A stretch of DNA of 64,000 nt, from the NCBI GenBank assembly GCA_023230925.1, contig JALNWK010000001.1:34781-98780 (forward strand). The letters are read 5' to 3'. The position numbers and the translations under genes are program-made. Source of the DNA: Limnochordia bacterium. Its GTDB lineage: Bacteria; Bacillota; Limnochordia; DUMW01. The notes beneath the pieces were generated by a model. The model was given only the letters and a program-made list of their open reading frames with translations, did no database searches and was not told the DNA's origin. This document shows, piece after piece, positions 1-64,000 of the stretch (positions are counted from its first letter, which is position 1; the number at the start of each line of letters is the position of its first letter).

Positions 1-681
1 ATTACCCATTATTATAACGGTATTTGCTCCCTAGAAGATATTAGCCTAAAGATCGACAAGGGTGAATATGTGGGGCTAGTGGGGCCTAACGGGTCAGGGA
101 AAACAACCTTGATCAAGATCGCCTTAGGACTGATTAAGCCAGTTGCCGGCAAGGTGGAGGTTTGGTCCGATGCTCCTGAAAAGACGCGAAGGAAATATGT
201 AGGATACCTACCCCAGGATGCTGTCAACTTCAATCCCCTGTTTCCGGCAACGGTGGAAGAGGTGATCCGTAGCGGGTTGGTGGGAATGGATCAATCCGTA
301 GGAGAAGATGTTCTGTCGGTGATGGAGGGGCTTCACTTGATGGATCTAAGGAAAAGACCCATTGGACACCTCTCAGGCGGACAAAAACAACGGGTGCTCA
401 TTGCCCGGACACTGGTTCGTAAACCCCAGTTTTTACTCCTAGACGAGCCCACTGCCGCGGTGGATTTCCGTGTGCAAGAGGAACTAATGGAGATGCTTTG
501 CCGATTGAACGAGGAAAGAGGCATGACCATTCTAATGAGTGGCCATGACCTAAACCAGCTTCTTAAATACACGAAGCGTCTGATCTGTGTTAATGTACGG
601 TTGATCTATGACGGTAGTACCCAGGGACTCTCCCCGGAGGAGCTCATAGCTACCCTGTTCACAGGTTCATGTAAACCCTAG
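1..681 (+). CDS. znuC: Metal (Zn/Mn) ABC transporter ATP-binding protein. The 5' end is missing: the reading frame is open from base 1.
   Basis: Walker A GPNGSGKTT, ABC signature LSGGQKQR and Walker B LLLDEP are present. It is followed by a ZnuB-like permease and a Fur-family regulator. Confidence 0.8.
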   Translation: MTHYYNGICSLEDISLKIDKGEYVGLVGPNGSGKTTLIKIALGLIKPVAGKVEVWSDAPEKTRRKYVGYLPQDAVNFNPLFPATVEEVIRSGLVGMDQSVGEDVLSVMEGLHLMDLRKRPIGHLSGGQKQRVLIARTLVRKPQFLLLDEPTAAVDFRVQEELMEMLCRLNEERGMTILMSGHDLNQLLKYTKRLICVNVRLIYDGSTQGLSPEELIATLFTGSCKP

Positions 682-698
682 GAAAAGGACGGAAAACA

Positions 699-1523
699 GT
701 GAGTTTGTTCATGGAGATGTTTAGTTATTCATTTATGCAAAGGGCACTGATCGCTGGACTCTTTGTCGGTATTAGTTGTCCGGTGATTGGTGTGTTTCTC
801 ATCTTGCGCCGGATGCCCTTTTTGGGCAATACCATCGGTCATGTAGCCTTTACCGGTGTTGCCTTTGGACTACTCATTGGTGCTAACCCATTGGGAATGG
901 CGCTGGTGGCAGCTTGCCTTACCGGTATCGGTATTGAGCGACTGGGTAAAATGTATGCGACCTTTGCGGAACTTAGCACTGCATTGGTCTTGGCCCTTGC
1001 CCTCTCCCTAGGCATTGTTTTTATCGGATTGGGTAAAGGATTCGGTGTTAATGTTATGGGTTACCTATTCGGGAGCATTCTCACCGTCTCTTCGGTTGAA
1101 CTGTGGTTCATCGCAGGGTTGGCCTTGATTAGTCTCGCCTTTGTCCTCCTATTCTACCTGCCCTTGTTCGCCATAGCTTTCCATGAGGAGTCCGCTAGGG
1201 TCTTAGGGATTCGGGTGGATTTGCTTAATCTCTCCTTGAATGTTATTGTGGCCTTGGTTACTGCTGCGGCATTGCGCATAGTGGGAGTATTCCTAGTTTC
1301 TGCCCTCTTGATCTTACCTGCTGCGGCTGCAATCAAAGTAGCTACGAGCTTTCGCCAAGCACTCATCCTAAGTGCCCTCTTTGGTCTTGTTTCTGTGTTT
1401 GGTGGCTTGGTATTCTCCTATGTATTTAACTTGGCAGCCGGGGGGGCCATTGGTATTGTAGCGGGGCTGGTGCTGATCGTCGCCCTTGTGTTCTCCGCAA
1501 ACCGGAAGGTAGGGAATAGCTGA
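699..1523 (+). CDS. znuB: Metal ABC transporter permease (ZnuB/MntC family).
   Basis: 274 aa, hydrophobic throughout, with a typical ABC-3 family N-terminus (FMQRALIAGL...). It sits between the metal ABC ATPase and the Fur-like regulator. Confidence 0.8.
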   Translation: MSLFMEMFSYSFMQRALIAGLFVGISCPVIGVFLILRRMPFLGNTIGHVAFTGVAFGLLIGANPLGMALVAACLTGIGIERLGKMYATFAELSTALVLALALSLGIVFIGLGKGFGVNVMGYLFGSILTVSSVELWFIAGLALISLAFVLLFYLPLFAIAFHEESARVLGIRVDLLNLSLNVIVALVTAAALRIVGVFLVSALLILPAAAAIKVATSFRQALILSALFGLVSVFGGLVFSYVFNLAAGGAIGIVAGLVLIVALVFSANRKVGNS

Positions 1524-1948
1524 TGGTGGATGTGCTAGATAGTGTTTTCTCCAAGTTGAAGAGCATGGGGTATCGGATTACAAACCAGCGAAAGTATATC
1601 CTAGAAGTGTTGGCAAAGACCAAGGGTAAACTGACTGCCCAAGAGGTGCATGAGAGGGTTAGTGCCTATTTACCCCAGGTCAGCTTGGATACCGTGTACC
1701 GCAATCTTACCCTTTTAGGGGAACTGGGGATAGTTGATCAAATGTACCTGGGGGATAAGGTAGCACGCTTTGTTCTTCAGTCCAGTAAGGAGCATCACCA
1801 TCACTTGGTCTGTGTGCGGTGCGGACGTTTTTGCTGTGTAGATATTTGCCCGATGGAAGATTTGATCGCCAAAGTGGCCAAGGAGCAGGGCTTTGAGGTC
1901 ACAGGTCATTCCTTTGAGGTCTATGGTGTATGTGCAGATTGTAGATGA
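1523..1948 (+). CDS. zur: Fur-family transcriptional regulator, probably Zur.
   Basis: 141 aa with a Fur-family DNA-binding N-terminus, an HHHH stretch and a C-terminal CxxC...CxxC motif. Its start overlaps the znuB stop as ATGA, consistent with translational coupling. Confidence 0.75.
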   Translation: MVDVLDSVFSKLKSMGYRITNQRKYILEVLAKTKGKLTAQEVHERVSAYLPQVSLDTVYRNLTLLGELGIVDQMYLGDKVARFVLQSSKEHHHHLVCVRCGRFCCVDICPMEDLIAKVAKEQGFEVTGHSFEVYGVCADCR

Positions 1949-1949
1949 A

Positions 1950-1975
1950 GTGGGAGCAATGCTCCCACCTTTTTA
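1950..1975. terminator. Bidirectional intrinsic terminator between the convergent zur and Gfo/Idh/MocA genes.
   Basis: Hairpin GTGGGAG-caatg-CTCCCAC followed by CTTTTT on the plus strand. It overlaps the stop of the minus-strand gene. Confidence 0.55.
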
Positions 1976-2953
1976 ACGTTTTATGGGCTGGTTAAGTTTT
2001 GTAGATAACTGAGCACACAGGGCCCACCGGGTTGTCTCAAAGATATCCCAAGCCTGGATGGGAGCAGGAGCCTGGCCTTTAAGGTAGGCTGCGAACCTGG
2101 TAAACATCGAGGTATCATCATCAAAGTGGGCTGTTGGCGGACTGTCGGTGACCAGTTCAAAGAAACCCTCATCAAGTCTTGCTTCAACGCTACCTTTGGT
2201 TCCGACGATGCGAAGTCGATCATCCCCATGGGTCCTGGCGGAAAGGGGACGGAAAAAGTCATAGGAGATAACTGCGCTGCCGCCTTGTACAAACTCAAAC
2301 TGCAATGTGCCTGAGCTATCCAGATTAGGATAGTCCGGTAGGAGGTTCTGGGAGTGGGCTTGGACCTGGGAGAACTCCTTCCCGGTAACATACCTAGTCC
2401 AATCAATGGCATGGATGGCCACCCACAGGATAGTACCACCGTACAGGAGTGGGTCGTTGTACCAGGAAGGGCGACGACCGAACCTATAGGTTTTTTGGCC
2501 ATAGGCGAGGGCTACTTCACCGATTGCCCCCTGGTGTATGAGTACCTTTGCCTGCTGTACCAAAGGATGGGTCCTGGTATCTAGCATACATCCGAAGGGG
2601 AGCTCATACTCGGTAACAAGACGCTCCAAAAGCTCTAGTTCCTCGAGACTGGTTGCAACGGGTTTTTCGCAATAGATCCCGATACCCCTCTTGGCTGCCT
2701 GAAGACAAATGCTCCCATGGAGACCGTAAATGGCATCAACAATGAGCAGATCCAGCTCCTGCTCCAAAAGCTCCTCGATGGAAACACAAGTCCTTGTATG
2801 GTTTTGGAAAGCTGGGTGTTTATGCGCTCTGGCGGTCTCTTCGAGAGGGTGAGTTTTGGCAAAGCCAACTAAGCGAAGCTCTGGATCCTTGGCAATTACA
2901 TCTAAGGCCGAACTATAGTGACCCGAACAACCCGCAAGACCGATTCTAATCAT
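1973..2953 (-). CDS. Gfo/Idh/MocA-family NAD(P)-dependent oxidoreductase.
   Basis: N-terminal Rossmann motif MIRIGLAGCSGHYSS, 326 aa. It is the last gene of a three-gene minus-strand operon. Confidence 0.8.
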   Translation of the reverse strand: MIRIGLAGCSGHYSSALDVIAKDPELRLVGFAKTHPLEETARAHKHPAFQNHTRTCVSIEELLEQELDLLIVDAIYGLHGSICLQAAKRGIGIYCEKPVATSLEELELLERLVTEYELPFGCMLDTRTHPLVQQAKVLIHQGAIGEVALAYGQKTYRFGRRPSWYNDPLLYGGTILWVAIHAIDWTRYVTGKEFSQVQAHSQNLLPDYPNLDSSGTLQFEFVQGGSAVISYDFFRPLSARTHGDDRLRIVGTKGSVEARLDEGFFELVTDSPPTAHFDDDTSMFTRFAAYLKGQAPAPIQAWDIFETTRWALCAQLSTKLNQPIKR

Positions 2954-2968
2954 GGGTATATCTCCTTG

Positions 2969-3655
2969 CTAGTTACTATGATCTGGTATGAAAGGCATAA
3001 TTTTCTGTGCTAGGTTAATTACGGGCATCGTCTGCAGCCAGACTCGTCCGGGGCCCCGCAGGACTGCAAAGAAGTACTCACCGCCAAAAAACCAGTTGGA
3101 AAGCCCCTTGACCATCTCCACATCAAAACTAACCGAAGGTTCAAAAATGGCCACATGGCCAGTATCCACCTTGATTACTTCTCCTGGTTCTAGGTTCCTC
3201 TCTATGACCTCTCCATCAATCTCAAGGAATGCTAGTCCTGGTCCGGTTAGGGTTTGCAGGATGAAACCTTCTCCCCCAAAGAGCCCACCGGCCAATTTTT
3301 TCCGAAAGTGCATATCAAGTTTAACCGTGTCTTCGCTGCACAAAAAGGCGCCCTTTTGACAGACTACCTGTTGTCCGGGCTGCAAATGTAAAGGAACGAT
3401 GTTTCCTGGAAAACCAGCGGAGAAAGCAATTTGCCCTTCATATCCTGCACAGGTATAGCGGGTAAGGAACATGGACTCACCGGAGAAGGCTCGTTTTAGT
3501 CCGCCGAATAGGCCACCAGACATATTCGTCTCCATGCGGAAATTGTCCGTCATCCAAGTCATGCCCCCGGCTTGGGTAACCACGGTTTCACCGGAGGTCA
3601 GTTTCAGGGTGACCGCCTGCATCACTTTTCCACTGATTTCGTACTCCATATGCAT
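2969..3655 (-). CDS. AIM24/TIGR00266-family protein (DUF124).
   Basis: 228 aa with characteristic motifs: LSGGLFGG, GGLFGGEGF, LRGPGRVWLQTMP. Confidence 0.65.
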   Translation of the reverse strand: MHMEYEISGKVMQAVTLKLTSGETVVTQAGGMTWMTDNFRMETNMSGGLFGGLKRAFSGESMFLTRYTCAGYEGQIAFSAGFPGNIVPLHLQPGQQVVCQKGAFLCSEDTVKLDMHFRKKLAGGLFGGEGFILQTLTGPGLAFLEIDGEVIERNLEPGEVIKVDTGHVAIFEPSVSFDVEMVKGLSNWFFGGEYFFAVLRGPGRVWLQTMPVINLAQKIMPFIPDHSN

Positions 3656-3670
3656 CTTCCCTTCTAAAAG

Positions 3671-4561
3671 TTAAGACATGAGAATAGGCAGAACTTGTTG
3701 CATTGCCCTTACTTGAACAGGACCTGATAATTCTACGGGATTGCCATCTATCTGGGCCGTCATGGGTCTTTGTACCAAGAGGGTCACCTGCGCCGCTTTT
3801 TTTTGCACTAATCCCTTTGGGATTGAACCAGCTCGGGCCTCTAGTAGTAGCGTGGCCACATCCAGTTTTGACATGCAAGGAATCACATTGATCTCCAGGA
3901 GTCCATCGGTTAGATCCGCCGTAGGATTCACAGGCATTGTAGCATAAAAGGGTAGATTACCCACAGCAAACAGCCAAATGCTATCCAAATCTTCTCTGCT
4001 CCCATCGATCTCCACACAAAGATCAAATGGAGTAAAACTCGACCAGCAATCCACGATAGAATGTAAGTAGCCTAACTTTCGTAGTTTTCTTAGTCTTGGG
4101 GATTGGTAGACTTGTTTGGCCACGTAGGCATCTAGTCCCACACCAAAATAATTCAGGGCATAATGGACGTTATTCTGATGAACGATTTGCATGACATCCA
4201 GTGCCTTGGTTTTGCCGGAGAGCAAATTGCGATATGCTTGCTTAGCATTCAAAGAGGGGTCAATGGTACGGGCTAGGTCATTACCGGTACCGGCTGGGAC
4301 AATGGCCATCGGTATCTTACAGTGACGTTCCATGATCACCTGGAGTGTTTCATTTATGGTGCCGTCTCCACCGATGATGGCTAATCGATCAATATTTTGG
4401 TCTAGCAGTCTGGATACCACCCGGGGTACTTGGCCGGGACTACTTGTTTTATAGGCGCAATAGTTGAGTTGATCGTGTTTGACGAGGGGCCGAATGGCTT
4501 CCCATACTTTTTGGCCTTGTCCGCCGCCGGATGAAGGGTTAATCAAAAAACCAATTTTCAT
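3671..4561 (-). CDS. Diacylglycerol kinase catalytic-domain lipid kinase (YegS/DagK-like).
   Basis: MKIGFLINPSSGGG and IIGGDGTINE motifs. I moved the start to the internal ATG at 4561 (MKIGF); the ORF track extends to 4615. Confidence 0.75.
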   Translation of the reverse strand: MKIGFLINPSSGGGQGQKVWEAIRPLVKHDQLNYCAYKTSSPGQVPRVVSRLLDQNIDRLAIIGGDGTINETLQVIMERHCKIPMAIVPAGTGNDLARTIDPSLNAKQAYRNLLSGKTKALDVMQIVHQNNVHYALNYFGVGLDAYVAKQVYQSPRLRKLRKLGYLHSIVDCWSSFTPFDLCVEIDGSREDLDSIWLFAVGNLPFYATMPVNPTADLTDGLLEINVIPCMSKLDVATLLLEARAGSIPKGLVQKKAAQVTLLVQRPMTAQIDGNPVELSGPVQVRAMQQVLPILMS

Positions 4562-4762
4562 AGGATCTGGGCGACGGAACCTGTCGCCACACCGCCTTTC
4601 GCAGACTCTTCTCAAAGTAAGGCCCCCAACTCTCCGTGAAAGCTGAGAGCCCCATCTACTATATATATTCGACTACAAGTAGAAAATCCTTCTAATATCC
4701 ATTTTGATGGGCTATAATGATACTGCAGCCTACATGTTACGTGATGTCAGGGAGGTTATCCT

Positions 4763-5818
4763 ATGAGGCGGCTTTATCCTTTTACATTCATACCGGTATA
4801 CAAGGAACGGATTTGGGGCGGAACGGGGCTTTCTAAGTACCGGGCTACGCTCCCTGGGGGAAACATCGGGGAAAGTTGGGAGATCTCTGCCCATGCCCAT
4901 GGCGCAAGTGTAGTTGCCAGTGGTCCCCTGAAGGGTGAGCCTTTAGATAAGTTAGCAGCAACATACCCAAAGGAACTCCTAGGTCAAATGGGGGGCTCCT
5001 TTCCCTTATTGCTTAAACTTATTTCTGCCCGAGACACCTTATCTGTGCAGGTGCACCCTGGAGATCATTATGCGCAAAGCCATGAAAACGGCAGCTTGGG
5101 GAAGCATGAATTATGGTACATCCTTGAGGCCGAGGATGATGCTTGGATCATCTATGGGTTGAAATCAGGGGTGTCGAAGGGTGACTTTCAACAAGCGATT
5201 GAACAGGGTGAAGTAACTAAGACACTGCAAAAAGTAACAGTTCAAGCGGGAGACGTCTTCGATATCCCACCGGGGCTTGTACATGCCCTTGGCCCAGGGG
5301 TAACCCTTGCAGAAATTCAGCAAAGCTCCGATATTACCTACCGAGTATATGATTGGGATCGGGTAGGTGCCGATGGCAAGCCTAGAGAGCTGCACATCGA
5401 AAAGGCCCTGGACGTGATCGACTTTGCTTTAAAACCCCAGCAAGCCTCCTCCGGCCTGTCTATGGAAAAACCAGGGGGAAGGGTGAATATCCGGGCGGCA
5501 AATCAATATTTCGCAGTGGAACAAATAGCCTGCCATGGGCAGATGAATTTAGTGGAGTCAACCCCCCGTTTCTCGATCTATTTTGTCCTAAGGGGAATGG
5601 CTAATCTAACCTGGAAGGAAGGGGAGACCCAGTTGAAGGTTGGTGATACCGTCTTGGTTCCGGCCGCTGTAGAGGAGTATGTCTTACAAGGGGATGGGGA
5701 CCTATTGCGGTTTTACGTGCCGGATTTGATTCGGGATATCCTATTACCTTTGAAGGATGCGGGATGGAACAAGACGGAAATAGCCGCATCCATCGCGGGT
5801 ATTTCCGCCTACCTGTGA
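4763..5818 (+). CDS. manA: Mannose-6-phosphate isomerase, class I (Bacillus Pmi/ManA type).
   Basis: Close resemblance to B. subtilis ManA/Pmi across FxPxYKERIWGG, VHPxDxYA and ELWYI. RBS GGGAGG lies 7 nt upstream of the ATG. Confidence 0.85.
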   Translation: MRRLYPFTFIPVYKERIWGGTGLSKYRATLPGGNIGESWEISAHAHGASVVASGPLKGEPLDKLAATYPKELLGQMGGSFPLLLKLISARDTLSVQVHPGDHYAQSHENGSLGKHELWYILEAEDDAWIIYGLKSGVSKGDFQQAIEQGEVTKTLQKVTVQAGDVFDIPPGLVHALGPGVTLAEIQQSSDITYRVYDWDRVGADGKPRELHIEKALDVIDFALKPQQASSGLSMEKPGGRVNIRAANQYFAVEQIACHGQMNLVESTPRFSIYFVLRGMANLTWKEGETQLKVGDTVLVPAAVEEYVLQGDGDLLRFYVPDLIRDILLPLKDAGWNKTEIAASIAGISAYL

Positions 5819-5821
5819 AGG

Positions 5822-7162
5822 CTATTCTCTCTCTGAGATATTCACGTACCTATTGCCGATGGGGCCTGAGTAAACGGCCCGGGGTCGGAAAATCCGATTA
5901 TTCTCCAAGTACTCAAGGCAGCGAGCCACCCAGCCAACAACACGGCTGACAGCGAAAATAGGAGTGAACATGGCAGGATCAAAACCAAGCCCCTTATAGA
6001 TTAGACCGGAATAGAAGTCAACGTTAGGGAAGATCCTCTTTTCATTGCCGAGTTCCTTAACTACAGTCTCCTCCAGCTTCAGCGCGGTTTCATATAGAAC
6101 TGTGATGTCGGGATTGTCCTTGGTCACCAACTCTGCCAATGGTTTAAGCACTCGAGCCCGGGGATCATAGGTTTTGTAGACCCGATGGCCGAATCCCATG
6201 ATCTTCCTTTTTTCCGCCCGGGCCTTGGCGAACCACTCCTCTACGTTTTCAGGCCCTCCGATTTCCTCGAGCATATAAATGACTTCTTCGTTGGCCCCTC
6301 CGTGTAACGGTCCGCTTAAGGCACCCATGCCTGCACCTACACAGTGGAACATATCCGACTGCGTAGAAGCTACCAACATCGCTGCAAAGGTCGAAGCGTT
6401 CATACCGTGGTCCATGTGTAGGATGAGACTAATATCCATTAATCGTTCTGCCTGCTTACTTGGTCGCTGACCTGTTGTCATATAAAGGAAGTTGGCTGCG
6501 TAGCCCAGATCAGGATCTGGTTCGATCGGCAGTCTACCTTGACGGATCCGGGCGATCGCTGCGGTAATGGTTCCAAGACCGGCCACGATCTGGTAGGAGA
6601 TATTGAGGATATCCTCTCGATTACTTCTCGTCTTGTATTCTAGTTGCTCTCCGTTTGCACTGATTTCTGCTACCGTATCTGCGTCTGTATCCACAGGAGT
6701 TGGTGGTCTATCGGGAGGGGCCCCCTTGGTAATAATGGTGCGCATTGCGTCCAGTCCCATACGCAAAGCTACCATTGGTGTGTATTGCTCCAAGGGCAAG
6801 CTAGATATCGTACGTGTGGTTTTAGGCAGTTCTCGATAGGCTACCAGCTTCTTACTGAACTCTGCGAGTTCTTGCTCGTTTGGCAAATGACCGTGAATGA
6901 CCAAATATGCAGTTTCTTCAAAGGTTGAGTAAGCCGCAAGATCAAATACGTCATAGCCTCGGTACACTAAACGGCCTTCAGCACCGTTGACGTAACCGAT
7001 TTTTGTTTCACAGGCAATGGCTCCTTCAAGGCCACGATCGATGGTGCAGGTAACAGGCCACTCTACTGGTTTTAGCAAAGCTGCTTCTTTGCTTCTATCT
7101 GGTTGTTTGATATCACCCATCGAATCTTTAAGGAGTCTTGCAGTTTTTTTAATAATCGCCAT
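5822..7162 (-). CDS. Citrate synthase (citrate/2-methylcitrate synthase family).
   Basis: RGLEG near the N-terminus and the GFGHRVYK catalytic His motif. At 446 aa it has N-terminal and internal extensions relative to Bacillus CitZ, so the exact start is uncertain. Confidence 0.8.
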   Translation of the reverse strand: MAIIKKTARLLKDSMGDIKQPDRSKEAALLKPVEWPVTCTIDRGLEGAIACETKIGYVNGAEGRLVYRGYDVFDLAAYSTFEETAYLVIHGHLPNEQELAEFSKKLVAYRELPKTTRTISSLPLEQYTPMVALRMGLDAMRTIITKGAPPDRPPTPVDTDADTVAEISANGEQLEYKTRSNREDILNISYQIVAGLGTITAAIARIRQGRLPIEPDPDLGYAANFLYMTTGQRPSKQAERLMDISLILHMDHGMNASTFAAMLVASTQSDMFHCVGAGMGALSGPLHGGANEEVIYMLEEIGGPENVEEWFAKARAEKRKIMGFGHRVYKTYDPRARVLKPLAELVTKDNPDITVLYETALKLEETVVKELGNEKRIFPNVDFYSGLIYKGLGFDPAMFTPIFAVSRVVGWVARCLEYLENNRIFRPRAVYSGPIGNRYVNISERE

Positions 7163-7508
7163 GCGTTGTTATCTGCCTCCGTTCAACAAAACTATTGTTA
7201 TTCCAAGAACTAAATGCTAGATCTTAATCTACATATATTCGACAAATCCTGGGAGATTCCTGCGCCCGGTAACCGCCCACCTCGGTCTAGGCCCCCAAAC
7301 GAACCGTAACCGCGGGTATCGTTCCAAGCCCATTCATGCAATCCGCACTTGGGATAATGAGGAATATGGCCCCGGTGGCAAGGTGGCGTATCTACCAACC
7401 AACCCCTAGTCTTAGAAAAGCCCCTTGAAACCTGTGGAGATCACGATGGTCACCGTTCATTGCTCTTTGGAACGTTGCTCGAAGTCTAAGGCCAAAGCCG
7501 AGCTTTTG

Positions 7509-8099
7509 TCAAAGATCGGCTTCGACGAGTCTTTTAATAATGATTTCCTGCAAAGGACGCTTTGGTACGTAGTGGATTTGATGACTATCCCGCCAATACT
7601 TAATATCTCCTTGGGTGGTGGTTAGGGTAACTTGCTCTATGGGTTTGCCCAGTGCAATGACTAACAACACTTCGTACTGATCCGGGATCTGCAGGATATC
7701 CTTTAGGGTTTTTCTATCCACTGAACCAATGATACAGCCCCCATAACCAAGTTCCACCGCCTGGAGCAAAATGCTCTGAGCTGCGATACCGTGATCACAG
7801 CCAAAGGAAGTGGATATTTCCCTGTCACCTAAGATAACAATATATGCTGTGGGGCGTTCACCTTCAGCAGGTCCCGGCCAATCCTTCAAATATCCCGCCC
7901 ATGCTAACGTTGAAAACACCTGTGGGTTCAGGTCCCTTTGATTGCAGAGGACATACTTAAGTGGTTGTTTGTTCGCCGCCGAGGGGGACAAGCGGGCCGC
8001 TTCGATCATCTGCTCCAATTCCCCATAGCAGATATCTTGAGTTTCATCAAAACGACGGTAACTACGATTACGTCGGACTAGATCGCCAAACATCCCCAT
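7509..8099 (-). CDS. Nitroreductase-family protein.
   Basis: 196 aa with N-terminal RRSxRxF...AARLSPSAxNxQP, typical of NfsB-like nitroreductases. Confidence 0.75.
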   Translation of the reverse strand: MGMFGDLVRRNRSYRRFDETQDICYGELEQMIEAARLSPSAANKQPLKYVLCNQRDLNPQVFSTLAWAGYLKDWPGPAEGERPTAYIVILGDREISTSFGCDHGIAAQSILLQAVELGYGGCIIGSVDRKTLKDILQIPDQYEVLLVIALGKPIEQVTLTTTQGDIKYWRDSHQIHYVPKRPLQEIIIKRLVEADL

Positions 8100-8255
8100 A
8101 CCTCCTTCAGATTCCTATGTTATCCTAAGGATAGCACACGCTTAGGGGAGCTGCCAAGGTAAAGGTGATCTTGGCCTATTCGACGGAAGATGAAGGAGTA
8201 CGTTTCATCTTGGCGAAACTAACTAATGCAAGACCTAAGCTAAAGGGGGATTTCT

Positions 8256-9245
8256 GTGTCACGTTATAGAGTTGGTGTAGTAGGACTGGTGCATGGACAT
8301 ATTTGGGGATTGATTAAACAGTGGAATGAGGATCCCCGGGCAGAACTAGTAGCTGTGGCGGAGCCTGAACCCAAGTTACTGGAACAGGCTAGCTCATACG
8401 GAATCCCAAAGTATTACTCTTCATGGCGAGAGATGCTAGAAAAGGAGAAGCTGGATATTCTCCAACTGGGCAACGAAAACAGTGCGGGGGCTGAAGTGGT
8501 AGAAGCCGCTGCGGCTTTAGGGATTCATTGCATTCTAGAGAAACCAATGGCGGCAACATATGACCAAGCCAAGAGTATGCATGACGCGTGTGCTAAAGCA
8601 TCGGTTCAGTTGATGGTCAACTGGTGGACGAATTGGGTGCCAGCGATCTATTGGTCTATGGAGATGGCTAAAGCACAGAAGATTGGACAGATCACACAGA
8701 TCGCCTTTCGATTAGGTCATGCCGGACCGAAGGAGATTGGTTGCTCCCCGTATTTCTACAATTGGCTCTATGACCCGAAGAAAAATGGTGCGGGAGCTTA
8801 CATGGATTTCTGCTGCTACGGTGCCGCGGTATGTGCATGGGTTTTGGGAGAAGCCACGGAATGTCTCGGTGTGGCCGCGCGTTTGGCCAAGGATTACCTA
8901 CACACAGATGATAATGGAATTCTGATCTTGAAGTATCCTACGGCCCTAGGACTCTGTGAGGGAACATGGACCCAGATTGGCCCCGAACCGAAGGGAAACC
9001 CCGTCTTTTACGGAACCGAAGGGACCCTGAAGGTTGTTGATGGCAAGATTCATTGGTATAAACCAAGAACCAGTACACCGGAGATTATTGAACCCGATCC
9101 CCTGCCAACAGGTATGACTAATGCGGTTGATTACTTCCTCACTTGTCTAGAACAAGGTAAGCCTATCGATGGCATGTGCAGTGCCAAGGTGGGTCTCATG
9201 GCTCAGGCAATGCTGCAAAAGGGTCTTGACTCCATGGATAGCTAA
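8256..9245 (+). CDS. Gfo/Idh/MocA-family oxidoreductase.
   Basis: VGVVGLVHGH Rossmann start, 329 aa. Confidence 0.8.
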   Translation: MSRYRVGVVGLVHGHIWGLIKQWNEDPRAELVAVAEPEPKLLEQASSYGIPKYYSSWREMLEKEKLDILQLGNENSAGAEVVEAAAALGIHCILEKPMAATYDQAKSMHDACAKASVQLMVNWWTNWVPAIYWSMEMAKAQKIGQITQIAFRLGHAGPKEIGCSPYFYNWLYDPKKNGAGAYMDFCCYGAAVCAWVLGEATECLGVAARLAKDYLHTDDNGILILKYPTALGLCEGTWTQIGPEPKGNPVFYGTEGTLKVVDGKIHWYKPRTSTPEIIEPDPLPTGMTNAVDYFLTCLEQGKPIDGMCSAKVGLMAQAMLQKGLDSMDS

Positions 9246-9479
9246 TTATTCACGGGGCATTCCTTGCGTTTATAGCGAGGAGATGCCCCTTTCCCAAAGA
9301 ACCAACTTTCCCTGTAAACCAGTATTATTCCGCATTGTAGGCCTCTTTATAGTCTCCGATGAATGGGTGATGGAGCCGAGCACGGTGAACATAGTCACGG
9401 AGATATCCAGGCAGATGCTCTTGCTGTTTTTCTTTTCCGCTGAGGCTCATGCTTGGGGACTTTAGGTTTTTAATCCTGG

Positions 9480-10360
9480 GAATTGCGTGCTTTCAGGGGC
9501 CATCCCATTTGATCCAGAGATGGCTGATTTGGAAACCGACGGTGATCCGGGATTGTTCAGCGTATTTGGCCTCGATGAGACTCAAGTCAAAGGACTAAGT
9601 GATTTCCTTCTATCGAAAACACTAGTAGATGATGTAGAGGGGGCAACTATTTTTGAGGACGTGCTCGGAGTGGTTCATCCATTGGGGCTTTAAATGGCGC
9701 CATATTTGCTGAGGCTGTGGAACAAGACCGAGTTGATGAATTCTTAGATTGCTTGACCTGTCTGTGGCTCGGGGGAAAGCATCTATTCCCCTTCAATTGG
9801 CGGGGACTTTGGGAGACAATTTGCCTGTGTAAAATGCCCATCCGCATGCCTTCGTTGTTTTCCACAAAACGGATCAAAACCCTTCTTTCTCAGGTGATTC
9901 CTAGGACAAGAACAACCAGTGGTTATGAAAAGATTGAAGTTGCTTTCACCAGGACAGATCTGAACGATGCCATCCTGCGTGTGTTTGATCGCAGTTGTGC
10001 AGCTTCAGTTCTGGACGCAGTTACCGCTTCCCTTTCTCTGCCGGTGATCTTATCTGCTGTAAAGATTGGATGCCATCACTTTGTAAACGGGGGGTTGCTC
10101 AGTAATACCCCCATCATGGCTGCGATACAGCGGGGGACAACTAGGGTTATTATAGTATTATTACGTCCCTTTCTCCATTGGTGTACAGTATGGGGATGCT
10201 GGATCAGGCTTCCTACGATGATCTTGTTAGTGTGGCTGAACGGGTTATTACCCTAACTCTGGATCGGGTGATGTATGAGGATTTGGAGGAAGCTCAGCGG
10301 ATTAACCAGATGCTTAAGATCATTAATGAAACGAAGGACGCAAGAACAAAGGAGCAATAA
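9480..10360 (+). pseudogene. Degraded patatin-like phospholipase gene with multiple frameshifts.
   Basis: Patatin-like segments are spread over three frames: G-ALNGAIFAEAV...LW, then LPVILSAVKIGCHHFVNGGLLSNTPI...VIIVLL, then a C-terminal piece in a third frame. The GxSxG serine region is disrupted by a stop (HPLGL*), and the catalytic DGG reads NGG. Confidence 0.5.
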
Positions 10361-10682
10361 GACAGCTGTGTGGACCTAATCTTGCACATCGCCCCATTGA
10401 CTTCATGGTTATTGCCCCCGAAACAGTCTTGCATCCACCGGGCACCCTTGGATTTAATGACAAGCCTGCTGTACTTCAAGCTACTCCAGATGGGTGAGGC
10501 TGATGCCCGAAAGGTTCTGGCGAACGTTAATACACGGTTTTATGGCTTAAGATAGTGTACAAGCTCTATTCATAAGATCAGACGAGGAGGATATTCTAGA
10601 TCGCATCGAGAAATAGGACCAGCAAACAAATATCGAAAAGGGCAGACCGTGGCTTGCTGTTTTAAGAAGGAGGTACCCGGCT

Positions 10683-11366
10683 ATGGGTAAGGGTGAGATC
10701 AAGATGCTTGATGTTCGTAAGGAATTCCGAACGGGTTCAGAGGTATTAACCATATTGAAGGAAGTCAATATAGAGATTAAGAGCGGAGAAGTGGTTGCCA
10801 TCGTTGGTCCATCGGGAAGTGGTAAGAGTACTCTCCTAGGGATCATGGCCGGCCTTGATCAGCCAACCTCAGGAGAGGTCTGGCTCGGGGATACAAACAT
10901 AACGAAGCTTAGCGAGAGTAAGATGGCCAAAATTAGGGGTGAGCTTCTAGGTTTTGTATTCCAGAATTATAATCTAATTCCCAGACTGAGTGCCTATGAG
11001 AATATCGAACTTGCCTTGATTCTGAATAATAAGCTAAGAAACAGGGATGTCCGCATTAAGGAACTATTACAAGCGGTGGGCTTGGAGGAACGCAAGCAGC
11101 ATCTTCCCGGACAGATGTCAGGGGGAGAGCAACAACGGGCTGCTATAGCCCGTGCTTTGGCGTGTGATCCGCCCATCGTGTTGGCCGATGAACCCACTGG
11201 GAATCTTGACCGGAAGTCCAGCAAGCAGATCGCGGACTTGCTGTTTGATACATGCCGTGATGAAGGGCGGACTTTGGTACTGGTTACCCACGATTTGGAG
11301 TTAGCCCAAAGGGCTGACTATATACTGCGGATCGATGATGGGATTTTGGTGGAGGAGGTAGCTTGA
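10683..11366 (+). CDS. ABC transporter ATP-binding protein (MacB/LolD/FtsE-like).
   Basis: Walker A GPSGSGKST, signature MSGGEQQR, Walker B LADEPT. RBS AAGGAGG upstream. Confidence 0.85.
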   Translation: MGKGEIKMLDVRKEFRTGSEVLTILKEVNIEIKSGEVVAIVGPSGSGKSTLLGIMAGLDQPTSGEVWLGDTNITKLSESKMAKIRGELLGFVFQNYNLIPRLSAYENIELALILNNKLRNRDVRIKELLQAVGLEERKQHLPGQMSGGEQQRAAIARALACDPPIVLADEPTGNLDRKSSKQIADLLFDTCRDEGRTLVLVTHDLELAQRADYILRIDDGILVEEVA

Positions 11367-13870
11367 TGGCACTACTTCTCTACGCTTTGAGGAAGTTCCC
11401 CAAGGAGGTACTTTATCACAAACAAAGAGCCTTGGTGGTTATCCTCTGTGTTGCCGTTGGAGTCTCATCGGTGGCAGCTGTTCAGATTTTTGGCAGATCG
11501 ATTATCAATTATTACAGTAGTAACATTCAAGCCATCACCGGTGGCGATGTTGTCGTTGTTACCAGGCATATTTCGGGGTATCAGTTGGAGTACTTGGAGG
11601 AATCGGACTCCTTTACATATACCATAACCACGGTAGCGAATCAGGTTGGTCTTAACCCCCAACAAAGGAAGACCGCGTTGTTGGAGATACAAGGAGTTGA
11701 CCCCAAAACCTACCCCCTGTATGGTCAGGTAGTTCTTAAGCACCACGACCGGCTAGATGATGCCCTTAAGGAGGGACAGGCGGTAGTTTGTGTATCAGCA
11801 AAGGATGCTCTTCAGATCGATATTGGTGATGAGATTTGGCTTGGGAAAGATGCATACATTGTCGGTGATATCATATTAGAGCAGTCCACCCCTCGGGAGT
11901 CGGGCATGTTCGGTAGTGCTATGGTTCCCTTAAGGATTGATGAAGTAGTTAACCGGGATATTTCCACAAGGATCTTGGTTAGGGTGTCAACGCCAGAACA
12001 GCTAGACGAAGTCGCCAACTCCCTAAAAGAGGTCTTTCCCACTGCTTCTGTTAGAACTTATGTCGATACATTTGAAAGCTTCCAGGAGTCAGTGTCAAAG
12101 GTTAACGATTTTGTCCTGATCGCGGCGATGATCTCCCTGCTATTGGGCGGTCTTGGTGTGGCTAGTGCTGCCGACGTAATGATGCGCCAGCGAATGCAAG
12201 AGCTGGCGATCATGAAGTCCGTCGGTGGAAACACGAAACAGATTATCCTTTATTTTCTGGTTCAAGTACTCCTGCTCGGTCTTGTTGGTACTGGACTAGG
12301 TATTGCCCTAGGGACCGTTGCGGCACAGTTGCTTCCTGGTATTGTCAGTTTGCTCCCCATTAAGCCGGAGCTATCCGTCAGTTTACCCGTGGTCTTCGTA
12401 TCGGCTGTCTTGGGCTTGTCTGTGACATTGGTGTTCTCCCTACTTCCTGTGATTCGAGGAGCATATTTGCGTCCAATGACCATCCTAAAGGACGATGATG
12501 GTAGTCCCGAGCCAAAGACGAAGCGTCTTAAGTACTTTGCAGGTATTGTGCTGCTGGCTATATTCTTTAGCCTAGTTGTCTCTTACTTAGTCTCCTCTTT
12601 ACGGATGGGCATGGTGTTTGTATTCGTCATGCTTCTAGTGACAGGGGTTCTTTGGTTGTTGATCAAAGAAATATTGTCTCTCGTATCCGGCCTTCCGATC
12701 TTTTGGGGGCGGACGGGCCTGCTAATAAAAAGTAGCCTGCACAGTAAAGGCAGACGTCTAATCTCGTCGATTCTTGTTTTAGCACTTGGTCTAGGTGCTG
12801 TCTCAGTAGTACTATTTTTCCAACAGAACGTGATTGGTCTAATCGAGGAAAGCCTGCGGGATACGAAAGCATACAATATCGTTCTTGCCGGTGTACCCGG
12901 TGAGGATGTAGGTTCTTTAGTTGAGTTTCTTGATGGTAGTCCTGATATCGACAGCCACGTAGCAATGAGCGCGGCAAAGGGGCGCATTAGGACTATCGGT
13001 AATATCCCGATGGATCTATATGCCCAAGAGCATCAGGTGCCGCGTTCTCTAGTAGATCATCTTAGTCTTGTGGGGGTAAAACCGGGGGATGAATTGATGC
13101 CTCTTAATATTGTTGAAGGTAGGGATCTCACAGATAACGATACCAATGCCGTTGTGGTCAATCAGGATCTGGCACAGACTTTAGGACTTACACTAGGAGA
13201 TGAGCTGGTCCTCGAATTGGGCTCTAGCACCCTGCGCTGCCAGGTTGTCGGGTTGGAACAAGAAGGTTCAGGAATAAGAGTAGGGATGGACTTCGGTCAG
13301 TCTGCTTATATCAACAAAGACACAATGGGACAGTTCAATGTTGGACTTGAGCACATGGTTATGGCTCGTAGCATTGGGTCAGCTCAAGATGCGGTCAATG
13401 AGATCAGATTGTCCTTCCCCAATATTTCCCTAGCCCTTGATATTGGGCAGCTACTCGATATGCTCCATCGGATATTTGGTACGGTTACATCCTTCGTGCA
13501 GTTTCTCGGTCTGTTTAGTATTGTCACTGGATTTGTGATCCTGGCTGGCACGGTGTTGCTTTACAAAATGGAACGGCGAAGGGAAATGGCGGTAATCCGA
13601 TGCCTTGGAGGAGATACCATCACTTTACTAATTCAGTACGCCGTAGAGAATGGGATAACTGGCTTCCTTGCGGTTATTCTGGGAATCGGTACCGCCAATC
13701 TAGTAACGCTGTTGTTGACCAATAGAGTGCTTTCTTCACACTACCGCTTTGATGCACTGTTTTCCTTTGGTGTGGGAGTAGGGGTAATCCTATTGGCAGT
13801 CGCAATTGGGCTTCTCTCGATCATGGATGTGTTGAAAGAAAAACCTCTAACGATACTGAGGAATGAATAG
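11363..13870 (+). CDS. ABC transporter permease, FtsX/MacB type with two FtsX modules.
   Basis: 835 aa with two hydrophobic FtsX-like blocks separated by large extracytoplasmic domains. The start overlaps the ATPase stop. Confidence 0.8.
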   Translation: MMALLLYALRKFPKEVLYHKQRALVVILCVAVGVSSVAAVQIFGRSIINYYSSNIQAITGGDVVVVTRHISGYQLEYLEESDSFTYTITTVANQVGLNPQQRKTALLEIQGVDPKTYPLYGQVVLKHHDRLDDALKEGQAVVCVSAKDALQIDIGDEIWLGKDAYIVGDIILEQSTPRESGMFGSAMVPLRIDEVVNRDISTRILVRVSTPEQLDEVANSLKEVFPTASVRTYVDTFESFQESVSKVNDFVLIAAMISLLLGGLGVASAADVMMRQRMQELAIMKSVGGNTKQIILYFLVQVLLLGLVGTGLGIALGTVAAQLLPGIVSLLPIKPELSVSLPVVFVSAVLGLSVTLVFSLLPVIRGAYLRPMTILKDDDGSPEPKTKRLKYFAGIVLLAIFFSLVVSYLVSSLRMGMVFVFVMLLVTGVLWLLIKEILSLVSGLPIFWGRTGLLIKSSLHSKGRRLISSILVLALGLGAVSVVLFFQQNVIGLIEESLRDTKAYNIVLAGVPGEDVGSLVEFLDGSPDIDSHVAMSAAKGRIRTIGNIPMDLYAQEHQVPRSLVDHLSLVGVKPGDELMPLNIVEGRDLTDNDTNAVVVNQDLAQTLGLTLGDELVLELGSSTLRCQVVGLEQEGSGIRVGMDFGQSAYINKDTMGQFNVGLEHMVMARSIGSAQDAVNEIRLSFPNISLALDIGQLLDMLHRIFGTVTSFVQFLGLFSIVTGFVILAGTVLLYKMERRREMAVIRCLGGDTITLLIQYAVENGITGFLAVILGIGTANLVTLLLTNRVLSSHYRFDALFSFGVGVGVILLAVAIGLLSIMDVLKEKPLTILRNE

Positions 13871-14044
13871 ATGAGCAGGTCCGAAGCCTGATCCCCTAGA
13901 TGTGGTCAGAACTAGGGCTTGCCGGGCTACGGAGGCTTTATCAGTGTCTCTCATGGCTGGGTTAGGCTGCATTCGGGTCATTGGGTCACTCTGTGGTACA
14001 GCACTACCCGGAAAGGAGCATATAGGTTGGAAAGATACGATACG

Positions 14045-15235
14045 ATGAACAATGCTTGTATCACTCAAAGGGTTCGATTGGGGGTTGACGTCTTCCTTAA
14101 TGCGGCGCATCGGAAATACAAGGGTGCCCGGTTGGGATTGATTACCAATCAGTGTGGGCAGACTTCATCTTTGATACCCACCGTGGAGGCACTGTACCAC
14201 CATAAAGAAGTAAACCTTGTTGCCTTATTTGGCCCCGAACACGGGGTGCGAGGCGATGCACAGGCGGGTATCAGGTTAGCTAATGGAGTGGACCCCGTAA
14301 CTGGGTTGCCCGTATACAGTCTGTACGGTGATACGAGAAAGCCATCGGCCAAGGCCCTAGAGGGTATTGACGCGTTGGTATTTGATATTCCCGATGGCGG
14401 TGTGCGTTTTCTCACGTACTCATCTACCCTTTCGTATGTGATGGAAGCTGCGGCAGAGCATGGTATCAAAGTCATTGTATGTGACCGTCCCAATCCTATT
14501 CGAGGGGACCGTGTGGAAGGTAATGTGCTCGACCCGACCTTCCGCTCCTTCGTGGGTTGCCATCCCATTGCAATGCGCCATGGAATGACAATGGGGGAGC
14601 TAGCCTGGCTAATGAATGAGCACTTTGGTATTGGATGCCGACTGGAAGTTATTCGAATGGAGGGCTGGCGGCGTGAGCACTGGTATGACGAGACCGGTGC
14701 TTTCTGGGTGATGCTGGGGCCGAACATCCCAACACTAATGGCCGCCACAGTGTATCCGGGAACCTGTCTAGTCGAAGGGACCAACGTTTCTGAGGGCCGG
14801 GGGACTACCTGTCCTTTTGAGTTAATCGGTGCTCCTTGGATTGACGCAGGTAGATTGTGTGCGGCACTTCGCGAGCTTAGTCTACCGGGATTAGCCCTCC
14901 GCCAGGCTCATTTTACGCCTACCTTTTCGAAATATAAGGGCGAAGGGTGCCATGGGGTGCAGATATACGTGACTGACCGGGATGTCTTTCGGCCTATAGG
15001 GTTTGCGCTTCACCTGATCTCGACCATAAAACGGTTATTTCCACAGGACTTTCAGTGGCGCGGAAAGACAGAGCCCCTGCACTTTGACTTGCTCTGGGGA
15101 ACTGATATAGTCAGACATAGACTGGATGATGGTGAGAGTGTAGACTCAATACTCAGTTCCTTTCAGCCCGGGATCGACCGGTTTCTTGCCGTGCGCGAGA
15201 ATTATCTTCTTTATCCGGCTCTGGAGAATGATTAG
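14045..15235 (+). CDS. namZ: Exo-beta-N-acetylmuramidase NamZ (DUF1343).
   Basis: RLGLITNQ...LFGPEHG motifs of the DUF1343/YbbC family, sitting beside murQ. Start taken at ATG 14045; an alternative TTG at about 14027 has a better-placed AAGGAG. Confidence 0.7.
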   Translation: MNNACITQRVRLGVDVFLNAAHRKYKGARLGLITNQCGQTSSLIPTVEALYHHKEVNLVALFGPEHGVRGDAQAGIRLANGVDPVTGLPVYSLYGDTRKPSAKALEGIDALVFDIPDGGVRFLTYSSTLSYVMEAAAEHGIKVIVCDRPNPIRGDRVEGNVLDPTFRSFVGCHPIAMRHGMTMGELAWLMNEHFGIGCRLEVIRMEGWRREHWYDETGAFWVMLGPNIPTLMAATVYPGTCLVEGTNVSEGRGTTCPFELIGAPWIDAGRLCAALRELSLPGLALRQAHFTPTFSKYKGEGCHGVQIYVTDRDVFRPIGFALHLISTIKRLFPQDFQWRGKTEPLHFDLLWGTDIVRHRLDDGESVDSILSSFQPGIDRFLAVRENYLLYPALEND

Positions 15236-15398
15236 TGGGCGCACGCGATCAGGAGTGGGTAATGCACGATGGTGGCAAGGTCTATTATAAGAGCGTGCGC
15301 CACCATTATCATTACACATAGAGTGAGGTCTAGCGGACCATGCAATCCTCACATTACGGTGTTGTCCGATGGTGGTAGTTGAGAAGAAGGGGTCTAAT

Positions 15399-16376
15399 AT
15401 GGATACTGTTCTTGCTGTAGACGGTGGGGGAACTAGTACACGTTGTGTTTTGGTAAACGATCAATTCGGATTACTAGCGGATGAAACTGGTCCGTTTTGT
15501 GCTCTAGTGTATGATCAAAAGCGCTCCCTTGCGGGGTTGCACACTACAATCCATCGGGCAATGGAGAGTGCTAAGGCGAAGTGGCGCAGCAAGTGCGGTG
15601 AACCGATGCATATCACTGCAGCGTGTTTAGGATTGAGCGGTGTTATGTCAATAAGTAGTACGGAACCTGTGCGCCACTGTGTTGTATCCTGCCTTGCGAA
15701 GGAAGGTTACCGTTTATCTACTCAACGTTTACAGATTGTATCTGATGTGGAGATTGCGCACGTGGCCGCACTACGGGGTGAGTCAGGGATTGTTCTTGTG
15801 GTGGGCACCGGTGCTATCGCGTATGGATGCAATGAAGCAGGGGATACAGCGCGCTCAGATGGATGGGGCTGGCTGTTGGGGGATGCCGGAAGTGGTTATG
15901 CTATTGGCAGGGATGCATTACGGGCTGTTTGCGCGGCGGCGGATGGACGTGGTGCATCAACAAGGCTAACCCAAGCCCTCCTTTCCCATTTTGATGTCTC
16001 TGACATCAAATCCTTGGTACGGACTGTTTACGATAGTAATCTGAATCGAACCAGTGTCGCGGAGTTGGCTAGGATCGTTTCCATTCTTGCATCGGAAGGG
16101 GACCAAGTCGCCGATAGTATCCTGAACCGGGCGGGTAAAGATCTGTCCGATACTGTGTTGGGGGTCTTACGCCAGCTATCATTTGCTGGAGAACGTGTTA
16201 AAGTAAGTTGGCAAGGCGGCGTCCTGAAGGGGACGCCGAGATTAGTTGCCTCGGTGCGGGAACATGTTGTATCCACCGAATCAGGCTGTGTTTTTGTTCC
16301 TCCGTGGGCGGAACCCGTCCAGGGGGCTTTGCTGCTAGCGCAGCGTAGCTTGAAAGAACCGTTTACAACCGTCTGA
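15399..16376 (+). CDS. BadF/BadG/BcrA/BcrD-type ATPase, likely an N-acetylmuramic acid / N-acetylglucosamine kinase (MurK-like).
   Basis: Sugar-kinase phosphate-1 motif MDTVLAVDGGGTSTR, and DAGSGY. It lies between namZ and murQ. Confidence 0.7.
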   Translation: MDTVLAVDGGGTSTRCVLVNDQFGLLADETGPFCALVYDQKRSLAGLHTTIHRAMESAKAKWRSKCGEPMHITAACLGLSGVMSISSTEPVRHCVVSCLAKEGYRLSTQRLQIVSDVEIAHVAALRGESGIVLVVGTGAIAYGCNEAGDTARSDGWGWLLGDAGSGYAIGRDALRAVCAAADGRGASTRLTQALLSHFDVSDIKSLVRTVYDSNLNRTSVAELARIVSILASEGDQVADSILNRAGKDLSDTVLGVLRQLSFAGERVKVSWQGGVLKGTPRLVASVREHVVSTESGCVFVPPWAEPVQGALLLAQRSLKEPFTTV

Positions 16377-16396
16377 AAGGGAAGTGTCTGAAACAA

Positions 16397-17269
16397 ATGA
16401 GACCGTCTGAAATGCGCAATCCAAAATCCTTCGAACTAGATCTGATGTCAACAGAACAGGTTTTGAGTTTGATCAATGAAGAAGACCAGACAGTGCCTTT
16501 ACTTGTGCGACAAGCGATACCAGAAATCGCACAAGGGGTGGAGTTGCTGGCGTCTAGTTTCAAAACCGGTGGCCGGATTGTCCATGTAGGGGCAGGAACT
16601 AGTGCGCGTCTTGCGTTAGTCGACGCCGCAGAGTTGCCACCAACGTATGGAATATCTCCGGAAAGACTGGTAAATGTTATTGCGGGTGGACGAGAGGCAG
16701 TTTTCCAAGCAGTTGAGCATGCGGAGGATCGCGGTTCGGAAGCTGTTAGGCAACTGACTCAAATCAGTCTGTGTCATTCTGATGTAGTTATCGGTCTGAC
16801 TGCAAGTGGAACTACGCCGTTTGTCTTTGCGGGACTTGACTATGCAAGAACAGTCGGTTGTCCCACTTTGCTGATCGCTTGCAATCCCAGTCTGATTGAG
16901 GCCGACGTGAAGATCATTGTGCCCACAGGGCCGGAAGTTGTGACTGGATCTACCCGGATGAAGGCAGGGATGGCCCAACGAATGGTCTTGACGATGTTAA
17001 GCACGGCCATGGCAGTGCGTCTTGGTCTAGTATACGATAACCTCATGGTGGCACTTGGTTCACAAAATGCCAAGTGTCTGGAAAGAGGTTGCCGTATTGT
17101 GTGCACCATCTCCGGGGAAAACGAAGAGATTTCCAAGGAAGCTCTGCGGGCAGCCGATGGTGATGTTCGGGTGGCTGTTCTTCTCCTACGTACCGGCGAT
17201 CTGAGCAAGGCCCGTGCACTACTTGAAGAGGCCGAGGGTTCTCTTAGAAAGGCCTTGGAGAGAATATAG
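16397..17269 (+). CDS. murQ: N-acetylmuramic acid 6-phosphate etherase.
   Basis: SIS-domain protein with HVGAGTSARLA and the GxTxMK-like motif typical of MurQ. Confidence 0.85.
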   Translation: MRPSEMRNPKSFELDLMSTEQVLSLINEEDQTVPLLVRQAIPEIAQGVELLASSFKTGGRIVHVGAGTSARLALVDAAELPPTYGISPERLVNVIAGGREAVFQAVEHAEDRGSEAVRQLTQISLCHSDVVIGLTASGTTPFVFAGLDYARTVGCPTLLIACNPSLIEADVKIIVPTGPEVVTGSTRMKAGMAQRMVLTMLSTAMAVRLGLVYDNLMVALGSQNAKCLERGCRIVCTISGENEEISKEALRAADGDVRVAVLLLRTGDLSKARALLEEAEGSLRKALERI

Positions 17270-17573
17270 GTGAGGTCCCGCCCATGCTCTGAAGGATACC
17301 CCTAAAAAAGGGGCTGCATCCTCGTTGTGCATGTCAATTGCCACCGTGGGGGATATTGCACGGGAAGGGAGAACTTGTCGCAGGTAATAAGATTGCTGAG
17401 GTGTAAGAGGATGCTCATCCAATTTCCCCGGTTGTTGGGTGTTATCTGACGAATCGGGAATGCATAAAGTTGTTGTGTTATTCTTATTTGATGTAGGAGC
17501 AGGGATGGTTGGCGTCAGTGACGATGTCCTTCGACTATGTACGTGTTCCAAGCAACCACCTAGGTATATCATA

Positions 17574-17614
17574 CGAAACGAAGGAGAAGGGGCGGGAACC
17601 GGTCAACCCCGCCC
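17574..17614 (-). terminator. Probable intrinsic terminator of the SGNH hydrolase gene.
   Basis: 7-bp GC stem GGGCGGG/CCCGCCC around an 11-nt loop. A moderately T-rich tract follows on the minus strand, immediately after the stop at 17633. Confidence 0.4.
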
Positions 17615-17632
17615 GTAATCCTTCAGATAGAT

Positions 17633-18646
17633 TTACAGCAGTGTCCTCAAAATGGGTTCTAGAACATCGGATATGCGCATGAAGCCAAGATCTGTAGGAT
17701 GGGAACTGTCCACGGTGGCTTCTCCATCATCACCTAGGAGCTGAGCTCCCGTCACGTAGTACAGATGATCAGTTCCTCCGTCTCTGAGCCGATTGTAGGC
17801 GGCCCGTAAGGCTACGCGTCTGCCTAGGTGCCCTTGTTGAGCTGCCTTGAAGAAGTAGCTGTTTCCATAATCCCGATCTTCGACGAGGACTATTGGAGTT
17901 TTTGGATGTTCTTCCCGAATGGTTTTAACTAAGGGTTCGGTGCGTTCCTGGACCATTTGGTCACTCATATTCGGCAGACAATCAATAACGAAAATGCTTG
18001 GATCTAGTTCGGCCAGAAGACTTGCCACTTCGATCTCCATCTGTCCTTGACCAGAGAAACCCAGATTAATTACGGGTACATTCAAACGGCGCCCTAAGAT
18101 ACCTACATGATGCATGCCGGGTCTTGAGGCACAGGCACCGTGGGTAATAGAGGTTCCGTAGAACACTATAGGTTTATCCTTGCGGGGTGCCACAGGTGTA
18201 AAGCTAGCTTCGTTGTTTACGCCAATCTCAACCCTCTCGACCCCATTATATAATGGAAGGTAAAGCATGAACTCCCGCGGTAATGGCTCCAAACCTGTAG
18301 CCACCGTTGCTTCAGCATCTTGAGTCGTTCCAGGAAACCCCAAACCAAGCCACCGCCACTTGCCGACTCTGTCCTTACAGTACAGATCAACACCGCTGAC
18401 TCCGGTACTGGGCATATGTGCCAAGGACATCTCACTAAAACGTAACCGCCAGCGAACCTTGATGGTATCTGCATCGGTATGGAATTGGACGATCATGCCA
18501 GCACAATGCTGGCTTAGTTGCCAGACCGGTCCTCGAACGATTCCTTCGGCTCGGGCAGGTAAACGATCGAAGAAATGCTTTGTATCATGCCAACCCTTAC
18601 CTTCGACACCCCAACCCTCAACATTAAACCACTTGACTTCACTCAT
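17633..18646 (-). CDS. SGNH/GDSL-family hydrolase (carbohydrate esterase-like) with an N-terminal beta-sandwich domain.
   Basis: GTSITHG (catalytic Ser), GFSGQG, and DSSHPTD (Asp-His) in SGNH block order. 337 aa. Confidence 0.7.
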   Translation of the reverse strand: MSEVKWFNVEGWGVEGKGWHDTKHFFDRLPARAEGIVRGPVWQLSQHCAGMIVQFHTDADTIKVRWRLRFSEMSLAHMPSTGVSGVDLYCKDRVGKWRWLGLGFPGTTQDAEATVATGLEPLPREFMLYLPLYNGVERVEIGVNNEASFTPVAPRKDKPIVFYGTSITHGACASRPGMHHVGILGRRLNVPVINLGFSGQGQMEIEVASLLAELDPSIFVIDCLPNMSDQMVQERTEPLVKTIREEHPKTPIVLVEDRDYGNSYFFKAAQQGHLGRRVALRAAYNRLRDGGTDHLYYVTGAQLLGDDGEATVDSSHPTDLGFMRISDVLEPILRTLL

Positions 18647-18760
18647 TCATATTCTACCTCGCTATAATGTGATTTGAGCAAATTGTAGTCCTATTAAGTA
18701 ATTAGCTTTTGGAGGGATGATCCCTTCGCTTCTGCGTAAGAAATATAGCTGTGGTTGAAA

Positions 18761-18790
18761 TTGACAGGACAACTCTGCTTTATATACAAT
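18761..18790 (+). promoter_or_regulatory. Sigma-A-type promoter upstream of the zinc-ribbon ORF and glpX.
   Basis: TTGACA (18761-18766), 18-nt spacer, TACAAT (18785-18790). Confidence 0.45.
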
Positions 18791-18903
18791 GAGTCTGTGA
18801 GTCATTGCTTAGTCCCTCCGGCACTTTTATCGAGTGCTTTGACGGCACGCAACTAGGGGTTAGCGTGGGCGGACTTCACCAATACATAACTTGGAGGGAT
18901 ACT

Positions 18904-19161
18904 ATGCCTGCTTCACGCGCACATCGGTTTGCACTCAGCTTAGATCCAAAGAAGGTTACTCAAGAACGGCCATGTATGGTTTGCGGCCGCATATTCTCCA
19001 ACAACTCTCTTACTCTGGTTAGTGATGGTCTTGATACTGTTGCCGTTTGTGAGCATTGTTCTGACAGATTCGGTCTTAGAAGATGTCCGAGTTGTCAACG
19101 TCTAGTTGTGCATCTTTACGAAGGATTGAACGGATTTTCCTCCTGTCTAATGTGCCTATAG
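18904..19161 (+). CDS. Small Cys-rich zinc-ribbon protein with four CxxC motifs, function unknown.
   Basis: 85 aa reading MPASRAHRF...CMVC...CEHC...CPSC...CLMCL. RBS GGAGGG lies 6 nt upstream of ATG 18904. The track ORF starts earlier, but that part has no RBS. Confidence 0.5.
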   Translation: MPASRAHRFALSLDPKKVTQERPCMVCGRIFSNNSLTLVSDGLDTVAVCEHCSDRFGLRRCPSCQRLVVHLYEGLNGFSSCLMCL

Positions 19162-19184
19162 TCTCTTGAAGGAAAGGGGTAAGC

Positions 19185-20180
19185 TTGTTGGAATCCGGTG
19201 TCGATGCAGAACGGGAACTAATGCTGGACTTTGTAAGAGTTACCGAGGCTGCTGCCCTAAGAGCTGCTTACTTTATGGGAAAGGGAACAGCTCAGGCAGC
19301 GGGTAAGGCGGCGGCCGATGGTATGATCGGCATGCTGGAACTAGTCAATATTGATGGTGTTATTCGGAATCCCTCTGGCAAACCAGAATTTGGAGTGCTT
19401 CTAGACTACGGTAACCGAGTGGGGAAAGGCGATGGACCCAAGTTTGATGTGGTGCTTACCCCCATCGAAGGTAGTAAATTAGTAGCGTTAGGACTACCAA
19501 ACGCCCTATCGATTTTTGTAGCTGCCCGACAGGGCAGCTTTTGCATCATTCCCACCCGGTACGTTTTGAAATTGGCAGTAGGACCAAATGCAGCAGGACA
19601 CATTGATCTTTCCTTACCAATTAGAGATAATCTGCGGGTTATTGCGCGGGTTCTGCGACGCAAGTTAAAACACTTAACTGTTGCTATGCTTGATCGTCCT
19701 CGGAATGAGAGTCTCATCAAAGAGGTTCAACAGACTGGAGTTAGGATCAAATTGATTTCAGACGGAGATGTGGCCGCAGGGTTAGCTGCGGCCCTTGAGA
19801 ATACAGGTGTTGACGTTCTTTATGGTATCGGTGGGGCGATGGAGGCAGTGGTGACTGCTGCGGCTTTAAGATGTTTGGATGGGGAGATCCAAGTGCAACC
19901 CTGGCCCGCCTCCGATGAAGAGCAGCAGATGTTGGGAATCGGGCTCCATCGTATTTATACTACAGAGGAATTAGCCTGTGGAGAGGATATGGTCTTCTGT
20001 ACCACAGGAATTACCGATGGGGATATTCTGCATGGAGTTCGGTATTTCGGGGCGAAGGCAGTAACGCATTCGATGATGATGCGAGCCAAGACAGGGACCC
20101 TGCGTATCATTGAAACGAGCCATAACCTTAAGAAGAAAACACTTAGGTCTCAAAGAACAGGCAGGGAAATACCCCTCTAG
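19185..20180 (+). CDS. glpX: Class II fructose-1,6-bisphosphatase.
   Basis: GlpX-family N-terminus (EL..DFVRVTEAAALRAA...GKG...AAADG). TTG start with AAGGGG placed 8 nt upstream. Confidence 0.85.
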   Translation: MLESGVDAERELMLDFVRVTEAAALRAAYFMGKGTAQAAGKAAADGMIGMLELVNIDGVIRNPSGKPEFGVLLDYGNRVGKGDGPKFDVVLTPIEGSKLVALGLPNALSIFVAARQGSFCIIPTRYVLKLAVGPNAAGHIDLSLPIRDNLRVIARVLRRKLKHLTVAMLDRPRNESLIKEVQQTGVRIKLISDGDVAAGLAAALENTGVDVLYGIGGAMEAVVTAAALRCLDGEIQVQPWPASDEEQQMLGIGLHRIYTTEELACGEDMVFCTTGITDGDILHGVRYFGAKAVTHSMMMRAKTGTLRIIETSHNLKKKTLRSQRTGREIPL

Positions 20181-20607
20181 CACGAACTATAAGAACATGA
20201 TGGGATGAAGACGGAATCGAAGGAGCTATTGTCGTAGATAATCTGTGTGAGGGACCGAGAAGACTGCTGTGGCTAGTCCTTGACTTTTTCTACTCCTGTG
20301 ATTCAGTTAATTAGCATTAAACAGCAATATTGTGTTTGGATTTGCACTGATGAGGAGAGTAGCTCTGATTGTTTTCATCGGGAGAGGAACAGGTGGTCAA
20401 GAAGCGCTGCAGATGCAAAGGGTAACTGGGAGTTTTCGAATACACACGTTGGCAGAAAGCAATCTGCAGATAAATTGGTAGATATACCTAAGGCCCCAAA
20501 CACAGTCTCTAGGGGGCAATCGGTATTAGACCTATGAGGATATGAGAAGGGAGCGAGGCTAGAAAAGTGCCGCAATCCGGGTAAGTGGTACGATTCTGCC
20601 GCAACAT

Positions 20608-23600
20608 ATGGGGTTTGAAGTTAAGGATTTCGCTGTTCCACCTAAGGACTTCCGACCAGTACCCTTTTGGTCGTGGAATGATGAATTAACCGAAGAAGAG
20701 CTGATTAGGCAGATTGCTTTGATGGATGAGCAAGGGTGGGGTGGTTTCTTCATGCATTCCCGCATTGGGATTCGTACCCCCTATCTCACAGACGAATGGA
20801 TGCATTTAGTCAAGGTATGTGTTGAAGAAGCAAAGAACCGAGGTATGGGCGCTTGGTTATATGATGAGGATCGCTGGCCTAGTGGTTTTGCCGGGGGTGC
20901 AGTACCGGCACTAGGTAAGCGTTATCGAATGAAGAATCTGGTTTTGGCTATAGATGAGATCACTGATCCAGAGGATCTAGTAGAGATTTATCAGGTATAC
21001 AGCTGTACCATGAAAAACGGTAAACCTCGTGCCATTCAAAAGATCCACCTGGAAGAGACCGCAGAAGCCAAGGAAGAGGGGCGTACAGTCCTTTATATTT
21101 ATCAGCGGACCTGCCCCATTGGCCATCGATGGTTCAACGGGTATTGCTATCCGGACTTACTGGATCCAGTGGTTACCGATGCCTTTTTGGAGTCTACATA
21201 TGAATTATACAAGGATTACCTAGAGGCAGACTTTGGCAAAACGATTCCCGGCGTGTTTACCGACGAACCAGCTTGTCACTATCGTTCCCACGCACCACTG
21301 CTTAGTTATCAGTGGACGCCGTCATTTCCACAATGGTTCAAGGAGAAGTACGGCTATGAGATCAAGGAACATTTTCTCTCACTGTTTTTTGACCTAGGCG
21401 AATATGAAAAAGTCCGCTACGATTTTTGGAAACTGCTTGCCGAATGTTTTGTGGAGAACTTCTCAAAAAGGGTCTACCAGTGGTGTGAGGATCATCAGCT
21501 AAAATTGACAGGCCATTACATGTGTGAAGACAACTTCGTCAGCCAGATGCAATGGATCTGTAGTGCGATGCCCCATTATGAGTACATGCACATTCCTGGG
21601 ATTGACCATTTGGCCAGAAATATTAACGATGATATTACTGCGAAGCAGTGCAGCAGCGTGGCTAATCAGCTGGGCCGGCAACGGGTGCTATCTGAAATGT
21701 TTGGGGTTAGCGGGCAGAACATGTCCTTTGAGGATATGAAATGGATTGCCGATTGGCATTTTGTCCATGGAATTAACCTGGTAAACCCCCATTTGTCTCT
21801 TTACAGTACCAGGGGCTGTCGTAAACGGGATTACCCACCGAACATCTTCATCCAGCAGCCTTACTGGTCCGACATTAAGGGGTTATCGGACTATTTGTCC
21901 CGCACGGCTTATGTTCTATCATGTGGAAGCCGGGTTACCGATGTGTTAGTGCTACATCCGATTGAGACGGGTTGGGTGACCTTTACCCCTGACAAGCAGC
22001 GGGTTACGAAGGAATACAATAGGAAATTCACAGCTATCATCGAGGAACTACTGCGAAACCAGATTGATTATGATCTGGGGGATGAGTCGCTAATCGAAAA
22101 GTACGGCGAAGTGTCCAATGGGGAGTTTCACGTAGGTGAGCAGTCCTATGGTGTGGTGGTGGTACCGCCAATGATTACGCTACGTTCATCCACATTGAAA
22201 CTGTTGACCAGGTTTGTCCAAGCAGGTGGTGATGTTCTCTTTGTGGGAGAAGTGCCGACAATGATTGATGGACGGAAATCGGAATTGCTGGTGGACCAAG
22301 AGTATACTGCTATGGATGAATTGATTCCTGTGTTATGCAGGCACTTGGATCTACGGGTTCAGATTGAAGCTCCGGAAGAACTACGCCGGGCTGTTTGGTA
22401 CCATCAACGCCGCTTGGAAAACGGTGATGAAGTGTACTTTTTGGCAAACACAAGTAAGGAGTCCTCCGGCCATGCTACGGTGAAAATACCCTTGTGCAAC
22501 GCTGCAGGAAGGCACTTGTTTCGGTTGAATAGTGAGTCCGGGGAGCTATACCAGCTGGACCATCAGGTTCAGTCGGACCAGATTAGGGTTAGTTGGCATT
22601 TTGCCCAAGCAGGCTCGTTACTCATACTATTGACGGACAAACCTGAGCGCTATGGCTTTGTCTCTCAGACGGCCATGCCAGACTTCTCTCCGGGTAAAGT
22701 AAAAAGACTGCCTGTAGATTGGAAGTTTGAGCGTCTTGACCCCAATGCACTATGCCTTGATATGTGTCAATACAAAGTCGCTGAAGGTGCTTGGAGTGAG
22801 CCCATGTTTGTTTTGTTTGCCCTTGAGGAATTGTACAAACTGGGGAAAAGGCAACAGGAGTTTAGATTTGCCATTCGTCAAGTTTTCCATGTGAAGCACC
22901 TTCCCTCTCATGTGGCTTTAGCCATGGAGATGCCTGTTGACTATAAGGTTTATCTTAATGGACGAAGGATCCTCTCCAATGATGACGGTTACTGGTTAGA
23001 TCCTACCTTGCGAAAGAAAGACATCACGCCTCTAGTGACCACAGGTGAGAATGTGCTCGAGTATTATGGGACCTACAGGGATCTCGAAGGGCTAAATGAA
23101 TTGTACTTCGGTGGGCATTCCGGTTTCATTGATAAGCCCATAAATCCCGCACAGCCATCCAAACTCCGTTCCACGGAGATAGATGCAACCTTTGTCATTG
23201 GTGATTTTGCCCTGGAGGAAAAGGATGGACGGTTTGTGATTGTTCAGGAACCGCGAACGCTGAACACCATGGATTTTACAAGCCAAGGTTATCCTTTCTA
23301 TGCTGGCAAGATGGTGTTAAGCACTATTGTGGAACTTTCGGAATGTCCTAATGCTGCACGACTTGTGTTCGATCAACTCTGTGCAACTGTGGCTGAGGTC
23401 TTGGTTAACGGACAGAATGTAGGGAAGATACTATGGCGTCCTTATATGGTCGATCTTGATCAGGTATTACGGCAAGGTCACAACAGAATTGAAGTTGTTC
23501 TTACAAACAATCTGCGCAATCTATTCGGTCCTCATCATCATACCGGAGTAGAACTAAAAGTGGTTGGTCCTGGTACCTTTGTTGATAAAGAATACTGGAC

Positions 23601-23658
23601 CGATGAGTATAAGCTTACGCCAGTGGGGCTTGGACAGGTTTGTTTAGAGCTAGAATGA
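20608..23658 (+). CDS. Large glycoside-hydrolase-like protein. The family cannot be assigned by eye; a GH106-like rhamnosidase is a tentative guess.
   Basis: 1016 aa. The N-terminal RPVPFWSWNDELTEEEL motif and overall size resemble large exo-glycosidases. I did not recognise a catalytic signature. Confidence 0.55.
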   Translation: MGFEVKDFAVPPKDFRPVPFWSWNDELTEEELIRQIALMDEQGWGGFFMHSRIGIRTPYLTDEWMHLVKVCVEEAKNRGMGAWLYDEDRWPSGFAGGAVPALGKRYRMKNLVLAIDEITDPEDLVEIYQVYSCTMKNGKPRAIQKIHLEETAEAKEEGRTVLYIYQRTCPIGHRWFNGYCYPDLLDPVVTDAFLESTYELYKDYLEADFGKTIPGVFTDEPACHYRSHAPLLSYQWTPSFPQWFKEKYGYEIKEHFLSLFFDLGEYEKVRYDFWKLLAECFVENFSKRVYQWCEDHQLKLTGHYMCEDNFVSQMQWICSAMPHYEYMHIPGIDHLARNINDDITAKQCSSVANQLGRQRVLSEMFGVSGQNMSFEDMKWIADWHFVHGINLVNPHLSLYSTRGCRKRDYPPNIFIQQPYWSDIKGLSDYLSRTAYVLSCGSRVTDVLVLHPIETGWVTFTPDKQRVTKEYNRKFTAIIEELLRNQIDYDLGDESLIEKYGEVSNGEFHVGEQSYGVVVVPPMITLRSSTLKLLTRFVQAGGDVLFVGEVPTMIDGRKSELLVDQEYTAMDELIPVLCRHLDLRVQIEAPEELRRAVWYHQRRLENGDEVYFLANTSKESSGHATVKIPLCNAAGRHLFRLNSESGELYQLDHQVQSDQIRVSWHFAQAGSLLILLTDKPERYGFVSQTAMPDFSPGKVKRLPVDWKFERLDPNALCLDMCQYKVAEGAWSEPMFVLFALEELYKLGKRQQEFRFAIRQVFHVKHLPSHVALAMEMPVDYKVYLNGRRILSNDDGYWLDPTLRKKDITPLVTTGENVLEYYGTYRDLEGLNELYFGGHSGFIDKPINPAQPSKLRSTEIDATFVIGDFALEEKDGRFVIVQEPRTLNTMDFTSQGYPFYAGKMVLSTIVELSECPNAARLVFDQLCATVAEVLVNGQNVGKILWRPYMVDLDQVLRQGHNRIEVVLTNNLRNLFGPHHHTGVELKVVGPGTFVDKEYWTDEYKLTPVGLGQVCLELE

Positions 23659-23662
23659 GAGC

Positions 23663-24244
23663 TTGATGTTGAGTCTAGGAGGGATAGATGTGTTTGGGGA
23701 TACCCCGGGAGTAGCGAATACAAGAGCTACTTTGTCCGTCGCCTATGAAGAAGCCAATGAGCGTGGAATAGAGCATCTTGTTGTAGCTTCTAATGAAGGC
23801 AATACCATACTTCAGTTGGTATCTGAGTTTGATACCGCGCATCTAACGATTGTGGGAGTAACGCATCAGGTGGGTTTCCGCGAGCCTGGATTGGACGAGA
23901 TGCCAAAGGAGATACGACAGCAACTAGGAGACAAGGGTGTTAAGCTCCTGACAACAACCCATCTGCTTGCTGGCATAGATCGAAGCCTAAGGCATGGTTT
24001 CGGTGGCATTTATCCCCCAGAGATTATCGCAAATACTCTGCGGATGTTTGGGCAGGGTGTGAAGGTATGTGTGGAGATTAGTATGATGGCCCTTGATGCT
24101 GGTCTTATTCCCTACGGTGAAGACGTAATCGCTATTGCAGGCAAGAGTAGGGGAGCGGATACAGCCTGTATTATTCGACCTGGCCATTCAACTGCTGTCT
24201 TTGAGACGAGGATTATGGAAATTTTATGTAGACCTCGACCATGA
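23663..24244 (+). CDS. Pyruvate-kinase alpha/beta-domain-like protein of uncharacterised family.
   Basis: 193 aa with HLVVASNEGNT...VGVTHQVGF...LLTTTHLLAG...GQGVKVCVEISMMALDAG. This pattern is typical of the small stand-alone PK_C-like proteins. Confidence 0.6.
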   Translation: MMLSLGGIDVFGDTPGVANTRATLSVAYEEANERGIEHLVVASNEGNTILQLVSEFDTAHLTIVGVTHQVGFREPGLDEMPKEIRQQLGDKGVKLLTTTHLLAGIDRSLRHGFGGIYPPEIIANTLRMFGQGVKVCVEISMMALDAGLIPYGEDVIAIAGKSRGADTACIIRPGHSTAVFETRIMEILCRPRP

Positions 24245-24640
24245 TTGACGTGGCTTTTAGGAGATTTCAGAGGGCAAACAGAGTCTGACGGGGGAAATGG
24301 ATCCAGAATCCCTTTCCACAAAGGATTCATAATCTATGTGGGGCGCAATAGGTTTGTTGGATGAACGCTGTATATCCTAAAACCTGCGATGCTCCTCTGA
24401 GGGGCAATGGAAAAACCTGTGGGCATTGCATTTTTTGAGGAAGAAGGAAGGATTTAATATGTGACACGACGAATAACACAAAGAAACCTATAAAGGATTA
24501 CGTGTCATACCGGATCGGTCAAGGTTTTCATGAGTGGTATTTCATTTTGATGCCACTTTCAATAGTGATTACTTAGGCCTCCTTATTTGCGCGGGCAATG
24601 AATCACTTTGCCAGATAAGAAAATGAAGAGGTGTAAAAGG

Positions 24641-26659
24641 ATGAGAAAGGTAGCTTATGTATTAACAACGTTGCTCATTACGATTGCCTGTTTGACTTCG
24701 ATAGGAGCGGCGTTCCAGGTTGGCTACGTCTTGGACCCAGAAACCAATAGACGTGTTCCATCTCCTTTGGGTTATGTGTACGAAAGGGAGATACGCGATG
24801 TCGGCCTTGACAATCCCCTGGACTTATTCATTGACCCGGACGACAATATATACGTCGTTGATACATGGAATAACAGGATTGTTAAACTAGATCCTGCGGG
24901 CAACATCCTCCACACCTATGGTGACAGAAGAGGTGAAGGCGCCCTAAACAGACCGGAGGGTGTCCACGTCGATTCGGAGAGCAACGTGTGGGTCGCTGAT
25001 ACACAAAACTCCCGAGTCGTGAGGTTTAATCCTGAAGGCGAAGTTACTTTAGTTCTGGAGCAGCCAAAGCACGAAATTCTTGGAGACGATTTCCAGTATC
25101 GTCCTACAAAGTTGACAGTGGATAACCGAGATCACGTCTACGTTATTAACAGTAATGACTATCGTGGTATCGTCGATCTTGACCTTCAAGGTAATTTCGT
25201 CGAGTTCTTTGCACATAACCCGGTTGGTTGGAGCCTAAGACGTCTTATGATCCGGTTGTTTGCTACCGAGGCTCAGAAAGAAAGATTTGCACGAGATCTG
25301 CCACCACCTCATTCCAACATCTTTTTGCGGGACGATGGATTCTTCTATACTACTACCATTTATGAAACCAGAAACCAGATTAAGCGTTTGAGTCCCGTGG
25401 GAGTAAACGTGCATCCTGAAGGATTCTACGGGGAAAGGATCCGGCAGGGATGGCAATGGGTTATGCCCCGCTTTATTGATTTAACTGTAAACCAGTATGG
25501 AGTCATATCTGCACTAGATTCCTCATCGAGTAAAGTCTATCAATATGACCAGGAAGGTAACCTGCTCCTCGTTTTTGGTGGTAAGGGTGAGGGGAAAGGT
25601 TATGTGAGCCACGCAGCAAGCATTGATGTTGATTCAAATGGACTTCTATATATTCTTGATAAGGACCGCGCTCGCATTCAAATCTTCAGGCCTACTGAGT
25701 TTGCGAACCTTGTTCATGCTGCCACTCAGTTGTATATGGATGGTCGTTATGATGAGGCCGCTGTTCCATGGAGTCAAGTTATCGAGCTTAATAGTAACTA
25801 CACTATGGGCTATGTTGGTATGGGTAAGGTTTACCATCGAAAAGAAGATTACGATATGGCTATGAAGTACTATGAACTTGGAAATGATAAAGCTGGCTAT
25901 AGTAAGTCTTTCTCGGAAAAAAGGCTCATCACCTTACGGCAGAATTTTGGAACGCTGATTCTTAGTGTAATCGGAATCATCGTTCTCATCGTGGTTATTG
26001 TTAAGCTGATACGGCGGGTCCTTGAGAAGCCTGATGAAGAGACCGGGCCGTTTGGTCGAGCCGTTAAGCTGATTTACCTCTGCCTGTTCCATCCAGGTGA
26101 AGGCTTCCTGAGAGCCAAAGAGGAGGTCAGCCTACTATCAAGTTTTATTCTCCTATTCCTGTTCTTAGCAGCAAGGTTTATTACCCTGAAGTTTACTCAC
26201 TTTCCGCTCCAATCAGTGGATCCTGCTAAGGTACATGAGCTTGTAGAAGTGGGTAGAATGCTCCTTCCCTTTGGATTATGGGTCTTTGCCAATTGGAGCG
26301 TAACTGCCATTGCCGGTAGTGAAGCCAATCTGCGGGACATATTCGTTGGTTCATCAATCTGCGTTGTCCCTTATATTATTGTGGTGCCACTTCTGACTCT
26401 TTTCAGCCACGTTTGCTGTGCTCATGAAGCAGGGCTTTACGCTAGCATCCTTTCGATAATGAACTTTGCACAGATCTTCATGTTCCTATCTATGGTAAGG
26501 GTAATGCATAACTATAACTGGAAACGGACCATCGGGATCTCGATCCTGTCTATAATTTGCATGGCATTTTTTGTAGGCGGTGCAGCCTTGGTTTATGGAC
26601 TAATCAACCAGATGGTGGATTTCGTTAAGGAGGTCATCATTGAGATCTCGATCAGATAA
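24641..26659 (+). CDS. Membrane protein carrying an NHL-repeat beta-propeller, TPR repeats and a C-terminal multi-TM Yip1-like domain.
   Basis: Signal/anchor MRKVAYVLTTLLITIACL. Repeated NHL blades (DxxDNIYVVDTWNNRIVKLD, VADTQNSRVVRF, and others). TPR-like YMDGRYDEA...MAMKYYELG. About six predicted TM helices follow between residues roughly 440 and 680. Start moved to ATG 24641. Confidence 0.65.
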   Translation: MRKVAYVLTTLLITIACLTSIGAAFQVGYVLDPETNRRVPSPLGYVYEREIRDVGLDNPLDLFIDPDDNIYVVDTWNNRIVKLDPAGNILHTYGDRRGEGALNRPEGVHVDSESNVWVADTQNSRVVRFNPEGEVTLVLEQPKHEILGDDFQYRPTKLTVDNRDHVYVINSNDYRGIVDLDLQGNFVEFFAHNPVGWSLRRLMIRLFATEAQKERFARDLPPPHSNIFLRDDGFFYTTTIYETRNQIKRLSPVGVNVHPEGFYGERIRQGWQWVMPRFIDLTVNQYGVISALDSSSSKVYQYDQEGNLLLVFGGKGEGKGYVSHAASIDVDSNGLLYILDKDRARIQIFRPTEFANLVHAATQLYMDGRYDEAAVPWSQVIELNSNYTMGYVGMGKVYHRKEDYDMAMKYYELGNDKAGYSKSFSEKRLITLRQNFGTLILSVIGIIVLIVVIVKLIRRVLEKPDEETGPFGRAVKLIYLCLFHPGEGFLRAKEEVSLLSSFILLFLFLAARFITLKFTHFPLQSVDPAKVHELVEVGRMLLPFGLWVFANWSVTAIAGSEANLRDIFVGSSICVVPYIIVVPLLTLFSHVCCAHEAGLYASILSIMNFAQIFMFLSMVRVMHNYNWKRTIGISILSIICMAFFVGGAALVYGLINQMVDFVKEVIIEISIR

Positions 26660-26720
26660 ACAGATGTTCGCGAAGTCTAGGTTCTTTACCGAATTGTTCT
26701 GGTTGAAGGAGGTTAATAGC

Positions 26721-28880
26721 GTGAGGAAAGACAACCTGATTTTGATAGTGTTAACCTGTATGGTCATGATTGGCGTTATAAGCAGTGTTGCAGCTGCAGC
26801 GAGACCCGAGGCGATTCCGCCGGAATATGTCCGGGCAGCTTCTAGTAGGTATCTTGAGTTATATGTCGATATGGATACCGCTAAGTTCATTGTCTACGAT
26901 AGGCGAAACGATAAGGTCTGGCGTACGTCTCCCGAGCCTCACCCGGATATATCAGTAACTGATCTATGGGAAGGACATATTAACTCCAACTTTGTTCTGC
27001 ACTATGTAGACGAGAAGAAGCGGAACCCTCGTCAGACAAACCCGGTCAGCGAGAAAGCCATCATTGATTTTGAGCAGATTCCTAATGGTGTTCGGGTTAG
27101 TTACAATATGAAGGCTAAGTTAGGGATTGCCCTAGCCTTAGATTTCACTCTTGGCGATGATTACCTTGAAGTGACGTTTCCTCCGGAGACTCTTCAAGAA
27201 ACAGGTGAGTTCTACCTGGTAGCGCTGGAAGTTACTCCTTTCTTTGGAGCAGCATGGCCCGATGAGGAGGGTTATCTCTTTATTCCTGATGGTAGCGGAG
27301 CCATAGCTCACTTCCGGGAGGACTTTCCGGATTACTCCAGGGGATTCAACGAGGTAATCTATGGCGAAGATAAGTTTAAATTTCAAACACCCCTTGAGGC
27401 CCTGTTAACCCACCGGAGTCAGGTTGTTATGCCTGTATTTGGGTTAGCAAAAACTGATAAACAGGCGGCTTATCTTGGTGTTGTAACCAAGGGCGAATAC
27501 AACGCATCGATACTAGCAGGGCCAGCAGGATACACTGTCTCTTTGAATCGGATTGGTGCAAGTTTCGCGGTTAGGCGGCAGTACGAGGCTGCGATTCGTC
27601 TGGGGACCTATGTGCCAACGGTCGAGGAGCAAATCATTGATCGTCCCATGCAAGTTAGATACTATTTACTAGCTAATGATGACGCCAACTATGTTGGTAT
27701 GGCCACCGCTTATCGAGAGCACTTGATTGAAGAGCACAATATTCAACCAAGGGATGAGGTGCGCAAGCCGTCTCTGCAGCTTAGGATCTTTGGGGGTCTA
27801 AGCAGAACTGAGGTCCTGTTCAGGGAATTTATCGCTATGACTACCTTTGAACAGACGAAGACCATTGTCACCGCTTTGCAGGAGGCAGGCGTTGACAATA
27901 TTGATGTAGTGTTCTTGGGCTGGAACCTGTACGGATATAACGGTGCGTATCCGAAACGATTGCCCGTAGCAAAGGAACTTGGAGGAAGCGAAGGCTTAAC
28001 AGACCTGGCCAACTTCCTTTCTGAACGGGGATGCAGGCTATTTCTCGAGGACAACTATCTTGATGCCGATAGCGATAACGGGGGATTTAGCAACCGCAGA
28101 GACATTGTTCGGGAACCGAATAAGTTGCCGATGAACCTTGGGGGCCGGTACCTACTAAATCCAATCTATGCCTGGGATCGGTACGCCAAACCCGATCTAA
28201 CCACCCTTAGTACGCTGGGTGTGCATGGTATTCAGTTTAGATATCTTGGAAAAGTGATTCTTACCGATCGCAATTTCGATCATCCATTAACACGGCAAGA
28301 GTTCGTCAGCCAATGGCTCAAGTTGAGTGACTATGCCCGTGAAAAGATGGGCGCTGCAATTGCCGATGGCGGCAATATCTATGCGATTAATAACGTAGAC
28401 GCCTTTACAGACGTGCCGATATATCAAAGCACGTACGATTTTGTTGATAAATCGATTCCGTTTTATCAGATTGTGCTCCATGGCTTTGTACCATACAGTG
28501 CTTATCCAGGGAATTTGAGGAGCGATCCGGAACTAGAGTTTTTACGGATGCTTGAGTATGGTGCACTACCTTGCTTCGAGTTGACGTACCAAGAGCCTGG
28601 GTTGCTACAAGATACACCGTACAATCTGCTATTTAGCTCATACTACGAGCAGTGGCTTCCCAAAGTTGTCGAGGAGTACAATATTGTTGTCAAAGAGCTT
28701 GGTGAGATAGCAGGTCAGTATATCGTTGGCCATGAGTATGTACTACCAAATGTAGTGCGGGTGACCTATGAAAGCGGCACTTCGTTGTTGATTAACTACA
28801 ATGCCGATGCTGTGGAATGGCAGGGTATTATCGTGGATGGAATGGGCTATGCCATCGTCGAGGGGGGCAGCGAGCTATGA
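26721..28880 (+). CDS. Large N-terminally anchored extracellular protein of unknown function. It may correspond to a DUF5696-like family, but this is recalled from memory only.
   Basis: GTG start with GAAGGAGG 7 nt upstream. N-terminal TM helix LILIVLTCMVMIGVISSVAAAA. The remaining roughly 700 residues are soluble, with no catalytic motif I recognise. Its stop overlaps the next gene as ATGA. Confidence 0.55.
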   Translation: MRKDNLILIVLTCMVMIGVISSVAAAARPEAIPPEYVRAASSRYLELYVDMDTAKFIVYDRRNDKVWRTSPEPHPDISVTDLWEGHINSNFVLHYVDEKKRNPRQTNPVSEKAIIDFEQIPNGVRVSYNMKAKLGIALALDFTLGDDYLEVTFPPETLQETGEFYLVALEVTPFFGAAWPDEEGYLFIPDGSGAIAHFREDFPDYSRGFNEVIYGEDKFKFQTPLEALLTHRSQVVMPVFGLAKTDKQAAYLGVVTKGEYNASILAGPAGYTVSLNRIGASFAVRRQYEAAIRLGTYVPTVEEQIIDRPMQVRYYLLANDDANYVGMATAYREHLIEEHNIQPRDEVRKPSLQLRIFGGLSRTEVLFREFIAMTTFEQTKTIVTALQEAGVDNIDVVFLGWNLYGYNGAYPKRLPVAKELGGSEGLTDLANFLSERGCRLFLEDNYLDADSDNGGFSNRRDIVREPNKLPMNLGGRYLLNPIYAWDRYAKPDLTTLSTLGVHGIQFRYLGKVILTDRNFDHPLTRQEFVSQWLKLSDYAREKMGAAIADGGNIYAINNVDAFTDVPIYQSTYDFVDKSIPFYQIVLHGFVPYSAYPGNLRSDPELEFLRMLEYGALPCFELTYQEPGLLQDTPYNLLFSSYYEQWLPKVVEEYNIVVKELGEIAGQYIVGHEYVLPNVVRVTYESGTSLLINYNADAVEWQGIIVDGMGYAIVEGGSEL

Positions 28881-29884
28881 AGAAGGTGCTTAGGAAGATT
28901 GGGGAGTTCCTCGGTATGATTGTAACGGCGATTACGGAGTACTTTGAAGACGTAGTCGCTATAGGTACGGCGGGATTCAAGAAGGTGCCGGGGTTACGTA
29001 ATATTAGCCACTTGTCATTAAGTGCAAAACGTTGTCTAGTGGGCTATATCTTTATACTCCCATGGTTCTTTGGGTTTGTTCGTTATGTGGGATATCCCCT
29101 AATACGATCGTTCATTATTAGTTTCCAAACCGTAGAGAGCCTGTTAGGCTTTAAGATGAAGTGGGTCGGGTTGCAGAATTATGCCGAGGCCTTTTTCGTG
29201 GACGAACGGTTTGTCCCCATGCTATTGGAGGAGATTAGAGATACAGTCCTCGATGTGCCCGTGATTCTTGTGTTTTCGATTTTCGTATCGTACCTGGTAT
29301 GTAAGCCAATTCGTTTCGTGGGTGTTTTCCGGGCGATCTTCTTCTTGCCTGTCGTAGTTGCCTCAGGATTAGTCGTTAAGCAGCTATTTGACCAGGGCGT
29401 TGGTTCAACGATAGGAGTATCTGCCTTTATCGGAAACTTGGGTGTCGCGGATATGGTGTTTACCTACTTTGGAGCCAATGCGGCCACGTACTTCTTAGAC
29501 CTGTTAAACCGAATGACGTTGGTACTGTGGCGTTCTGGAGTCCAGATTCTTTTATTTATTGCGGGGTTCCAAAGCATTGGTTCTAGTTACTATGAGGCAG
29601 CTAGAGTTGACGGTGCCAATGAATGGGAAATGTTTTGGAAAATTAGCCTTCCCATGGTGTCACCGATTATTCTGGTTAACATCATCTATTCTATAGTGGA
29701 TTCCTTTACAGATGTCTTCAACCAGATGATTGACTTTATTAAGAACATCGCCTTTACCGGGCAGTTTCGATTGGGTCTGGCGGCAGCCTTTGGATGGGTT
29801 TATTTTGTGGTCATTTTCTTGCTTATCTTAATCGTACTTGCCAGCTCAAGGAAGTGGGTATTTTACGGTGGAGAACGGGATTAA
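28877..29884 (+). CDS. Carbohydrate ABC transporter permease, MalF/UgpA/LplB-like.
   Basis: EAA loop EAARVDGANEWEMFWKISLPM and six TM helices. ATG overlaps the upstream stop. Confidence 0.85.
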   Translation: MKKVLRKIGEFLGMIVTAITEYFEDVVAIGTAGFKKVPGLRNISHLSLSAKRCLVGYIFILPWFFGFVRYVGYPLIRSFIISFQTVESLLGFKMKWVGLQNYAEAFFVDERFVPMLLEEIRDTVLDVPVILVFSIFVSYLVCKPIRFVGVFRAIFFLPVVVASGLVVKQLFDQGVGSTIGVSAFIGNLGVADMVFTYFGANAATYFLDLLNRMTLVLWRSGVQILLFIAGFQSIGSSYYEAARVDGANEWEMFWKISLPMVSPIILVNIIYSIVDSFTDVFNQMIDFIKNIAFTGQFRLGLAAAFGWVYFVVIFLLILIVLASSRKWVFYGGERD

Positions 29885-29914
29885 GAGTTGGAGAAAGATT
29901 GGGAGGAGACAGGT

Positions 29915-30856
29915 ATGACAAGTATTGCGCAGGCGTTTGGCAGACTGCGGGAGCGTGCTGTCCCGGTTCTAACAGTATGGAGTCATCGGGGTCGGAAGGG
30001 CTTGTTTCAGCTTTTGATTTACATCATCCTGTTTGCGGTAGCGTTTACCTTCTTGCTGCCTATTGTGTATATGACTACGACGGGATTGATGACCATTGAG
30101 GATTACATTGACCCGGGTGTGCATTGGGTTCCGCGCAGCATTAATTGGGAGAACTTTGAGCTTGCTTGGCAAGGATTGCACTATCCAGATGCATTGAAAA
30201 ACAGTGCGATTATTGCGATCTTGGCAGCTGTGGGGCAGGTTATCTCGGCAGGTGTGACCGGATACGCCTTTGGTCGAATGAAGTTTCCTGGACGGGATAT
30301 TCTGTTTGTGTTTTTACTTTTTACCTTCATTGTTCCACCACAGACAATTATTGTTCCGTTGTTTATGTTGTTTAAGGAACTGGAATGGATCGACACCTAT
30401 AATCCATTTATTGTACCGGCATTTTTTGCTCAGGGGTTGCGGGGTTCGTTGTTTGTTCTTATTTTCCGGCAGTTCTTCATGAAGCTTCCCTATGAGCTTG
30501 AGGATGCAGCAAGAATTGATGGATGCGGAGAGTTTCGGACCTTTACCAGTATTATGCTGCCCTTGGCAAGACCGGCCATTTTGGTCACTTTCTTGTTCTC
30601 GTTGGTTTGGCACTGGAATGACTTCTATGAGCCAATGATGTACCTGATGAAGACACAGAAGTTCACGATGCCTTTGCGCTTGAGTATTCTGTGGACTTCG
30701 CTGAATGAATTAACAGGCGGGCAAGCCGGTGATATATACAACCAGCCTTTGATCATGGCTGCATGCTTCCTGGTTATCTTACCTCCACTGATTCTGTATA
30801 TGTTCACACAGCGCTACTTCGTTGAGGGTGTGGAGCGAACAGGACTAGTTGACTAG
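29915..30856 (+). CDS. Carbohydrate ABC transporter permease, MalG/UgpE/LplC-like.
   Basis: EAA loop EDAARIDGCGEFRTFTSIMLPLARPAI. RBS GGAGGAG upstream of ATG 29915. Confidence 0.85.
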   Translation: MTSIAQAFGRLRERAVPVLTVWSHRGRKGLFQLLIYIILFAVAFTFLLPIVYMTTTGLMTIEDYIDPGVHWVPRSINWENFELAWQGLHYPDALKNSAIIAILAAVGQVISAGVTGYAFGRMKFPGRDILFVFLLFTFIVPPQTIIVPLFMLFKELEWIDTYNPFIVPAFFAQGLRGSLFVLIFRQFFMKLPYELEDAARIDGCGEFRTFTSIMLPLARPAILVTFLFSLVWHWNDFYEPMMYLMKTQKFTMPLRLSILWTSLNELTGGQAGDIYNQPLIMAACFLVILPPLILYMFTQRYFVEGVERTGLVD

Positions 30857-30909
30857 TAGTAGAGAATTTGACATGTGGGAGCACAGCAATACGGGTGGGA
30901 GGAGTTCCG

Positions 30910-33066
30910 ATGAATAATCTTGCGAGAACAGGAAAACAGCCTGGAGACAAGAAGCGACTGACAGTCGCTGTTGCTGCAATTGCTGTAGTGGTTATTGTCG
31001 CTGTGGCATTGGTTTTCAGCGGTCGTCCTAAAAACGTCTATAAACTATCGCCTGAATCGGTTACCAAGGTAGCCGTGGCTGGGCGAGTGAATCTAGAACT
31101 GGAAAGAAAAGACCGAGGATGGTTATTGACCGAGCCTATTACCTGGCCGGCGGACGCCACGAGAATGGAGCAAATCATCAGTTTCGTGAGTGGACCGCGT
31201 GGTAGGAAGGCTGGCAGTGCGGGCAGTAACCTGGCCAAGTACGGTCTGGATAACCCGATCGTGAAGGTTGGGGTTGTTGCAGGCTCGGAAAGTCACGTTA
31301 TTCTTATAGGTGGGCGAGTTCCTCGAAAGGCTGCACATTACGTGAAGCTTGAGGAAAACAATAAGGTCTGGGAAGTCAGTGAAGGCGATTTGGGGTTTTT
31401 CACACAACCTGAGACTAGCTACCGTAGCCGTAACCTAGTGGATTTGGATTCCGAGTTAGTTTCCTTGCAGATCGTACGTGGTGAGGAGACTATTGTCCTA
31501 CGCCGGCGGGATGACGGGAAGTGGCAGGTCATCCGACCTATACAGGATGACGGTGACGAAGAGGCCGTCAAGGAGTTGCTCGAGTACCTTGGTTCAGTAC
31601 AGATTCGAGACTTTCTGGATGAACCGGGTGAGTTGAGTGAGTACGGACTTGAGGAGCCCGCGGCAAAAATTATCGCGATTACCGGCGACGGCGAGAAGAT
31701 AGAGGTTAGTATCGGAGATGTTGCCGGACTAGGAGTGCGATATGCCCGTAACGCCGCCTTTGATTCCGTTGTTACCGTTACCGGTGTTCGGTTCGCCCCG
31801 CTGCATATTCAGGCGGAGCAACTAATTGATCAATCTCTCTTAGATTTTGATGTATCCGACGTGGTAGGGCTGCGCATTAGAGATGTGGATAGTGACATAT
31901 CCTTTAGGAAGATCGACGGTGTATGGTATATACATCCCGATACGGATGCTCAGGCAATGGTATTCCATATTAACGCTTTACTTGGTGCTCTGCTAGATGT
32001 CAGAGTAGAGGCAGTGGTTAGCTCCGAGGTGGTTGTCGCCGATGATGAATTGGAGAGCTCTCGGTTTGATGTGGAGTTGGCCGATGGGCGGAAGCTATGG
32101 TTGCGGGTTTTGTTGCCGAAAGAAGGTGTTGGTGAGGGGTTTGTCCAGGTGGCGACCAGACCCCATTATTTCCGGATTTATGAGTTTGCGAGTATGCTCC
32201 TTGCCCGGCGAATCGCCAGTGTAAGCACCAGTATAATTGACCTTCCCATTGAGGATTGTATCGGTTTGCTGGTAATGACGCCTGAAGTAGTTGCTGCTGC
32301 GGGTAAGAAGACTCCAGAACCAGTGGAATTCAAATTTGATGAAGAAAATGCGGTGTGGAAGTCCGGTCGAGACGTCTTCTTTGGTGTTGAGGACTTTTCA
32401 GGAAGCTTAACGGAGATACTTGTGGACCGGGTGGCGCCCAAGCTAGAAAAGGAAGAGGACTACGGGTTCGCGGTGGAAAAGGGTGGCATATGGTATCAGG
32501 CTTCCACGGACAGGGATAGCGTCAAGATGGAGATCGGAGGCGCTACCGAAGAAGGGAAATATCGATATTTGCGTGTATCAGGACGTCCCGACGTATTCTT
32601 GGCTGAGAGCGACTCGATTACTCAGGTTATTGATACCTTTGGCCGGTTGAGGACGAACTTACTACAAATAAATGATGAGTTGCTGGTACGGTTGGAGATT
32701 TACAAGGGCGGTCAGGAGTATAGGGTGGAGAAGTCTGGTGGCAAGTGGTTAGATGTAGGTGCCAGTGATATAGATGCCCTTGTGAAGGCAATGAACCAGA
32801 TCGGTGTTCAGGCGGCTGCGGTTGATGCTGATCCTGAAACGTATAAATTCTATCCGGATCCTGTGGGTGTACGAGTGGTCTTCGTTTACGAAGATGGTTC
32901 CGAGGATAGCATGGATCTTGGTAATCGAATGATGCACGGTGTTGGGTGGTTTGCATCCTACCGTTACTTCCTGCGGGCCACAGGGGACACGGTGTACTAT
33001 GTTGCAGATGCTGTGGGTAAGAGTATCAATACAGCTGTGGACAATTTCATTAAGAAAATCCAGTAA
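30910..33066 (+). CDS. DUF4340-like protein: N-terminal membrane anchor plus repeated extracytoplasmic domains.
   Basis: 718 aa with TM helix LTVAVAAIAVVVIVAVALVF, then about four repeats of roughly 120 aa each (E....W.L..P..W.AD motif). Family name recalled from memory. Confidence 0.55.
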   Translation: MNNLARTGKQPGDKKRLTVAVAAIAVVVIVAVALVFSGRPKNVYKLSPESVTKVAVAGRVNLELERKDRGWLLTEPITWPADATRMEQIISFVSGPRGRKAGSAGSNLAKYGLDNPIVKVGVVAGSESHVILIGGRVPRKAAHYVKLEENNKVWEVSEGDLGFFTQPETSYRSRNLVDLDSELVSLQIVRGEETIVLRRRDDGKWQVIRPIQDDGDEEAVKELLEYLGSVQIRDFLDEPGELSEYGLEEPAAKIIAITGDGEKIEVSIGDVAGLGVRYARNAAFDSVVTVTGVRFAPLHIQAEQLIDQSLLDFDVSDVVGLRIRDVDSDISFRKIDGVWYIHPDTDAQAMVFHINALLGALLDVRVEAVVSSEVVVADDELESSRFDVELADGRKLWLRVLLPKEGVGEGFVQVATRPHYFRIYEFASMLLARRIASVSTSIIDLPIEDCIGLLVMTPEVVAAAGKKTPEPVEFKFDEENAVWKSGRDVFFGVEDFSGSLTEILVDRVAPKLEKEEDYGFAVEKGGIWYQASTDRDSVKMEIGGATEEGKYRYLRVSGRPDVFLAESDSITQVIDTFGRLRTNLLQINDELLVRLEIYKGGQEYRVEKSGGKWLDVGASDIDALVKAMNQIGVQAAAVDADPETYKFYPDPVGVRVVFVYEDGSEDSMDLGNRMMHGVGWFASYRYFLRATGDTVYYVADAVGKSINTAVDNFIKKIQ

Positions 33067-33071
33067 GCAGA

Positions 33072-33100
33072 CGAAGGGGGCGTACGCCCCCTTCGATTTG
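33072..33100 (+). terminator. Strong intrinsic terminator closing the 24.6-33.1 kb operon.
   Basis: Perfect GC-rich stem CGAAGGGGGCG / CGCCCCCTTCG around a tight loop, followed by ATTTGT. Confidence 0.7.
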
Positions 33101-33120
33101 TACTAGAGTACCGTTCTTTC

Positions 33121-33154
33121 AAGAACCTAGGGCCACGCGGAGGTTCTTTTTTTG
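33121..33154 (+). terminator. Second hairpin-plus-U-tract element in tandem with the previous terminator.
   Basis: AAGAACC-(14 nt)-GGTTCTT followed by TTTTTTG. Confidence 0.45.
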
Positions 33155-33271
33155 TTGTGAATGGGGCAATACTAGGGTTAGGAGCGCGTTGTGAGGAACT
33201 TTTCATTGCAGTTGCGAGTCTTGTTGTGATAAACTAGGAAAGTATTAGCGCTGGGGACGGAGGAGATGCGT

Positions 33272-36079
33272 GTGAAGATTAATAGGATTTATGTGCAGAG
33301 GATCAGTGAGCCCCTACAGGCGCGGTTGAGGGAGACTCTTAATTATAGAGGGTACAACGTTGTGGCTTGTAAGATTGAACGGGTCTATCGGTTAGAGGGC
33401 CAGTTCGATGAGGCCGGGTTAATCGATCTTTTGGTCAACCCAGTCTATGAGACGTGGTCCCCGAAGAGTAAACTTGATCCTGAGGAAGGGCCTATTGTTG
33501 AGATTAGCTATAATCGGGCGGTGATCGATCCGGAGACGATTTCGATTCTAGAGGGTGCTAGGGCCGTTGGCACTGACGGTGTGAAGTGGGCTCGTTTGAA
33601 CTACCGCTATCAGTTTGTGGGAGTGTCTGAGGAAGAGGCAGAGAGGATTGCACAGGATGAATTGTATAATCCTGTTATCCAAAAGATTCTGCGAGAAGAA
33701 TGGGATAGCCTGCTACCGTCGGGGGAGAGCGATCCGGTACGGAAGATCGATTTAAGCAGGTGCTCCGATGAAGAATTGATAAGTATATCCGAGGAAAACT
33801 CATGGTATGCCTCTTTGCAGCAAATGAAGGTACTACAGGAGTATCAGCAGGAATTGGGTCGTCCCTTTACCGATGCAGAAATTGAGATTGTGGTCCAAAG
33901 CTGGAGTGATCATTGCTATCATACCACGTGGAAAGCTTTGGGACTACTCAAGAAGCTAAAGAATGCCACCCTAGCCATAGATCATCCCTTGATGGTGTCG
34001 GTGTTTACAGATAACGCTGGTGGTATGGAATTTTATGATGATTGGGTTGTAACCATTAAAGGCGAGACCCACAATTTTCCAAGTTCTATTTCACCCTTTG
34101 GTGGCGTAGCCACAAAACATGGGGGAGTAATCCGTGATACAGTGGGTTTTGGCAAGGGTGCCTATCCCATCGGTGGTAGCACCATCATGGGTACCATGGA
34201 TCCGAGTACGTTGAAGGGACAAGTTCCTTTAGGAGCCCTGCACCCACGGACAATCCTTAAGGAAGCTATCCGAGCAACGGTATTTTACTGTAATCCTATG
34301 GGTATTCCTATGATGTACAGTGCCTATAGAAAGCATCGAAATTACCCGAAGTGCTTAGCGTTAGGGCATTCGATCGGAATACTGCCCCGAAAATATGCCC
34401 TTAAAGATGAGGTTCAGCCTGGGGATTTGGTAGTACTCCTTGGTGGACGGACGGGCAGGGATGGACTGCATGGTGCAACGGCAAGTTCCGCCACCATGAG
34501 CAGAGAGGTCACAGAAAAAGAGGCCGCGGCAGTGCAGATCGGCGACCCCTTAACCGAAGGCAAGTTTATGGAGGCGATCCCCCAATTGCGCGACGCTGAA
34601 TGTATTCGTGCCATTACCGACTTGGGCGCGGGGGGGATTTCGTGTGGGGCCGGAGAGATGGGTGCAGATACGGGGGTTACTCTAGATTTGGATCAGGTGC
34701 CCTTGAAATATCCAAGTCTGTCCGCTTGGGAGATCCTTCTGTCTGAGTCCCAGGAGCGTATGTTACTTGGAGTGCCCGCCGAAAAGATAGGGCAGGTAGG
34801 GCAGATTTTGAAGAAGTATGATGTAGAAATGTCGGTGATCGGAAAGTTTACGGATACGAACCGTTTTCAAGCTACGTGGCAAGGCCAGACTGTCGTTGAT
34901 ATTGAAATGGACTTTCTATGGGGCAAGTGTCCCATCGAACCAATCAGCATTAAAGAACCACAGCAGAAGCAGACCGAAGAGGATGTGGAGGCACCAACAA
35001 GCCTTGCCCAGGTGAAGAAGTCAATTAAACAGGTGCTATCGCATTACCATTGCTGCGACCAATCGCCCGCTGGATTCCAGTTTGACTCAAGTGCCCAGGG
35101 CAGAACTGTCCTTGGACCCTTTGGGGGACAGACCGGTAGAATGCCCACCGGTGCCTTTGTATCGGCGCCCCTTTGGGGAAAACCCTATGGTGTTGTCAGT
35201 ACGTTGGCGTATAACCCCTTTTATGGTGATGTGGATCCTGTGGGGTTGGCCCGACTGATGATGATCGAAGCCATTAGTAAAGCAGTTGCGGTTGGTGCTG
35301 ATCCTGCGGCTATCGCCCTATGCGATAACTTCTACACACCCCGCTGTAACCAAGAGGTTGGTTGGATGCTGAAGGCCATGGTGGAGACCATTTCTGATCT
35401 TTCAGTAAAGCTAAACACCCCATTTATCTCAGGCAAAGACTCAAGTTCCGGTACGTTCGTTTCCAAAGATGGACAAGTCATCGATGTTCCCTATACTTTT
35501 GCAGTGTCGACACTGGGACGGATGCCCGATGTCCGCAAAATGGTAACCAAGGAATTCAAAGGAACAGGAAGCCAAATTGTCCTTGTGGGTACGCTGGATC
35601 CAGAGAAGCTTGGGGGGTCAGTTTACCTCGACTGCTATGGCAAGCGAGGTAATGAACTGGCTGACGTAGCCCATGAACAGATCAGTAGCCTAAGAGAGCT
35701 GTGGGGGACCATTTACCGGACGTATCAAGGGGAGGATAACCCGATTCTTGCAGCAACAGCCATTGGAGAAGGTGGATTGTTCGTTAGGCTCTTTGAAATG
35801 TGTTACGGAGCAGGATGGGGTGCCCAATTGGACCTAGATGCATTACCTGCAGGACGGCTGGACGGGAAGCTATTTAGCGAGGCAGTTGGTGCTTTGTTAG
35901 TGGAGATGCCGACCAGTGTGGATCCTGGAACGGTGTTTTCAGGGTTTCCTTGGCAGGTGATCGGTCAGACCTTGGACGAGCCAGTTATTCAACTACGATT
36001 TGGCTCCGAAAAACTTGATTTACCCATGGATGAGTTAGTCTGCGCCTGGGAGAGTACCTTTAAGGAGATGATCGTGTGA
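33272..36079 (+). CDS. purL: Phosphoribosylformylglycinamidine (FGAM) synthase-like protein with two N-terminal PurS-like domains fused to a small-PurL-type body.
   Basis: Two roughly 65-aa PurS-like repeats (ending LLVNPVYETW and ELYNPVIQKI), then PurL motifs: SDHCYHTTWK, ETHNFPSSISPFGGVATKHGGVIRD, GGRTGRDGLHGAT, VQIGDP, LLSESQERMLL. GTG start with GGAGGAG 8 nt upstream; ATG 33266 is the alternative. Confidence 0.75.
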   Translation: MKINRIYVQRISEPLQARLRETLNYRGYNVVACKIERVYRLEGQFDEAGLIDLLVNPVYETWSPKSKLDPEEGPIVEISYNRAVIDPETISILEGARAVGTDGVKWARLNYRYQFVGVSEEEAERIAQDELYNPVIQKILREEWDSLLPSGESDPVRKIDLSRCSDEELISISEENSWYASLQQMKVLQEYQQELGRPFTDAEIEIVVQSWSDHCYHTTWKALGLLKKLKNATLAIDHPLMVSVFTDNAGGMEFYDDWVVTIKGETHNFPSSISPFGGVATKHGGVIRDTVGFGKGAYPIGGSTIMGTMDPSTLKGQVPLGALHPRTILKEAIRATVFYCNPMGIPMMYSAYRKHRNYPKCLALGHSIGILPRKYALKDEVQPGDLVVLLGGRTGRDGLHGATASSATMSREVTEKEAAAVQIGDPLTEGKFMEAIPQLRDAECIRAITDLGAGGISCGAGEMGADTGVTLDLDQVPLKYPSLSAWEILLSESQERMLLGVPAEKIGQVGQILKKYDVEMSVIGKFTDTNRFQATWQGQTVVDIEMDFLWGKCPIEPISIKEPQQKQTEEDVEAPTSLAQVKKSIKQVLSHYHCCDQSPAGFQFDSSAQGRTVLGPFGGQTGRMPTGAFVSAPLWGKPYGVVSTLAYNPFYGDVDPVGLARLMMIEAISKAVAVGADPAAIALCDNFYTPRCNQEVGWMLKAMVETISDLSVKLNTPFISGKDSSSGTFVSKDGQVIDVPYTFAVSTLGRMPDVRKMVTKEFKGTGSQIVLVGTLDPEKLGGSVYLDCYGKRGNELADVAHEQISSLRELWGTIYRTYQGEDNPILAATAIGEGGLFVRLFEMCYGAGWGAQLDLDALPAGRLDGKLFSEAVGALLVEMPTSVDPGTVFSGFPWQVIGQTLDEPVIQLRFGSEKLDLPMDELVCAWESTFKEMIV

Positions 36080-36792
36080 GTAAGCCGACTATCGCAGTGT
36101 TATATGCGCCTGGTACTACAGCCCATACCGAGACCGCTTTAGCCGTTGAACTTGCGGGCGGTCTGGGCGAGGTCGTTCTGCTAAGCGATCTCATATCTAA
36201 GGACCGTAGTCTCGATGATTACCAGGGGTTGGTGATTCCTGGGGGGTTCTCGTGGGGAGATCATATTGCACCAGGTCGAGTTTTCGCAGCCCATCTCATT
36301 CATCATCTATACGATGATTTAGTGAGACTACGAGAGAAAGGACGGCCCCTGCTTGGAATCGGAAACGGATTTCAAGTCCTCTGTGAAACGGGGATACTGC
36401 CAGATCAACAGATCGGCAAGCGCTCATTAGCCTTGCTGGAGAATGAATCCGGGAAGGCAGAGAATCGTTGGGTCGTTTTGAAGGTGGCTGATAGTAACCA
36501 ACCTTGGTTGCAAGGCTTTCCGCAGGAGTTTTCCATGCCTGTAAGCTGTAGTGCTGGCAGGCTGAGTAGCGAAAATGTTCAGCCCGCCTTCTTATATGTA
36601 GATACGGAAGGACGACCTACAGAGGAGTACCCCCAGAACCCAACTGGGTCCCGTGGTGGTATTGCCGGAGTTATTGATTCGTCGGGTCTAGTCCTTGGCA
36701 TGATGCCGCATCCTGAGCGAGTCTGTAATAATGTCCAGGGTTGTGCAGTGGGTCTTAGGGTATTTGCTAATATGATCGCCATGTTGGAGTAG
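36076..36792 (+). CDS. purQ: PurQ-like class-I glutamine amidotransferase subunit.
   Basis: 238 aa, GATase1-like (IAVLYAPGTT...GGFSWGD...MMPHPER). Start overlaps the purL-like stop as GTGA/ATGA. Confidence 0.75.
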   Translation: MSKPTIAVLYAPGTTAHTETALAVELAGGLGEVVLLSDLISKDRSLDDYQGLVIPGGFSWGDHIAPGRVFAAHLIHHLYDDLVRLREKGRPLLGIGNGFQVLCETGILPDQQIGKRSLALLENESGKAENRWVVLKVADSNQPWLQGFPQEFSMPVSCSAGRLSSENVQPAFLYVDTEGRPTEEYPQNPTGSRGGIAGVIDSSGLVLGMMPHPERVCNNVQGCAVGLRVFANMIAMLE

Positions 36793-37011
36793 GTTGCTTC
36801 GACCGGGAAGCTGCATATTTGCTCTGCTTCGTAGCTCGGGTTGTGCGAGCCATGCGCTGAAGGTCGCGAATTGAGCGAAGTACCATCCGCCAATGGCTTA
36901 CCTTACCGCTAAAGGATGCAATTCCGTACTGGTCCATACTAAACCTCCTCTCGTTCCCAATGCCATTATTGGCCGAAAAGGGGAAGATTATACATTAAGT
37001 TCGGAATAGAA

Positions 37012-37046
37012 GCGGTGGACGTTTTTTGTTCACCGCTCGTTTTTCT
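37012..37046. terminator. Intrinsic terminator after purQ, possibly bidirectional.
   Basis: GCGGTGGAC-gtttttt-GTTCACCGC (9-bp stem with one G-U pair), followed by TCGTTTTTCT. Confidence 0.55.
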
Positions 37047-37054
37047 GTAGATGG

Positions 37055-37180
37055 TTATGAGATCAAGGGGATTACATACTTTGCCAAGAAGTACAAAACG
37101 GCGATGACAATAGCCACAATGGCACCCCATTTGATGGCCGCTACACCTACGTAGTTGCTACGGTCGAATATTTCGTTCAC
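37055..37180 (-). CDS. Possible 41-aa single-TM small membrane protein. Speculative.
   Basis: GTG start with GGGAGG about 10 nt upstream. Sequence VNEIFDRSNYVGVAAIKWGAIVAIVIAVLYFLAKYVIPLIS has one clear hydrophobic helix. It ends next to the terminator hairpin. Too short to appear in the ORF track. Confidence 0.25.
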   Translation of the reverse strand: MNEIFDRSNYVGVAAIKWGAIVAIVIAVLYFLAKYVIPLIS

Positions 37181-37289
37181 GCTAACACAACCTCCCAAGA
37201 GTCTTCTGTGGTTAGTATGGGTCGAAGAAGGACAAGATTATGATCTGGTATAATGGAAATATATGTTCTGGGAATGGGGTGGCTTACCG

Positions 37290-38276
37290 GTGCAAGTAAC
37301 GATTATTGGGGCAGGCAGCTGGGGAACAGCCTTAGCTTACTTAGTAGCCAGCAAAGGACATCAAGTTGTCCTTTGGTCTCGACGAAATGAGGTAGCTTGT
37401 GAGATTAACCGGACTCGGGTAAATGCGACGTATCTACCAGTAGCTCTTCCTTCTTGTGTCAGGGCGACTTCCTGCATCGAGGAAGCCATAGACAGCACCG
37501 GGTTGATCATTTTGACTGTACCTTCTCAGAATATTAGAGGTGTGCTTCAGCAAATGACAGGTCTGGTGGATTCCAAAGTTCCCATCGTGCATGGTGCTAA
37601 GGGGATCGAGATTTCCACTCAGCTTCGGATTTCCCAGGTGGCCGAAGAAGTACTAGGTCGTCCCATAGCTGCCTTATCTGGTCCGAATCATGCAGAGGAA
37701 GCTGCAAATAACATGCCCACCGCTTCTGTGGTGGCCTTTGACGATCTGGGTACTGGCAAGGTTATTCAGGAGATCCTAAGTACTGACCGCTTCCGGGTCT
37801 ATGTAGAAAGGGATGTCGTTGGAGTCGAACTAGGGGGAGCGCTAAAAAACGTGATTGCCTTGGCCGCAGGAATCAGTGACGGACTAGGCTATGGGGATAA
37901 TACCAAAGCGGCCCTGATTACCCGGGGGCTTGCAGAGATTGTCCGGCTAGGGGTGCGTCTTGGCGCGGAGCCTCTGACTTTCTCAGGGCTTTCAGGTCTT
38001 GGGGATCTCGTTGCCACGTGTAGTAGTAAGTGGAGCCGTAACCGAAATGCTGGCGAGAAGATCGGGAAAGGCTGCGACCTGCAAGAGGTCCTTGCCGGGC
38101 CAATGGTGGTAGAAGGCGTTTACACCACCACTGCGGCCTGCCGGTTAGCAGAAACGATAGGTGTTGAACTGCCCATCGCCTCTACCCTAGAGAGGGTGCT
38201 TGGGGGCAGCGTCTCCCCCAAAGCAGCCGTTGATGAACTAATGACAAGACAGCTTAAGCTAGAAAGACCTTTCTAG
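37290..38276 (+). CDS. gpsA: NAD(P)H-dependent glycerol-3-phosphate dehydrogenase.
   Basis: VTIIGAGSWGTALA Rossmann motif and GpsA family length. GTG 37290 with GGGGTGG 7 nt upstream is preferred over the track ATG 37263, which would sit at the predicted transcription start of the TGgTATAAT promoter at 37246-37254. Confidence 0.8.
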   Translation: MQVTIIGAGSWGTALAYLVASKGHQVVLWSRRNEVACEINRTRVNATYLPVALPSCVRATSCIEEAIDSTGLIILTVPSQNIRGVLQQMTGLVDSKVPIVHGAKGIEISTQLRISQVAEEVLGRPIAALSGPNHAEEAANNMPTASVVAFDDLGTGKVIQEILSTDRFRVYVERDVVGVELGGALKNVIALAAGISDGLGYGDNTKAALITRGLAEIVRLGVRLGAEPLTFSGLSGLGDLVATCSSKWSRNRNAGEKIGKGCDLQEVLAGPMVVEGVYTTTAACRLAETIGVELPIASTLERVLGGSVSPKAAVDELMTRQLKLERPF

Positions 38277-39925
38277 CCCGTTGGTAGTTGATTATTGATC
38301 GCCTGGTAGGACCGCCATCCTCCCGAGATATTCAAAACGTCATAGCCCTTCTGCTTTAGGATCCGGGTGGCGAGATAGGATCTGCGGCCAACTGCGCAGT
38401 AGACCATAATCTGCTTAGATTTTGGGATCTCAAAGATGCGCTCCCGCAGTTCATCCACGGGGATGTTTACTGCTCCCTCCACATGACCGGCTTGAAATTC
38501 CCATGCTGTACGGACGTCAATAAGCATGTTGGCCTCATTAAGGGTCAAATCCTGCCAGTGAATGACGGGCATGTCATTATTGATGATGTTCCCTGCCACA
38601 TACCCAGCCATGTTTACAGGATCCTTTGCCGAGGAAAAGGGAGGAGCATAGGCTAGCTCTAATCCCTGTAGATCAAACACGGTTCCCCCAAAGCGAATCG
38701 CGGTAGCCAACACATCAATACGCTTGTCCACACCGGTGAAGCCTACGATCTGGCCACCAAGGATGTTCCCACTTTGTGGATCAAACAACAGCTTAATACT
38801 CATGGGCCGTGCCCCGGGATAATAACTGGCATGGGATTCTGAGTGGGTATAGGACTTCTCATAGGGAATGCCCAACTCCCTTAGATTCCTCTCAGTGCTT
38901 CCCGTTGCCGCGGCCGTAAGCTCAAAGAGCTTAATAATCATTGTTCCCTGGGAGCCGTTGTAGGTTTCAGTCTTGCCACAAATGTTGTTAGCGGCAATCC
39001 GACCCATTTTGTTCGCGGGACCAGCTAGGGGCATATAGGCTGGGTGCCCAGTAACGAAGTCTGTTACCGCGATGGCATCACCAACCGCATAAATCCAAGG
39101 ATCCGAGGTGCGCAGGAATTCATCGGTAACAATGGCTCCCCATTCATTGATGGCTAATCCAGCGGTCTGGGCCAAGTTGGTATTTGGCGTAACCCCGATT
39201 CCTAGGACCACGAGGTCAGCTGGGAGTTTCTTTCCACTTGCAAGGGTGACCATACTGGTATCAGCATCGTGGTTCATAGTCGTCACAGTATTATTGAGAT
39301 ACAACTTGATGCCCTGCTTTTTCAAGTATCCATGGACAATACCAGCCATGTCTTGATCGATCGCTCCTAGGACTTGGGGAGCCATTTCAACGATGGTTAC
39401 CTGGCAACCTAAGTGCTGTAGATTCTCCGCCATCTCAAGCCCGACAAATCCGCCGCCGACTATCACTGCATTCTTGGGTTGGTTATCGGAAACAAAAGCC
39501 TTGATGCGATCGGTATCGGAGATATTCCGCACAGAAAATACCCTGTGGTGTTCAATTCCTGGTATAGGTGGGGCCACTGGTTCTGCGCCGGGCGAGAGAA
39601 TTAGATAGTCATATTCCTCAACATATTCCCGACCGGAATCAAGCTCGCAGACTGTAACCGCCTTATTCCCCCGGTCAATCTTGGTAACCTCATTCTTGGT
39701 TCGTATATCAAGGTTGAAGCGTTGACTCATCCCTATGACGCTCTGCACGAAGAGACGGTCCCGCTCTTCGATCACCCCACCGATATAGTAAGGAAGGCCG
39801 CAGTTGGCATAGGAAATGTATTCATCCCTCTCAAAGATTACAATTTCCATAGATTCATCAAGCCTGCGTAAGCGAGCGGCCGCCGAAACACCCCCTGCTA
39901 CTCCACCAACAATAAGGACCTTCAT
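38273..39925 (-). CDS. Pyridine-nucleotide-disulfide oxidoreductase (CoA-disulfide reductase / NADH oxidase type) with a C-terminal rhodanese domain.
   Basis: KVLIVGGVAGGVSAAARL FAD motif and active-site YISYANCGLPYYIGG. The C-terminal roughly 100 aa carry the rhodanese CAVGRRS active-site Cys loop. Confidence 0.8.
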   Translation of the reverse strand: MKVLIVGGVAGGVSAAARLRRLDESMEIVIFERDEYISYANCGLPYYIGGVIEERDRLFVQSVIGMSQRFNLDIRTKNEVTKIDRGNKAVTVCELDSGREYVEEYDYLILSPGAEPVAPPIPGIEHHRVFSVRNISDTDRIKAFVSDNQPKNAVIVGGGFVGLEMAENLQHLGCQVTIVEMAPQVLGAIDQDMAGIVHGYLKKQGIKLYLNNTVTTMNHDADTSMVTLASGKKLPADLVVLGIGVTPNTNLAQTAGLAINEWGAIVTDEFLRTSDPWIYAVGDAIAVTDFVTGHPAYMPLAGPANKMGRIAANNICGKTETYNGSQGTMIIKLFELTAAATGSTERNLRELGIPYEKSYTHSESHASYYPGARPMSIKLLFDPQSGNILGGQIVGFTGVDKRIDVLATAIRFGGTVFDLQGLELAYAPPFSSAKDPVNMAGYVAGNIINNDMPVIHWQDLTLNEANMLIDVRTAWEFQAGHVEGAVNIPVDELRERIFEIPKSKQIMVYCAVGRRSYLATRILKQKGYDVLNISGGWRSYQAINNQLPTG

Positions 39926-40157
39926 TGGTATCCCCCCCCGTATTGTCTTGCGTTACCCTTCGGCTGTGAATCATATCACAGCCCTTGCCAAAGAGTTTAT
40001 CTGATGCAATGGTTGCTGTCAATATAAGTAGTGCTGCAGGAATCTAACTGGTTGTGGCGAAGTCATAAAGCAGGTAAAGGTAAGCTAATCATTAGTTAAT
40101 TGCAGCAGGCTCAAGGCCGGCTTTAATATGTGAAGGGCGGGTAGCGCGTTACTAGAT

Positions 40158-40892
40158 ATGATGAAGGTATCAAGACAGGCACCACAATTTGCCCCTGTAA
40201 GTAAGACTAAGGTCTATGAGCACATTATCTCCCAGATTAAAGAGCTGATCTATACTGGAAAGCTAAAACGAGGTGACAGGTTACCTGCGGAGCGTACGTT
40301 GACCGAACAGCTTCGGGTATCACGGGCATCGGTACGGGAAGCTTTTAGCGCTTTGGAGATGATCGGTCTTATTGAAAGTAAGCCCAGGGATGGTACATAC
40401 ATTGCAGCTAACAGTCAAGGCATGGTGGAGCCCCTTTCGTTAGCGTTCATGCTGCAGGAGAACTTTGAGCCTGCATTTCTCGAGTTTAGACGGATTCTTG
40501 AGGTGGAGGCTGCCAGGCTTGCCGCCACAAGAATAACCCAAGAACGCTTGACGGACCTAACACAGCTAGTAGAGCAGATGGCCCTTGCCGATGAAGCTAA
40601 CAGTATAGAAGCGGATAGACGGTTCCATTACCGTCTGAGTGTGGCTTCGAACAATCCGATTTTAGTGACGGTCCTTGATGCCATTTCCGATGTAATCGAT
40701 CTTAGTATCCGCACCCATCGAGAGAACCTTTTTGCTGATGAACAACTTAAGGAACGGTTAGTGGAACAGCATCGACAGATTCTTGTGGCGGTTAGTCAAA
40801 GGGATCCAGATAATACTGCGGTAGCGGTAGAACGACACTTTCAGTTTGTTGAAGAGCGGATACAGACTCTAGGATGGACTCAAAGGGAATAA
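40158..40892 (+). CDS. GntR/FadR-family transcriptional regulator (FCD domain), LctA-like.
   Basis: GntR winged-HTH segment (LPAERTLTEQLRVSRASVREAFSALE) followed by an FCD-type C-terminus. It sits directly upstream of the etfBA/LDH genes. Confidence 0.8.
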   Translation: MMKVSRQAPQFAPVSKTKVYEHIISQIKELIYTGKLKRGDRLPAERTLTEQLRVSRASVREAFSALEMIGLIESKPRDGTYIAANSQGMVEPLSLAFMLQENFEPAFLEFRRILEVEAARLAATRITQERLTDLTQLVEQMALADEANSIEADRRFHYRLSVASNNPILVTVLDAISDVIDLSIRTHRENLFADEQLKERLVEQHRQILVAVSQRDPDNTAVAVERHFQFVEERIQTLGWTQRE

Positions 40893-40936
40893 TCATATTT
40901 GTGGTCTGACCATCAGGCCAGTCGGAGGTGTACTGC

Positions 40937-41725
40937 TTGAATATCTTAGTATGTATCAAACAGGTTCCCGAGACCAGGGATGTGGAGGTGGATGAGAACA
41001 CCGGTGTTCTAAAGCGTGAGGGTGTTGATAGCAAGATGAACCCCTTTGACCTTTATGCATTAGAGGCAGGGGTACAGCTTAAAGAGCGTTACGGTGGAAA
41101 GGTGACAGTCATTAGTATGGGTCCTCCCCAAGCCGCTGCAGTGCTCAAAGAAGCGTACATGATGGGGGCTGATGCAGGTATACTCATGTCGGATCGAAAA
41201 TTTGCTGGTGCGGATACATTGGCAACTGCCTTTACTTTAGCTCAGGGGATTGGACGAAGTGGCAGCTTTGATCTAATCCTGTGTGGCAAACAGACCACCG
41301 ATGGGGATACTGCCCAAGTTGGTCCGGGCATCGCGGAATTTTTGGACTTACCCCATGTATCCTATGTTAGCTCTATCCTTGCTCTTGATGCTGATTACAT
41401 AACCGTGGAAAAGGACCTTACCGATGGCATTCAGGTCTGCCGAGTGCATTTACCCTGCTTACTTACCCTGATGGAAACAGCAAACCAACCGAGACTTCCT
41501 TCCTATAGGTTGAGACTTGCCACCTCAGGGCGTCCTATCGAGGTGGTAAGTTATAAGGATTTACCTCCTGTGAAAACAGAATACTACGGTCTAGACGGTT
41601 CACCCACCCAAGTGGAACGGATCTTCCCTCCCGAGAGCCACCGGGATAGGATTGTTTATCACGGAGAACCCGACGAGATCGCAAACCAGCTATACGTACA
41701 ACTCAAAGAACATAGATTCATCTAA
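40937..41725 (+). CDS. etfB: Electron transfer flavoprotein beta subunit.
   Basis: LNILVCIKQVPET...NPFD...G start typical of EtfB. TTG 40937 with GGAGG 8 nt upstream. Confidence 0.85.
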   Translation: MNILVCIKQVPETRDVEVDENTGVLKREGVDSKMNPFDLYALEAGVQLKERYGGKVTVISMGPPQAAAVLKEAYMMGADAGILMSDRKFAGADTLATAFTLAQGIGRSGSFDLILCGKQTTDGDTAQVGPGIAEFLDLPHVSYVSSILALDADYITVEKDLTDGIQVCRVHLPCLLTLMETANQPRLPSYRLRLATSGRPIEVVSYKDLPPVKTEYYGLDGSPTQVERIFPPESHRDRIVYHGEPDEIANQLYVQLKEHRFI

Positions 41726-41738
41726 GGGGGCATCCATT

Positions 41739-42941
41739 GTGCTTCGGGTCAACTACGAAAAGTGTAACCTGTGCGGTCGCTGCATGGAGGTTTGTCCCTT
41801 CGGCGGCATTGGAATAATGGCAGACCAGGTGATCATTAATGAAAAATGCCGGTTGTGCCGACAGTGTATTAAACACTGTCCAACAGGCGCTTTGTCTTTG
41901 TCTAAATCAACTAAGGGCCTAGTTAACGATGCCGAGTGGCAAGGTGTTTTGGTCTTCGCCGAGCAATCGGGTGGTGTGATTCACCCGGTGACTTATGAAT
42001 TGATCGGTAAGGGAAGGGAGCTGGCGAAAAAGCTCGGCCAACCCCTGAACTGTGTTCTTATTGGATACCAGGTGAGGGGTAAAGCTGCTGAGTTGTTGAA
42101 GTACGGGGTAGAAAAGGTCTATGTATATGATTACCCAGAACTTGAATACTACTCCATCGAACCCTTCGCGGCGGCCATCGCCGCAGCCATCGAGAAAACA
42201 CAACCCAACATCCTTTTGATTGGCGCTACCTCCATCGGCAGGTCCCTGGCGCCACGGTTGGCTGTGCGTTTTAGGACAGGCTTAACAGCCGATTGTACTG
42301 TTTTGGATGTTAAAGAAAACGGTGACCTGATACAGATTCGTCCGGCTTTTGGGGGGAACATTATGGCGCAAATTGTCACTCCCCACCACCGACCACAGAT
42401 GGCTACAGTCCGGTATAAGGTGATGGAACCGGCCAAGGCAGACTCATGTTCCAAAGGAGAAGTGGTTTCCTGCTTCATTAACCAAAGTAAACTTGCTTCA
42501 CGGGTTACGGTCCTCCAAGCAACACCCAAGCCGGAGGAGGCGAGCATTACTGATGCAGAGGTTATTGTGGCAGTGGGAAGGGGTATTCGCACCGAAGGGG
42601 ATCTCAATCTGGCCTTGGAGTTGGCCCACCTTTTAGGGGGGCAGCTTGGTGCTACCCGACCATTGATTGAGTGTGGATGGCTACCGTATACCCGTCAAAT
42701 TGGCCTTAGTGGGCGTACGGTAAGGCCGAAGCTCTTGATTGCTTGCGGCATTTCCGGGGCCGTGCAGTTCGTAGCGGGGATGTCCAATGCCGAGCAGATC
42801 TACGCCATCAATTCGGATCCCAATGCCCCCATCTTTAACGTGGCAACCCATGCTATTATCGGTGATCTTTACCAAGTTATACCAAGGCTAATTCAATTGA
42901 TTAAAGGAGAGGGTATCCGTGTCTTGGAAGAAGTTAACTGA
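41739..42941 (+). CDS. etfA: Electron transfer flavoprotein alpha subunit with an N-terminal 2x[4Fe-4S] ferredoxin domain.
   Basis: [12 protein letters not shown] and [12 protein letters not shown] cluster motifs, then the EtfA body with FAD-binding C-terminus ([17 protein letters not shown]). GTG start with AAGGGGG upstream. Confidence 0.85.
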
Positions 42942-44310
42942 AGAAGATCTAGCCAGGCTAAGGGAAATATGTGCTCCCGAGCGTGTTTTCGTTAACGAAG
43001 ACATCAACGAGGATTACGCCCATGATGAGTTAGCTGAAGTACGGTCTTTTCCGGAGGTATTGGTGGAACCTCTAACCACTGAGGAAGTAGCCGAGCTCAT
43101 GACATACGCCTATGAAAACAACATTCCCGTTACTCCCCGGGGTGCGGGCACGGGGTTATGCGGTGGAGCTGTTCCAATTCACGGTGGCATATTGCTTTCC
43201 ACAACAAAGATGAATAGCATCATCGAAATAGACGAAGCTAATCTAACAGCTACGGTACAGCCGGGGATTCTCCTCATGGAGTTTCGGGATGTGGTGGAGG
43301 AAAGAGGGTTGTTCTACCCACCGGACCCGGGGGAAAAAAGCGCTACAATCGGTGGTAATATCATGACCAACGCAGGTGGTATGCGCGCAGTTAAGTACGG
43401 TGTTACCAGAGACTATGTCTTAGGTCTTGAAGTGGTATTACCTACGGGAAGGATCATACGAACTGGTGGCAAGATCGTAAAGAACAGTTCTGGGTACAGT
43501 CTCCACAATCTGTTAATCGGTTCCGAGGGGACCCTTGGGATTATCACGGAAGTGATCCTCAAGTTGCTGCCCAAACCCAAGAAACAGATTAGCCTTCTTA
43601 TTCCCTTCGAAAACCTTAATTTAGCCATTAGCACAGTGCCAAAGATCATCCAGTCAAAAGTTATTCCCACAGCCATTGAATTTATGCAGCAGGATGTGAT
43701 TCTTGCCGCCGAGGAGTACCTAGGTAAGCGTTTCCCAGACAAATCTGCGACGGCCTATTTACTTTTGGCCTTTGATGGTAATTCCAATGAAGAACTAGAA
43801 TCGGTATATGAACTAGTGGCCGACATTGCCCTAGTCTCCGGAGCCCAAGATGTTCTAATCGCGGATAGTACTGAACGACAGGAACTAATTTGGGAGGCCC
43901 GGGGGGCATTTTTAGAGGCCCTAAAGGCCATGAGCGATATGGACGAAGTTGATGTAGTGGTGCCCAGGGACAAAATTGCGGAATTTGTTGCCTACACGAA
44001 TAAGCTTGCTGAGGAAAGCGAGATTCGTATACTTAGTTTTGGTCACGCAGGTGATGGTAATCTGCACGTATATATCCTCAGAGACGATCTACCCGAACAG
44101 GTTTGGCGTCCACAGATGGAGCAGTTAATGAAGAAGATGTACGATCATGCCAAGGAGCTAGGTGGCCAAGTCTCCGGTGAACACGGTATTGGTTATGCAA
44201 AACGTAGGTACTTGGAGGATTCATTGGGAACGGTGCAAATTGAGCTGATGCAAGGGATTAAAAGGGCCTTCGATCCCAAGGGTATTCTCAATCCAAGTAA
44301 AGTAATCTGA
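42919..44310 (+). CDS. FAD-binding oxidoreductase of the GlcD / D-lactate dehydrogenase family (LctD-like).
   Basis: FAD-binding PCMH domain ([13 protein letters not shown]) and a C-terminal 4-type domain. Overlaps etfA by 23 nt. Confidence 0.85.
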
Positions 44311-44341
44311 TCGTAACCCGGTCTTGTCGGCCGGGTTACCA

Positions 44342-45463
44342 TTACATGCATCCGGTACACACGGCGGGGAGGCGTTTCGTTGGGTATCTAAAACATTTAC
44401 CCTCATAGTTCTGCAAAATAAGCTCTGTGGGGGTCTCTTTGATGATGCGCTGGGGTTCTAAGGGGATTTTGCCTCCACCACCGGGAGCATCAATCACAAA
44501 TCTAGGAACAGCAAAACCTGTGGTCCGCCCCTGTAATTCCTTGATGATGTTAATACCAACCTGGGGTGGGGTACGGAAATGCTCTATCCCGGATACTAAA
44601 TCGCACTGATAAAGATAGTAAGGATAGACCTTCATACGAACAAGTTGCCTTACTAGCTCCTGTTGGATCTTTGTGGAGTCATTAATACCAGCAAGTAGCA
44701 CCGTTTGGTTAAGCACTGGTATACCGTGGTCGATGAGAAGACTACAGGCCTGTTTTGCTTCTTCGGTGATCTCCTTTGGATGGTTGAAATGGGTACTAAT
44801 CCATAAAGAACGATGACGGCGGAGGATGTCCACTAGATCCTGGGTAATCCGAAAAGGGTTTGTGACTGGAGTTCGGGTACCAATACGCAGGATCTCAACA
44901 TGAGGAACTGAATCAATCACATTGAGAATATTGGCCAAGCGGGCGTCGGAAAGACAAAGGGGATCTCCCCCGGAGATTAGCACATCACGTATTTTGTGTG
45001 TCTCCAAGTAATCCCTAATCCGAGCCAAATCTTCATCGGCGATGGTGACGTTTTCCAAGCCTACTCGTCGCCGTCGGGTGCAGTGTCGACAGTAAGTGGC
45101 GCACAGATGGGTAGCCATAATCAGGACCCGATCTGGATAACGGTGCACCAGAAAGGGGATGGGAGACTGAGTTTCCTCAGCGAGGGAATCGATGTTCTCA
45201 AAGGAATAGGAGATCATTTCTTCGGGTAAGGGGATGGCTTGACGACGAATCGGGCAGGAAGGATCCTTCGGGTCACACAATGAAGCATAGTAAGGCGTAA
45301 CTGCAGTAGGAAGCCCAATGTTTTCACATCTAAGGGCAGTCCTTTCCTGACAGGTAAGCTCAATCACCGGGCAAAAATCCCCTTCGGTCCTTAGACGGTG
45401 GCGTAGTTGCCATTGCCAATCGGTCCACTCTACACTCTGGCTATGTTTCACGGCTGTCCTCAA
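44342..45463 (-). CDS. KamA-family radical SAM aminomutase (lysine 2,3-aminomutase-like, EpmB-sized).
   Basis: CATYCRHCTRRR radical-SAM CxxxCxxC motif with KamA-family flanks and a PLP-binding-like region. At 373 aa it is shorter than canonical KamA. Confidence 0.8.
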   Translation of the reverse strand: MRTAVKHSQSVEWTDWQWQLRHRLRTEGDFCPVIELTCQERTALRCENIGLPTAVTPYYASLCDPKDPSCPIRRQAIPLPEEMISYSFENIDSLAEETQSPIPFLVHRYPDRVLIMATHLCATYCRHCTRRRRVGLENVTIADEDLARIRDYLETHKIRDVLISGGDPLCLSDARLANILNVIDSVPHVEILRIGTRTPVTNPFRITQDLVDILRRHRSLWISTHFNHPKEITEEAKQACSLLIDHGIPVLNQTVLLAGINDSTKIQQELVRQLVRMKVYPYYLYQCDLVSGIEHFRTPPQVGINIIKELQGRTTGFAVPRFVIDAPGGGGKIPLEPQRIIKETPTELILQNYEGKCFRYPTKRLPAVCTGCM

Positions 45464-46887
45464 CTCCTTATATCAGTTGACATCACCGTACTTGCCGTCA
45501 TGACGGCATCAGTCATACCATGGATGATCTTCTTATCACTAGGACAAAGGGTAGCCAAGACCCCAGCCAGCTGGACTGTATCGCCCAGGACAAAGTAGTA
45601 AGGACACAGTCTAGCCCTAGCGACCATGGTCTCCTGTTTTTGTCGACCAAAGTCATAATACGCGATCTTGAACTTTTTGCCTTTATGGAACTCTTGGAGG
45701 ATGTGCGGCGTATCTCCAAAAGCCTTCAGGGCATCATCTATTGCATCAGACCACTCTTCGTTATTAACATCATTTCCCACTACTACTCCCCGACTGCCCC
45801 AGGCCAATTCAGAGAAACCGGAAGGTTTGATCACGAAGTTCCGCTGGCGCCTTGACGCCCCTTTTAACTCGGACCAGTGGGCTAGGGCTTGCCCGTTTAG
45901 GGTTAGTCCTGGAATGACTGCATAGTTAGGTAATGGTGTTGGGTCCAGGATCCATGTCTTAGGAAACACCCGATTTAGTAAGGACAAGTGTTCCCCTTTT
46001 AGGTTGGAGTGCCAGAAGGAGGAGAGTCGAGGATTGTGGAATAGCCCCATGATTAATTTCTCCTCGAGATAGCTTTTGAGGGGTGGGGTGATGCGCAGCA
46101 ATTCCTTGCGAATAGCATAAAGCACCAAGTCTATCTTGGGGATATTTGGTAGATCGAATAGTTCAAAGAAACGATAGAGAACATCCACGCGCTCATCGTA
46201 CGCATACAGTCCTGATTCCTGGAAGATGAGATCCCTAGGATGCACTTGGTGAGTACGTAATCCCCTCTCTGTTAAACGCTCTGCAAGCCAACACATTTCC
46301 GGTTGGTAATCCTGTGACTCATCGGAGACAGCAATGGCCACCACGGGCTCTTCCTGATCCGCTACATGCTTTAGAGATTCCCTAAAGGAGTCAATCATCC
46401 CATAGGGCCCCCCTATTACATCATAGCCTAGGGTGCTATAGGCATGATTCAGAGCCGCCAGAAGACCCATTCCTCCAGGGACTGCATCAAGCTCGGTGAT
46501 GACAAAACCTGTCTCAGTGGGGATAATATCAGGACGTATGACCAAAGGCAGGTCATGCCGAAATCGATTCATACGACCGTAATTGATTACCCGTTCCGTT
46601 TTCCCCAAATTGAGGTAATCTGTAACCCAGCGCAGATGCTCATTGGTTCTACTGCGTCTATACAAAGTGTTGGTTGCCCGGTAAAAGTCTAACAGGGCCG
46701 GACCTAGCTTATGGAGAAACTCAAAAGTAGCAGGATCAAGGGAAAAGGGAGTTGGCGATATGCGAAAAGGTGCCTGACCTGGTGCCGCACCAGAATCCGT
46801 TGGAAACACTTGTGCCTTGGTTAGTTTTTCACTAATATGCCAACAGTTCGTGTGAATACTATCTCTATTATGTATCAAGTCGCTCAC
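45460..46887 (-). CDS. Uncharacterised 475-aa protein with a C-terminal ATP-grasp-like nucleotide-binding segment, possibly a circularly permuted ATP-grasp amide ligase.
   Basis: C-terminal RNFVIKPSGFSELAWGSRGVVVG, then LQEFHKGKKFKIAYY, then an R-x-R segment. This resembles the Lys-loop and E-x-hydrophobic blocks of ATP-grasp enzymes, but only about 75 aa follow, so the usual Mg-binding part would have to lie N-terminally. Its stop overlaps the kamA-like start as ATGA. Confidence 0.45.
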   Translation of the reverse strand: MSDLIHNRDSIHTNCWHISEKLTKAQVFPTDSGAAPGQAPFRISPTPFSLDPATFEFLHKLGPALLDFYRATNTLYRRSRTNEHLRWVTDYLNLGKTERVINYGRMNRFRHDLPLVIRPDIIPTETGFVITELDAVPGGMGLLAALNHAYSTLGYDVIGGPYGMIDSFRESLKHVADQEEPVVAIAVSDESQDYQPEMCWLAERLTERGLRTHQVHPRDLIFQESGLYAYDERVDVLYRFFELFDLPNIPKIDLVLYAIRKELLRITPPLKSYLEEKLIMGLFHNPRLSSFWHSNLKGEHLSLLNRVFPKTWILDPTPLPNYAVIPGLTLNGQALAHWSELKGASRRQRNFVIKPSGFSELAWGSRGVVVGNDVNNEEWSDAIDDALKAFGDTPHILQEFHKGKKFKIAYYDFGRQKQETMVARARLCPYYFVLGDTVQLAGVLATLCPSDKKIIHGMTDAVMTASTVMSTDIRS

Positions 46888-46952
46888 CCAATAGCTTGAG
46901 GTTATGCAAGATTATATCATTCATACGCCAAAGTAGCAAGGCGAAGACAAGC

Positions 46953-47939
46953 CTACAGACGCAAGCAGGATTTGCGTTCGATCAAGTGGGGGCGAATCTT
47001 CGTGCATCTGGGGACTCGCTTGCCATTGAACTGGGCCTGCAACGTATCCCAAACGATTTTGCCCAGATGCTCCGCTGGGATCCGAATCGTAGTTAAAGGC
47101 GGTTCATAGCAGCCCATCAATGGGGAATCGTTAAACCCAATTACCGACACCTGATCAGGGACGACGAACCCATGTTCCCTAAGCATCTTGATTAATGCTA
47201 CGGCAATCTGGTCACTGGCAGCAATGAACGCGGTGGGGAGAGGCCTAAAAGCGAAGATCTGCTCTTCATAGGGGGCCAACTCCGTATCGATATTGGGCCA
47301 ACCGGCTAACTCCACAGGACCAATCAAAGGAAGATTGGCTGCTTGCATAGCCTTCTTGTAACCGAGCCATCGCTGTTCCCCCGGACCACTTTCCCGTGTG
47401 CCGATATAGCATATGCGGGTATGGCCAAGCCCAATAAGGTACTCGGTAGCCATGTAGCCGCCTTCGCAATCATCGAAGATCACCCGGGGAAAGGGTGCCT
47501 CCTGATCACAGTCCACCAATACGATGGGGCATCCTAGATCTTCTTCGTAATTTAGGAACATCTCATATTGCTTGGAGGAGGCAAAGGCGATGACACCATC
47601 AATGAAACCAGTCCGGCTTTGTCGGGGTATGGAGTTAAGTAAAATGATACTCACGCTGTAATCATCCTGCTTGGCACGTTCACAAATATTGATCAGCAGA
47701 CGATGAATTACATCGTTTGCCAGTACCCCGAAGGTCTCCACAGCAAACCCGATGTTGTTACTACGAGCTAATGCCAAGTTCTGCGCGTTGCGGTTTGGAA
47801 CATAGCCCAACCGACTGCATGTTGCTGCGACCTTTCGTCTTGTCTCAGGGGAGACTTGTTTGCCGCTGAGTGCCCTTGAGACGGTGGCCTGGGACAACCC
47901 CAGTATTTCTGCAACTTCCCGTTGATTGATCTTGCTCAT
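46953..47939 (-). CDS. LacI-family transcriptional regulator.
   Basis: HTH MSKINQREVAEILGLSQATVSRAL followed by a periplasmic-binding-protein-like sugar-binding core. Confidence 0.85.
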   Translation of the reverse strand: MSKINQREVAEILGLSQATVSRALSGKQVSPETRRKVAATCSRLGYVPNRNAQNLALARSNNIGFAVETFGVLANDVIHRLLINICERAKQDDYSVSIILLNSIPRQSRTGFIDGVIAFASSKQYEMFLNYEEDLGCPIVLVDCDQEAPFPRVIFDDCEGGYMATEYLIGLGHTRICYIGTRESGPGEQRWLGYKKAMQAANLPLIGPVELAGWPNIDTELAPYEEQIFAFRPLPTAFIAASDQIAVALIKMLREHGFVVPDQVSVIGFNDSPLMGCYEPPLTTIRIPAEHLGKIVWDTLQAQFNGKRVPRCTKIRPHLIERKSCLRL

Positions 47940-48049
47940 CCTACTTGCTCTCTCTCCCAATCGTTGTTTCTTCTTTTATAGTACCAAAAACCATCATAAA
48001 TTGCATCAATATTCTGATGTGGGCCACAGCCCACACCAGAATGTATTGC

Positions 48050-49735
48050 TTATTCCTTAACTAGTTGGAAGTAATCAAGGTTGAGGTAGTCTCTCTCCAC
48101 GGCGATCTTGATAGTGTGTTTACCAGCCGTTAGCGGAATACCACTCTTGACTGTAAACAGGTCGTATCTGTTCCAGTCGTTATATCCTGGAAATACGTAT
48201 AGAAACTCCTGTTCATTATCGATGGTAAAGATCCTTCCAGCATCGGACCAGGTGGAAGCAAATACATATAGCGTATAGTTGCCTGCCTGTCCTTGGGGAA
48301 TAGTAAACTCGTATTCGTAAAATCCATTGTTCCAACCGTGGGTGATTACGTTATCATCCATGCTTGGGGCGCCGTCACCGTGTCTGATGGCATTTTCAGC
48401 ACCAACTTTAACGGAAAAACTGGATTGGGCTATTTCGCTTGCCTTTTCCGCTGCCTTCATGCCGAAGGGGTCCTTCCATCCATCGTCCAAGGCTTTTTGG
48501 GCATTTTGCGCCGCTTGGGCCAGGACTTCGTCCGGGGATTTATCCCCTTGGGCAATGGCACCATCCACACCAAAAATGGCTCCATAGAACGCGTCGCCGA
48601 AGGGTGTAACAGGACGGAAGGTCGTGTAGTCCATGAGGTACACAAAGGTTTCCATTTCGGGGACTGCACTAAGGAACTCATAGGATGTTGCCGCGGAGCG
48701 TAGGGCAGGCAGCCATCCTTGGGAGCCGATTCCAAGGGTGACTTGGGCCTCGTGACTGGTATAGAACTTGATGAATTCCCATGCTGCTTCCAGTTCCTCA
48801 TCGGAGATCCCTGTGGGTATGGCAAAGGCATGACCACCGGACCAGGTAATTGGTGTGTCCTCAAGACCTGCCGGACGGGGTGGAGGAGCTACACGCCATT
48901 CTAGACCGGGGTTCTCATCGAGTACAGGACCAGCAAAGAAACAGCCGTCGATTACCATGCCTGCGGAGCCGCCGATGAAACCACCGCCAGCATCCCATGC
49001 TGCACCAATGACCCCATCTCCTCCGTATCGACTAATGAAATCAGCCAGCCAGTTTACGGCTTTACGTCCCGCGGGACTGTTGATTAGTGCTGTTTGCCCG
49101 GATTCATCAAGGACCTCACCGCCAGCGGCCCATAGCCATCCTAGGAATGACCAGTTGCCCCGGGTGGGGCTAAAGCCAACGCGTTTTAGCTCACTGCCAT
49201 CATAGAAGTCTAATTTCTTACTGTATTCCTCTAAGTCTTCCCAAGTTTTTGGTGGTTTGCGCGGGTCTAGACCACAGGCGTGGAAAAGATCTACATTGTA
49301 GTATAAAGCACGGTCGTCAATGGTCCAGGGAATAGCATAGACTTTCCCATCGAACATACTCTCAGCTGTTGCTGCTGGATAGAACTCATCGAAAGCAAGT
49401 CCATCACGCTCAATAAGTCCATCCAGAGGCTGGAGCAGACCCATAAGGGCGTAGGCCCCCAGCTGATAGCGGTCGATCTTGACCACGGTGGGAGGCACAC
49501 CACCTGCAACTGCAACCGGCAACTTCTCCCGGACCTCCAGCTCATTGCCAATGACTTTGTAAACACCTTCGTACTCTTCGTTAAACTGTGTGATCAAGGG
49601 GGTCTCCACATTCTTTCCGGAAATACCGCCCCAAGTTCCCCAGTATTCAATGATAATGGGCTCTGCATACACGTAACTGGTTACCATTAGGATTGATGCG
49701 ATCGCGACTAGAAAGAAAGTTTGCAGTCTCTTCAT
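48050..49735 (-). CDS. Extracellular solute-binding protein (sugar ABC family 1) fused to a C-terminal CBM6/CBM35-like carbohydrate-binding module.
   Basis: Signal peptide MKRLQTFFLVAIASILMVTSYVYA with no lipobox Cys. An SBP_bac_1-like body of about 430 aa. The C-terminal roughly 130 aa (GNYTLYVFASTW...KSGIPLTAGKHTIKIA...LNLDYFQL) resemble a CBM6-type beta-sandwich. RBS AGGAGG upstream. Confidence 0.7.
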   Translation of the reverse strand: MKRLQTFFLVAIASILMVTSYVYAEPIIIEYWGTWGGISGKNVETPLITQFNEEYEGVYKVIGNELEVREKLPVAVAGGVPPTVVKIDRYQLGAYALMGLLQPLDGLIERDGLAFDEFYPAATAESMFDGKVYAIPWTIDDRALYYNVDLFHACGLDPRKPPKTWEDLEEYSKKLDFYDGSELKRVGFSPTRGNWSFLGWLWAAGGEVLDESGQTALINSPAGRKAVNWLADFISRYGGDGVIGAAWDAGGGFIGGSAGMVIDGCFFAGPVLDENPGLEWRVAPPPRPAGLEDTPITWSGGHAFAIPTGISDEELEAAWEFIKFYTSHEAQVTLGIGSQGWLPALRSAATSYEFLSAVPEMETFVYLMDYTTFRPVTPFGDAFYGAIFGVDGAIAQGDKSPDEVLAQAAQNAQKALDDGWKDPFGMKAAEKASEIAQSSFSVKVGAENAIRHGDGAPSMDDNVITHGWNNGFYEYEFTIPQGQAGNYTLYVFASTWSDAGRIFTIDNEQEFLYVFPGYNDWNRYDLFTVKSGIPLTAGKHTIKIAVERDYLNLDYFQLVKE

Positions 49736-49824
49736 GATTCTTACACTCCTCCTCATTCTTAGTCTTGATTACCTACCCCAAATGATTAGATTTAGATAGC
49801 CTCCTCCTTCCATAGTACGAGCTG

Positions 49825-50922
49825 TCATTTAGCGGGAACCAACTGTGCAGCTAGATTGAGAGTCATTACCGCCGAGGCATTTTCCAGGCTTTCAATACGG
49901 CTTTCTTTAGGGGGTCCGGCCCATCCTGAACCGAATAACCCTTGGGAATTGCGGCTCTTGTTCCAGATCGACTCTGCATTCTTCAAAACGAAATCCACAT
50001 ACTTCTCTGGATGGGGGTCCACCCTAATTAGTTCCACCAGATAGCGGATGCAAATTCCTTTAAACCCACCGCCATCCCCGGTTCCGTCTTCCTTAAAGAT
50101 GCCGTTGGTATTTGTCAAGTACTGCATTGAAGCATCAGCCACAAGCCGGGCGTCCTCTAAGTAATGCTCTTCTCCGGTAAGCTTGTATAGCCATACAGCG
50201 GCTCCAATGAAGGTACCTTGGTTATACGTAAAGGTCCAGTAATTAACCCCTGCCTTTGTTACATGGTCCCAAATCAGGCCCTTGGGAGAGAGTAAATTAG
50301 CACGAACCCACTTGTATAGGTCAATGGCCATTAGTAGATCCGTAGGATCCTGGTTGATCTCATACATGCGAGCAGCAATTATTGCCGCAGGGCAATTGAT
50401 ACAGGCGTTCTTCTCTGTCTTTCGATCCTTTCGCCACCATATACCTCCACCAAAGTCCTCTGTCCATCCATTCTTGATGTCACTCCACAGAGAGTTGGCC
50501 ATTCGTAGGTATTTCTGATTGTTAGTGATTTTATAGGCGCGGATGCATCCTAGTGCCCACCACGCTTCATCGTCATAGAATTGGTTCCTGAAGGTGGGAG
50601 TACGGCTACGTTGTCCGGCGTATACCCGTTCCATTATTTCTAGCCACTTTTCATTTTTTCCCTCAGTTCGTTCTACCCCATCCATGACAGCATCCCACAC
50701 TTGGGCGAGCCACCAAAAGTCCGTCCAACCTGAACGGTCGCTATACTTGTGGAAATGCAGTTGTTCATCATTCCAAAACCCGTCGATCATAGCATCGAGA
50801 GCCTCGTCGGCCGCTTGATGCAAATACTCCATGTCCCTTCCCTCCGTCGGTACGGGCAAGCCCATTGAGGCTATCCCGCAGATGATTAGAGCTAAGACCA
50901 TAGCTTTGTTAATGAGCGACAA
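49825..50922 (-). CDS. Glycoside hydrolase family 76 (alpha-1,6-mannanase-like).
   Basis: YDDEAWWALGCIRAY, GGGIWW and NACINCPAAI motifs characteristic of GH76. TTG start with GGAGGAGGAG RBS. N-terminal signal MSLINKAMVLALIICG, possibly a lipoprotein. Confidence 0.7.
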   Translation of the reverse strand: MSLINKAMVLALIICGIASMGLPVPTEGRDMEYLHQAADEALDAMIDGFWNDEQLHFHKYSDRSGWTDFWWLAQVWDAVMDGVERTEGKNEKWLEIMERVYAGQRSRTPTFRNQFYDDEAWWALGCIRAYKITNNQKYLRMANSLWSDIKNGWTEDFGGGIWWRKDRKTEKNACINCPAAIIAARMYEINQDPTDLLMAIDLYKWVRANLLSPKGLIWDHVTKAGVNYWTFTYNQGTFIGAAVWLYKLTGEEHYLEDARLVADASMQYLTNTNGIFKEDGTGDGGGFKGICIRYLVELIRVDPHPEKYVDFVLKNAESIWNKSRNSQGLFGSGWAGPPKESRIESLENASAVMTLNLAAQLVPAK

Positions 50923-51212
50923 TACTCCTCCTCCTTTGTAGTGAAGTGTTCTTAAACGTTCACATGGTATACGTATAAATCGCATCATGTACTAAGTCCT
51001 AATAAGTGTATTCGTGATTTGGAAGACATATTCCTTCTTGTAAACGCAGGAACCTTGGATACGCATACATAAATGTCCAGGCGCTTGCCTAAGCATAGCC
51101 AAACCTCGAACAATAAAGAAACGACATCGGTCATAACAAGCCCCACATAATAAGGGGTTGATGTCACTCACGAAGCCAAAACAGTGGATATATGTATATT
51201 ACCCCCCTAGGA

Positions 51213-52229
51213 TTAAGGCAGATTGATCTCGATCCAATTGTCTACAGCCGAGACGATTCGTAGCTCGCCATCGATCAGGCCTGATGCGAAATGGTTCCAG
51301 TCCTCTGGGATCGAGACTGTGCTTGGAAAGTACTTTTGGCCTATCTGGCGAAAGGCACTATATCTTTGCCCAAAGGTTCTCACGAAAACTTGGCGGTGTT
51401 CAGTGGGGGTAATCTGCAAAGCGACAACGGGAAAACCATAGGTACCCACGGGCGCAGTGGTAGACCACACTTTAATTGCTTGGTTTCCATCATAATCATA
51501 GACTGCTACCTGGTCGCCATCTTCTGTTGCCAGTACTATCTGCTGCCCCGTCTGAGTCATGTTCCCAGCAGCGATGAGACCGGCAGGTAGATCTAGAGCT
51601 GACTCTTTTGTGAACCCAGGATGGTCATATTCATAGGCAAAGGTCCCATCTGGACGTGAGGAAATCAGTCGATAGGCATTGTCGATCTCCAAAAGGGCCA
51701 TGCCCGAGATAGGTTGAGGGATTTCCTTGGTCCAGATCGGCCTTAACTGCATATCCTCGGTATTGTAGATTTGGATAAAACCTGTCTTAGTACCAATAAT
51801 GCCACCAATAATGAGCTCCATGATTGTGGAATGCTCTAGACAAGCGATAGCAAGACCCGTAGGCACACCGATACAGGGAGTCCGCGATCGAATAGCTAGC
51901 TGGTTGTCCGAGAGTTCTAATACAAAAAGCTCACTATCGGTGGCGGCTGCAATAAGGGTATGTTTGGTTCCCTGCCAGGGTGGAGAAACAAAGAGGAAGG
52001 GCTTTCCCACCTTTGGTCCTCGGATCACAGTGGCAAAGGGTCCTGCTTGTTCCTTAAGGGTTTCGTTTTCAAAGACTAGTCTGTCTTGTTTTATGATCAG
52101 TTGCTGGTTCTGCTGCCTTAGCTCAACTAGTTCTTGTTCTAATGAAGCGCTCTTGTTTAGCAGATACCAATTACCGCCGACTAGAAGGATAAGCAGAGCA
52201 ACCAAGAGTACCGCACCGGCTTTGTGCAC
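51213..52229 (-). CDS. Hypothetical N-terminally anchored protein with a coiled-coil and an extracytoplasmic beta-rich domain.
   Basis: GTG start with AGGGAGG 9 nt upstream. TM AVLLVALLILLVGG, coiled coil SLEQELVELRQQNQQLIIKQDRLVFENETLKEQ, then about 250 aa with no recognisable motifs. Confidence 0.45.
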   Translation of the reverse strand: MHKAGAVLLVALLILLVGGNWYLLNKSASLEQELVELRQQNQQLIIKQDRLVFENETLKEQAGPFATVIRGPKVGKPFLFVSPPWQGTKHTLIAAATDSELFVLELSDNQLAIRSRTPCIGVPTGLAIACLEHSTIMELIIGGIIGTKTGFIQIYNTEDMQLRPIWTKEIPQPISGMALLEIDNAYRLISSRPDGTFAYEYDHPGFTKESALDLPAGLIAAGNMTQTGQQIVLATEDGDQVAVYDYDGNQAIKVWSTTAPVGTYGFPVVALQITPTEHRQVFVRTFGQRYSAFRQIGQKYFPSTVSIPEDWNHFASGLIDGELRIVSAVDNWIEINLP

Positions 52230-52354
52230 AGGATTTTTCCTCCCTTGGTAGATAGTATGCCTCGATTGCGGTAGAATATAGTTATGTAAGCAAGAACCTA
52301 AGCAGGATTTTCTGTGAATCATACGAAATATGCCATTGTATATGGAGGGGTACT

Positions 52355-53155
52355 ATGGACTGCTCAGATAAGAAAAAGTCTGTCGTAATCGGGGTTAGTC
52401 TCCTACTGCTGATCATGTTTGTCAGCCCTTCCTTCGCCCAGCAATTACCACATCTTCCCTATGGGATGACCTTTGTCTATGAGGTACAGGATGAAGATGC
52501 TGATCACGGGCGCATTATTTTGGAGTTTGGCTGGCCTTGTTACGAAGAAAGAACAAACGTTTATTATCTTCAAGTGATCTGGGAAGAACAGCAGAGTACC
52601 TGGAACCAGTGGTCCGCCCGGCAGCGGACAGTCATCGATTTAGATACCTTAGTCCCTCTGATTTATCACCAACAGGAAAAGACCGCTGACACAGCCTATA
52701 GTATTTGTTTTGTATTTGATCGATCCCAGCAGAGGGTATTGTTCTATGAGGATGAAGGCGGTCCTAAGGAATTAGTATGGATTAAGCAGTGGGACTTGGA
52801 CTTCCTATCCGTGTTATGCAGGATTATTTCCAACGAGAACTGCCCAGAGGCGGCCGGGGTAGTCAACCTTCTTGCCCGGGGGGATATGTGGTACGCGGAA
52901 GATGGACCCAGTATCCTCAATCTACCGGTAGGAACTTACCTCGCATCGTCTATTCGGTTAGAGGGGAATCAAGGGACAGAGACCATTTGGGTATGCGGGG
53001 AAGATCGTAGGCCCCTTCAGTTTGAACTGAGCACTCCTTGGAGGAAGTATACAGCTAGATTGGTATCCTTTAGCCAAAGGCAAATGCAGTATCGAACTAT
53101 CTTGGAGCGGGCTGGCAAAGATGAATCTAAGGTCCCTGTGGGCCATTGGAGATGA
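52355..53155 (+). CDS. Hypothetical secreted protein.
   Basis: Signal peptide KKSVVIGVSLLLLIMFVSPSFAQQ. 266 aa with no recognised domain. Divergent from the previous gene. Confidence 0.45.
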   Translation: MDCSDKKKSVVIGVSLLLLIMFVSPSFAQQLPHLPYGMTFVYEVQDEDADHGRIILEFGWPCYEERTNVYYLQVIWEEQQSTWNQWSARQRTVIDLDTLVPLIYHQQEKTADTAYSICFVFDRSQQRVLFYEDEGGPKELVWIKQWDLDFLSVLCRIISNENCPEAAGVVNLLARGDMWYAEDGPSILNLPVGTYLASSIRLEGNQGTETIWVCGEDRRPLQFELSTPWRKYTARLVSFSQRQMQYRTILERAGKDESKVPVGHWR

Positions 53156-54357
53156 GACTATTGAAAATAGCATATGTAGACTGTTTCTCGGGAGCGAGCG
53201 GAGATATGTTCTTGGGTGCCTTGTTTCAGCTGGGATATTCGCCGGAACAATTGCGCAAGGACTTAGCTGGTGTGAATGTTCATGGCTATGAAGTGGGGCT
53301 GGAAACCAGGGTTGTATCTGGTATTTCGAGCATAAAAGCAATCGTCGAAGCCGAAGAAGAGCACGTACATCGACATTTAGAGGACATTGTTCACCTGATT
53401 CGAGAAAGTGACCTTAAGGAGACAATCAAGGCGAAGGGGATCGAGCTTTTTACACGGCTAGCTACGGCGGAGGCGAAGGTCCATCATACTACTTTAGATA
53501 AAGTCCATTTCCACGAGGTGGGGGCAGTGGATTCCATCGTCGACATTCTTGGCACCCTCTGCGGTATTGATTACCTACAGATCGAAGAAATGTACTGCGG
53601 AAGTATTCCCCTAGGATGTGGCTTTGTGGAATGCCAACACGGTACCATACCTGTACCGGCACCAGCTACCCTGGAATTACTCAAAGGTTATCCGGTTTAT
53701 CAGACGGACATTGAAGCGGAACTAGTGACCCCCACCGGAGCACTATTACTTACATCTTTATGCAAGTTCGAAGCACCACCCCACATGCGCATTACCCACA
53801 TTGGGTATGGTGCCGGAACTAGGGTACTAGAGTCTCCTAACTTACTGCGGCTTTACTTGGGTGAGAAGGCCTCTCCAATCCAGTGGCATGACCTTCCGGG
53901 GGAAGGATCCTCTGTTGTTGCAGTGGAAGTGACCATCGATGATATGAATCCTGAGTTTTATGAGTATGTACTTATTAAGTTACAGGAGGCCGGCGCTCTG
54001 GAAGCTTTCTTGACTCCGATCATGGCCAAGAAAAGTCGCCCTGCCACTCTGCTTACAGTAATTGCATCTCCCTCTAACGTCGAATCCATTTTGCAGGTAA
54101 TGTTTCGGGAGACAACAACTCTAGGTGTTAGGCTTCGCCAAGAGAAAATGTATGGACTATCCGCGGAGAAACTAAGGGTGGATATGGACGTTCATCACAT
54201 CGGTGTTAAGATTGCGCGTATTGGACAGGAGGTAGTCAATATTGCCCCTGAGTATGAGGAATGTAAGCAGGTAGCACAGGCCCTTGGTTTACCTTTGAAG
54301 GATGTCTATGATGGAGCTAAGGAGAAGGCCCGCAAGAAGATTGCCGAACTGAACTAG
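53146..54357 (+). CDS. larC: LarC-family nickel-insertion protein (DUF111) for the nickel-pincer nucleotide cofactor.
   Basis: LKIAYVDCFSGASGDMFLGAL N-terminus characteristic of LarC/DUF111. 403 aa. Confidence 0.75.
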   Translation: MEMRLLKIAYVDCFSGASGDMFLGALFQLGYSPEQLRKDLAGVNVHGYEVGLETRVVSGISSIKAIVEAEEEHVHRHLEDIVHLIRESDLKETIKAKGIELFTRLATAEAKVHHTTLDKVHFHEVGAVDSIVDILGTLCGIDYLQIEEMYCGSIPLGCGFVECQHGTIPVPAPATLELLKGYPVYQTDIEAELVTPTGALLLTSLCKFEAPPHMRITHIGYGAGTRVLESPNLLRLYLGEKASPIQWHDLPGEGSSVVAVEVTIDDMNPEFYEYVLIKLQEAGALEAFLTPIMAKKSRPATLLTVIASPSNVESILQVMFRETTTLGVRLRQEKMYGLSAEKLRVDMDVHHIGVKIARIGQEVVNIAPEYEECKQVAQALGLPLKDVYDGAKEKARKKIAELN

Positions 54358-54371
54358 TGGGAGGACCTAAT

Positions 54372-56771
54372 TTGCCAATTAAAAAGTTGACGAAAGATGA
54401 TTTGCGTGCATGCTGCAATATGGAGCAGCTCAGGTTTGAAACAACAAAGGACGTACCACAGCTACAAGGGATCATTGGTCAACCAAGGGCGGAACGAGCA
54501 ATGCAATTCGGGCTGCTCATGGAACGGGCCGGATACAACATTTTCGTATCAGGGATACCGGGGTTGGGGAAAAACAGTTATGTTCGTGAAATGGTGAAAG
54601 AGGTAGCGGCTAAAAAGTCCGTACCCCGGGACTGGTGTTATGTTTACAATTTTGACAAGCCCGATGAGCCTATTGCCTTGGATTTTCCACCGGGAGGCGG
54701 AACGGAATTTGCTACCTGGGTGCGGGAACTAGTAGATAGCCTGCAGGAACAGATTATGCAGGCCTTTGAAGGAGAGGAATACGCAAAAAGGAAAGCTGCC
54801 CTTTTGGAAGACTTTACGAAGGAAAGCCAACAACTTTTTGTAGATTTGGAGAGCTTTGCCCAAGAGCGGGGCTTTGTATTGAAACGATCCAACGCAGGGC
54901 TATCTGCGATTCCTGTTGTAGATGGTCAACCAGTGGACTCCGAAGAGATGCTCAAACTAGATGATGATCTTAAGCGCAGACTTGAGTCTAGACATAAGGA
55001 ACTACAGGAGCATATGTCCGAGACGATTCGCAAGATGCGCTGTCTGGAAAAAGAGGCAAAAAAGCAGGTGGATAGACTAGAAAAGACTGTGGTGGAGGAT
55101 ATTAGTCTCCAGCCCTTCTTGGACCTGAAGGAGAAATATGCCGATATCGCTCCGGTTCAGGAATATCTTAATCGAATGCAGGAGGAAATGATTGAAAACC
55201 TCGACGAGCTTAAAGATGACGAGCACGGAGGCTTACCAATTCCATGGCTGCGAAGGATGGGTCGTGAGGCGGGCCTTGCCAAGTATGAGGTTAATCTATT
55301 CATAGACAATAGTAACCGATCGGGAGCCCCAGTGGTTTTTGAGCCCAATCCCAATTACTATAATCTACAAGGGAAACTGGAATACCGAAGTGAGATGGGG
55401 ATGTTTGTCACCGATTTTCGCATGCTAAAGCCCGGTGCCATGCACCGGGCTAACGGGGGGTATCTGGTCTTACAAGCCCAGGATCTACTGAGTAACTATG
55501 TTGCTTGGGATGCTATCAAGCGGGTGCTGCGAAGTGGCTCAGTGATGATCGAAGGTATTAACGAACAGTTGGGACTGACACCTATGGCATCGCTAAAACC
55601 TCAGCCCATTCCCATTGATGTTAAAGTAATCTTAATTGGGAATCCGGCACTGTATTACCTACTGGAAAACTACGATGAGGATTTTGGAAAGCTATTTAAG
55701 GTTAAAGTGGATTTCGATACAGAAACCAATCGGGACAACGACAATGTGGAGAAGTACGTCTCACTAATTGCTACAATATGTCACAAAGATAACCTAAAGG
55801 ATTTCACGAAAGATGCAGTGGCCGAAGTTATCGAGTACAGTTCCAGGTTGGCTGCCCACAAAAGAAAGCTTAGTACCCAGTTTAACCAGGTCTTGGAGAC
55901 TATTTATGAGGCCGATGCTTGGGCAGCAGCAGACCGAAGTGAACATGTGGAAAGAAAACATGTCCAACGAGCCATTGCCGAACGGCGATACCGGGCCAGC
56001 CTCTATGAAGAAAAGATCCAGGAATTAATCAACGATGGTAGTATCCTGATTGATACCGAAGGGAAAGAGGTTGGACAGGTCAACGGTCTTGCGGTCATTG
56101 ATCTAGGGGACTATATGTTTGGTAAGCCAAGTCGAATTACTGCTGAGACGTTTGTAGGTGAAGAGGGTGTCATCAACATTGAGCGGGAGGCAAGACTAGA
56201 CGGACGCATCCACAACAAGGGTGTGTTAATCCTAAGCGGCTACCTAGCCGGTCAATACGCTAGGGAATACCCACTATCATTATCTGCCACCCTTTGTTTT
56301 GAGCAAAGCTATGATGGAGTGGATGGTGATAGTGCTTCCAGTGCTGAGCTTTATGCTTTGCTCTCTAGTTTAGCGGGAGTGCCAGTCAATCAAAGCCTGG
56401 CAGTAACTGGTTCCATCAACCAAAAGGGTGAGGTTCAACCCGTGGGGGCGATCAACGAGAAAATCGAAGGCTTTTTCGCGGTGTGCAAAGCTAGAGGTCT
56501 TACGGGTGATCAGGGTGTGGTTATTCCCCACCGGAACATGGATAACTTAATGCTATGCCAAGAAGTTGTTGGTGCCGTGGAAGAGGGATTGTTTCACATC
56601 TATGCGGTGGAGCATGTCAACGAAGGTATCGAACTGGTCACTGGCGTACCTGCAGGTAAACGTCGAACTGATGGTACCTATGAAAAGGGAACGATTAACT
56701 ATCTCGTGGAGAAGAAGCTGGCCCAAATGGCCAAAAATTTGTCAGCTTTCAAAGAAGATGTGGACGGCTAG
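54372..56771 (+). CDS. Lon-related ATP-dependent protease (COG1067/LonB-like) with AAA+ ATPase and a C-terminal S16 Ser-Lys protease domain.
   Basis: Walker A GIPGLGKNS, and C-terminal DGDSASSAELYALLS (catalytic Ser) with a downstream Lys. TTG 54372 with GGGAGG 7 nt upstream is preferred over the track GTG 54357. Confidence 0.8.
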   Translation: MPIKKLTKDDLRACCNMEQLRFETTKDVPQLQGIIGQPRAERAMQFGLLMERAGYNIFVSGIPGLGKNSYVREMVKEVAAKKSVPRDWCYVYNFDKPDEPIALDFPPGGGTEFATWVRELVDSLQEQIMQAFEGEEYAKRKAALLEDFTKESQQLFVDLESFAQERGFVLKRSNAGLSAIPVVDGQPVDSEEMLKLDDDLKRRLESRHKELQEHMSETIRKMRCLEKEAKKQVDRLEKTVVEDISLQPFLDLKEKYADIAPVQEYLNRMQEEMIENLDELKDDEHGGLPIPWLRRMGREAGLAKYEVNLFIDNSNRSGAPVVFEPNPNYYNLQGKLEYRSEMGMFVTDFRMLKPGAMHRANGGYLVLQAQDLLSNYVAWDAIKRVLRSGSVMIEGINEQLGLTPMASLKPQPIPIDVKVILIGNPALYYLLENYDEDFGKLFKVKVDFDTETNRDNDNVEKYVSLIATICHKDNLKDFTKDAVAEVIEYSSRLAAHKRKLSTQFNQVLETIYEADAWAAADRSEHVERKHVQRAIAERRYRASLYEEKIQELINDGSILIDTEGKEVGQVNGLAVIDLGDYMFGKPSRITAETFVGEEGVINIEREARLDGRIHNKGVLILSGYLAGQYAREYPLSLSATLCFEQSYDGVDGDSASSAELYALLSSLAGVPVNQSLAVTGSINQKGEVQPVGAINEKIEGFFAVCKARGLTGDQGVVIPHRNMDNLMLCQEVVGAVEEGLFHIYAVEHVNEGIELVTGVPAGKRRTDGTYEKGTINYLVEKKLAQMAKNLSAFKEDVDG

Positions 56772-56788
56772 AGAAGGGAGGAAGGATC

Positions 56789-57547
56789 ATGTCTCGGATT
56801 ATTGCTGTGGCAAATCAAAAGGGGGGTGTTGGTAAGACTACGTCTACCCTGAATCTAGGTGCGGCACTTGCGGAAATGGGTAAGCGCGTACTATTTGTGG
56901 ACTTAGATCCCCAAGGTGGCCTTACGGTCTCTTGTGGATATGAACCGGATACACTACCTAAGACGATCTACAACGCAATGATGCGCGGGCTCGATGCTAA
57001 GGAAATCATGTTGACCACCGAGTTTGGACCCGATCTTCTTCCGGCCAATATTGATCTGTCATTAGCTGAAATGGATTTAATTGGCACAGTCTCTAGGGAA
57101 AGGCGCTTAGGAATCGTGTTACGTGAGGTGCGGGATAACTACGACTTTATTTTAATAGACTGCCAGCCCACATTGGGCCTCTTAACATTGAATGCCCTTG
57201 CGGTTGCCGATGAGATGCTCATTCCCGTTGCCTGCGAATTCCTGGCACTGCGGGGGGTCAAGGCCTTGTTAAAAATGTATGGCAAGGTTCGGCTACAGTT
57301 GAACAGTAAGTTGAAAATCGTGGGTATACTACCAACGATGTATGATGAACGAACAAGGCACTCCAAATCGGTTCTTGAGGAGATCAATACCACCTTTGAT
57401 GGCAAGATACCTGTATTTGATGTAGTGATCAAAAGGAGCATCCGTTTTGCTGAAGCAGCCCAAGCAGGCCAACCGATTATGATTTATGCTAAGCGGGTAG
57501 AGGGGGCTAGTGCTTATCGGAAGTTGGCGGAGATCTTGACTGCTTAG
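56789..57547 (+). CDS. ParA/Soj/MinD-family ATPase, orphan with no adjacent parB.
   Basis: Deviant Walker A NQKGGVGKTT, 252 aa. Confidence 0.8.
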   Translation: MSRIIAVANQKGGVGKTTSTLNLGAALAEMGKRVLFVDLDPQGGLTVSCGYEPDTLPKTIYNAMMRGLDAKEIMLTTEFGPDLLPANIDLSLAEMDLIGTVSRERRLGIVLREVRDNYDFILIDCQPTLGLLTLNALAVADEMLIPVACEFLALRGVKALLKMYGKVRLQLNSKLKIVGILPTMYDERTRHSKSVLEEINTTFDGKIPVFDVVIKRSIRFAEAAQAGQPIMIYAKRVEGASAYRKLAEILTA

Positions 57548-57578
57548 TTATGGATGCAATAGATAGGCAAGCCCTCGG

Positions 57579-57608
57579 TTGACACCAAAGAAGCCTTATC
57601 TGTATAAT
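57579..57608 (+). promoter_or_regulatory. Sigma-A-type promoter for cysE-cysS.
   Basis: TTGACA (57579-57584), 18-nt spacer, TATAAT (57603-57608). Confidence 0.55.
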
Positions 57609-57670
57609 TAAGCAAAGATCTATCTATTTGAGCCTTAGATTACCTGTAACATGGAGTGAGGGGGCCCCGG

Positions 57671-58339
57671 ATGTTTGCTACATTCAAGGCGGATATTAAA
57701 GCGGTATTTGAACGAGACCCGGCGGCAAGGAGCTTGCTTGAGGTACTTTTGTGTTACCCCGGTTTACATGCCATCTTTTGGCACCGTATCGCTCACTTCT
57801 TTTATACCAGGCGTCTTTTTCTAGTGGCTCGGATTATATCCCAGTTAACCCGGTTCTTTACAGGGATTGAGATTCATCCTGGAGCAGTTATCGGTAAAGG
57901 ATTCTTCATTGACCACGGTATGGGTGTTGTGGTTGGGGAAACAGCGGAGATCGGAGATAACGTGACCCTGTATCAGGGTGTGACCCTAGGCGGGACCGGA
58001 AAAGAGAAGGGGAAAAGGCATCCTACCATTGGTAATAACGTGATGATTTCGGCGGGAGCTAAGGTATTGGGGTCTTTTAGTGTCGGTGAAAATGCTAAAA
58101 TTGGGGCAGGGGCCGTTGTCTTAAGAGAGGTACCGCCTAACAGTACTGTTGTTGGTGTTCCCGGAAGAGTGGTCATTCAGGATGGACGGCGGGTACAAGG
58201 GGTGGACCTAGACCACGATAACCTACCGGACCCAGTGGAAAAGATGTTGCGTTGTATGCAACGGCGGATTGATAGTCTAGAGGAGAAAATTACGGAAATT
58301 GAAAAAGCGCAAAGTGGCCGAAGTGCGGACGCTTCGTAG
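57671..58339 (+). CDS. cysE: Serine O-acetyltransferase.
   Basis: SAT N-terminal domain plus hexapeptide repeats ([38 protein letters not shown]). RBS GAGGGGG upstream of ATG 57671. Confidence 0.9.
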
Positions 58340-58354
58340 AGGGGAATGACTTAA

Positions 58355-59737
58355 ATGGGCCTGCGGGTCTATAATACACTTACCCGATCAAAAGAAGATT
58401 TTATGCCTCGGGATGAGGGACAGGTCAGCATATATGTTTGTGGGGTAACACCCTATGACGAGACTCATATTGGACATGCCCGTCCAAGCGTAGTCTGGGA
58501 TGTTATTCGGAAGTACCTGAGGAAAAAAGGATATAAGGTGGTTTATGTCCAAAACTTCACTGATGTGGACGATAAGATTATCGCTCGTTCCGCACAATTA
58601 GGTATATCCACCGGTGAGCTTTCCAGCAAGTATATTCAGGATTATCTAGATGCAATGGAAGCTTTAGGGGTAGCACCTGCCGATCACTACCCTAAGGTGA
58701 GTCAGCATATTGATGCGATAGTTGCAATGGTAGAGCACCTAATCGAGCAGGGCTTTGCTTATGTTGTTGATGGCGATGTATATTTCCACGTGCCAGCTTT
58801 TAGTGAATATGGCAAGCTTTCGAAGCAGCAGTTAGATGAATTAGAAAGTGGTGCCCGGATCGACGTCAGTGCAGACAAGCGGAATCCCCTGGACTTTGCC
58901 CTCTGGAAAAAATCTAGCCCGGATGAGCCTGGGTGGGACAGTCCATGGGGATATGGCCGTCCCGGATGGCACATTGAATGTTCCGCCATGTCTTTGAAAT
59001 ACCTAGGTGCTGGTTTTGATTTCCACGGTGGTGGTATGGATCTAGTTTTTCCCCATCACGAGAACGAAATCGCCCAATCCGAGTCCCATACCGGATGCAC
59101 CTTTGCTCGGTACTGGTTGCATAACGGTCTTGTAACAGTTAACGATGAGAAAATGTCCAAATCCCTAGGGAATTTCTTAACCGTATCAACGTTGTTAGCC
59201 AAGTATCATAGGGAGCTTCTCCGGTTTTACATATTATCTACGCATTACCGGAGTCCTTTGGAGTTTAACGAAGAGAAAATCGAGGAAGCAAAGAAAGGTT
59301 GGCAGCGACTCTCTGAGACCTACCAGCGGTTGGCGTCTAGGTATGGCGGCGAAGAGGCAAAGGAGCCCCTGCCTTGGGCCCAGGAAGCCTTTACCGAAGC
59401 TATGGATGATGATTTCAATACGGCCCGGGCTATGGCGGTTTGTTTTGATGTTGTGCGCTATGCTAATGGACCGGATTGTACCGAGGAAGCCGCAGCCGGA
59501 GCGTATGCCTTCCTAGCTGAAGTGGCAGAGGGAATATTAGGTGTGGTCTCAACGGACTCGCAACCTATGATTGATAGTGGCCTTTCTGCAGAATTGGTGG
59601 AGCTACTCTTGGCCGTGCGGGAGCAACTACGGCAAGAGAAGAACTGGCGCCTTTCGGATCTCATTCGTGACGAACTAGCAAAGCTAGGGATCATCGTTGA
59701 GGATACGAAAGAGGGTAGTCGATGGAAGATGAACTGA
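58355..59737 (+). CDS. cysS: Cysteine--tRNA ligase.
   Basis: HIGH-type motif (CGVTPYDETHIGHAR) and KMSKSLGN. Confidence 0.9.
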   Translation: MGLRVYNTLTRSKEDFMPRDEGQVSIYVCGVTPYDETHIGHARPSVVWDVIRKYLRKKGYKVVYVQNFTDVDDKIIARSAQLGISTGELSSKYIQDYLDAMEALGVAPADHYPKVSQHIDAIVAMVEHLIEQGFAYVVDGDVYFHVPAFSEYGKLSKQQLDELESGARIDVSADKRNPLDFALWKKSSPDEPGWDSPWGYGRPGWHIECSAMSLKYLGAGFDFHGGGMDLVFPHHENEIAQSESHTGCTFARYWLHNGLVTVNDEKMSKSLGNFLTVSTLLAKYHRELLRFYILSTHYRSPLEFNEEKIEEAKKGWQRLSETYQRLASRYGGEEAKEPLPWAQEAFTEAMDDDFNTARAMAVCFDVVRYANGPDCTEEAAAGAYAFLAEVAEGILGVVSTDSQPMIDSGLSAELVELLLAVREQLRQEKNWRLSDLIRDELAKLGIIVEDTKEGSRWKMN

Positions 59738-60129
59738 AAGAGCTTTTTCCCCAGATGAGTGTACATGAGGCCAAACAGCTGTCACCGTCGGTATTGGCCT
59801 ATGTGGGCGATGCGGTATATGAACTGTATGTGCGCAGTTGGTTAGTGGAAAAGCACCCAATGAAGATGAACCAATTGCATCGGGCCACGGTATCCAAGGT
59901 CAATGCAAGTCGCCAGGCCGACTTTCTACAGACACTCCTTTCGGGGTTAAGTGCGGAGGAAATGGAGATTGTGCGAAGGGGTCGTAATTGTAGGCAAGGT
60001 ACACTGCCGAAAAGCACTTCGCCACTGAAATATAGACAGAGTACTGGTTTGGAGGCCTTGGTTGGTTTCCTGTTTATTACCGGCCAAACGCAAAGACTGC
60101 AGCAGATCCTACAGAGTGGAGAACTATAG
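59722..60129 (+). CDS. mrnC: Mini-ribonuclease 3.
   Basis: LAYVGDAVYELYVR RNase III-like signature, 135 aa. Conserved position downstream of cysS as in Bacillus yazC. Confidence 0.8.
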   Translation: MEDELKELFPQMSVHEAKQLSPSVLAYVGDAVYELYVRSWLVEKHPMKMNQLHRATVSKVNASRQADFLQTLLSGLSAEEMEIVRRGRNCRQGTLPKSTSPLKYRQSTGLEALVGFLFITGQTQRLQQILQSGEL

Positions 60130-60136
60130 TGAATCT

Positions 60137-60928
60137 ATGCCAATTGATAGCGGCGGAAGGAAAGGGGTATCTAACCCTGTGGAAAGGTTGATTTTCGGAC
60201 GCAATCCAGTTCTAGAAGCGATCGGAGCTGGTCGGGTTATTCACAAAATTGTTCTGCCCAGACAAGCCCAGAACAGGACTAAGTCAACTGACGTCTTGCA
60301 TACAATTAAACAAAGGGCTTTGCAGGCAGGGATTCCCGTTGAGTATGTGAATACAGGTGAACTGGATGAATTAACTCAGGGTCAGAATCATCAAGGCGTC
60401 GTTGCCTTGGTGGAACCCTTCTCCTACACTGAGTTTGACCTACTGATGGAGAGTCTAGGGAAGAGTAAAGTGCCTCTTGTTATCCTACTCGATCACTGGC
60501 AGGATCCCCAGAACCTAGGCTCATTACTTCGGTCAGCTGAAGCCGCTGGTGTAGATGGCATTATTTTGCCGAAACGACGTTCGGTGGGAGTAAATGCCAC
60601 GGTGGCCAAGGTAGCCGCTGGGGCCCTAGAGTATGTGAAAATAGTACAGGTGACGAATCTTGTTCGCACAATTGAAGCGTTGAAAGAACGAGGATTATGG
60701 ATAGCTGGTGCCAGTGCCAACGCGTCCCAAGTCTATTTTCAGGCAGATTTCACGATGCCCTTAGGATTGGTAATTGGATCTGAAGGTACAGGCTTAAGTA
60801 GATTAGTGGAGGAGCACTGCGATTTTCTGACGCGCATACCCATGAAAGGTCAGATAAGTTCCTTAAATGCAGCCGTATCTGCTGCTTTACTGATTTTCGA
60901 AGTGATTCGTCAGCGGCAGTTTGGCTAG
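60137..60928 (+). CDS. rlmB: 23S rRNA (guanosine-2'-O)-methyltransferase RlmB / TrmH-family (YacO-like).
   Basis: SpoU/TrmH motifs LVILLDHWQDPQNLGSLLRSAEAAG and GSEGTGLS. Start moved to ATG 60137, just after the mrnC stop. Confidence 0.8.
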   Translation: MPIDSGGRKGVSNPVERLIFGRNPVLEAIGAGRVIHKIVLPRQAQNRTKSTDVLHTIKQRALQAGIPVEYVNTGELDELTQGQNHQGVVALVEPFSYTEFDLLMESLGKSKVPLVILLDHWQDPQNLGSLLRSAEAAGVDGIILPKRRSVGVNATVAKVAAGALEYVKIVQVTNLVRTIEALKERGLWIAGASANASQVYFQADFTMPLGLVIGSEGTGLSRLVEEHCDFLTRIPMKGQISSLNAAVSAALLIFEVIRQRQFG

Positions 60929-60958
60929 CCGGGTGGCTACCAATATCATCTGGGGGCG

Positions 60959-61615
60959 ATGGAGTTGGCATTTTACTCTAATACCTTTGTGATCGAAGAA
61001 CTAGCGGTTCTTAACGATGAACAAGTAGTGGAGCGAGCCCGTGGTGGAGATGATGTTGCACTAAACTTTCTGCTACATAAATACAGAGGATTTGTCCAAA
61101 CCAAGGCCAGGTCGTACTTCCTAATGGGAGCCGACCATGAGGATATCGTTCAAGAGGGAATGATTGGATTATACAAAGCGATCCGGGATTTCCGTGTGGA
61201 AAAGCCAGCTTCCTTCCGAGCATTTGCGGAGCTTTGCGTAACGCGGCAGATCATCACCGCTGTGAAGACAGCCAGTCGACAAAAACACACTCCTTTAAAT
61301 ACATATGTATCTTTACATAAACCGATCCACGATGAAGAATCCGAACGTACGCTACTAGATATTCTATCTAGCCAACATGTTACCGATCCCGAAGAGCTCC
61401 TGATTAGTAAGGAAGAATTTAATGATATCTGCCGACAGATGAACAAGCTTTTGAGTGATCTGGAAAAGGAAGTCCTGGTATTTTACCTTGATGGTAAATC
61501 ATACCAAGAGATTGCGGTCTTGCTGAAACGGCACGTCAAGTCTATAGATAATGCCTTACAGCGGATTAAACGCAAGGTCGAAAGGTATTTAACGGAGAGG
61601 AATATAGCGGTGTGA
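60959..61615 (+). CDS. sigH: RNA polymerase sigma factor SigH (Spo0H).
   Basis: Strong similarity to B. subtilis SigH: KARSYFLMGADHEDIVQEGMIGLYKAIRDF...FAELCVTRQIITAVKTASRQKH. Confidence 0.85.
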   Translation: MELAFYSNTFVIEELAVLNDEQVVERARGGDDVALNFLLHKYRGFVQTKARSYFLMGADHEDIVQEGMIGLYKAIRDFRVEKPASFRAFAELCVTRQIITAVKTASRQKHTPLNTYVSLHKPIHDEESERTLLDILSSQHVTDPEELLISKEEFNDICRQMNKLLSDLEKEVLVFYLDGKSYQEIAVLLKRHVKSIDNALQRIKRKVERYLTERNIAV

Positions 61616-61632
61616 CGATTCCACCCAGTTGG

Positions 61633-61656
61633 GCTCTCGGTATGACTACCGAGAGC
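61633..61656 (+). other. Perfect 10-bp hairpin downstream of sigH with no U-tract; function unknown.
   Basis: GCTCTCGGTA-tgac-TACCGAGAGC, followed by TGTCTAAGCC, which is not T-rich. Confidence 0.35.
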
Positions 61657-61835
61657 TGTCTAAGCCCGAACGCATAGGACATAGACTACGGTATTCTTCC
61701 ACACCACTAGTGAATCGATTCAGCGTTTCTTCAGTCGGAAGCCCGAAGCGACAAACGGAAAATAGTATGGACCGGCAGGAGAACTGCATTGTGATGTAGA
61801 ATTACTAGATTAGGATACGGAAGCGATTCAGAAAG

Positions 61836-62846
61836 ATGGAAGTGGATATGAGTGTAAACATTATGAAAGTAGCGAAAAGAGCAGGGGTGTCAAGAACAAC
61901 CGTTTCCAATTACCTTAACCATAAGACCGATCAGATGCGTCCAGAAACTGCAGAACGGATTGCCAAGGCTATTGCTGAACTGGATTATACCCCGAGCCCT
62001 GCTGCTAGGAATACCGTGTGGCGTTGTTCCGGCAATATTGCCGTAGTTGGGCCTGGTTCCTGGCTGCGTGGCATGACATTTGTCACGGGTACTATACTGA
62101 GCGGAGTAAATAAAGTATGTTTTGACAATGATCTAAATATTGTTCTAGGAGAGAACATAGATAAATATCGAATAGAACGGTTCTTAGATCGGAAACGAGT
62201 AGACGGCATTCTTTTTCTTTATAGTATCATTGATGATGCCGTAGTGAAACGTGTTCGTGATGCAAACATGCCTTTTGTACTTGTTAATCGGCAAGTTGAT
62301 GACCCGTTGATCAACTATGTATACGCGGATAGTCTCAAAGGTGCGTACCTTTCTACAAGGCATTTGATCGACCAGGGGTACAAGACTATTGTGTATGTCT
62401 GCTTCATGGAAGACAGCCCAGCGGACAGAGAACGTTTCAGAGGATATGTTCGGGCGATTTCAGAGGATACGCAACAGCATCCCTTGAAGATTCATCAGGA
62501 TGACTTGCGGGATTACTTACCGACATTGCGTGAACATCCTTCTCCCTATGGCTTTGTTTGTTTTAATGACCACGTGGCATTGGATGTCAAAGATACTTTG
62601 GAGAGCGTTGGCATGGTAGTGCCAGATGATGCAGGACTTGTTGGGTTTGATGATACCATCCTGGCGCAATCCTTGCGGCCAGCCTTATCAAGTGTGCAAT
62701 ACCCACTTTATGAAATGGCTGAGGAAGCCACGAAAATGCTGATTCAGCTGGTCAGAGACAGTAGTGGTGTACAGCAGACCAAACTACTTTATGATGTAAA
62801 GCTTATTGTTCGCGGCTCTTCCTTACTCAGAGCGAAAGCGGTGTAA
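61836..62846 (+). CDS. LacI-family transcriptional regulator.
   Basis: HTH MKVAKRAGVSRTTVSNYLN plus a sugar-binding core. The true start is probably the internal ATG at 61863. Confidence 0.8.
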   Translation: MEVDMSVNIMKVAKRAGVSRTTVSNYLNHKTDQMRPETAERIAKAIAELDYTPSPAARNTVWRCSGNIAVVGPGSWLRGMTFVTGTILSGVNKVCFDNDLNIVLGENIDKYRIERFLDRKRVDGILFLYSIIDDAVVKRVRDANMPFVLVNRQVDDPLINYVYADSLKGAYLSTRHLIDQGYKTIVYVCFMEDSPADRERFRGYVRAISEDTQQHPLKIHQDDLRDYLPTLREHPSPYGFVCFNDHVALDVKDTLESVGMVVPDDAGLVGFDDTILAQSLRPALSSVQYPLYEMAEEATKMLIQLVRDSSGVQQTKLLYDVKLIVRGSSLLRAKAV

Positions 62847-63163
62847 CGCACTATACAATATACTATGCAAAACAGACCATGGAAGTAGCCTAGTGCAATT
62901 ACGATGCAAGGAGTCATTTGTAGATTAAAAGGCAAGATTATCCAATAATTGCATCTAAGACGAGATTTTGGATGAAAGGAGGCCGATAGAACAGTTCGTT
63001 CAGGAGATGGTTGCTTTGCCAACTTATCGGTTGTGATTAGCATCCCACAAGGCAGATTGGTGAGAAATTCAGATTAGTTGATTCAGAGGAAATGCACATA
63101 GCGATGGGTTAACTGAATACTGGCAGTCTAAGTGAATTTCAAAATCCATTTTGGAGGTGGCGA

Positions 63164-64000
63164 GTTGAGTACTACATTTCAAAGAATTATTAGGTGTTCT
63201 TGGTTCGTCGTAGTGGGAATAATGGTTTTATGCACATCGCTAATAGTCCGGGCAGATAGCGATACGATTACCCTCGAAGTCATCTTGAACAGTTGGCAAC
63301 AAGAGATAATCGATGTAATTAAAGCTGGCATTTCACGTTTCGAAGAGGCCAATCCTGGTATTAATGTGGAAGTGCGTCAGCGAGGGACCTGGGATGATGT
63401 GGTCGTGCGGATAGTAAGCGGAGTAGCGCCAGATATACTAAGCGTGGATGCTGTAAGGACTGCAGAAATGGCGCAAAGCGGAGTGCTCATGGAACTAGAT
63501 GACTTAATTGCACAGTTCCAACTAGAACCAAAGATACTGCCCGCGATGTGGGACAATGCGAAAATGAATGGCCGGACCTATTCGGTTCCTGCCCTTGAGT
63601 CTGGCCCACGGGCTGGTATGCTGTGGAACAAAGATATGGTTAATGAGGCTGGCTTGGCGGTCAATCCAGATGAGGCACTGACCTGGCCTGAGTTTCTTGA
63701 CTATGCGGATAAACTAACACGTATTAATGCAGATGGAAGTGTTGAACGGATCGGATTTGATCCACGCAATGGTCAGAATACAAGCCTGAATAATATCGAG
63801 CCTTTGTGGAATGCAATGTGGCTGAACCATGATACGCATCTTCCGCAACTCGACAGTCCGGAATTTGTCCAAGGATTTGAACTCCTTACAGAACGTGTGT
63901 ATCAGAAATATCCGGCGTTTGGCGGAAGCGACGGGTGGTACGTGATTTCCACCCAAAAAGTTGCCACTACTATGCTTGGTTCTTATGCTCCTCGCACAAT
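63164..64000 (+). CDS. Extracellular solute-binding protein of a carbohydrate ABC transporter. The 3' end lies beyond the window.
   Basis: TTG start with GGAGGTG 5 nt upstream. Signal/anchor, then SBP_bac_1-like sequence (WNDVVVRIVSGVAPDIL...AKMNGRTYSVP). The frame is open to the window end. Confidence 0.7.

Follow-up and report, generated by a model that had tools for sequence, protein, structure and literature searches.

Genes 1–4 of a five-gene envelope block from a Limnochordia metagenome-assembled genome probably represent, in its short form, a glycan-uptake cassette that is widespread but uncharacterised, and for which the ATPase and the binding protein would be supplied in trans. This form consists of an NHL/TPR/Yip1 membrane protein (gene 1), a DUF5696 protein with a GH129-like fold (gene 2) and a pair of MalFG-type permeases (genes 3 and 4). 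This reading leaves gene 5, which encodes a DUF4340 protein, outside its account. The window analysed here is a 64 kb stretch of the genome. Limnochordia are a diderm lineage of Bacillota and the ectodomains that a first-pass annotation of this DNA described as extracellular are therefore periplasmic.

Organization of the gene block

The block was defined by five open reading frames on the + strand, at 24608–26659, 26640–28880, 28817–29884, 29888–30856 and 30868–33066. The start of gene 1 is probably ATG 24641, which has AGAGGTG 7 nt upstream, and not TTG 24608 of the longest reading frame. Gene 2 starts at GTG 26721 after the Shine-Dalgarno sequence AAGGAGG, 61 nt past the gene 1 stop, and gene 3 starts at ATG 28877, with Shine-Dalgarno support and in an ATGA overlap with the gene 2 stop. 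Gene 4 (ATG 29915, also with Shine-Dalgarno support) and gene 5 (ATG 30910, with its own Shine-Dalgarno sequence) follow after gaps of 30 nt and 53 nt. The reading frames and starts confirm the five co-directional, tightly packed genes of the first-pass annotation and, because the starts have Shine-Dalgarno support, its junctions are correct to within 1 nt. The two tandem terminators that it placed at the end of the block were both recovered by terminator prediction. The first hairpin, at 33072–33095, has 10 pairs, 8 of them GC; the second, at 33129–33147, is followed by TTTTTTTG, with a T7 run, ending at 33154. No terminator was predicted between the PK_C gene and gene 1 or between genes 4 and 5.

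Table 1. Features of the gene block and of the genes upstream of it (positions in the 64 kb window)
Feature	Position	Strand	Description
GH106-like glycoside hydrolase	20608–23658	+	PF17132 (E = 2.6e-19) and a GH2-type jelly-roll domain
PK_C-like protein	23663–24244	+	Pyruvate kinase alpha/beta domain, 193 aa; PF02887 (E = 1.1e-10)
5' leader/promoter region of gene 1	24405–24640	+	Long runs identical to the L001 intergenic region
Gene 1	24641–26659	+	N-terminal hydrophobic segment, six-bladed NHL beta-propeller, TPR repeats, TM helix, Yip1 multi-TM domain
Gene 2	26721–28880	+	DUF5696; N-terminal signal anchor, GH129-like ectodomain (predicted)
Gene 3	28877–29884	+	MalF/UgpA-like ABC importer permease; 6 TM helices, EAA loop
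Gene 4	29915–30856	+	MalG/UgpE-like ABC importer permease; 6 TM helices, EAA loop
Gene 5	30910–33066	+	DUF4340; N-terminal TM anchor, about five tandem alpha/beta modules
Terminator pair	33072–33154	+	Tandem intrinsic-terminator-like hairpins closing the block

Because the leader of gene 1 is conserved with L001, a close metagenomic relative of this locus, it probably serves as a promoter or operator. That the 364-nt leader might contain a riboswitch or another RNA element was considered and rejected, as a search of the whole window gave no Rfam match and the leader folds no better than shuffled sequences (z = -0.9).

The GH106-like protein encoded upstream has neither a hydrophobic segment in a TM scan nor a signal peptide, and is predicted to be cytoplasmic. 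Its gene is syntenic in L001, and in L043 and L048 the long-form cassette is immediately followed by a GH106-like gene. It is thus plausible, as first suggested, that the upstream glycoside hydrolase belongs to the same locus, and the enzyme is probably an intracellular partner of the uptake module. For the PK_C-like gene synteny was seen in L001 only, and a tie of its product to the module is uncertain.

The proteins of the cassette

Gene 1 encodes an NHL propeller, TPR repeats and a Yip1 domain in one chain, and the Pfam matches agree with what had been read from the letters alone. NHL is matched in three stretches (E = 1.3e-18), TPR is weak, and the C-terminal 239 aa (residues 445–683), searched alone, score 39.6 bits against Yip1 (PF04893), for which the cut-off is 28.6. 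TM segments are found at residues 18–36, 450–468, 507–525, 584–602, 612–630 and 644–662. The propeller is nearest to the PknD-sensor/Pizza and TRIM71 NHL domains (1rwi, E = 2.1e-17). The L001 counterpart is 85% identical, and other relatives have either one fused chain or split NHL/TPR and Yip1 proteins, the split orthologues being annotated as PF04893.

The role of gene 1 may be approached through Bacillus YknW, a Yip1-family membrane protein that is encoded with an ABC transporter and modulates its assembly (PMC4887032); we take it as the precedent for gene 1 as an accessory of genes 3 and 4. In both systems a bacterial Yip1-family protein is encoded beside an ABC transporter. However, YknYZ is a MacB/FtsX-type exporter that works with a membrane-fusion protein, whereas gene 1 has the DUF5696 gene and MalFG-type importer permeases as its neighbours, with no MacB/FtsX permease beside it, and its Yip1 domain bears an ectodomain made of an NHL propeller and TPR repeats.

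Gene 2, for which DUF5696 had been a guess, matches this Pfam family with E = 1.6e-168. The AF2 model of the protein (pLDDT 90.3, pTM 0.89) has an N-terminal beta-sandwich, a (beta/alpha)8 barrel and a C-terminal beta-sandwich. Foldseek matched the model to ZgGH129 (5opq, E = 5.6e-36, TM-score on target 0.74) and NagBb (5wzq, E = 8.3e-33). The top matches, 5opq, 8rzk and entries of the 5wz series, extend to about 1e-31 with target TM-scores of 0.73–0.76, and GH101, GH36 and GH31 rank lower. The gene 2 profile also finds 5wzn among PDB sequences (E = 7.3e-12). NagBb (5wzn) is a GH129 alpha-N-acetylgalactosaminidase, and DagB/ZgGH129 (5opq, 8rzk) a GH129-like 3,6-anhydro-D-galactosidase. On the strength of the model a GH129-like three-domain TIM-barrel glycosidase fold can be confidently predicted for gene 2, which is not the fold of an ordinary sugar-binding lipoprotein, an identity that the first-pass annotation had left open.

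The architecture is shared with NagBb and ZgGH129, but identity to the GH129 structures is only 15–17% and Pfam places gene 2 in DUF5696 and in no GH family, so that by sequence it lies outside GH129 and is better regarded as a distinct sister family. DUF5696 has its own invariant PDGSG motif. Unlike the GH129 enzymes gene 2 is membrane-anchored, an N-terminal hydrophobic segment being present in 78 of 84 homologues, and DUF5696 genes always lie within an ABC-permease cassette. Four acidic residues stand out across the homologues: D217 and E639 (100% each, at position 639 as an acidic residue), D244 (95%) and D543 (94%). The GH129 nucleophile is D435 in NagBb and D486 in ZgGH129, and the acid/base of NagBb is E478. 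D543 is in the barrel region, downstream of the end of the NagBb alignment, which falls just before Asp435, and the profile alignment to 5opq/8rzk ends at profile position 498, also short of the nucleophile. ZgGH129 D202 aligns near E237 of gene 2 and not with the invariant D217, and the C-terminal 267 aa gave only noise against PDB sequences. The glycosidase activity of gene 2 is therefore putative. No mention of DUF5696 or of 8RZG was found in the literature searched.

Genes 3 and 4 are MalFG-type permeases with EAA loops, as first described. Gene 3 scores 27.3 bits against BPD_transp_1 (PF00528; cut-off 26.4) and 48 bits, under the cut-off, against a UgpA-like model. Gene 4 scores 67.2 bits against BPD_transp_1 (E = 2e-18) and 105–110 bits, under the cut-offs, against the GlcU and UgpE-like models. 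Each has six hydrophobic segments in a TM scan, and the EAA loops read in the translations are EAARVDGANEWEMFWKISLP in gene 3 and EDAARIDGCGEFRTFTSIMLP in gene 4. The junction between genes 2 and 3 is tight across loci, with an NTGA overlap in 50 of 89 and a spacing of -20 to +14 nt in 86 of 89.

With a BPD_transp_1 pair and EAA loops the block has the permeases of a CUT1 importer (MalFGK2-MalE, or the MsmX/MsmK-sharing systems of Bacillota), and related cassettes adjoin SBP_bac_1 binding proteins and MalK-OB ATPases. It differs from CUT1 importers in that no binding protein is encoded in cis, the gene of a GH129-like ectoenzyme runs directly into the first permease gene, and the permeases are invariably accompanied by an NHL/TPR/Yip1 membrane protein. 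No binding protein was found within the five-gene block, and the sole one in the 64 kb is encoded on the minus strand at 48050–49756, about 15 kb away. No MalK/MsmX-type ATPase was found in the window, where one of the two ABC ATPases present is part of an ABC-3 system and the other of a MacB system, and neither was any further MalFG-type permease. The statement that no binding protein or ATPase is encoded with the permeases thus holds for the block. In Bacillota the ATPase gene is often missing in cis, as it is for MsmX in B. subtilis. The window was also searched for an overlooked ATPase, ABC-2 permease or GldG, and none was found. The MacB-type genes lie about 11 kb upstream of the block.

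A widespread cassette family

DUF5696 is a large family, with 2424 clusters at 50% identity (E <= 1e-30). In GTDB contigs, taken as one genome per species, it was found in at least 555 of 600 stretches among the matches listed, and in the loci examined the gene was always seen with the same partners. Wherever a fetched locus had sufficient flanking DNA, in Bacillota, Chloroflexota and Dictyoglomota, it showed the order of genes 1–4, which is therefore no chance juxtaposition. Thus the conserved unit is not the five-gene block first proposed but genes 1–4, around which a far larger family of cassettes is built. Of the proposed five-gene order the part comprising genes 1–4 stood; a DUF4340 gene follows the permeases only in the window and two close relatives.

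The usual long order, seen in Paenibacillus, Bacillus s.l., Ruminococcaceae, Chloroflexota and Dictyoglomota, is a MalK-type ATPase or ordinary binding protein, a giant binding protein, two permeases, the NHL/TPR/Yip1 gene, DUF5696 and two more permeases. The giant binding protein, of about 1000 aa, has an N-terminal extension of about 600 aa with no Pfam match, and together with the first permease pair it lies upstream in 75 of 80 GTDB loci; the second permease pair and this protein set the long forms further apart from CUT1 importers. The first-pass annotation had pointed to the missing binding protein and ATPase. Among 62 loci of relatives, 47 have both a giant and a conventional binding protein and 14 have the giant alone; upstream neighbours include SBP_bac_1 in 27 and ABC_tran in 15, 13 of the latter with OB_MalK. 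As the cassettes of relatives normally have binding proteins, and often an ATPase, the absence of both here is a lineage-specific reduction and not what defines the block. A short form without binding protein is found in the window, L001, L092, L093 and L027; the window carries it with neither binding proteins nor ATPase, and it is shared with the closest metagenomic relatives. Identity to L001 is 78–86% for genes 1–4 and 75% for purL, which indicates that genes 1–4 are under strong constraint.

The first-pass annotation had proposed, as one option, that the large proteins replace a binding protein. The short form may thus be complete except for the ATPase, with gene 2 and/or the gene 1 propeller docking on the permeases and delivering the substrate in place of a soluble binding protein. 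The strongly constrained core without a cis binding protein in those five loci would fit such an importer, as would the single binding protein for two permease pairs in the 14 loci with the giant alone, the overlap of DUF5696 stop and permease start that is conserved across phyla, and the divergence of gene 3-type permeases, which have weak BPD_transp_1 scores. However, in 47 long-form loci each of the two permease pairs can be assigned its own binding protein, which is the ordinary stoichiometry, type I ABC importers are not known to hydrolyse ATP for transport unless a binding protein sets it off, and the window does contain an orphan binding protein. An importer that needs no binding protein is thus considered quite unlikely.

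Downstream of the cassettes are glycoside hydrolases, phosphorylases and regulators (PF10091 in 14 cases, GH43, GH26, GH3, GH94/SOGP and GH106). The flanking glycoside hydrolases vary between lineages and do not indicate a single substrate. In mixing transporter parts, such enzymes and AraC-type or two-component regulators, the cassettes and their flanks resemble Gram-positive polysaccharide utilisation loci. They differ in that the pair of NHL/TPR/Yip1 and DUF5696 is not a described component of those loci and that the block in the window has no regulator. Nothing relevant to Yip1 with a binding protein, glycoside hydrolase and ABC transporter was found in the literature searched, which together with the silence on DUF5696 agrees with the view that the arrangement has not been described before. 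The suggestion of a secretion module did not hold, as the cassette context points to import and nothing here favours secretion.

The same flanks bear on whether the module serves nutrient uptake at all. Gene 2 and the propeller might instead process polysaccharide of the cell itself, at its surface or in the periplasm, the permeases recycling the fragments. Every ectodomain is membrane-anchored, DUF4340 is usually found beside GldG-type systems, and peptidoglycan-recycling genes for NamZ, a BadF/BcrA-type ATPase and a SIS-domain protein lie 7–10 kb upstream. Against this, the flanks in relatives resemble nutrient-acquisition loci, with AraC-type and two-component regulators, extra binding proteins and GH2/35/42/43/26/3/94, and no glycosyltransferase or polymerase was found adjoining the cassette in the sampled loci. 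Handling of own-envelope glycans is therefore judged highly improbable.

The DUF4340 gene

Gene 5 matches DUF4340 (PF14238) in three stretches with E = 1e-45, in line with the likeness first noted. DUF4340 was also expected to accompany ABC-2 or GldG-type systems, and so it does: in 72 of 80 metagenomic DUF4340 loci, collected with a three-sequence gene 5 alignment (the gene 5 model has 8 sequences), the gene follows an ATPase, an ABC-2 permease and GldG, and 7 more are cut by contig ends. MalFG-type permeases precede it in L095 only among these 80. In the literature searched DUF4340 is mentioned in four papers, once in each. Like the GldG/ABC-2 auxiliary proteins, gene 5 has DUF4340 repeats and is anchored at its N-terminus, but no ABC-2 permease, GldG or cognate ATPase was found in the 64 kb, and importer-type permeases precede it. 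The possibility that gene 5 takes the place of the giant binding protein as a diverged version of it was rejected, since hhalign of a gene 5 family alignment against 81 giant binding proteins gave a probability of 0.1; gene 5 thus shows no homology to the binding protein of the cassettes, whereas a divergent sugar-binding protein was an option that the first-pass annotation had considered.

Do all five genes form one machine in this lineage, with the string of DUF4340 modules as a periplasmic substrate handler or bridge that replaces the giant binding protein? Gene 5 is on the same strand, 53 nt behind gene 4, with its own Shine-Dalgarno sequence and with the terminators after it and none before. 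The lineage is diderm, and the order permease–permease–DUF4340 is kept in L001 and in L095, a relative with 57% identity. This order is, however, confined to the window and these two close relatives, and no other cassette has DUF4340, not even the short forms that come next in similarity (39–46% identity). Gene 5 is 57% identical to its L001 counterpart against 78–86% for genes 1–4, and it evolves much faster, under far less constraint. It shows no homology to the giant binding protein, and the canonical partners of DUF4340 are an ABC-2 permease and GldG. A single five-gene machine is therefore very doubtful, and the DUF4340 gene is an addition to the cassette made in this lineage only.

A model for glycan uptake

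In the preferred reading, with genes 1–4 as a glycan-uptake module, gene 2 would be an inner-membrane-anchored glycosidase that faces the periplasm and trims an oligo- or polysaccharide. Its product would be taken up by the MalFG-type pair of genes 3 and 4, with which gene 2 is translationally coupled and may associate physically. A MalK/MsmX-type ATPase would power the permeases and a binding protein would feed them, both presumably encoded elsewhere in the genome. Gene 1 may be a membrane-embedded accessory that captures substrate or organises the complex, and the cytoplasmic GH106-like enzyme would complete the degradation. Gene 5 would encode a membrane-anchored protein of the periplasm that joined the cassette in this Limnochordia lineage alone. 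A bolder form of the model is that genes 1–4 make up a new kind of ABC importer supercomplex in which the ecto-glycosidase and the Yip1 scaffold are integral subunits and hydrolysis is channelled into transport, with a short form that works without a soluble binding protein; this is conceivable but unlikely.

Implications

The GH129-like fold and the importer context of DUF5696 give a testable hypothesis of a likely new glycoside hydrolase family, and the same results provide one on what bacterial Yip1 proteins do when they are fused to an NHL propeller. Bacillota are not known to have Sus-like systems in the outer membrane, as Bacteroidota do. Should enzyme and scaffold indeed be physical subunits of the importer, they would represent a new coupling of depolymerisation to uptake in Bacillota. 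The beta-1,2-glucan enzymes (PF10091, SOGP) beside a subset of the cassettes suggest a first candidate substrate.

Layout of the five-gene block

Five co-directional open reading frames occupy 24608–33066 of the window. They encode an NHL/TPR/Yip1 membrane protein (gene 1), a DUF5696 protein (gene 2), MalF- and MalG-like permeases (genes 3 and 4) and a DUF4340 protein (gene 5). The junctions described in the first-pass annotation agree with the reading frames and their Shine-Dalgarno-supported starts, and the two tandem terminators said to close the block were found as hairpins. The earlier domain calls were all borne out by Pfam: gene 1 matches NHL (E=1.3e-18) and, weakly, TPR, and its C-terminal 239 residues scanned alone match Yip1 (39.6 bits vs a gathering score of 28.6); gene 2 matches DUF5696 (E=1.6e-168), genes 3 and 4 BPD_transp_1, both with canonical EAA loops, and gene 5 DUF4340 (E=1e-45). 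As had been noted, no binding protein or ATPase is encoded in the block, and the 64-kb window holds no MalK-type ATPase, further MalFG-type permease, ABC-2 permease or GldG.

A hydropathy scan gives gene 1 an N-terminal hydrophobic segment, a TM helix after the TPR region and the Yip1 multi-TM bundle, genes 2 and 5 one N-terminal anchor apiece, and genes 3 and 4 six TM helices apiece. The large proteins had been placed outside the cell. Cultivated Limnochordia have an outer membrane (PMC11456536), so the ectodomains of genes 1, 2 and 5 should be periplasmic rather than extracellular.

Features of the window and amino-acid identity to L001, the metagenomic contig closest to it
Feature	Position	Strand	Basis or remark	Identity to L001
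Gene 1	likely start ATG 24641, over TTG 24608		Shine-Dalgarno	85%
Gene 2	start GTG 26721		Shine-Dalgarno	78%
Gene 3	start ATG 28877		Shine-Dalgarno; ATGA overlap with gene 2 stop	83%
Gene 4	start ATG 29915		Shine-Dalgarno	86%
Gene 5	start ATG 30910		Shine-Dalgarno	57%
Terminator-like hairpin	33072-33095		3' of gene 5	
Terminator-like hairpin	33129-33154		3' of gene 5	
ORF, 475 aa	45460-46887	-	no Pfam family at E<=0.001	
LacI-type regulator	46953-47960	-	beside orphan binding protein	
Orphan binding protein, 568 aa	48050-49756	-	SBP_bac_1/SBP_bac_8	
GH76	49825-50988	-	beside orphan binding protein	
Unknown protein, 369 aa	51213-52322	-		
ORF, 266 aa	52355-53155	+	no Pfam family at E<=0.001	
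purL				75%
glpX				77%

The conserved cassette and its neighbours

Gene order around the cassette was taken from precomputed gene calls and, for the 80 best GTDB loci, from ORFs labelled with phmmer; these loci are those most similar to gene 2 of the window, not a random sample of the DUF5696 family. The labels rest on a small set of queries and on Pfam censuses of the nearest neighbours. The order of genes 1 to 4 is kept in every examined locus with sufficient flanking DNA, gene 1 being either fused or split into NHL/TPR and Yip1 proteins. Among the GTDB loci, carriers include Paenibacillus, Cohnella, many Bacillaceae, Ruminococcaceae, Chloroflexota and one Dictyoglomota MAG. The five genes had been taken as one unit; the conserved unit is genes 1 to 4, as none of the DUF5696 cassettes examined outside the window and its close relatives has a homologue of gene 5.

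In 75 of the 80 loci a binding protein of ~1000 residues and a first permease pair precede this core (the long form). The giant binding protein at L004:3163-6135, with equivalents in about 75 loci (L010-L089), has its SBP_bac_1 domain at residues 596-883, preceded by an N-terminal extension of ~600 aa that has no Pfam match. The gene directly upstream of the cassette encodes a conventional SBP_bac_1 binding protein in 27 of 62 loci, ABC_tran in 15 (13 of them also with a MalK OB domain), an AraC-type regulator in 5 and a response regulator in 3. The absence of a binding protein and an ATPase from the block had been pointed out. Related cassettes normally do have binding proteins and often an ATPase: besides the 15 upstream ATPases, a search of the 62 loci with an iterated binding-protein HMM finds 47 that have a conventional binding protein no more than 2.5 kb away and 14 that have the giant one alone, and only L027 has neither.

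Downstream neighbours in the 62 loci include PF10091 (in 14), binding proteins, OmpR-type regulators, GH43, GH26, GH3, SOGP/GH94, GH106 and GH35. The PF10091 ('Glycoamylase') gene lies directly 3' of the cassette in L035, L036, L038, L039, L044, L049, L053, L055, L058 and others, and a 1,2-beta-oligoglucan phosphorylase-like GH94 gene follows it in L041 and L059. We take PF10091 to be the GH144-type beta-1,2-glucanase family. Because PF10091 and GH94 genes follow long-form cassettes, there are hints that the substrate in Bacillaceae is beta-1,2-glucan or sophoro-oligosaccharides. A secretion module had been offered as an alternative, but in relatives the cassette sits in surroundings typical of polysaccharide utilisation loci and CUT1 sugar importers rather than of exporters.

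The DUF5696 stop shares a 4-nt overlap (NTGA) with the next permease start in 50 of 89 loci, and the junction falls within -20 to +14 nt in 86. The enrichment is real, since chance is roughly estimated at below 10% (the product of a TGA stop, a preceding base other than C and the correct frame). The overlap speaks for translation of both genes together at a fixed ratio, but is no proof that the proteins associate physically.

The short form

The Limnochordia lineage of the window is poorly sampled; among the matches listed, the best for gene 2 in one-genome-per-species GTDB contigs has 35% identity. L001 is fully syntenic with the window (78% identity), and neither has a giant binding protein, a first permease pair or a conventional binding protein. 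The same short form occurs in L092 (46% identity), with a GntR gene upstream, in L093 (41% identity), with a divergent GH3 gene upstream, and in L027, the only short-form GTDB locus, which has a MacB-type system upstream. Two TolC-like OEP genes just 3' of the cassette (L092:8337-10840) fit a diderm host. The window–L001 identities show that the four-gene core is under strong purifying selection while lacking any binding protein in cis. Either a binding protein is supplied in trans or none is needed.

The orphan binding protein gene belongs to a group (46953-52322) that has no MalFG permease next to it and is 15 kb away from the permeases of the block. Compared with all locus ORFs, the orphan protein scores best against the giant proteins, in their binding domains (51 giant vs 13 small), though the similarity is weak (best E=2.1e-14).

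Gene 5 and the upstream genes

DUF4340 had been described as a companion of ABC-2 or GldG-type exporters, not MalFG-type permeases. An alignment search based on gene 5 agrees: the order ABC ATPase, ABC-2 permease, GldG, DUF4340 is found in 72 of 80 metagenomic loci, 7 others are cut by contig ends, and permease-permease-DUF4340 occurs only in L095, a 57%-identical relative. Gene 5 is much less constrained than genes 1 to 4 between the window and L001, and a comparison of its product with the giant binding protein detects no homology. From these sequence comparisons gene 5 is concluded to be a lineage-specific recruit outside the conserved machine. It is probably co-transcribed, because the gap is 53 nt and no terminator is predicted ahead of it.

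The upstream glycoside hydrolase gene was suggested to belong to the same locus, which is plausible. It encodes a GH106-like protein (PF17132, E=2.6e-19) without a signal peptide, is syntenic in L001, and has GH106-like counterparts 3' of the long-form cassette in L043 and L048; the protein plausibly serves the module from the cytoplasm. Synteny of the PK_C-like gene is confined to L001, and no terminator is predicted between this gene and gene 1. Neither upstream protein has a hydrophobic segment by the hydropathy scan. Gene 1 is preceded by a 364-nt gap whose 3' ~230 nt (24405-24640) are conserved with L001 about like coding sequence, have no Rfam match and fold no better than shuffles (z=-0.9). 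The simplest reading is a promoter/operator, or else an uncharacterised leader.

Elsewhere in the window, 10683-17269 (+) holds what looks like a peptidoglycan-recycling set: a MacB-type ABC pair (a 227-aa ATPase and an 835-aa FtsX/MacB_PCD permease) and, after it, genes for a NamZ exo-muramidase, a BadF/BcrA-type ATPase-family protein and a SIS-domain protein.

Genes 1 and 2

The AlphaFold model of gene 2 (pLDDT 90.3, pTM 0.89) matches ZgGH129, a GH129-like 3,6-anhydro-D-galactosidase (5opq/8rzk), over its full length (E=5.6e-36, TM-score on target 0.74), then the alpha-N-acetylgalactosaminidase NagBb (E about 1e-32), followed by GH101, GH36 and GH31. The model shares the beta-sandwich, TIM barrel and Ig-like domain layout of ZgGH129 (PMC5698469). 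Across 85 distinct homologues D217, in the PDGSG motif, never varies, D244 and D543 are conserved in 95% and 94%, and position 639 is always acidic. The alignment to NagBb stops eight residues short of its nucleophile D435, and D543 sits a few residues past that end; the two may be equivalent. As identity to GH129 is 15-17% and the Pfam families are separate, DUF5696 is treated as a sister family and not a member. A hydrophobic N-terminal segment in 78 of 84 homologues (a lipobox in few) points to a family that is generally anchored or secreted. Clustering at 50% identity gives 4789 representative DUF5696 clusters at E<=1e-3 and 2424 at E<=1e-30, and no mention of DUF5696 was found in the searchable literature.

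The six-bladed NHL propeller of gene 1 is closest to the PknD sensor domain, Pizza proteins and TRIM71 NHL domains, which suggests that it binds a ligand rather than catalyses. Pizza proteins were designed from a PknD-like NHL domain. The one bacterial Yip1-family precedent found in the literature searched is YknW, a protein that modulates how the YknXYZ ABC transporter assembles (PMC4887032). By this precedent gene 1 would encode an accessory subunit with a role in either organising the complex or capturing substrate. In L027 the order ATPase, HlyD, FtsX/MacB, ATPase leads directly into the NHL/TPR/Yip1 gene (L027:1298-7270), recalling YknW and its MacB-type pump.

Relation to sugar importers

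The block works like the CUT1 ABC sugar importer set of a utilisation locus. It has no binding protein or ATPase in cis, and it has two invariant partners undescribed for such loci, the GH129-like DUF5696 ectoprotein and the NHL/TPR/Yip1 membrane protein. An importer supercomplex containing enzyme and scaffold, maybe needing no binding protein, is conceivable but rather unlikely.

Follow-up and report, generated by a model that had tools for sequence, protein, structure and literature searches.

The Limnochordia locus described here encodes a fusion of two PurS-like modules with a PurL body (PurSL) and, directly behind it, a PurQ homologue in which the catalytic cysteine is replaced by glycine. 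PurSL with a separate PurQ is a known and widespread form, normal in many Armatimonadota, Terriglobia and Limnochordia-like Bacillota. We put the chance at about even that this particular pair is an FGAM synthetase that runs on free ammonia and has kept its PurQ as a structural or allosteric subunit.

Organization of the purSL-purQ locus

Features of the locus are listed in Table 1, numbered along the window, by which we mean the whole 64-kb stretch of DNA that was analyzed. The ORF enclosing purSL spans 33266-36079, and the product is counted as 935 aa from the GTG at 33272, which is the start given in the original prediction and lines up with Met in 114 of 119 homologues. The PurQ-like gene overlaps the 3' end of the fusion, as had been noted, with 4 nt shared between its GTG start at 36076 and the TGA stop of purSL at 36077-36079. 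Downstream of the pair lies gpsA, again as described. The upstream neighbors, which had been taken for an envelope operon, are genes for a DUF4340 protein, two ABC permeases, a DUF5696 protein and a glycoside hydrolase, and they form a sugar-uptake cluster. The pair does stand apart from other pur genes: none were found at 19-57 kb of the window, covering ~14 kb upstream and ~20 kb downstream of the pair, or in ~7 kb of contig beyond one window end. A search for riboswitches and leader RNAs gave zero Rfam matches in the window and none in the interval 32900-33400 at E values of up to 1.

Table 1. Features of the purSL-purQ locus, with positions in the window
Feature	Position	Strand	Remarks
Two terminator-like hairpins (33072-33095 and 33129-33147)	33072..33147	+	Between DUF4340 gene and purSL; consensus matches only
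Ribosome-binding site GGAGGAG	33259..33265	+	6 nt 5' of the purSL GTG start; read from sequence
purSL gene (two PurS-like modules, linker, small-PurL body)	33272..36079	+	935 aa plus stop
PurS-like module 1, aa 1-66	33272..33469	+	Strands 3-10, 32-43, 60-63; helices 14-25, 47-54
PurS-like module 2, aa 73-140	33488..33691	+	Strands 75-80, 104-116, 137-139; helices 87-98, 120-131
Linker, aa 141-215	33692..33916	+	Helices 166-175, 182-195, 201-215; equivalent to FGAR-AT linker of large PurL
FGAM-synthetase body, small-PurL type, duplicated AIRS/AIRS_C halves	33917..36076	+	Conserved His214 (WSDHC) and His267 (ETHNFPS)
purQ-like gene, class I amidotransferase fold without nucleophile Cys	36076..36792	+	238 aa
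Thr15-Ala16 in place of conserved Asn-Cys pair	36118..36123	+	Equivalent to Salmonella PurL N1051-S1052
Gly96 (codon GGA) at catalytic Cys position	36361..36363	+	Equivalent to B. subtilis PurQ C86 and Salmonella PurL C1135
Ser157-Cys158-Ser159-Ala160 in place of conserved A-H-G-E of HGEG motif	36544..36555	+
His212-Pro-Glu214-Arg215	36709..36720	+	Triad His and Glu and gate Arg retained
Terminator-like hairpin	37011..37037	+	3' of purQ, 5' of gpsA; consensus match only

Architecture of PurSL

An AlphaFold2 model of PurSL (pLDDT of 82 for the whole chain and 90 for its N-terminus by itself) repeats one beta-alpha-beta-beta-alpha-beta pattern, first at aa 3-63 and again at aa 75-139, in agreement with the two tandem PurS-like modules originally read from the sequence. 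For module 2 the sequence evidence is firm, with a match to NCBIfam NF005019 over aa 78-140 (E = 3.5e-9) and a Pfam PurS score of 19 bits, below the cut-off of 22.2. For module 1 it is weak, and because this module is unproven by sequence alone, the fold model was needed. Alignment of the two modules to each other with hhalign gave an E value of 0.003 over 56 columns in register. When a 13-sequence profile of the N-terminus was compared with the PDB sequences, B. subtilis PurS ranked first, but with an E value of 0.36, and the single N-terminal sequence gave noise only (NDUFS4 at E of about 0.4). In superposition the modeled N-terminus fits the N-domain of single-chain PurL, a comparison that had been put forward as a check, and the model supports the view that two PurS-like modules are joined covalently into a pseudo-dimer here. 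The fusion would then be a natural confirmation that the N-domain of large PurL equals a fused PurS dimer.

The remainder of the protein conforms to the small-PurL body with catalytic motifs, including the HNxPS histidine, that had been predicted. Pfam recognizes AIRS, AIRS_C (2.4e-40, in two stretches) and the FGAR-AT linker, and aa 191-936 align with residues 16-723 of Thermus PurL (3VIU) with an E value of 2.8e-52. The small-PurL motif set (the His of SxHC, the His of E-x-H-N-x-P-S, GGxxRD, GxxTGRDGxxGA, VQxGDP, DxGAGG and SESQERM) is complete; the corresponding stretches WSDHC, ETHNFPS, GGVIRD, GGRTGRDGLHGA, VQIGDP, DLGAGG and SESQERM all match Thermus and Thermotoga PurL in the alignment. 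Counting along the motif, the equivalents of Salmonella H296 and T310 are retained as His and Thr. PurSL differs at 18 of 307 highly conserved columns, none of them within the core motifs, and judged from its residues the synthetase body looks intact.

Scores against family models place this body nearer to small than to large PurL (445 bits for TIGR01736 against 224-313 bits), and they fall short of the equivalog cut-offs on both sides: 444.9 versus 525.75 bits for TIGR01736 and 431 versus 648 bits for NF002290 among the small-PurL models, and the 224-313 bits of the large-PurL models TIGR01735 and TIGR01857 versus cut-offs above 1000. In structure comparisons with Foldseek, the TM score normalized to the query was 0.84-0.87 for Salmonella and human PurL and 0.66 for the Thermus small PurL, and normalized to the target it was 0.86 for 3VIU.

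Distribution of the fusion and its likeness to known systems

The pair had been described as stand-alone, and the view that this is a peculiarity had to be abandoned. Searches of species-representative genomes returned 153 matches, and protein clusters with 55-62% identity and lengths of 930-950 aa numbered more than 100; more than 100 homologues of the same length and layout have purQ next to them. The hosts of PurSL and purQ are Armatimonadota, Terriglobia and Limnochordia-like Bacillota MAGs, so that the fusion is regular in many MAGs of the clade, the very finding that the original prediction had said would make it merely a local canonical form. At every related locus with enough room, purQ lies directly downstream of purSL, while the surroundings of the pair differ from locus to locus. 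The Bacillus-type pur operon, used earlier for comparison, is the wrong yardstick: the sequence comes from a Limnochordia MAG, and the PurSL proteins closest to it likewise belong to stand-alone pairs. An evolutionary intermediate had also been proposed. With a PurS pseudo-dimer that matches the N-domain of single-chain PurL, the layout does lie between the enzyme made of three proteins and that made of one chain, but it is widespread rather than a rare intermediate.

The fusion also has names already. JGI annotation calls one homologue 'PurSL', a name also in use in KEGG, whereas the homologues appear at NCBI as 'AIR synthase-related protein' or 'hypothetical protein'. With such names, step 4 of purine synthesis may be wrongly called missing when pathways are reconstructed for Armatimonadota, Terriglobia and Limnochordia, and since the fusion is already catalogued its value here lies mainly in annotation. 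The archaeal equivalent was termed 'mdPurL' by Brown et al. (2011, Biol Direct 6:63; PMC3261824). Our literature search found this term in Brown et al. 2011 alone, nothing relevant under 'PurSL', and nothing on purine biosynthesis in Limnochordia.

Two hallmarks of the PurSL/mdPurL architecture are present, a PurS-like N-terminal extension of ~200 aa and an adjacent, separate purQ. The mdPurL of methanogens likewise has ~200 extra N-terminal residues on a small-PurL body, in the place taken by the PurS-like domain in large PurL, and a separate purQ next to it, and the archaeal genomes that encode it are mostly without purS (PMC3261824). The published cases are archaeal, however, and the likeness of their N-domains to that of bacterial PurSL is one of layout. 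Their PurS-like nature was merely suspected, whereas for the present protein the structure model backs a PurS-like fold, and the archaeal PurQs have the catalytic Cys that is missing here. The PurS2-PurL-PurQ complex of Thermotoga maritima (PDB 3D54) and Bacillus subtilis shares its parts and the implied 2:1:1 stoichiometry with our pair, but here both PurS chains have been joined, to one another as well as to PurL, and PurQ is without its Cys nucleophile. From the single-chain large PurLs (Salmonella, 1T3T; human PFAS, 9N9W) the system differs in that the glutaminase homologue is a separate polypeptide, the purSL ORF ending at 36079.

Loss of active-site residues in PurQ

The protein encoded by the second gene had been called a PurQ-like glutaminase. 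Its likeness to PurQ stands: it matches GATase_5 (PF13507) with an E value of 8.5e-51 and Thermotoga PurQ with 4e-27. Against TIGR01737 it scores 155.6 bits, below the equivalog cut-off of 177.8. The second half of the description overlooked the replacement of the catalytic Cys by Gly96. The nucleophile elbow G-x-C-N-G-x-Q reads GIGNGFQ here, and the same position is Cys in 117 of 118 homologues as well as in B. subtilis and Thermotoga PurQ and in Salmonella PurL. We rejected a sequencing error as the origin of Gly96 because two changes separate GGA from TGY, because a 71%-identical relative (L006), which shows the same PurQ losses, has GGC as its Gly codon, and because every independent assembly shows Gly. 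Records from MAGs of this species are MCK9221060.1, MDD2629200.1, MDD4517634.1 and MGI6166284.1, and HHV43990.1 comes from the relative. The substitution of Gly for Cys is limited to two species-level lineages.

Altogether 12 of 73 conserved PurQ columns differ, and they cluster around three sites: the nucleophile, the HGEG motif and the gate pair. The conserved N15, C16, E18, H158 and E160 of the glutamine pocket and gate are all lost together. The oxyanion strand GGFSxGD is kept as PGGFSWGD. In Salmonella PurL, the N1051-S1052 pair gates the mouth of the ammonia channel and anchors the oxyanion strand (PMC7124931). A sub-region search aimed at another channel-mouth residue, Salmonella D657, gave matches to Thermotoga only. 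With the Cys, the Asn-Cys gate pair and HGEG gone, PurQ is most likely unable to hydrolyze glutamine through a thioester, and the residues present suggest that its glutaminase activity has been lost. A new cysteine, Cys158, lies next to the active site in both members of the lineage, and PurQ might accordingly be a working but rewired amidotransferase that uses Cys158 or an activated water as nucleophile beside His212 and Glu214. Conservation of Cys158 in the window and in the 71% relative, retention of His212 and Glu214 and the purifying selection on PurQ would all agree with such chemistry, but the joint loss of N15, C16, E18, H158 and E160 fits lost substrate binding better than a moved nucleophile, and two retained residues weigh little with two sequences only; we regard this as improbable.

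Both purSL and purQ are under purifying selection. The dN values are 0.17 for PurSL, 0.23 for PurQ and 0.18 for gpsA, and protein identity to the relative is 71-75% despite saturated synonymous sites. Loss of a catalytic residue in PurQ could in principle mark a pair that is decaying in a purine auxotroph. However, both ORFs are intact with PurSL motifs undamaged, and two species share the start/stop overlap. Pseudogene decay was rejected on the selection evidence, dN being near that of gpsA with synonymous sites saturated, and the auxotroph reading is close to refuted.

PurQ has diverged faster than its sisters (identity to outgroups of 0.46-0.48 versus 0.55-0.57 for the sisters), whereas PurSL has not (0.55 versus 0.57-0.61). 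Multiple simultaneous losses in the PurQ active site would fit a pair that is a redundant paralogue, with FGAM made by a canonical purS-purQ-purL elsewhere and PurSL-PurQ, its glutaminase lost, turned to another role such as a different ATP-dependent amidation with another nitrogen source, or regulation. The organism belongs to the Bacillota, whose pur operons often contain purS, purQ and purL as separate genes, and PurSL and PurQ both score under the NCBIfam equivalog cut-offs. There is also the precedent of one archaeon in which mdPurL coexists with purS and with an additional, decayed purQ (Brown et al., PMC3261824). On the other hand, PurSL shows no extra divergence and its catalytic motifs are unchanged, and neither a further PurL-like nor a further PurQ-like sequence turned up anywhere in the 64-kb window. 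In a sister Firmicutes-labeled MAG (L090) the stand-alone pair occurs as well, its PurQ being a normal one with the Cys, so PurSL-PurQ looks inherited as a housekeeping enzyme. A paralogue in a new role, which the original prediction had offered as an alternative, stays in play with a Cys-less PurQ; we take it for the main rival of the reading below, though the less likely of the two.

In the reading that we prefer, the locus would be a bicistronic FGAM synthetase for purine step 4. The fused PurS-like pair would provide an N-domain in place of the PurS dimer of PurS2-PurL-PurQ or the N-domain of single-chain PurL, and the small-PurL body behind the three-helix linker would activate FGAR with ATP and then add ammonia. 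PurSL would still yield FGAM, with free ammonia now as its nitrogen source, and PurQ would be retained as its structural or allosteric partner. Hoskins et al. reportedly observed in 2004 that B. subtilis small PurL has ammonia-dependent activity without PurQ. Loss of the catalytic Cys in a retained protein is known for the herpesvirus vGAT pseudoenzymes, which are homologues of purine amidotransferases (PMC7605207), and for crenarchaeal PurF', for which an ammonia-dependent role was proposed (PMC3261824), although these proteins and their settings differ from PurQ here. In the literature library that was searched, no report of a bacterial PurQ pseudoenzyme of this kind turned up. We suggest tentatively, and at somewhat less than even chance, that PurQ is naturally glutaminase-dead and that an FGAM synthetase fed by ammonia needs it as an obligate subunit, structural or allosteric; it would then be a bacterial pseudo-amidotransferase in core purine synthesis. 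If so, the pair would be a natural system that separates the structural from the catalytic roles of an amidotransferase subunit. A dead glutaminase may be a Limnochordia adaptation to ammonia-rich habitats, and the Cys-less PurQ could then mark lineages adapted to high ammonia. In P0123, the PurQ that comes next in closeness and belongs to a neighboring lineage, the nucleophile position is Ser, which hints that the glutaminase has been repeatedly dispensable in the clade.

Architecture of the PurSL-PurQ gene pair

The locus is firmly assigned as an FGAM synthetase of the PurSL plus PurQ type. Pfam matches in PurSL comprise two AIRS_C domains (E = 2.4e-40), AIRS and the FGAR-AT linker, and its best NCBIfam models are those of small PurL, TIGR01736 (444.9 bits) and NF002290 (431 bits), neither of which reaches its equivalog cut-off (525.75 and 648, respectively). 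When aligned to PurL of Thermus (3VIU, E = 2.8e-52) and of Thermotoga, the small-PurL body retains its catalytic motifs, as originally predicted, including WSDHC, ETHNFPS, GGVIRD, GGRTGRDGLHGA, VQIGDP, DLGAGG and SESQERM, together with the motifs of the second half. Among 307 columns at least 95% conserved in 119 PurSL homologues, the window protein deviates at 18, most of them in common with its nearest relative (locus L006) and none inside these motifs. At the VQxGDP site most PurSL homologues read G-H-P, as against G-D-P in canonical PurL; residue 427 of the window protein (numbered from the ATG at 33266) is the canonical Asp.

The PurS-PurS-PurL reading is confirmed mainly by the predicted fold. 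AlphaFold2 models of the full-length protein (36 input sequences; pLDDT 82, pTM 0.86) and of its N-terminal 188 residues (pLDDT 90) both repeat one order of secondary-structure elements twice, with three linker helices after the second module. The whole model gave query-normalised TM scores of 0.84-0.87 against large PurL and 0.66 against the small PurL of Thermus, a protein without the N-domain. The Pfam PurS match is sub-threshold (19 bits; cut-off 22.2), and the NCBIfam PurS model NF005019 matches residues 78-140 (E = 3.5e-9), so that the proposed alignment of the second module to PurS holds at the profile level. A profile comparison of the two modules placed 56 columns in register (E = 0.003), pairing DPEA with DPET and NPV with NPV. 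For module 1 alone the similarity to B. subtilis PurS is not significant (E = 0.36), and a single-sequence search with the N-terminus found nothing.

The start of purSL is most likely the GTG at 33272, as predicted, rather than 33266, being the initiator-Met position in 114 of 119 aligned homologues with GGAGGAG 6 nt upstream. The JGI gene call for PurSL (protein P0001, 905 aa) begins ~30 residues late, truncating the first PurS module. The GTG of purQ and the stop codon of purSL share a 4-nt overlap. The observation of a fusion with a separate, overlapping PurQ-like gene is confirmed. Terminator-like hairpins flank the pair, which therefore looks like its own transcription unit. An Rfam search gave no family match in the purSL leader or anywhere else in the window.

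Features of the window and of the predicted PurSL modules
Feature	Position	Strand	Content
Upstream block	20608-33066	+	GH106-like rhamnosidase, NHL-repeat protein, DUF5696, two ABC permeases, 732-aa DUF4340 protein
Terminator-like hairpins before purSL	33072-33095 and 33129-33147
purSL	33266-36079 (ORF call); likely start GTG 33272	+	935-aa product
PurS-like module 1 (AlphaFold2)	residues 3-63		strand 3-10, helix 14-25, strands 32-43, helix 47-54, strand 60-63
PurS-like module 2 (AlphaFold2)	residues 75-139		strand 75-80, helix 87-98, strands 104-116, helix 120-131, strand 137-139
purQ-like ORF	36076-36792	+	238 aa, GTG start
Terminator-like hairpin after purQ	37011-37037
Oxidoreductase	38273-39925	-	550-aa pyridine-nucleotide disulphide oxidoreductase with C-terminal rhodanese fusion, CoA-disulfide reductase-like
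Gene row	40158-44310	+	GntR/FCD regulator, EtfB, ferredoxin-domain EtfA, FAD-linked oxidase
Gene row	52355-56771	+	ORF without Pfam match (52355-53155), LarC-type nickel-insertion protein (53146-54357), LonC-like AAA protease (54357-56771)

Distribution and naming of the family

In a protein search, more than 100 clusters (926-981 aa) matched with 55-62% identity across the full length, and an N-domain profile run against 1.84 billion proteins matched 471 cluster representatives, those of full length being ~890-1030 aa. Scanning species-representative genomes with six peptide patterns yielded 153 relatives, although all six came from the window PurSL alone; all are MAGs labelled Armatimonadota, Terriglobia/Acidobacteriota or Bacillota, bar a few seemingly mislabelled. 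Wherever the locus sequence extends far enough downstream, purQ lies directly 3' of the PurSL gene; the surroundings vary by lineage, and other pur genes are absent from the loci compared. With the fusion so widespread in the clade, an outcome named beforehand as refuting, the original prediction of a rare evolutionary intermediate is unsupported as a novelty, and the architecture is of a known kind. KEGG includes a PurSL orthologue and counts PurSL plus PurQ as one form of purine step 4. The layout was named mdPurL by Brown et al. (2011) in six methanogens, where purQ is adjacent and purS missing in five of the six (PMC3261824); the archaeal layout is the same as that of the window PurSL. JGI names one homologue 'PurSL', whereas NCBI labels family members 'AIR synthase-related protein' (several) or 'hypothetical protein' because their scores fall below the PurL cut-offs. 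The locus is firmly of an ordinary type in its clade; NCBI under-annotates it, and the archaeal counterpart was described earlier.

PurQ proteins at least 90% identical to that of the window come from four NCBI MAGs, each named 'Limnochordia bacterium', and the 71-75% relative (L006) is deposited under 'Firmicutes/Bacillota bacterium', Limnochordia being a class within Bacillota. Neighbour-joining analysis of PurSL groups the window with L006; their sister is a Firmicutes-labelled MAG (L090), followed by one Bacillota MAG and a few Armatimonadota-labelled MAGs. L090 also has the stand-alone pair, with a normal PurQ, beside addAB and acetate kinase.

PurQ without the nucleophile cysteine

The purQ product matches GATase_5 (E = 8.5e-51) and scores 155.6 bits against TIGR01737 (PurQ; cut-off 177.8). 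Where PurQ reads G-x-C-N-G-x-Q the window protein has GIGNGFQ, and Gly96, unremarked in the original prediction, aligns with the nucleophile Cys (C86 in B. subtilis, C1135 in Salmonella PurL). The 118 other PurSL-type partners carry Cys in 117 cases and Ser in one. Deviations affect 12 of 73 columns at least 95% conserved, compared with 18 of 307 for PurSL, and concentrate at three sites: the gate pair (Asn-Cys-x-Glu to Thr-Ala-x-Thr), the nucleophile (Cys to Gly) and A-H-G-E (to S-C-S-A). The lost Asn-Cys pair is equivalent to Salmonella PurL N1051 and S1052, the ammonia-channel mouth gate and oxyanion-strand anchor (PMC7124931). His212, Glu214, Arg215 and the GGFSxGD strand are retained. The syntenic L006 PurQ likewise has Gly96, no gate pair and S-C-R-A. 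The Gly codon is GGA in the window and GGC in L006, and Gly is present in every independent assembly of both clusters, which rules out an assembly or sequencing error. The next nearest PurQ, P0123 (243 aa, 56% identity; JGI contig of 5750 bp; PurSL partner P0008), is the one with Ser for the nucleophile (GISNGYQ), and also has N15S and E160D; it represents a second lineage in which the glutaminase site is weakened. Judged from these residues, the window PurQ is probably unable to work as a thioester-forming glutaminase; a nucleophile rewired to Cys158 of the same protein is less likely.

Comparison of the window with L006 gave saturation at synonymous sites (pS ~0.77) and dN values of 0.17 (purSL) and 0.23 (purQ), against 0.18 for gpsA and 0.32 for the DUF4340 gene. 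Selection therefore maintains both purSL and purQ, and their simple decay is close to excluded. In an outgroup comparison of 72-79 sequences, PurSL identity was 0.55 for the window lineage against 0.57-0.61 for its sisters, and PurQ identity 0.46-0.48 against 0.55-0.57; an additional comparison agreed in direction. There was a burst of change in PurQ and none in PurSL. On two grounds, an unaltered synthetase and the swap of the same Cys for Ser in a neighbouring lineage, we infer that PurSL would continue FGAM synthesis with nitrogen now taken from free ammonia, PurQ remaining as a structural or allosteric partner. The main rival is that the genome holds canonical purSQL as well and the pair is drifting; extension of the contig by ~7 kb beyond the 64-kb window showed no pur genes. 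A literature search found no report of such a conserved cysteine-less PurQ in bacteria, and this feature lends the locus some added interest.

Other features of the window

The block upstream of purSL, syntenic in L006, has the gene content of a carbohydrate-uptake cluster instead of the envelope operon first proposed. The rhodanese-fusion gene is missing from L006, where the GntR gene comes immediately after gpsA. The gene row beginning with that regulator resembles a cluster for an electron-bifurcating lactate or glycolate dehydrogenase, and its order is conserved in L006.

Follow-up and report, generated by a model that had tools for sequence, protein, structure and literature searches.

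On the minus strand of the window, which is the whole stretch of 64,000 nucleotides of Limnochordia DNA that was analysed, a 475-aa ORF (here called X) is followed immediately by a 373-aa ORF for a predicted KamA-family aminomutase (Table 1). The gene on the other side of KamA encodes a convergent FAD oxidase. X starts with GTG when read as 475 aa, and the public annotation takes the TTG at codon 4, which gives 472 aa. The 65-nt gap between a lacI-family gene and X contains a promoter-like site, 24 nt before the X start; it is a consensus match only, and such sites are not over-represented across the region. An Rfam scan near X, in the window and in six Bacillota loci, found neither a lysine riboswitch nor any other match.

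The original prediction had the two genes overlap as ATGA at 45460-45463. The minus-strand bases from 45463 to 45460 read TTGA instead, and the overlap is real only if the rare TTG at 45463 is the start of KamA (373 aa). The other candidate, GTG at 45451 (369 aa), has a GAGG upstream with a 6-nt spacer and an AAGGAG 12 nt upstream, and an identical public protein (P0121) is annotated with 369 aa, matching this start. Judging from these signals, GTG 45451 is more probably the start of KamA, which then begins 8 nt after the TGA stop codon of X. X and KamA still form a tight operon with this spacing, which ranges from 4 to 44 nt in related Bacillota loci.

Table 1. Features of the X-KamA locus, with coordinates given as positions in the window
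Feature	Position	Strand	Basis and remarks
KamA-family radical SAM/PLP lysine 2,3-aminomutase (predicted)	44342..45463	-	TIGR00238, 318 bits vs cut-off 199.2; Pfam LAM_C, Radical_SAM
D288 (LAM D293), D325 (LAM D330), K332 (LAM K337, PLP lysine) of KamA	44468..44602	-	Alignment to 2A5H; lysine epsilon-ammonium pocket and cofactor site
CxxxCxxC (C121, C125, C128) of KamA, putative [4Fe-4S] ligands; R130 (LAM R134) next	45080..45103	-	Sequence and 2A5H alignment
Junction	45449..45469	-	Direct reading: AAGGAG 45469-45464, TTG 45463-45461, TGA of X 45462-45460, GAGG 45461-45458, GTG 45451-45449
Gene X, 475 aa	45460..46887	-	New family, glutathione-synthetase/GspS-like circularly permuted ATP-grasp ligase (predicted)
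Q398-E399-F400 codons of X	45688..45696	-	Adenine-hinge-like ILQEF motif; Q398 invariant; aligns with YgiC IVQQFH
V352-V368 codons of X (VIKPSGFSELAWGSRGV)	45784..45834	-	Putative phosphate-binding Lys K354 and glycine/serine-rich loop
E132-L133-D134 codons of X	46486..46494	-	Invariant; proposed Mg/ATP-site pair, equivalent to hGSS E144-x-N146, Cp1B E163-x-N165
R118-P119-D120 codons of X	46528..46536	-	Invariant in family; proposed equivalent of hGSS R125-S-D127, Cp1B R139-x-D141
Promoter-like site TTGCTA-17 nt-TATAAT, TG extension	46911..46939	-	10/12 consensus matches

The assignment of the downstream gene to the KamA family was right, and the active site narrows it to the lysine type. The predicted CxxxCxxC motif is present as CATYCRHC, and the protein scores 395 bits to the L-lysine 2,3-aminomutase (LAM) structure 2A5H. 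C125/C129/C132, R134, D293, D330 and K337 of LAM are kept in all X-linked KamAs; the equivalents of the last four are conserved in 50/50 LAM-like sequences compared, and the same active-site residues recur in eight further homologues, including those of Poribacteria, Omnitrophota and Desulfuromonas. In a neighbour-joining tree, X-linked KamAs are intermixed with AblB-linked LAMs, and EpmB is a distant outgroup. The description of KamA as EpmB-sized was loose, since its 369 or 373 aa compare with 342 aa for E. coli EpmB and 416 aa for Clostridium LAM. From the match of the active site and the chemistry of the family, we infer that KamA converts L-lysine to beta-lysine.

X belongs to a family that carries no name in any protein database. 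At 50% identity the family forms roughly 400-1800 clusters, and its members occur in at least 594 species genomes. Its conservation is high, with 47-68% identity across phyla and a mean column identity of 55%, and 64 invariant residues are common to X proteins from genomes with and without linkage to KamA. Many acidic positions are among the invariant ones (E190, E197, E242, D245, E275, E276, D315, D373). A divergent X-like subfamily (28-32% identity) has HAD-like and ATCase-like neighbours and no KamA. The ATP-grasp-like blocks that had been noticed near the C-terminus of X are indeed in its C-terminal quarter, as FVIKPSGFSELAWGSRGVVVG at residues 351-371 and ILQEFHKG at residues 396-403. K354, S356, G357 and G367 are invariant across the family, and the Lys loop aligns with YgiC VVKPIFSRE and hGSS VLKPQ. 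E132-x-D134 is N-terminal to both K354 and Q398-E-F, as a circular permutation of the catalytic elements would predict, and D134 stands where the canonical Asn is expected.

At the level of sequence profiles, X does not belong to the CP_ATPgrasp or GSP-synthetase families against which the original prediction had proposed to search it. The window protein had no match at E<=10 in Pfam (GSP_synth PF03738, CP_ATPgrasp_2 PF14403, GSH_synth_ATP) or NCBIfam; among 32 relatives, only three had sub-threshold matches (E 0.028 and 0.049). A PDB profile search and PADLOC returned nothing significant for X. A Histone_HNS match in 19/32 members (best E-value 0.0022) is probably spurious and may reflect a short AWGSRG-type motif. 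Comparisons by hhalign of the X profile with E. coli YgiC, human GSS and a four-member GSS alignment remained insignificant, with probabilities of 0.7-1.4% (0.8% for the alignment that pairs E132-x-D134 and K354 with E144/N146 and K364 of hGSS), and they serve as corroboration of motif order only.

The predicted structure of X (pLDDT 90.2, pTM 0.91) speaks for the permuted or atypical ATP-grasp fold that had been proposed, as the model shows the fold of the circularly permuted clade over the whole catalytic region. Foldseek matched it over about its full length (E 6e-15, TM 0.62-0.67) to GSS, hGSHS, Cp1B, 3n6x, YgiC/YjfC and GspS. The best matches, covering nearly the whole chain, are GSS/hGSHS (2HGS, 1M0W, 3KAJ) and fungal Cp1B (9CJN), with which X appears to share the order of RxD, ExN/D, K-loop and hinge, but only 12-15% identity and no significant sequence or profile match. 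R118/D120, E132/D134 and K354 have the order and similar spacing of hGSS R125/D127, E144/N146 and K364. X motifs also match R139, D141, E163 and N165 of Cp1B, which mutagenesis identified as essential (PMC12568646). Since the hhalign links to GSS and YgiC are insignificant, this mapping of catalytic residues rests on motif order and fold rather than superposition. We read the model as that of a predicted ATP-dependent carboxylate-amine ligase, which within the ATP-grasp superfamily would belong to the glutathione-synthetase/glutathionylspermidine-synthetase branch.

The pair is not confined to this genome, as the check for co-occurrence elsewhere showed: Nitrospirota, Nitrospinota, Chloroflexota and several Bacillota lineages have it too. 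In 52 of the 77 evaluable loci, a KamA gene on the same strand comes after X, with flanks that are otherwise unrelated, although the number of independent events behind this adjacency is closer to the four phyla than to 52. Linkage is complete in Nitrospirota (43/43), Nitrospinota (3/3) and Chloroflexota (3/3), and found in 3/5 Bacillota loci; the remaining 25/77 loci lack a KamA next to X. The recurrence of the pair far exceeds chance. A reverse lookup from three of the closest KamA relatives (P0123, P0133, P0136) found X immediately upstream in all three. In 41 Nitrospirota and Nitrospinota loci, a glutaredoxin/GST_N-like CPxC protein is encoded between X and KamA. Close LAM homologues elsewhere pair with AblB, with lysine-fermentation genes, or with two Ddl-like ATP-grasp proteins. 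The latter pairs, unrelated to X, are directly upstream of LAM in Omnitrophota and Desulfuromonas carbonis, and LAM therefore appears to recruit ATP-grasp ligases recurrently. In the cultured D. carbonis (CP015080.1, 2.52 Mb), the cassette also includes a GNAT gene (2x ATP-grasp-GNAT-KamA). The original prediction had not recognised the pairing as a described system, and our literature search for the X-KamA pair likewise found no description.

Among known systems, AblA-AblB has an aminomutase of the same type: AblA is the best model for the window KamA, and the Bacillota KamA relatives group with AblB-linked LAMs of Clostridium and Acetivibrio. Both are two-gene cassettes in which beta-lysine formation would be followed by amide formation, yielding the osmolyte N-epsilon-acetyl-beta-lysine in the case of Abl. 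However, X is not a GNAT, its amide would require ATP and an acyl-phosphate where AblB uses acetyl-CoA, and the ligase gene comes first, the opposite of the Abl arrangement. No AblB GNAT (TIGR03827) occurs beside the window KamA or in the X-linked loci inspected; AblB does adjoin other LAM homologues (274.8 and 284.5 bits). EpmB-EpmA is likewise a KamA-family aminomutase that feeds beta-lysine to a dedicated ATP-dependent ligase, but EpmA is an adenylate-forming paralogue of class II aminoacyl-tRNA synthetases, whereas X is of the ATP-grasp type. In PylB-PylC, PylB is neither a KamA-family nor a PLP enzyme, PylC belongs to the classical Ddl-like ATP-grasp proteins, and the pylD and pylST genes are absent here. 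Among the structural relatives, GSS differs in several respects: X shows no recognisable counterparts of the GSS residues that bind gamma-Glu-Cys, carries Asp134 in place of Asn146, has no gamma-glutamylcysteine ligase partner and is bacterial in its distribution. Compared with GspS, YgiC/YjfC and CP_ATPgrasp_2 (3N6X), X is below every Pfam threshold and is about 90 residues longer than YgiC. We know of no described KamA association for GspS, YgiC or YjfC, which are bacterial glutathionylspermidine and peptide-spermidine ligases.

Together, our data suggest a model, to which we give slightly better than even odds (a probability of about 0.5), in which the two-gene operon makes beta-lysine and X ligates it to a partner at the expense of ATP. 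KamA, with its radical SAM and PLP cofactors, would turn L-lysine into beta-lysine (3,6-diaminohexanoate). By analogy with its structural relatives, X would phosphorylate a carboxylate to an acyl-phosphate, and attack by an amine would then give an amide. The conserved gene order suggests that beta-lysine made by KamA is one of the two substrates of X. Enzymes of the GSS/GspS clade typically add a small cationic amine or beta-amine to an acidic acceptor, for example spermidine in the case of GspS and YgiC. Homoglutathione synthetase uses the beta-amino acid beta-alanine as nucleophile (PMC12568646). Because the clade adds such amines to acidic acceptors, beta-lysine is favoured as the amine nucleophile, which would be joined to a carboxylate. 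Alternatively, X might activate the carboxylate of beta-lysine itself, in the way that PylC treats 3-methylornithine. The expected product is an amide of beta-lysine, either a small metabolite or, less likely, a modified protein, and X would be a functional counterpart of AblB, which acetylates, and of EpmA, which beta-lysylates a protein. The original idea that an aminomutase and an ATP-grasp amide ligase form a different route to a beta-amino-acyl conjugate gains support from predicted fold and co-occurrence, the two checks that could have refuted it, with beta-lysine as the presumed ligase substrate.

X could also be a housekeeping-type ligase that works independently of KamA and joins alpha-lysine, a polyamine or another amine to a peptide or thiol, as YgiC/GspS or glutathione synthetase do. 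KamA would then be no more than a neighbour in certain lineages, or would optionally provide X with another substrate. This would account for X standing alone among unrelated housekeeping genes, without KamA, in all 23 loci from six phyla (Latescibacterota, Poribacteria, Eremiobacterota, Dormibacterota, Sericytochromatia and Gemmatimonadota), where no consistent alternative partner was found among neighbours such as DAHP synthase, IPMS, an ABC permease, PhoU, a LarE-like protein and deformylase. It would also fit a Clostridiales locus (L029) that keeps the MurG-X-Lgt-LeuRS synteny of its relatives and lacks KamA, and the KamA-free neighbourhood of the divergent subfamily. The conservation of X is unusual, and no non-conservative column discriminates linked from unlinked members, the only difference being a conservative R/K exchange at position 110. 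In addition, the Grx-like CPxC protein between X and KamA hints at thiol chemistry, in line with the structural relatives of X. We nevertheless consider this reading unlikely. The order X-then-KamA is kept over four deeply separated phyla in different flanks, and the pair is also recovered when starting from KamA. At least one genome with "unlinked" X appears to hold a KamA of the same clade; in the one such genome checked, a Poribacteria chromosome, it seems to be encoded about 0.87 Mb away. Finally, neither a glutamate-cysteine ligase nor a polyamine gene is a conserved neighbour of X.

An improbable variant is that X attaches the beta-lysine made by KamA to a lysine or carboxylate of a conserved protein, which would make X the ATP-grasp counterpart of EpmA with its target EF-P, or of enzymes of the RimK/TTL type. 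The very high conservation of X across phyla would suit a macromolecular partner, and to our knowledge the beta-lysylation of EF-P by EpmA/EpmB is the only housekeeping role that beta-lysine is known to play in bacteria. However, efp is absent from about 100 loci and from the 64-kb window, whereas epmB abuts efp in E. coli, and this absence argues against the EF-P hypothesis. The window KamA also fails the EpmB model TIGR03821 (221.3 bits vs cut-off 369.3), in line with its distance from EpmB in the tree, and the close structural relatives of X all act on small molecules or short peptides. Nor does the Grx-like protein qualify as a LysW- or ubiquitin-like acceptor, since its C-terminus lacks a conserved Gly or Glu. 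Still less probable, in our view, is that KamA acts on glutamate, arginine or ornithine rather than lysine, with X ligating the corresponding beta-amino acid. The window KamA is below every equivalog cut-off (TIGR03820 for AblA, 454.5 bits vs 525.4; Glu, 388.5 vs 650; Arg, 362.8 vs 600); it lacks about 45 C-terminal residues of Clostridium LAM (the Zn/tetramerisation region, CxCxxC), and Cys268 of the Zn site is replaced by Ser. Yet AblA outscores the other equivalog models by about 65 bits, the absent C-terminal tail explains why its cut-off is missed (the protein matches the model up to position 364 of 417), and the KamA of a sibling X-linked pair (P0133) reaches 516.8 bits. D293 and D330, which bind the epsilon-ammonium group, are kept in all X-linked members; Ruzicka and Frey reportedly described in 2007 that glutamate 2,3-aminomutases carry Lys and Asn in their place. 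Arginine and ornithine are unlikely, rather than impossible, substrates of KamA.

Few fates of beta-lysine are known in bacteria and archaea, namely acetylation to an osmolyte, modification of EF-P, fermentation, and incorporation into a few antibiotics. Ligation of beta-lysine by X would make the X-KamA pair a candidate for a further route, of the ATP-grasp type, and the X family extends the sequence space of the glutathione-synthetase fold into bacteria. If the model is correct, the X-LAM cassettes and those that combine two Ddl-like ATP-grasp proteins with LAM would reveal a hidden family of beta-lysine compounds built by ATP-grasp enzymes. The cassette is present in 46/46 evaluable Nitrospirota and Nitrospinota loci. 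Its occurrence in every evaluable locus of Nitrospira and Nitrospina nitrite oxidisers therefore points to an undescribed metabolite or modification in heavily studied organisms. More tentatively than for the ligation itself, we suggest that X and LAM may make an undescribed beta-lysine amide (a beta-lysyl peptide, a thiol analogue or an osmolyte) that is central to the physiology of the nitrite oxidisers in Nitrospirota and Nitrospinota. Beyond these globally important organisms, the cassette also extends to Chloroflexota and to Bacillota of the Limnochordia type.

The two minus-strand open reading frames of the original prediction are both present in the window, the upstream one encoding a proposed ATP-grasp-type ligase (X) and the downstream one a radical SAM/PLP aminomutase (KamA). 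The motifs quoted for them are there too, namely CATYCRHC in KamA, and FVIKPSGFSELAWGSRGVVVG and ILQEFHKG in X (residues 351-403). The ATGA overlap claimed for their junction was a misreading, as bases 45463-45460 are TTGA. A GTG at 45451 has GAGG 6 nt and AAGGAG 12 nt upstream, and agrees with the public annotation, at 369 aa, of an identical Limnochordia MAG protein (P0121); this start leaves an 8-nt gap and no overlap. The operon reading holds, since the gap is short both here and in related Bacillota loci (4-44 nt). The 65-nt gap between X and the lacI-like gene upstream contains a promoter-like site just 5' of X (TTGCTA-17-TGnTATAAT, a consensus match), making it probable that X and KamA are transcribed from their own promoter; read-through from the lacI-like gene is possible. 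No Rfam element was found near X. The convergent gene cluster on the far side of KamA appears to resemble a lactate dehydrogenase/Etf module unrelated to the pair.

Coordinates of the gene pair, its neighbors and related loci (L-numbers are fetched genome loci, c-numbers are protein clusters around X loci)
Feature	Position	Strand	Remarks
X ORF, 475 aa	window 45460..46887	minus	
KamA ORF, 373 aa	window 44342..45463	minus	
LacI-family regulator-, 568-aa sugar-binding lipoprotein-, GH76-like glycosidase-like genes	window 46953-50988	minus	by eye; upstream of X
GntR-family regulator, EtfB, EtfA with N-terminal ferredoxin domain, FAD-linked oxidase	window 40158-44310	plus	by eye; 31-nt gap to KamA stop
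c4, GST_N_3-like, 80-110 aa	L052:9473-9739 and 40 other loci		conserved motifs W-C-P-[ED]-C, GQYYVPVL, TET
c12, 500 aa	L024:6312-7817 and ~24 other Nitrospirota loci	minus	CxxCxxCC (PF03692); LPG_synthase_C/DUF2156, MprF-like, aminoacyl-transferase-like
c5, dCTP-deaminase-like long form, ~385 aa	L040:3132-4289 and ~34 other Nitrospirota loci		DCD_N + DCD_C
Locus of the unlinked KamA, 351 aa	L106:5428-8965		Poribacteria chromosome, 1.39 Mb
X locus of a Clostridiales MAG	L029:8001-10121		
Group II intron, 'Candidatus Wallacebacter cryptica'	L082:8413-10421	minus	Rfam RF00029 + RF02001; RVT_1/GIIM ORF
Ddl-like pair + LAM cassette	L088:3002-6188		
Ddl-like pair + LAM cassette	L104:1970-5260		
Ddl-like pair + LAM cassette	L107:3449-7086		Desulfuromonas carbonis CP015080.1

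The assignment of the downstream protein to the KamA family is upheld by its score against TIGR00238 (318 bits, cut-off 199) and by the CATYCRHC motif. Among equivalog models, AblA fits it best (454.5 bits, below the cut-off of 525.4), ahead of the glutamate (388.5), arginine (362.8) and EpmB (221.3 bits) models. The window KamA is without the C-terminal tail and Zn site of lysine 2,3-aminomutase (LAM), to which we attribute the AblA shortfall; a sibling X-linked enzyme reaches 516.8 bits against AblA. The Clostridium subterminale LAM of structure 2A5H matches the window KamA with 395 bits over 353 residues. The window protein keeps the three cysteines of the cluster together with R134, D293, D330 and K337, the PLP lysine, as do every X-linked homologue examined and 8 further LAM homologues of other contexts. 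D293 and D330, which bind the epsilon-ammonium group of lysine in the LAM structure, have their equivalents replaced in glutamate 2,3-aminomutases. Judged by sequence, the enzyme belongs to the lysine type of 2,3-aminomutases. Four KamA-family homologues (P0442, P0457 and P0469 with 513-516 aa, P0392 with 563 aa), one of the overlong group stemming from Candidatus Syntrophoarchaeum, exceed the usual length by 130-200 residues; their annotated domains are LAM_C and Radical_SAM only, so they could be fused to a domain not yet recognised.

X has no match in Pfam, NCBIfam, PDB sequences or PADLOC, and its database homologues are all unnamed "hypothetical proteins". They form at least 7998 clusters at 90% identity, and at 50% identity 410, 1037 or 1809 clusters (E <= 1e-30, 1e-10 and 1e-3), with members in at least 594 species-representative genomes and a striking conservation between phyla (47-68% identity). 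An affiliation with the CP_ATPgrasp or GSP-synthetase families did not emerge from HMM comparison, weak GSP_synth/CP_ATPgrasp_2 matches being confined to 3 of 32 members. The permuted, ATP-grasp-like fold fared better in an AlphaFold2 model built from a 32-sequence alignment (pLDDT 90.2, pTM 0.91). In Foldseek searches of the PDB, this model matched glutathione synthetases (GSS) of the eukaryotic type from potato, human and yeast, soybean homoglutathione synthetase, Cp1B, the CP_ATPgrasp_2 protein 3N6X, E. coli YjfC/YgiC and GspS over nearly the whole chain (E-values 6e-15 to 1e-9, query-normalised TM up to ~0.66). Cp1B is a fungal E-64 ligase; its paper (PMC12568646) lists homoglutathione synthetase and YgiC/YjfC, the peptide-spermidine ligases, as nearest folds, and reports that R139, D141, E163 and N165, conserved residues surrounding the nucleotide, proved essential when mutated.

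Many acidic residues are invariant in the X family, and the invariant positions include R118-P-D120, E132-L-D134, K354 (in VIKPSGF) and Q398. Profile-profile alignment of X to four GSS sequences falls short of statistical significance (probability 0.8%); it runs collinearly over 282 columns, pairing R118/D120 with R125/D127, E132/D134 with E144/N146 and K354 with K364 of the human enzyme. Comparison with YgiC aligns the Lys loop and hinge motif. The proposed acidic pair of X precedes the Lys loop, which would be the permuted order that marks the GSS/GspS clade off from classical ATP-grasps. On predicted fold and motif order, we assign X to the GSS/GspS structural clade as a new sequence family outside every defined one. 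A divergent X-like subfamily on metagenome contigs (L093-L100, 28-32% identity) keeps the RPD, ExE, KPSGF and QEF motifs. By eye, its genes are followed by a translationally coupled 145-aa HAD-like gene in 4 loci and preceded by an aspartate/ornithine carbamoyltransferase-like gene in 2, with dapA- and asd-like genes nearby in L093; no KamA was found beside this subfamily.

The pairing, originally seen in this genome, recurs in four phyla. Searching genomes with the X profile gave 80 loci, of which 3 end too early to judge and 52 have a KamA homologue downstream of X on the same strand: 43/43 in Nitrospirota, 3/3 each in Nitrospinota and Chloroflexota, 3/5 in Bacillota, and 0/23 in Latescibacterota, Poribacteria, Eremiobacterota, Dormibacterota, Sericytochromatia and Gemmatimonadota together. 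Simple synteny does not account for this order, since flanking genes differ from phylum to phylum. Conversely, an X homologue (50-53% identity) lies immediately upstream of KamA in all 3 loci checked from among the closest relatives of the window KamA.

The 23 unlinked loci would fit a function of X independent of KamA, with adjacency a lineage-specific trait, and so would L029, a natural KamA-less form of the X locus, which shares its MurG-X-Lgt-LeuRS synteny with L007 and L082 and has only a 30-nt gap between X and lgt. We consider this explanation rather unlikely, since adjacency is conserved in four phyla and both genes appear to be present in at least some of the "unlinked" genomes: the nearest relatives (59-64% identity) of the Chloroflexota X-linked KamA include many Poribacteria proteins, one of them on a 6,153,064-bp chromosome that, judged by its identical length, appears to be the Poribacteria record with X locus L063, which would place this KamA ~0.87 Mb from X. 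Linked and unlinked X proteins have 64 invariant positions in common, and no non-conservative column separating the two was found in their alignment, which argues for a single function. Three points disfavour modification of a protein by X, as with EF-P: no efp gene was found in the window or in about 100 loci, KamA is distant from EpmB, and every close structural relative is specific for small molecules. The conservation of D293 and D330 speaks against a KamA substrate other than lysine. As side observations, the unlinked KamA of L106 begins one base past the stop codon of the gene for a cyclophilin-type PPIase and has CTP synthase after it, near-identical KamAs of 351 aa are numerous on contigs of 6-7 Mb, and the intron of L082 lies ~2 kb downstream of its X-KamA-lgt cluster.

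Together, a LAM-type active site, a predicted fold of the GSS/GspS type with conserved motifs proposed to bind nucleotide/Mg, and a conserved operon suggest a model in which KamA would convert L-lysine to beta-lysine, and X would form an ATP-dependent acyl-phosphate on a carboxylate and then couple an amine, beta-lysine being one of its two substrates. Homoglutathione synthetase joins beta-alanine, and GspS/YgiC spermidine, to an acidic acceptor. By analogy with these relatives, and given the many invariant acidic residues of X, we lean toward beta-lysine as the amine nucleophile. The opposite polarity, with X activating the carboxylate of beta-lysine, is possible, as PylB/PylC set a precedent for activation of the carboxylate of a mutase product.

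In 41 Nitrospirota/Nitrospinota loci, a small glutaredoxin/GST_N-like protein (c4) is encoded between X and KamA, in a subset with a C-terminal extension that ends in HPSCRIN. The protein is missing from the window and from the Bacillota and Chloroflexota versions of the pair, and might serve as reductant to the radical SAM enzyme of aerobes or be a sign of thiol chemistry. The c12 gene, divergently upstream of X in Nitrospiraceae, may reflect lineage synteny only, its tie to lysine transfer being curious. The c5 gene follows KamA in 35 loci, and is itself followed by genes for a small membrane protein and two ~250-aa proteins resembling, by eye, a family-2 glycosyltransferase and DUF2064.

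Both enzyme classes, and the logic of an aminomutase plus a tailoring enzyme, are already known; the literature searched holds no description of the X ligase family, its pairing with LAM or the presumed product. LAM homologues 52-58% identical to X-linked KamAs have other partners. In Clostridium taeniosporum and Acetivibrio they adjoin the gene for the acetyltransferase AblB (TIGR03827, 275-285 bits); others lie within the lysine-fermentation cluster Kdd-KamA-KamDE-Kce or beside a KamB-like gene. In two Omnitrophota MAGs and cultured Desulfuromonas carbonis, two tandem Ddl-like classical ATP-grasp genes (190-195 bits, under the Ddl cut-off of 243), unrelated to X, lie directly 5' of an AblA-grade LAM, with a 156-aa GNAT in between in D. 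carbonis; we found no description of this cassette. That LAM has repeatedly recruited ATP-grasps, from two unrelated lineages, supports the idea of beta-lysine as a ligase substrate. A neighbor-joining tree splits the X-linked KamAs into two groups and places the AblB-linked enzymes next to the Bacillota group. Partner type does not follow KamA phylogeny, as would be expected of an aminomutase reaction that stays the same while the tailoring downstream of it varies.
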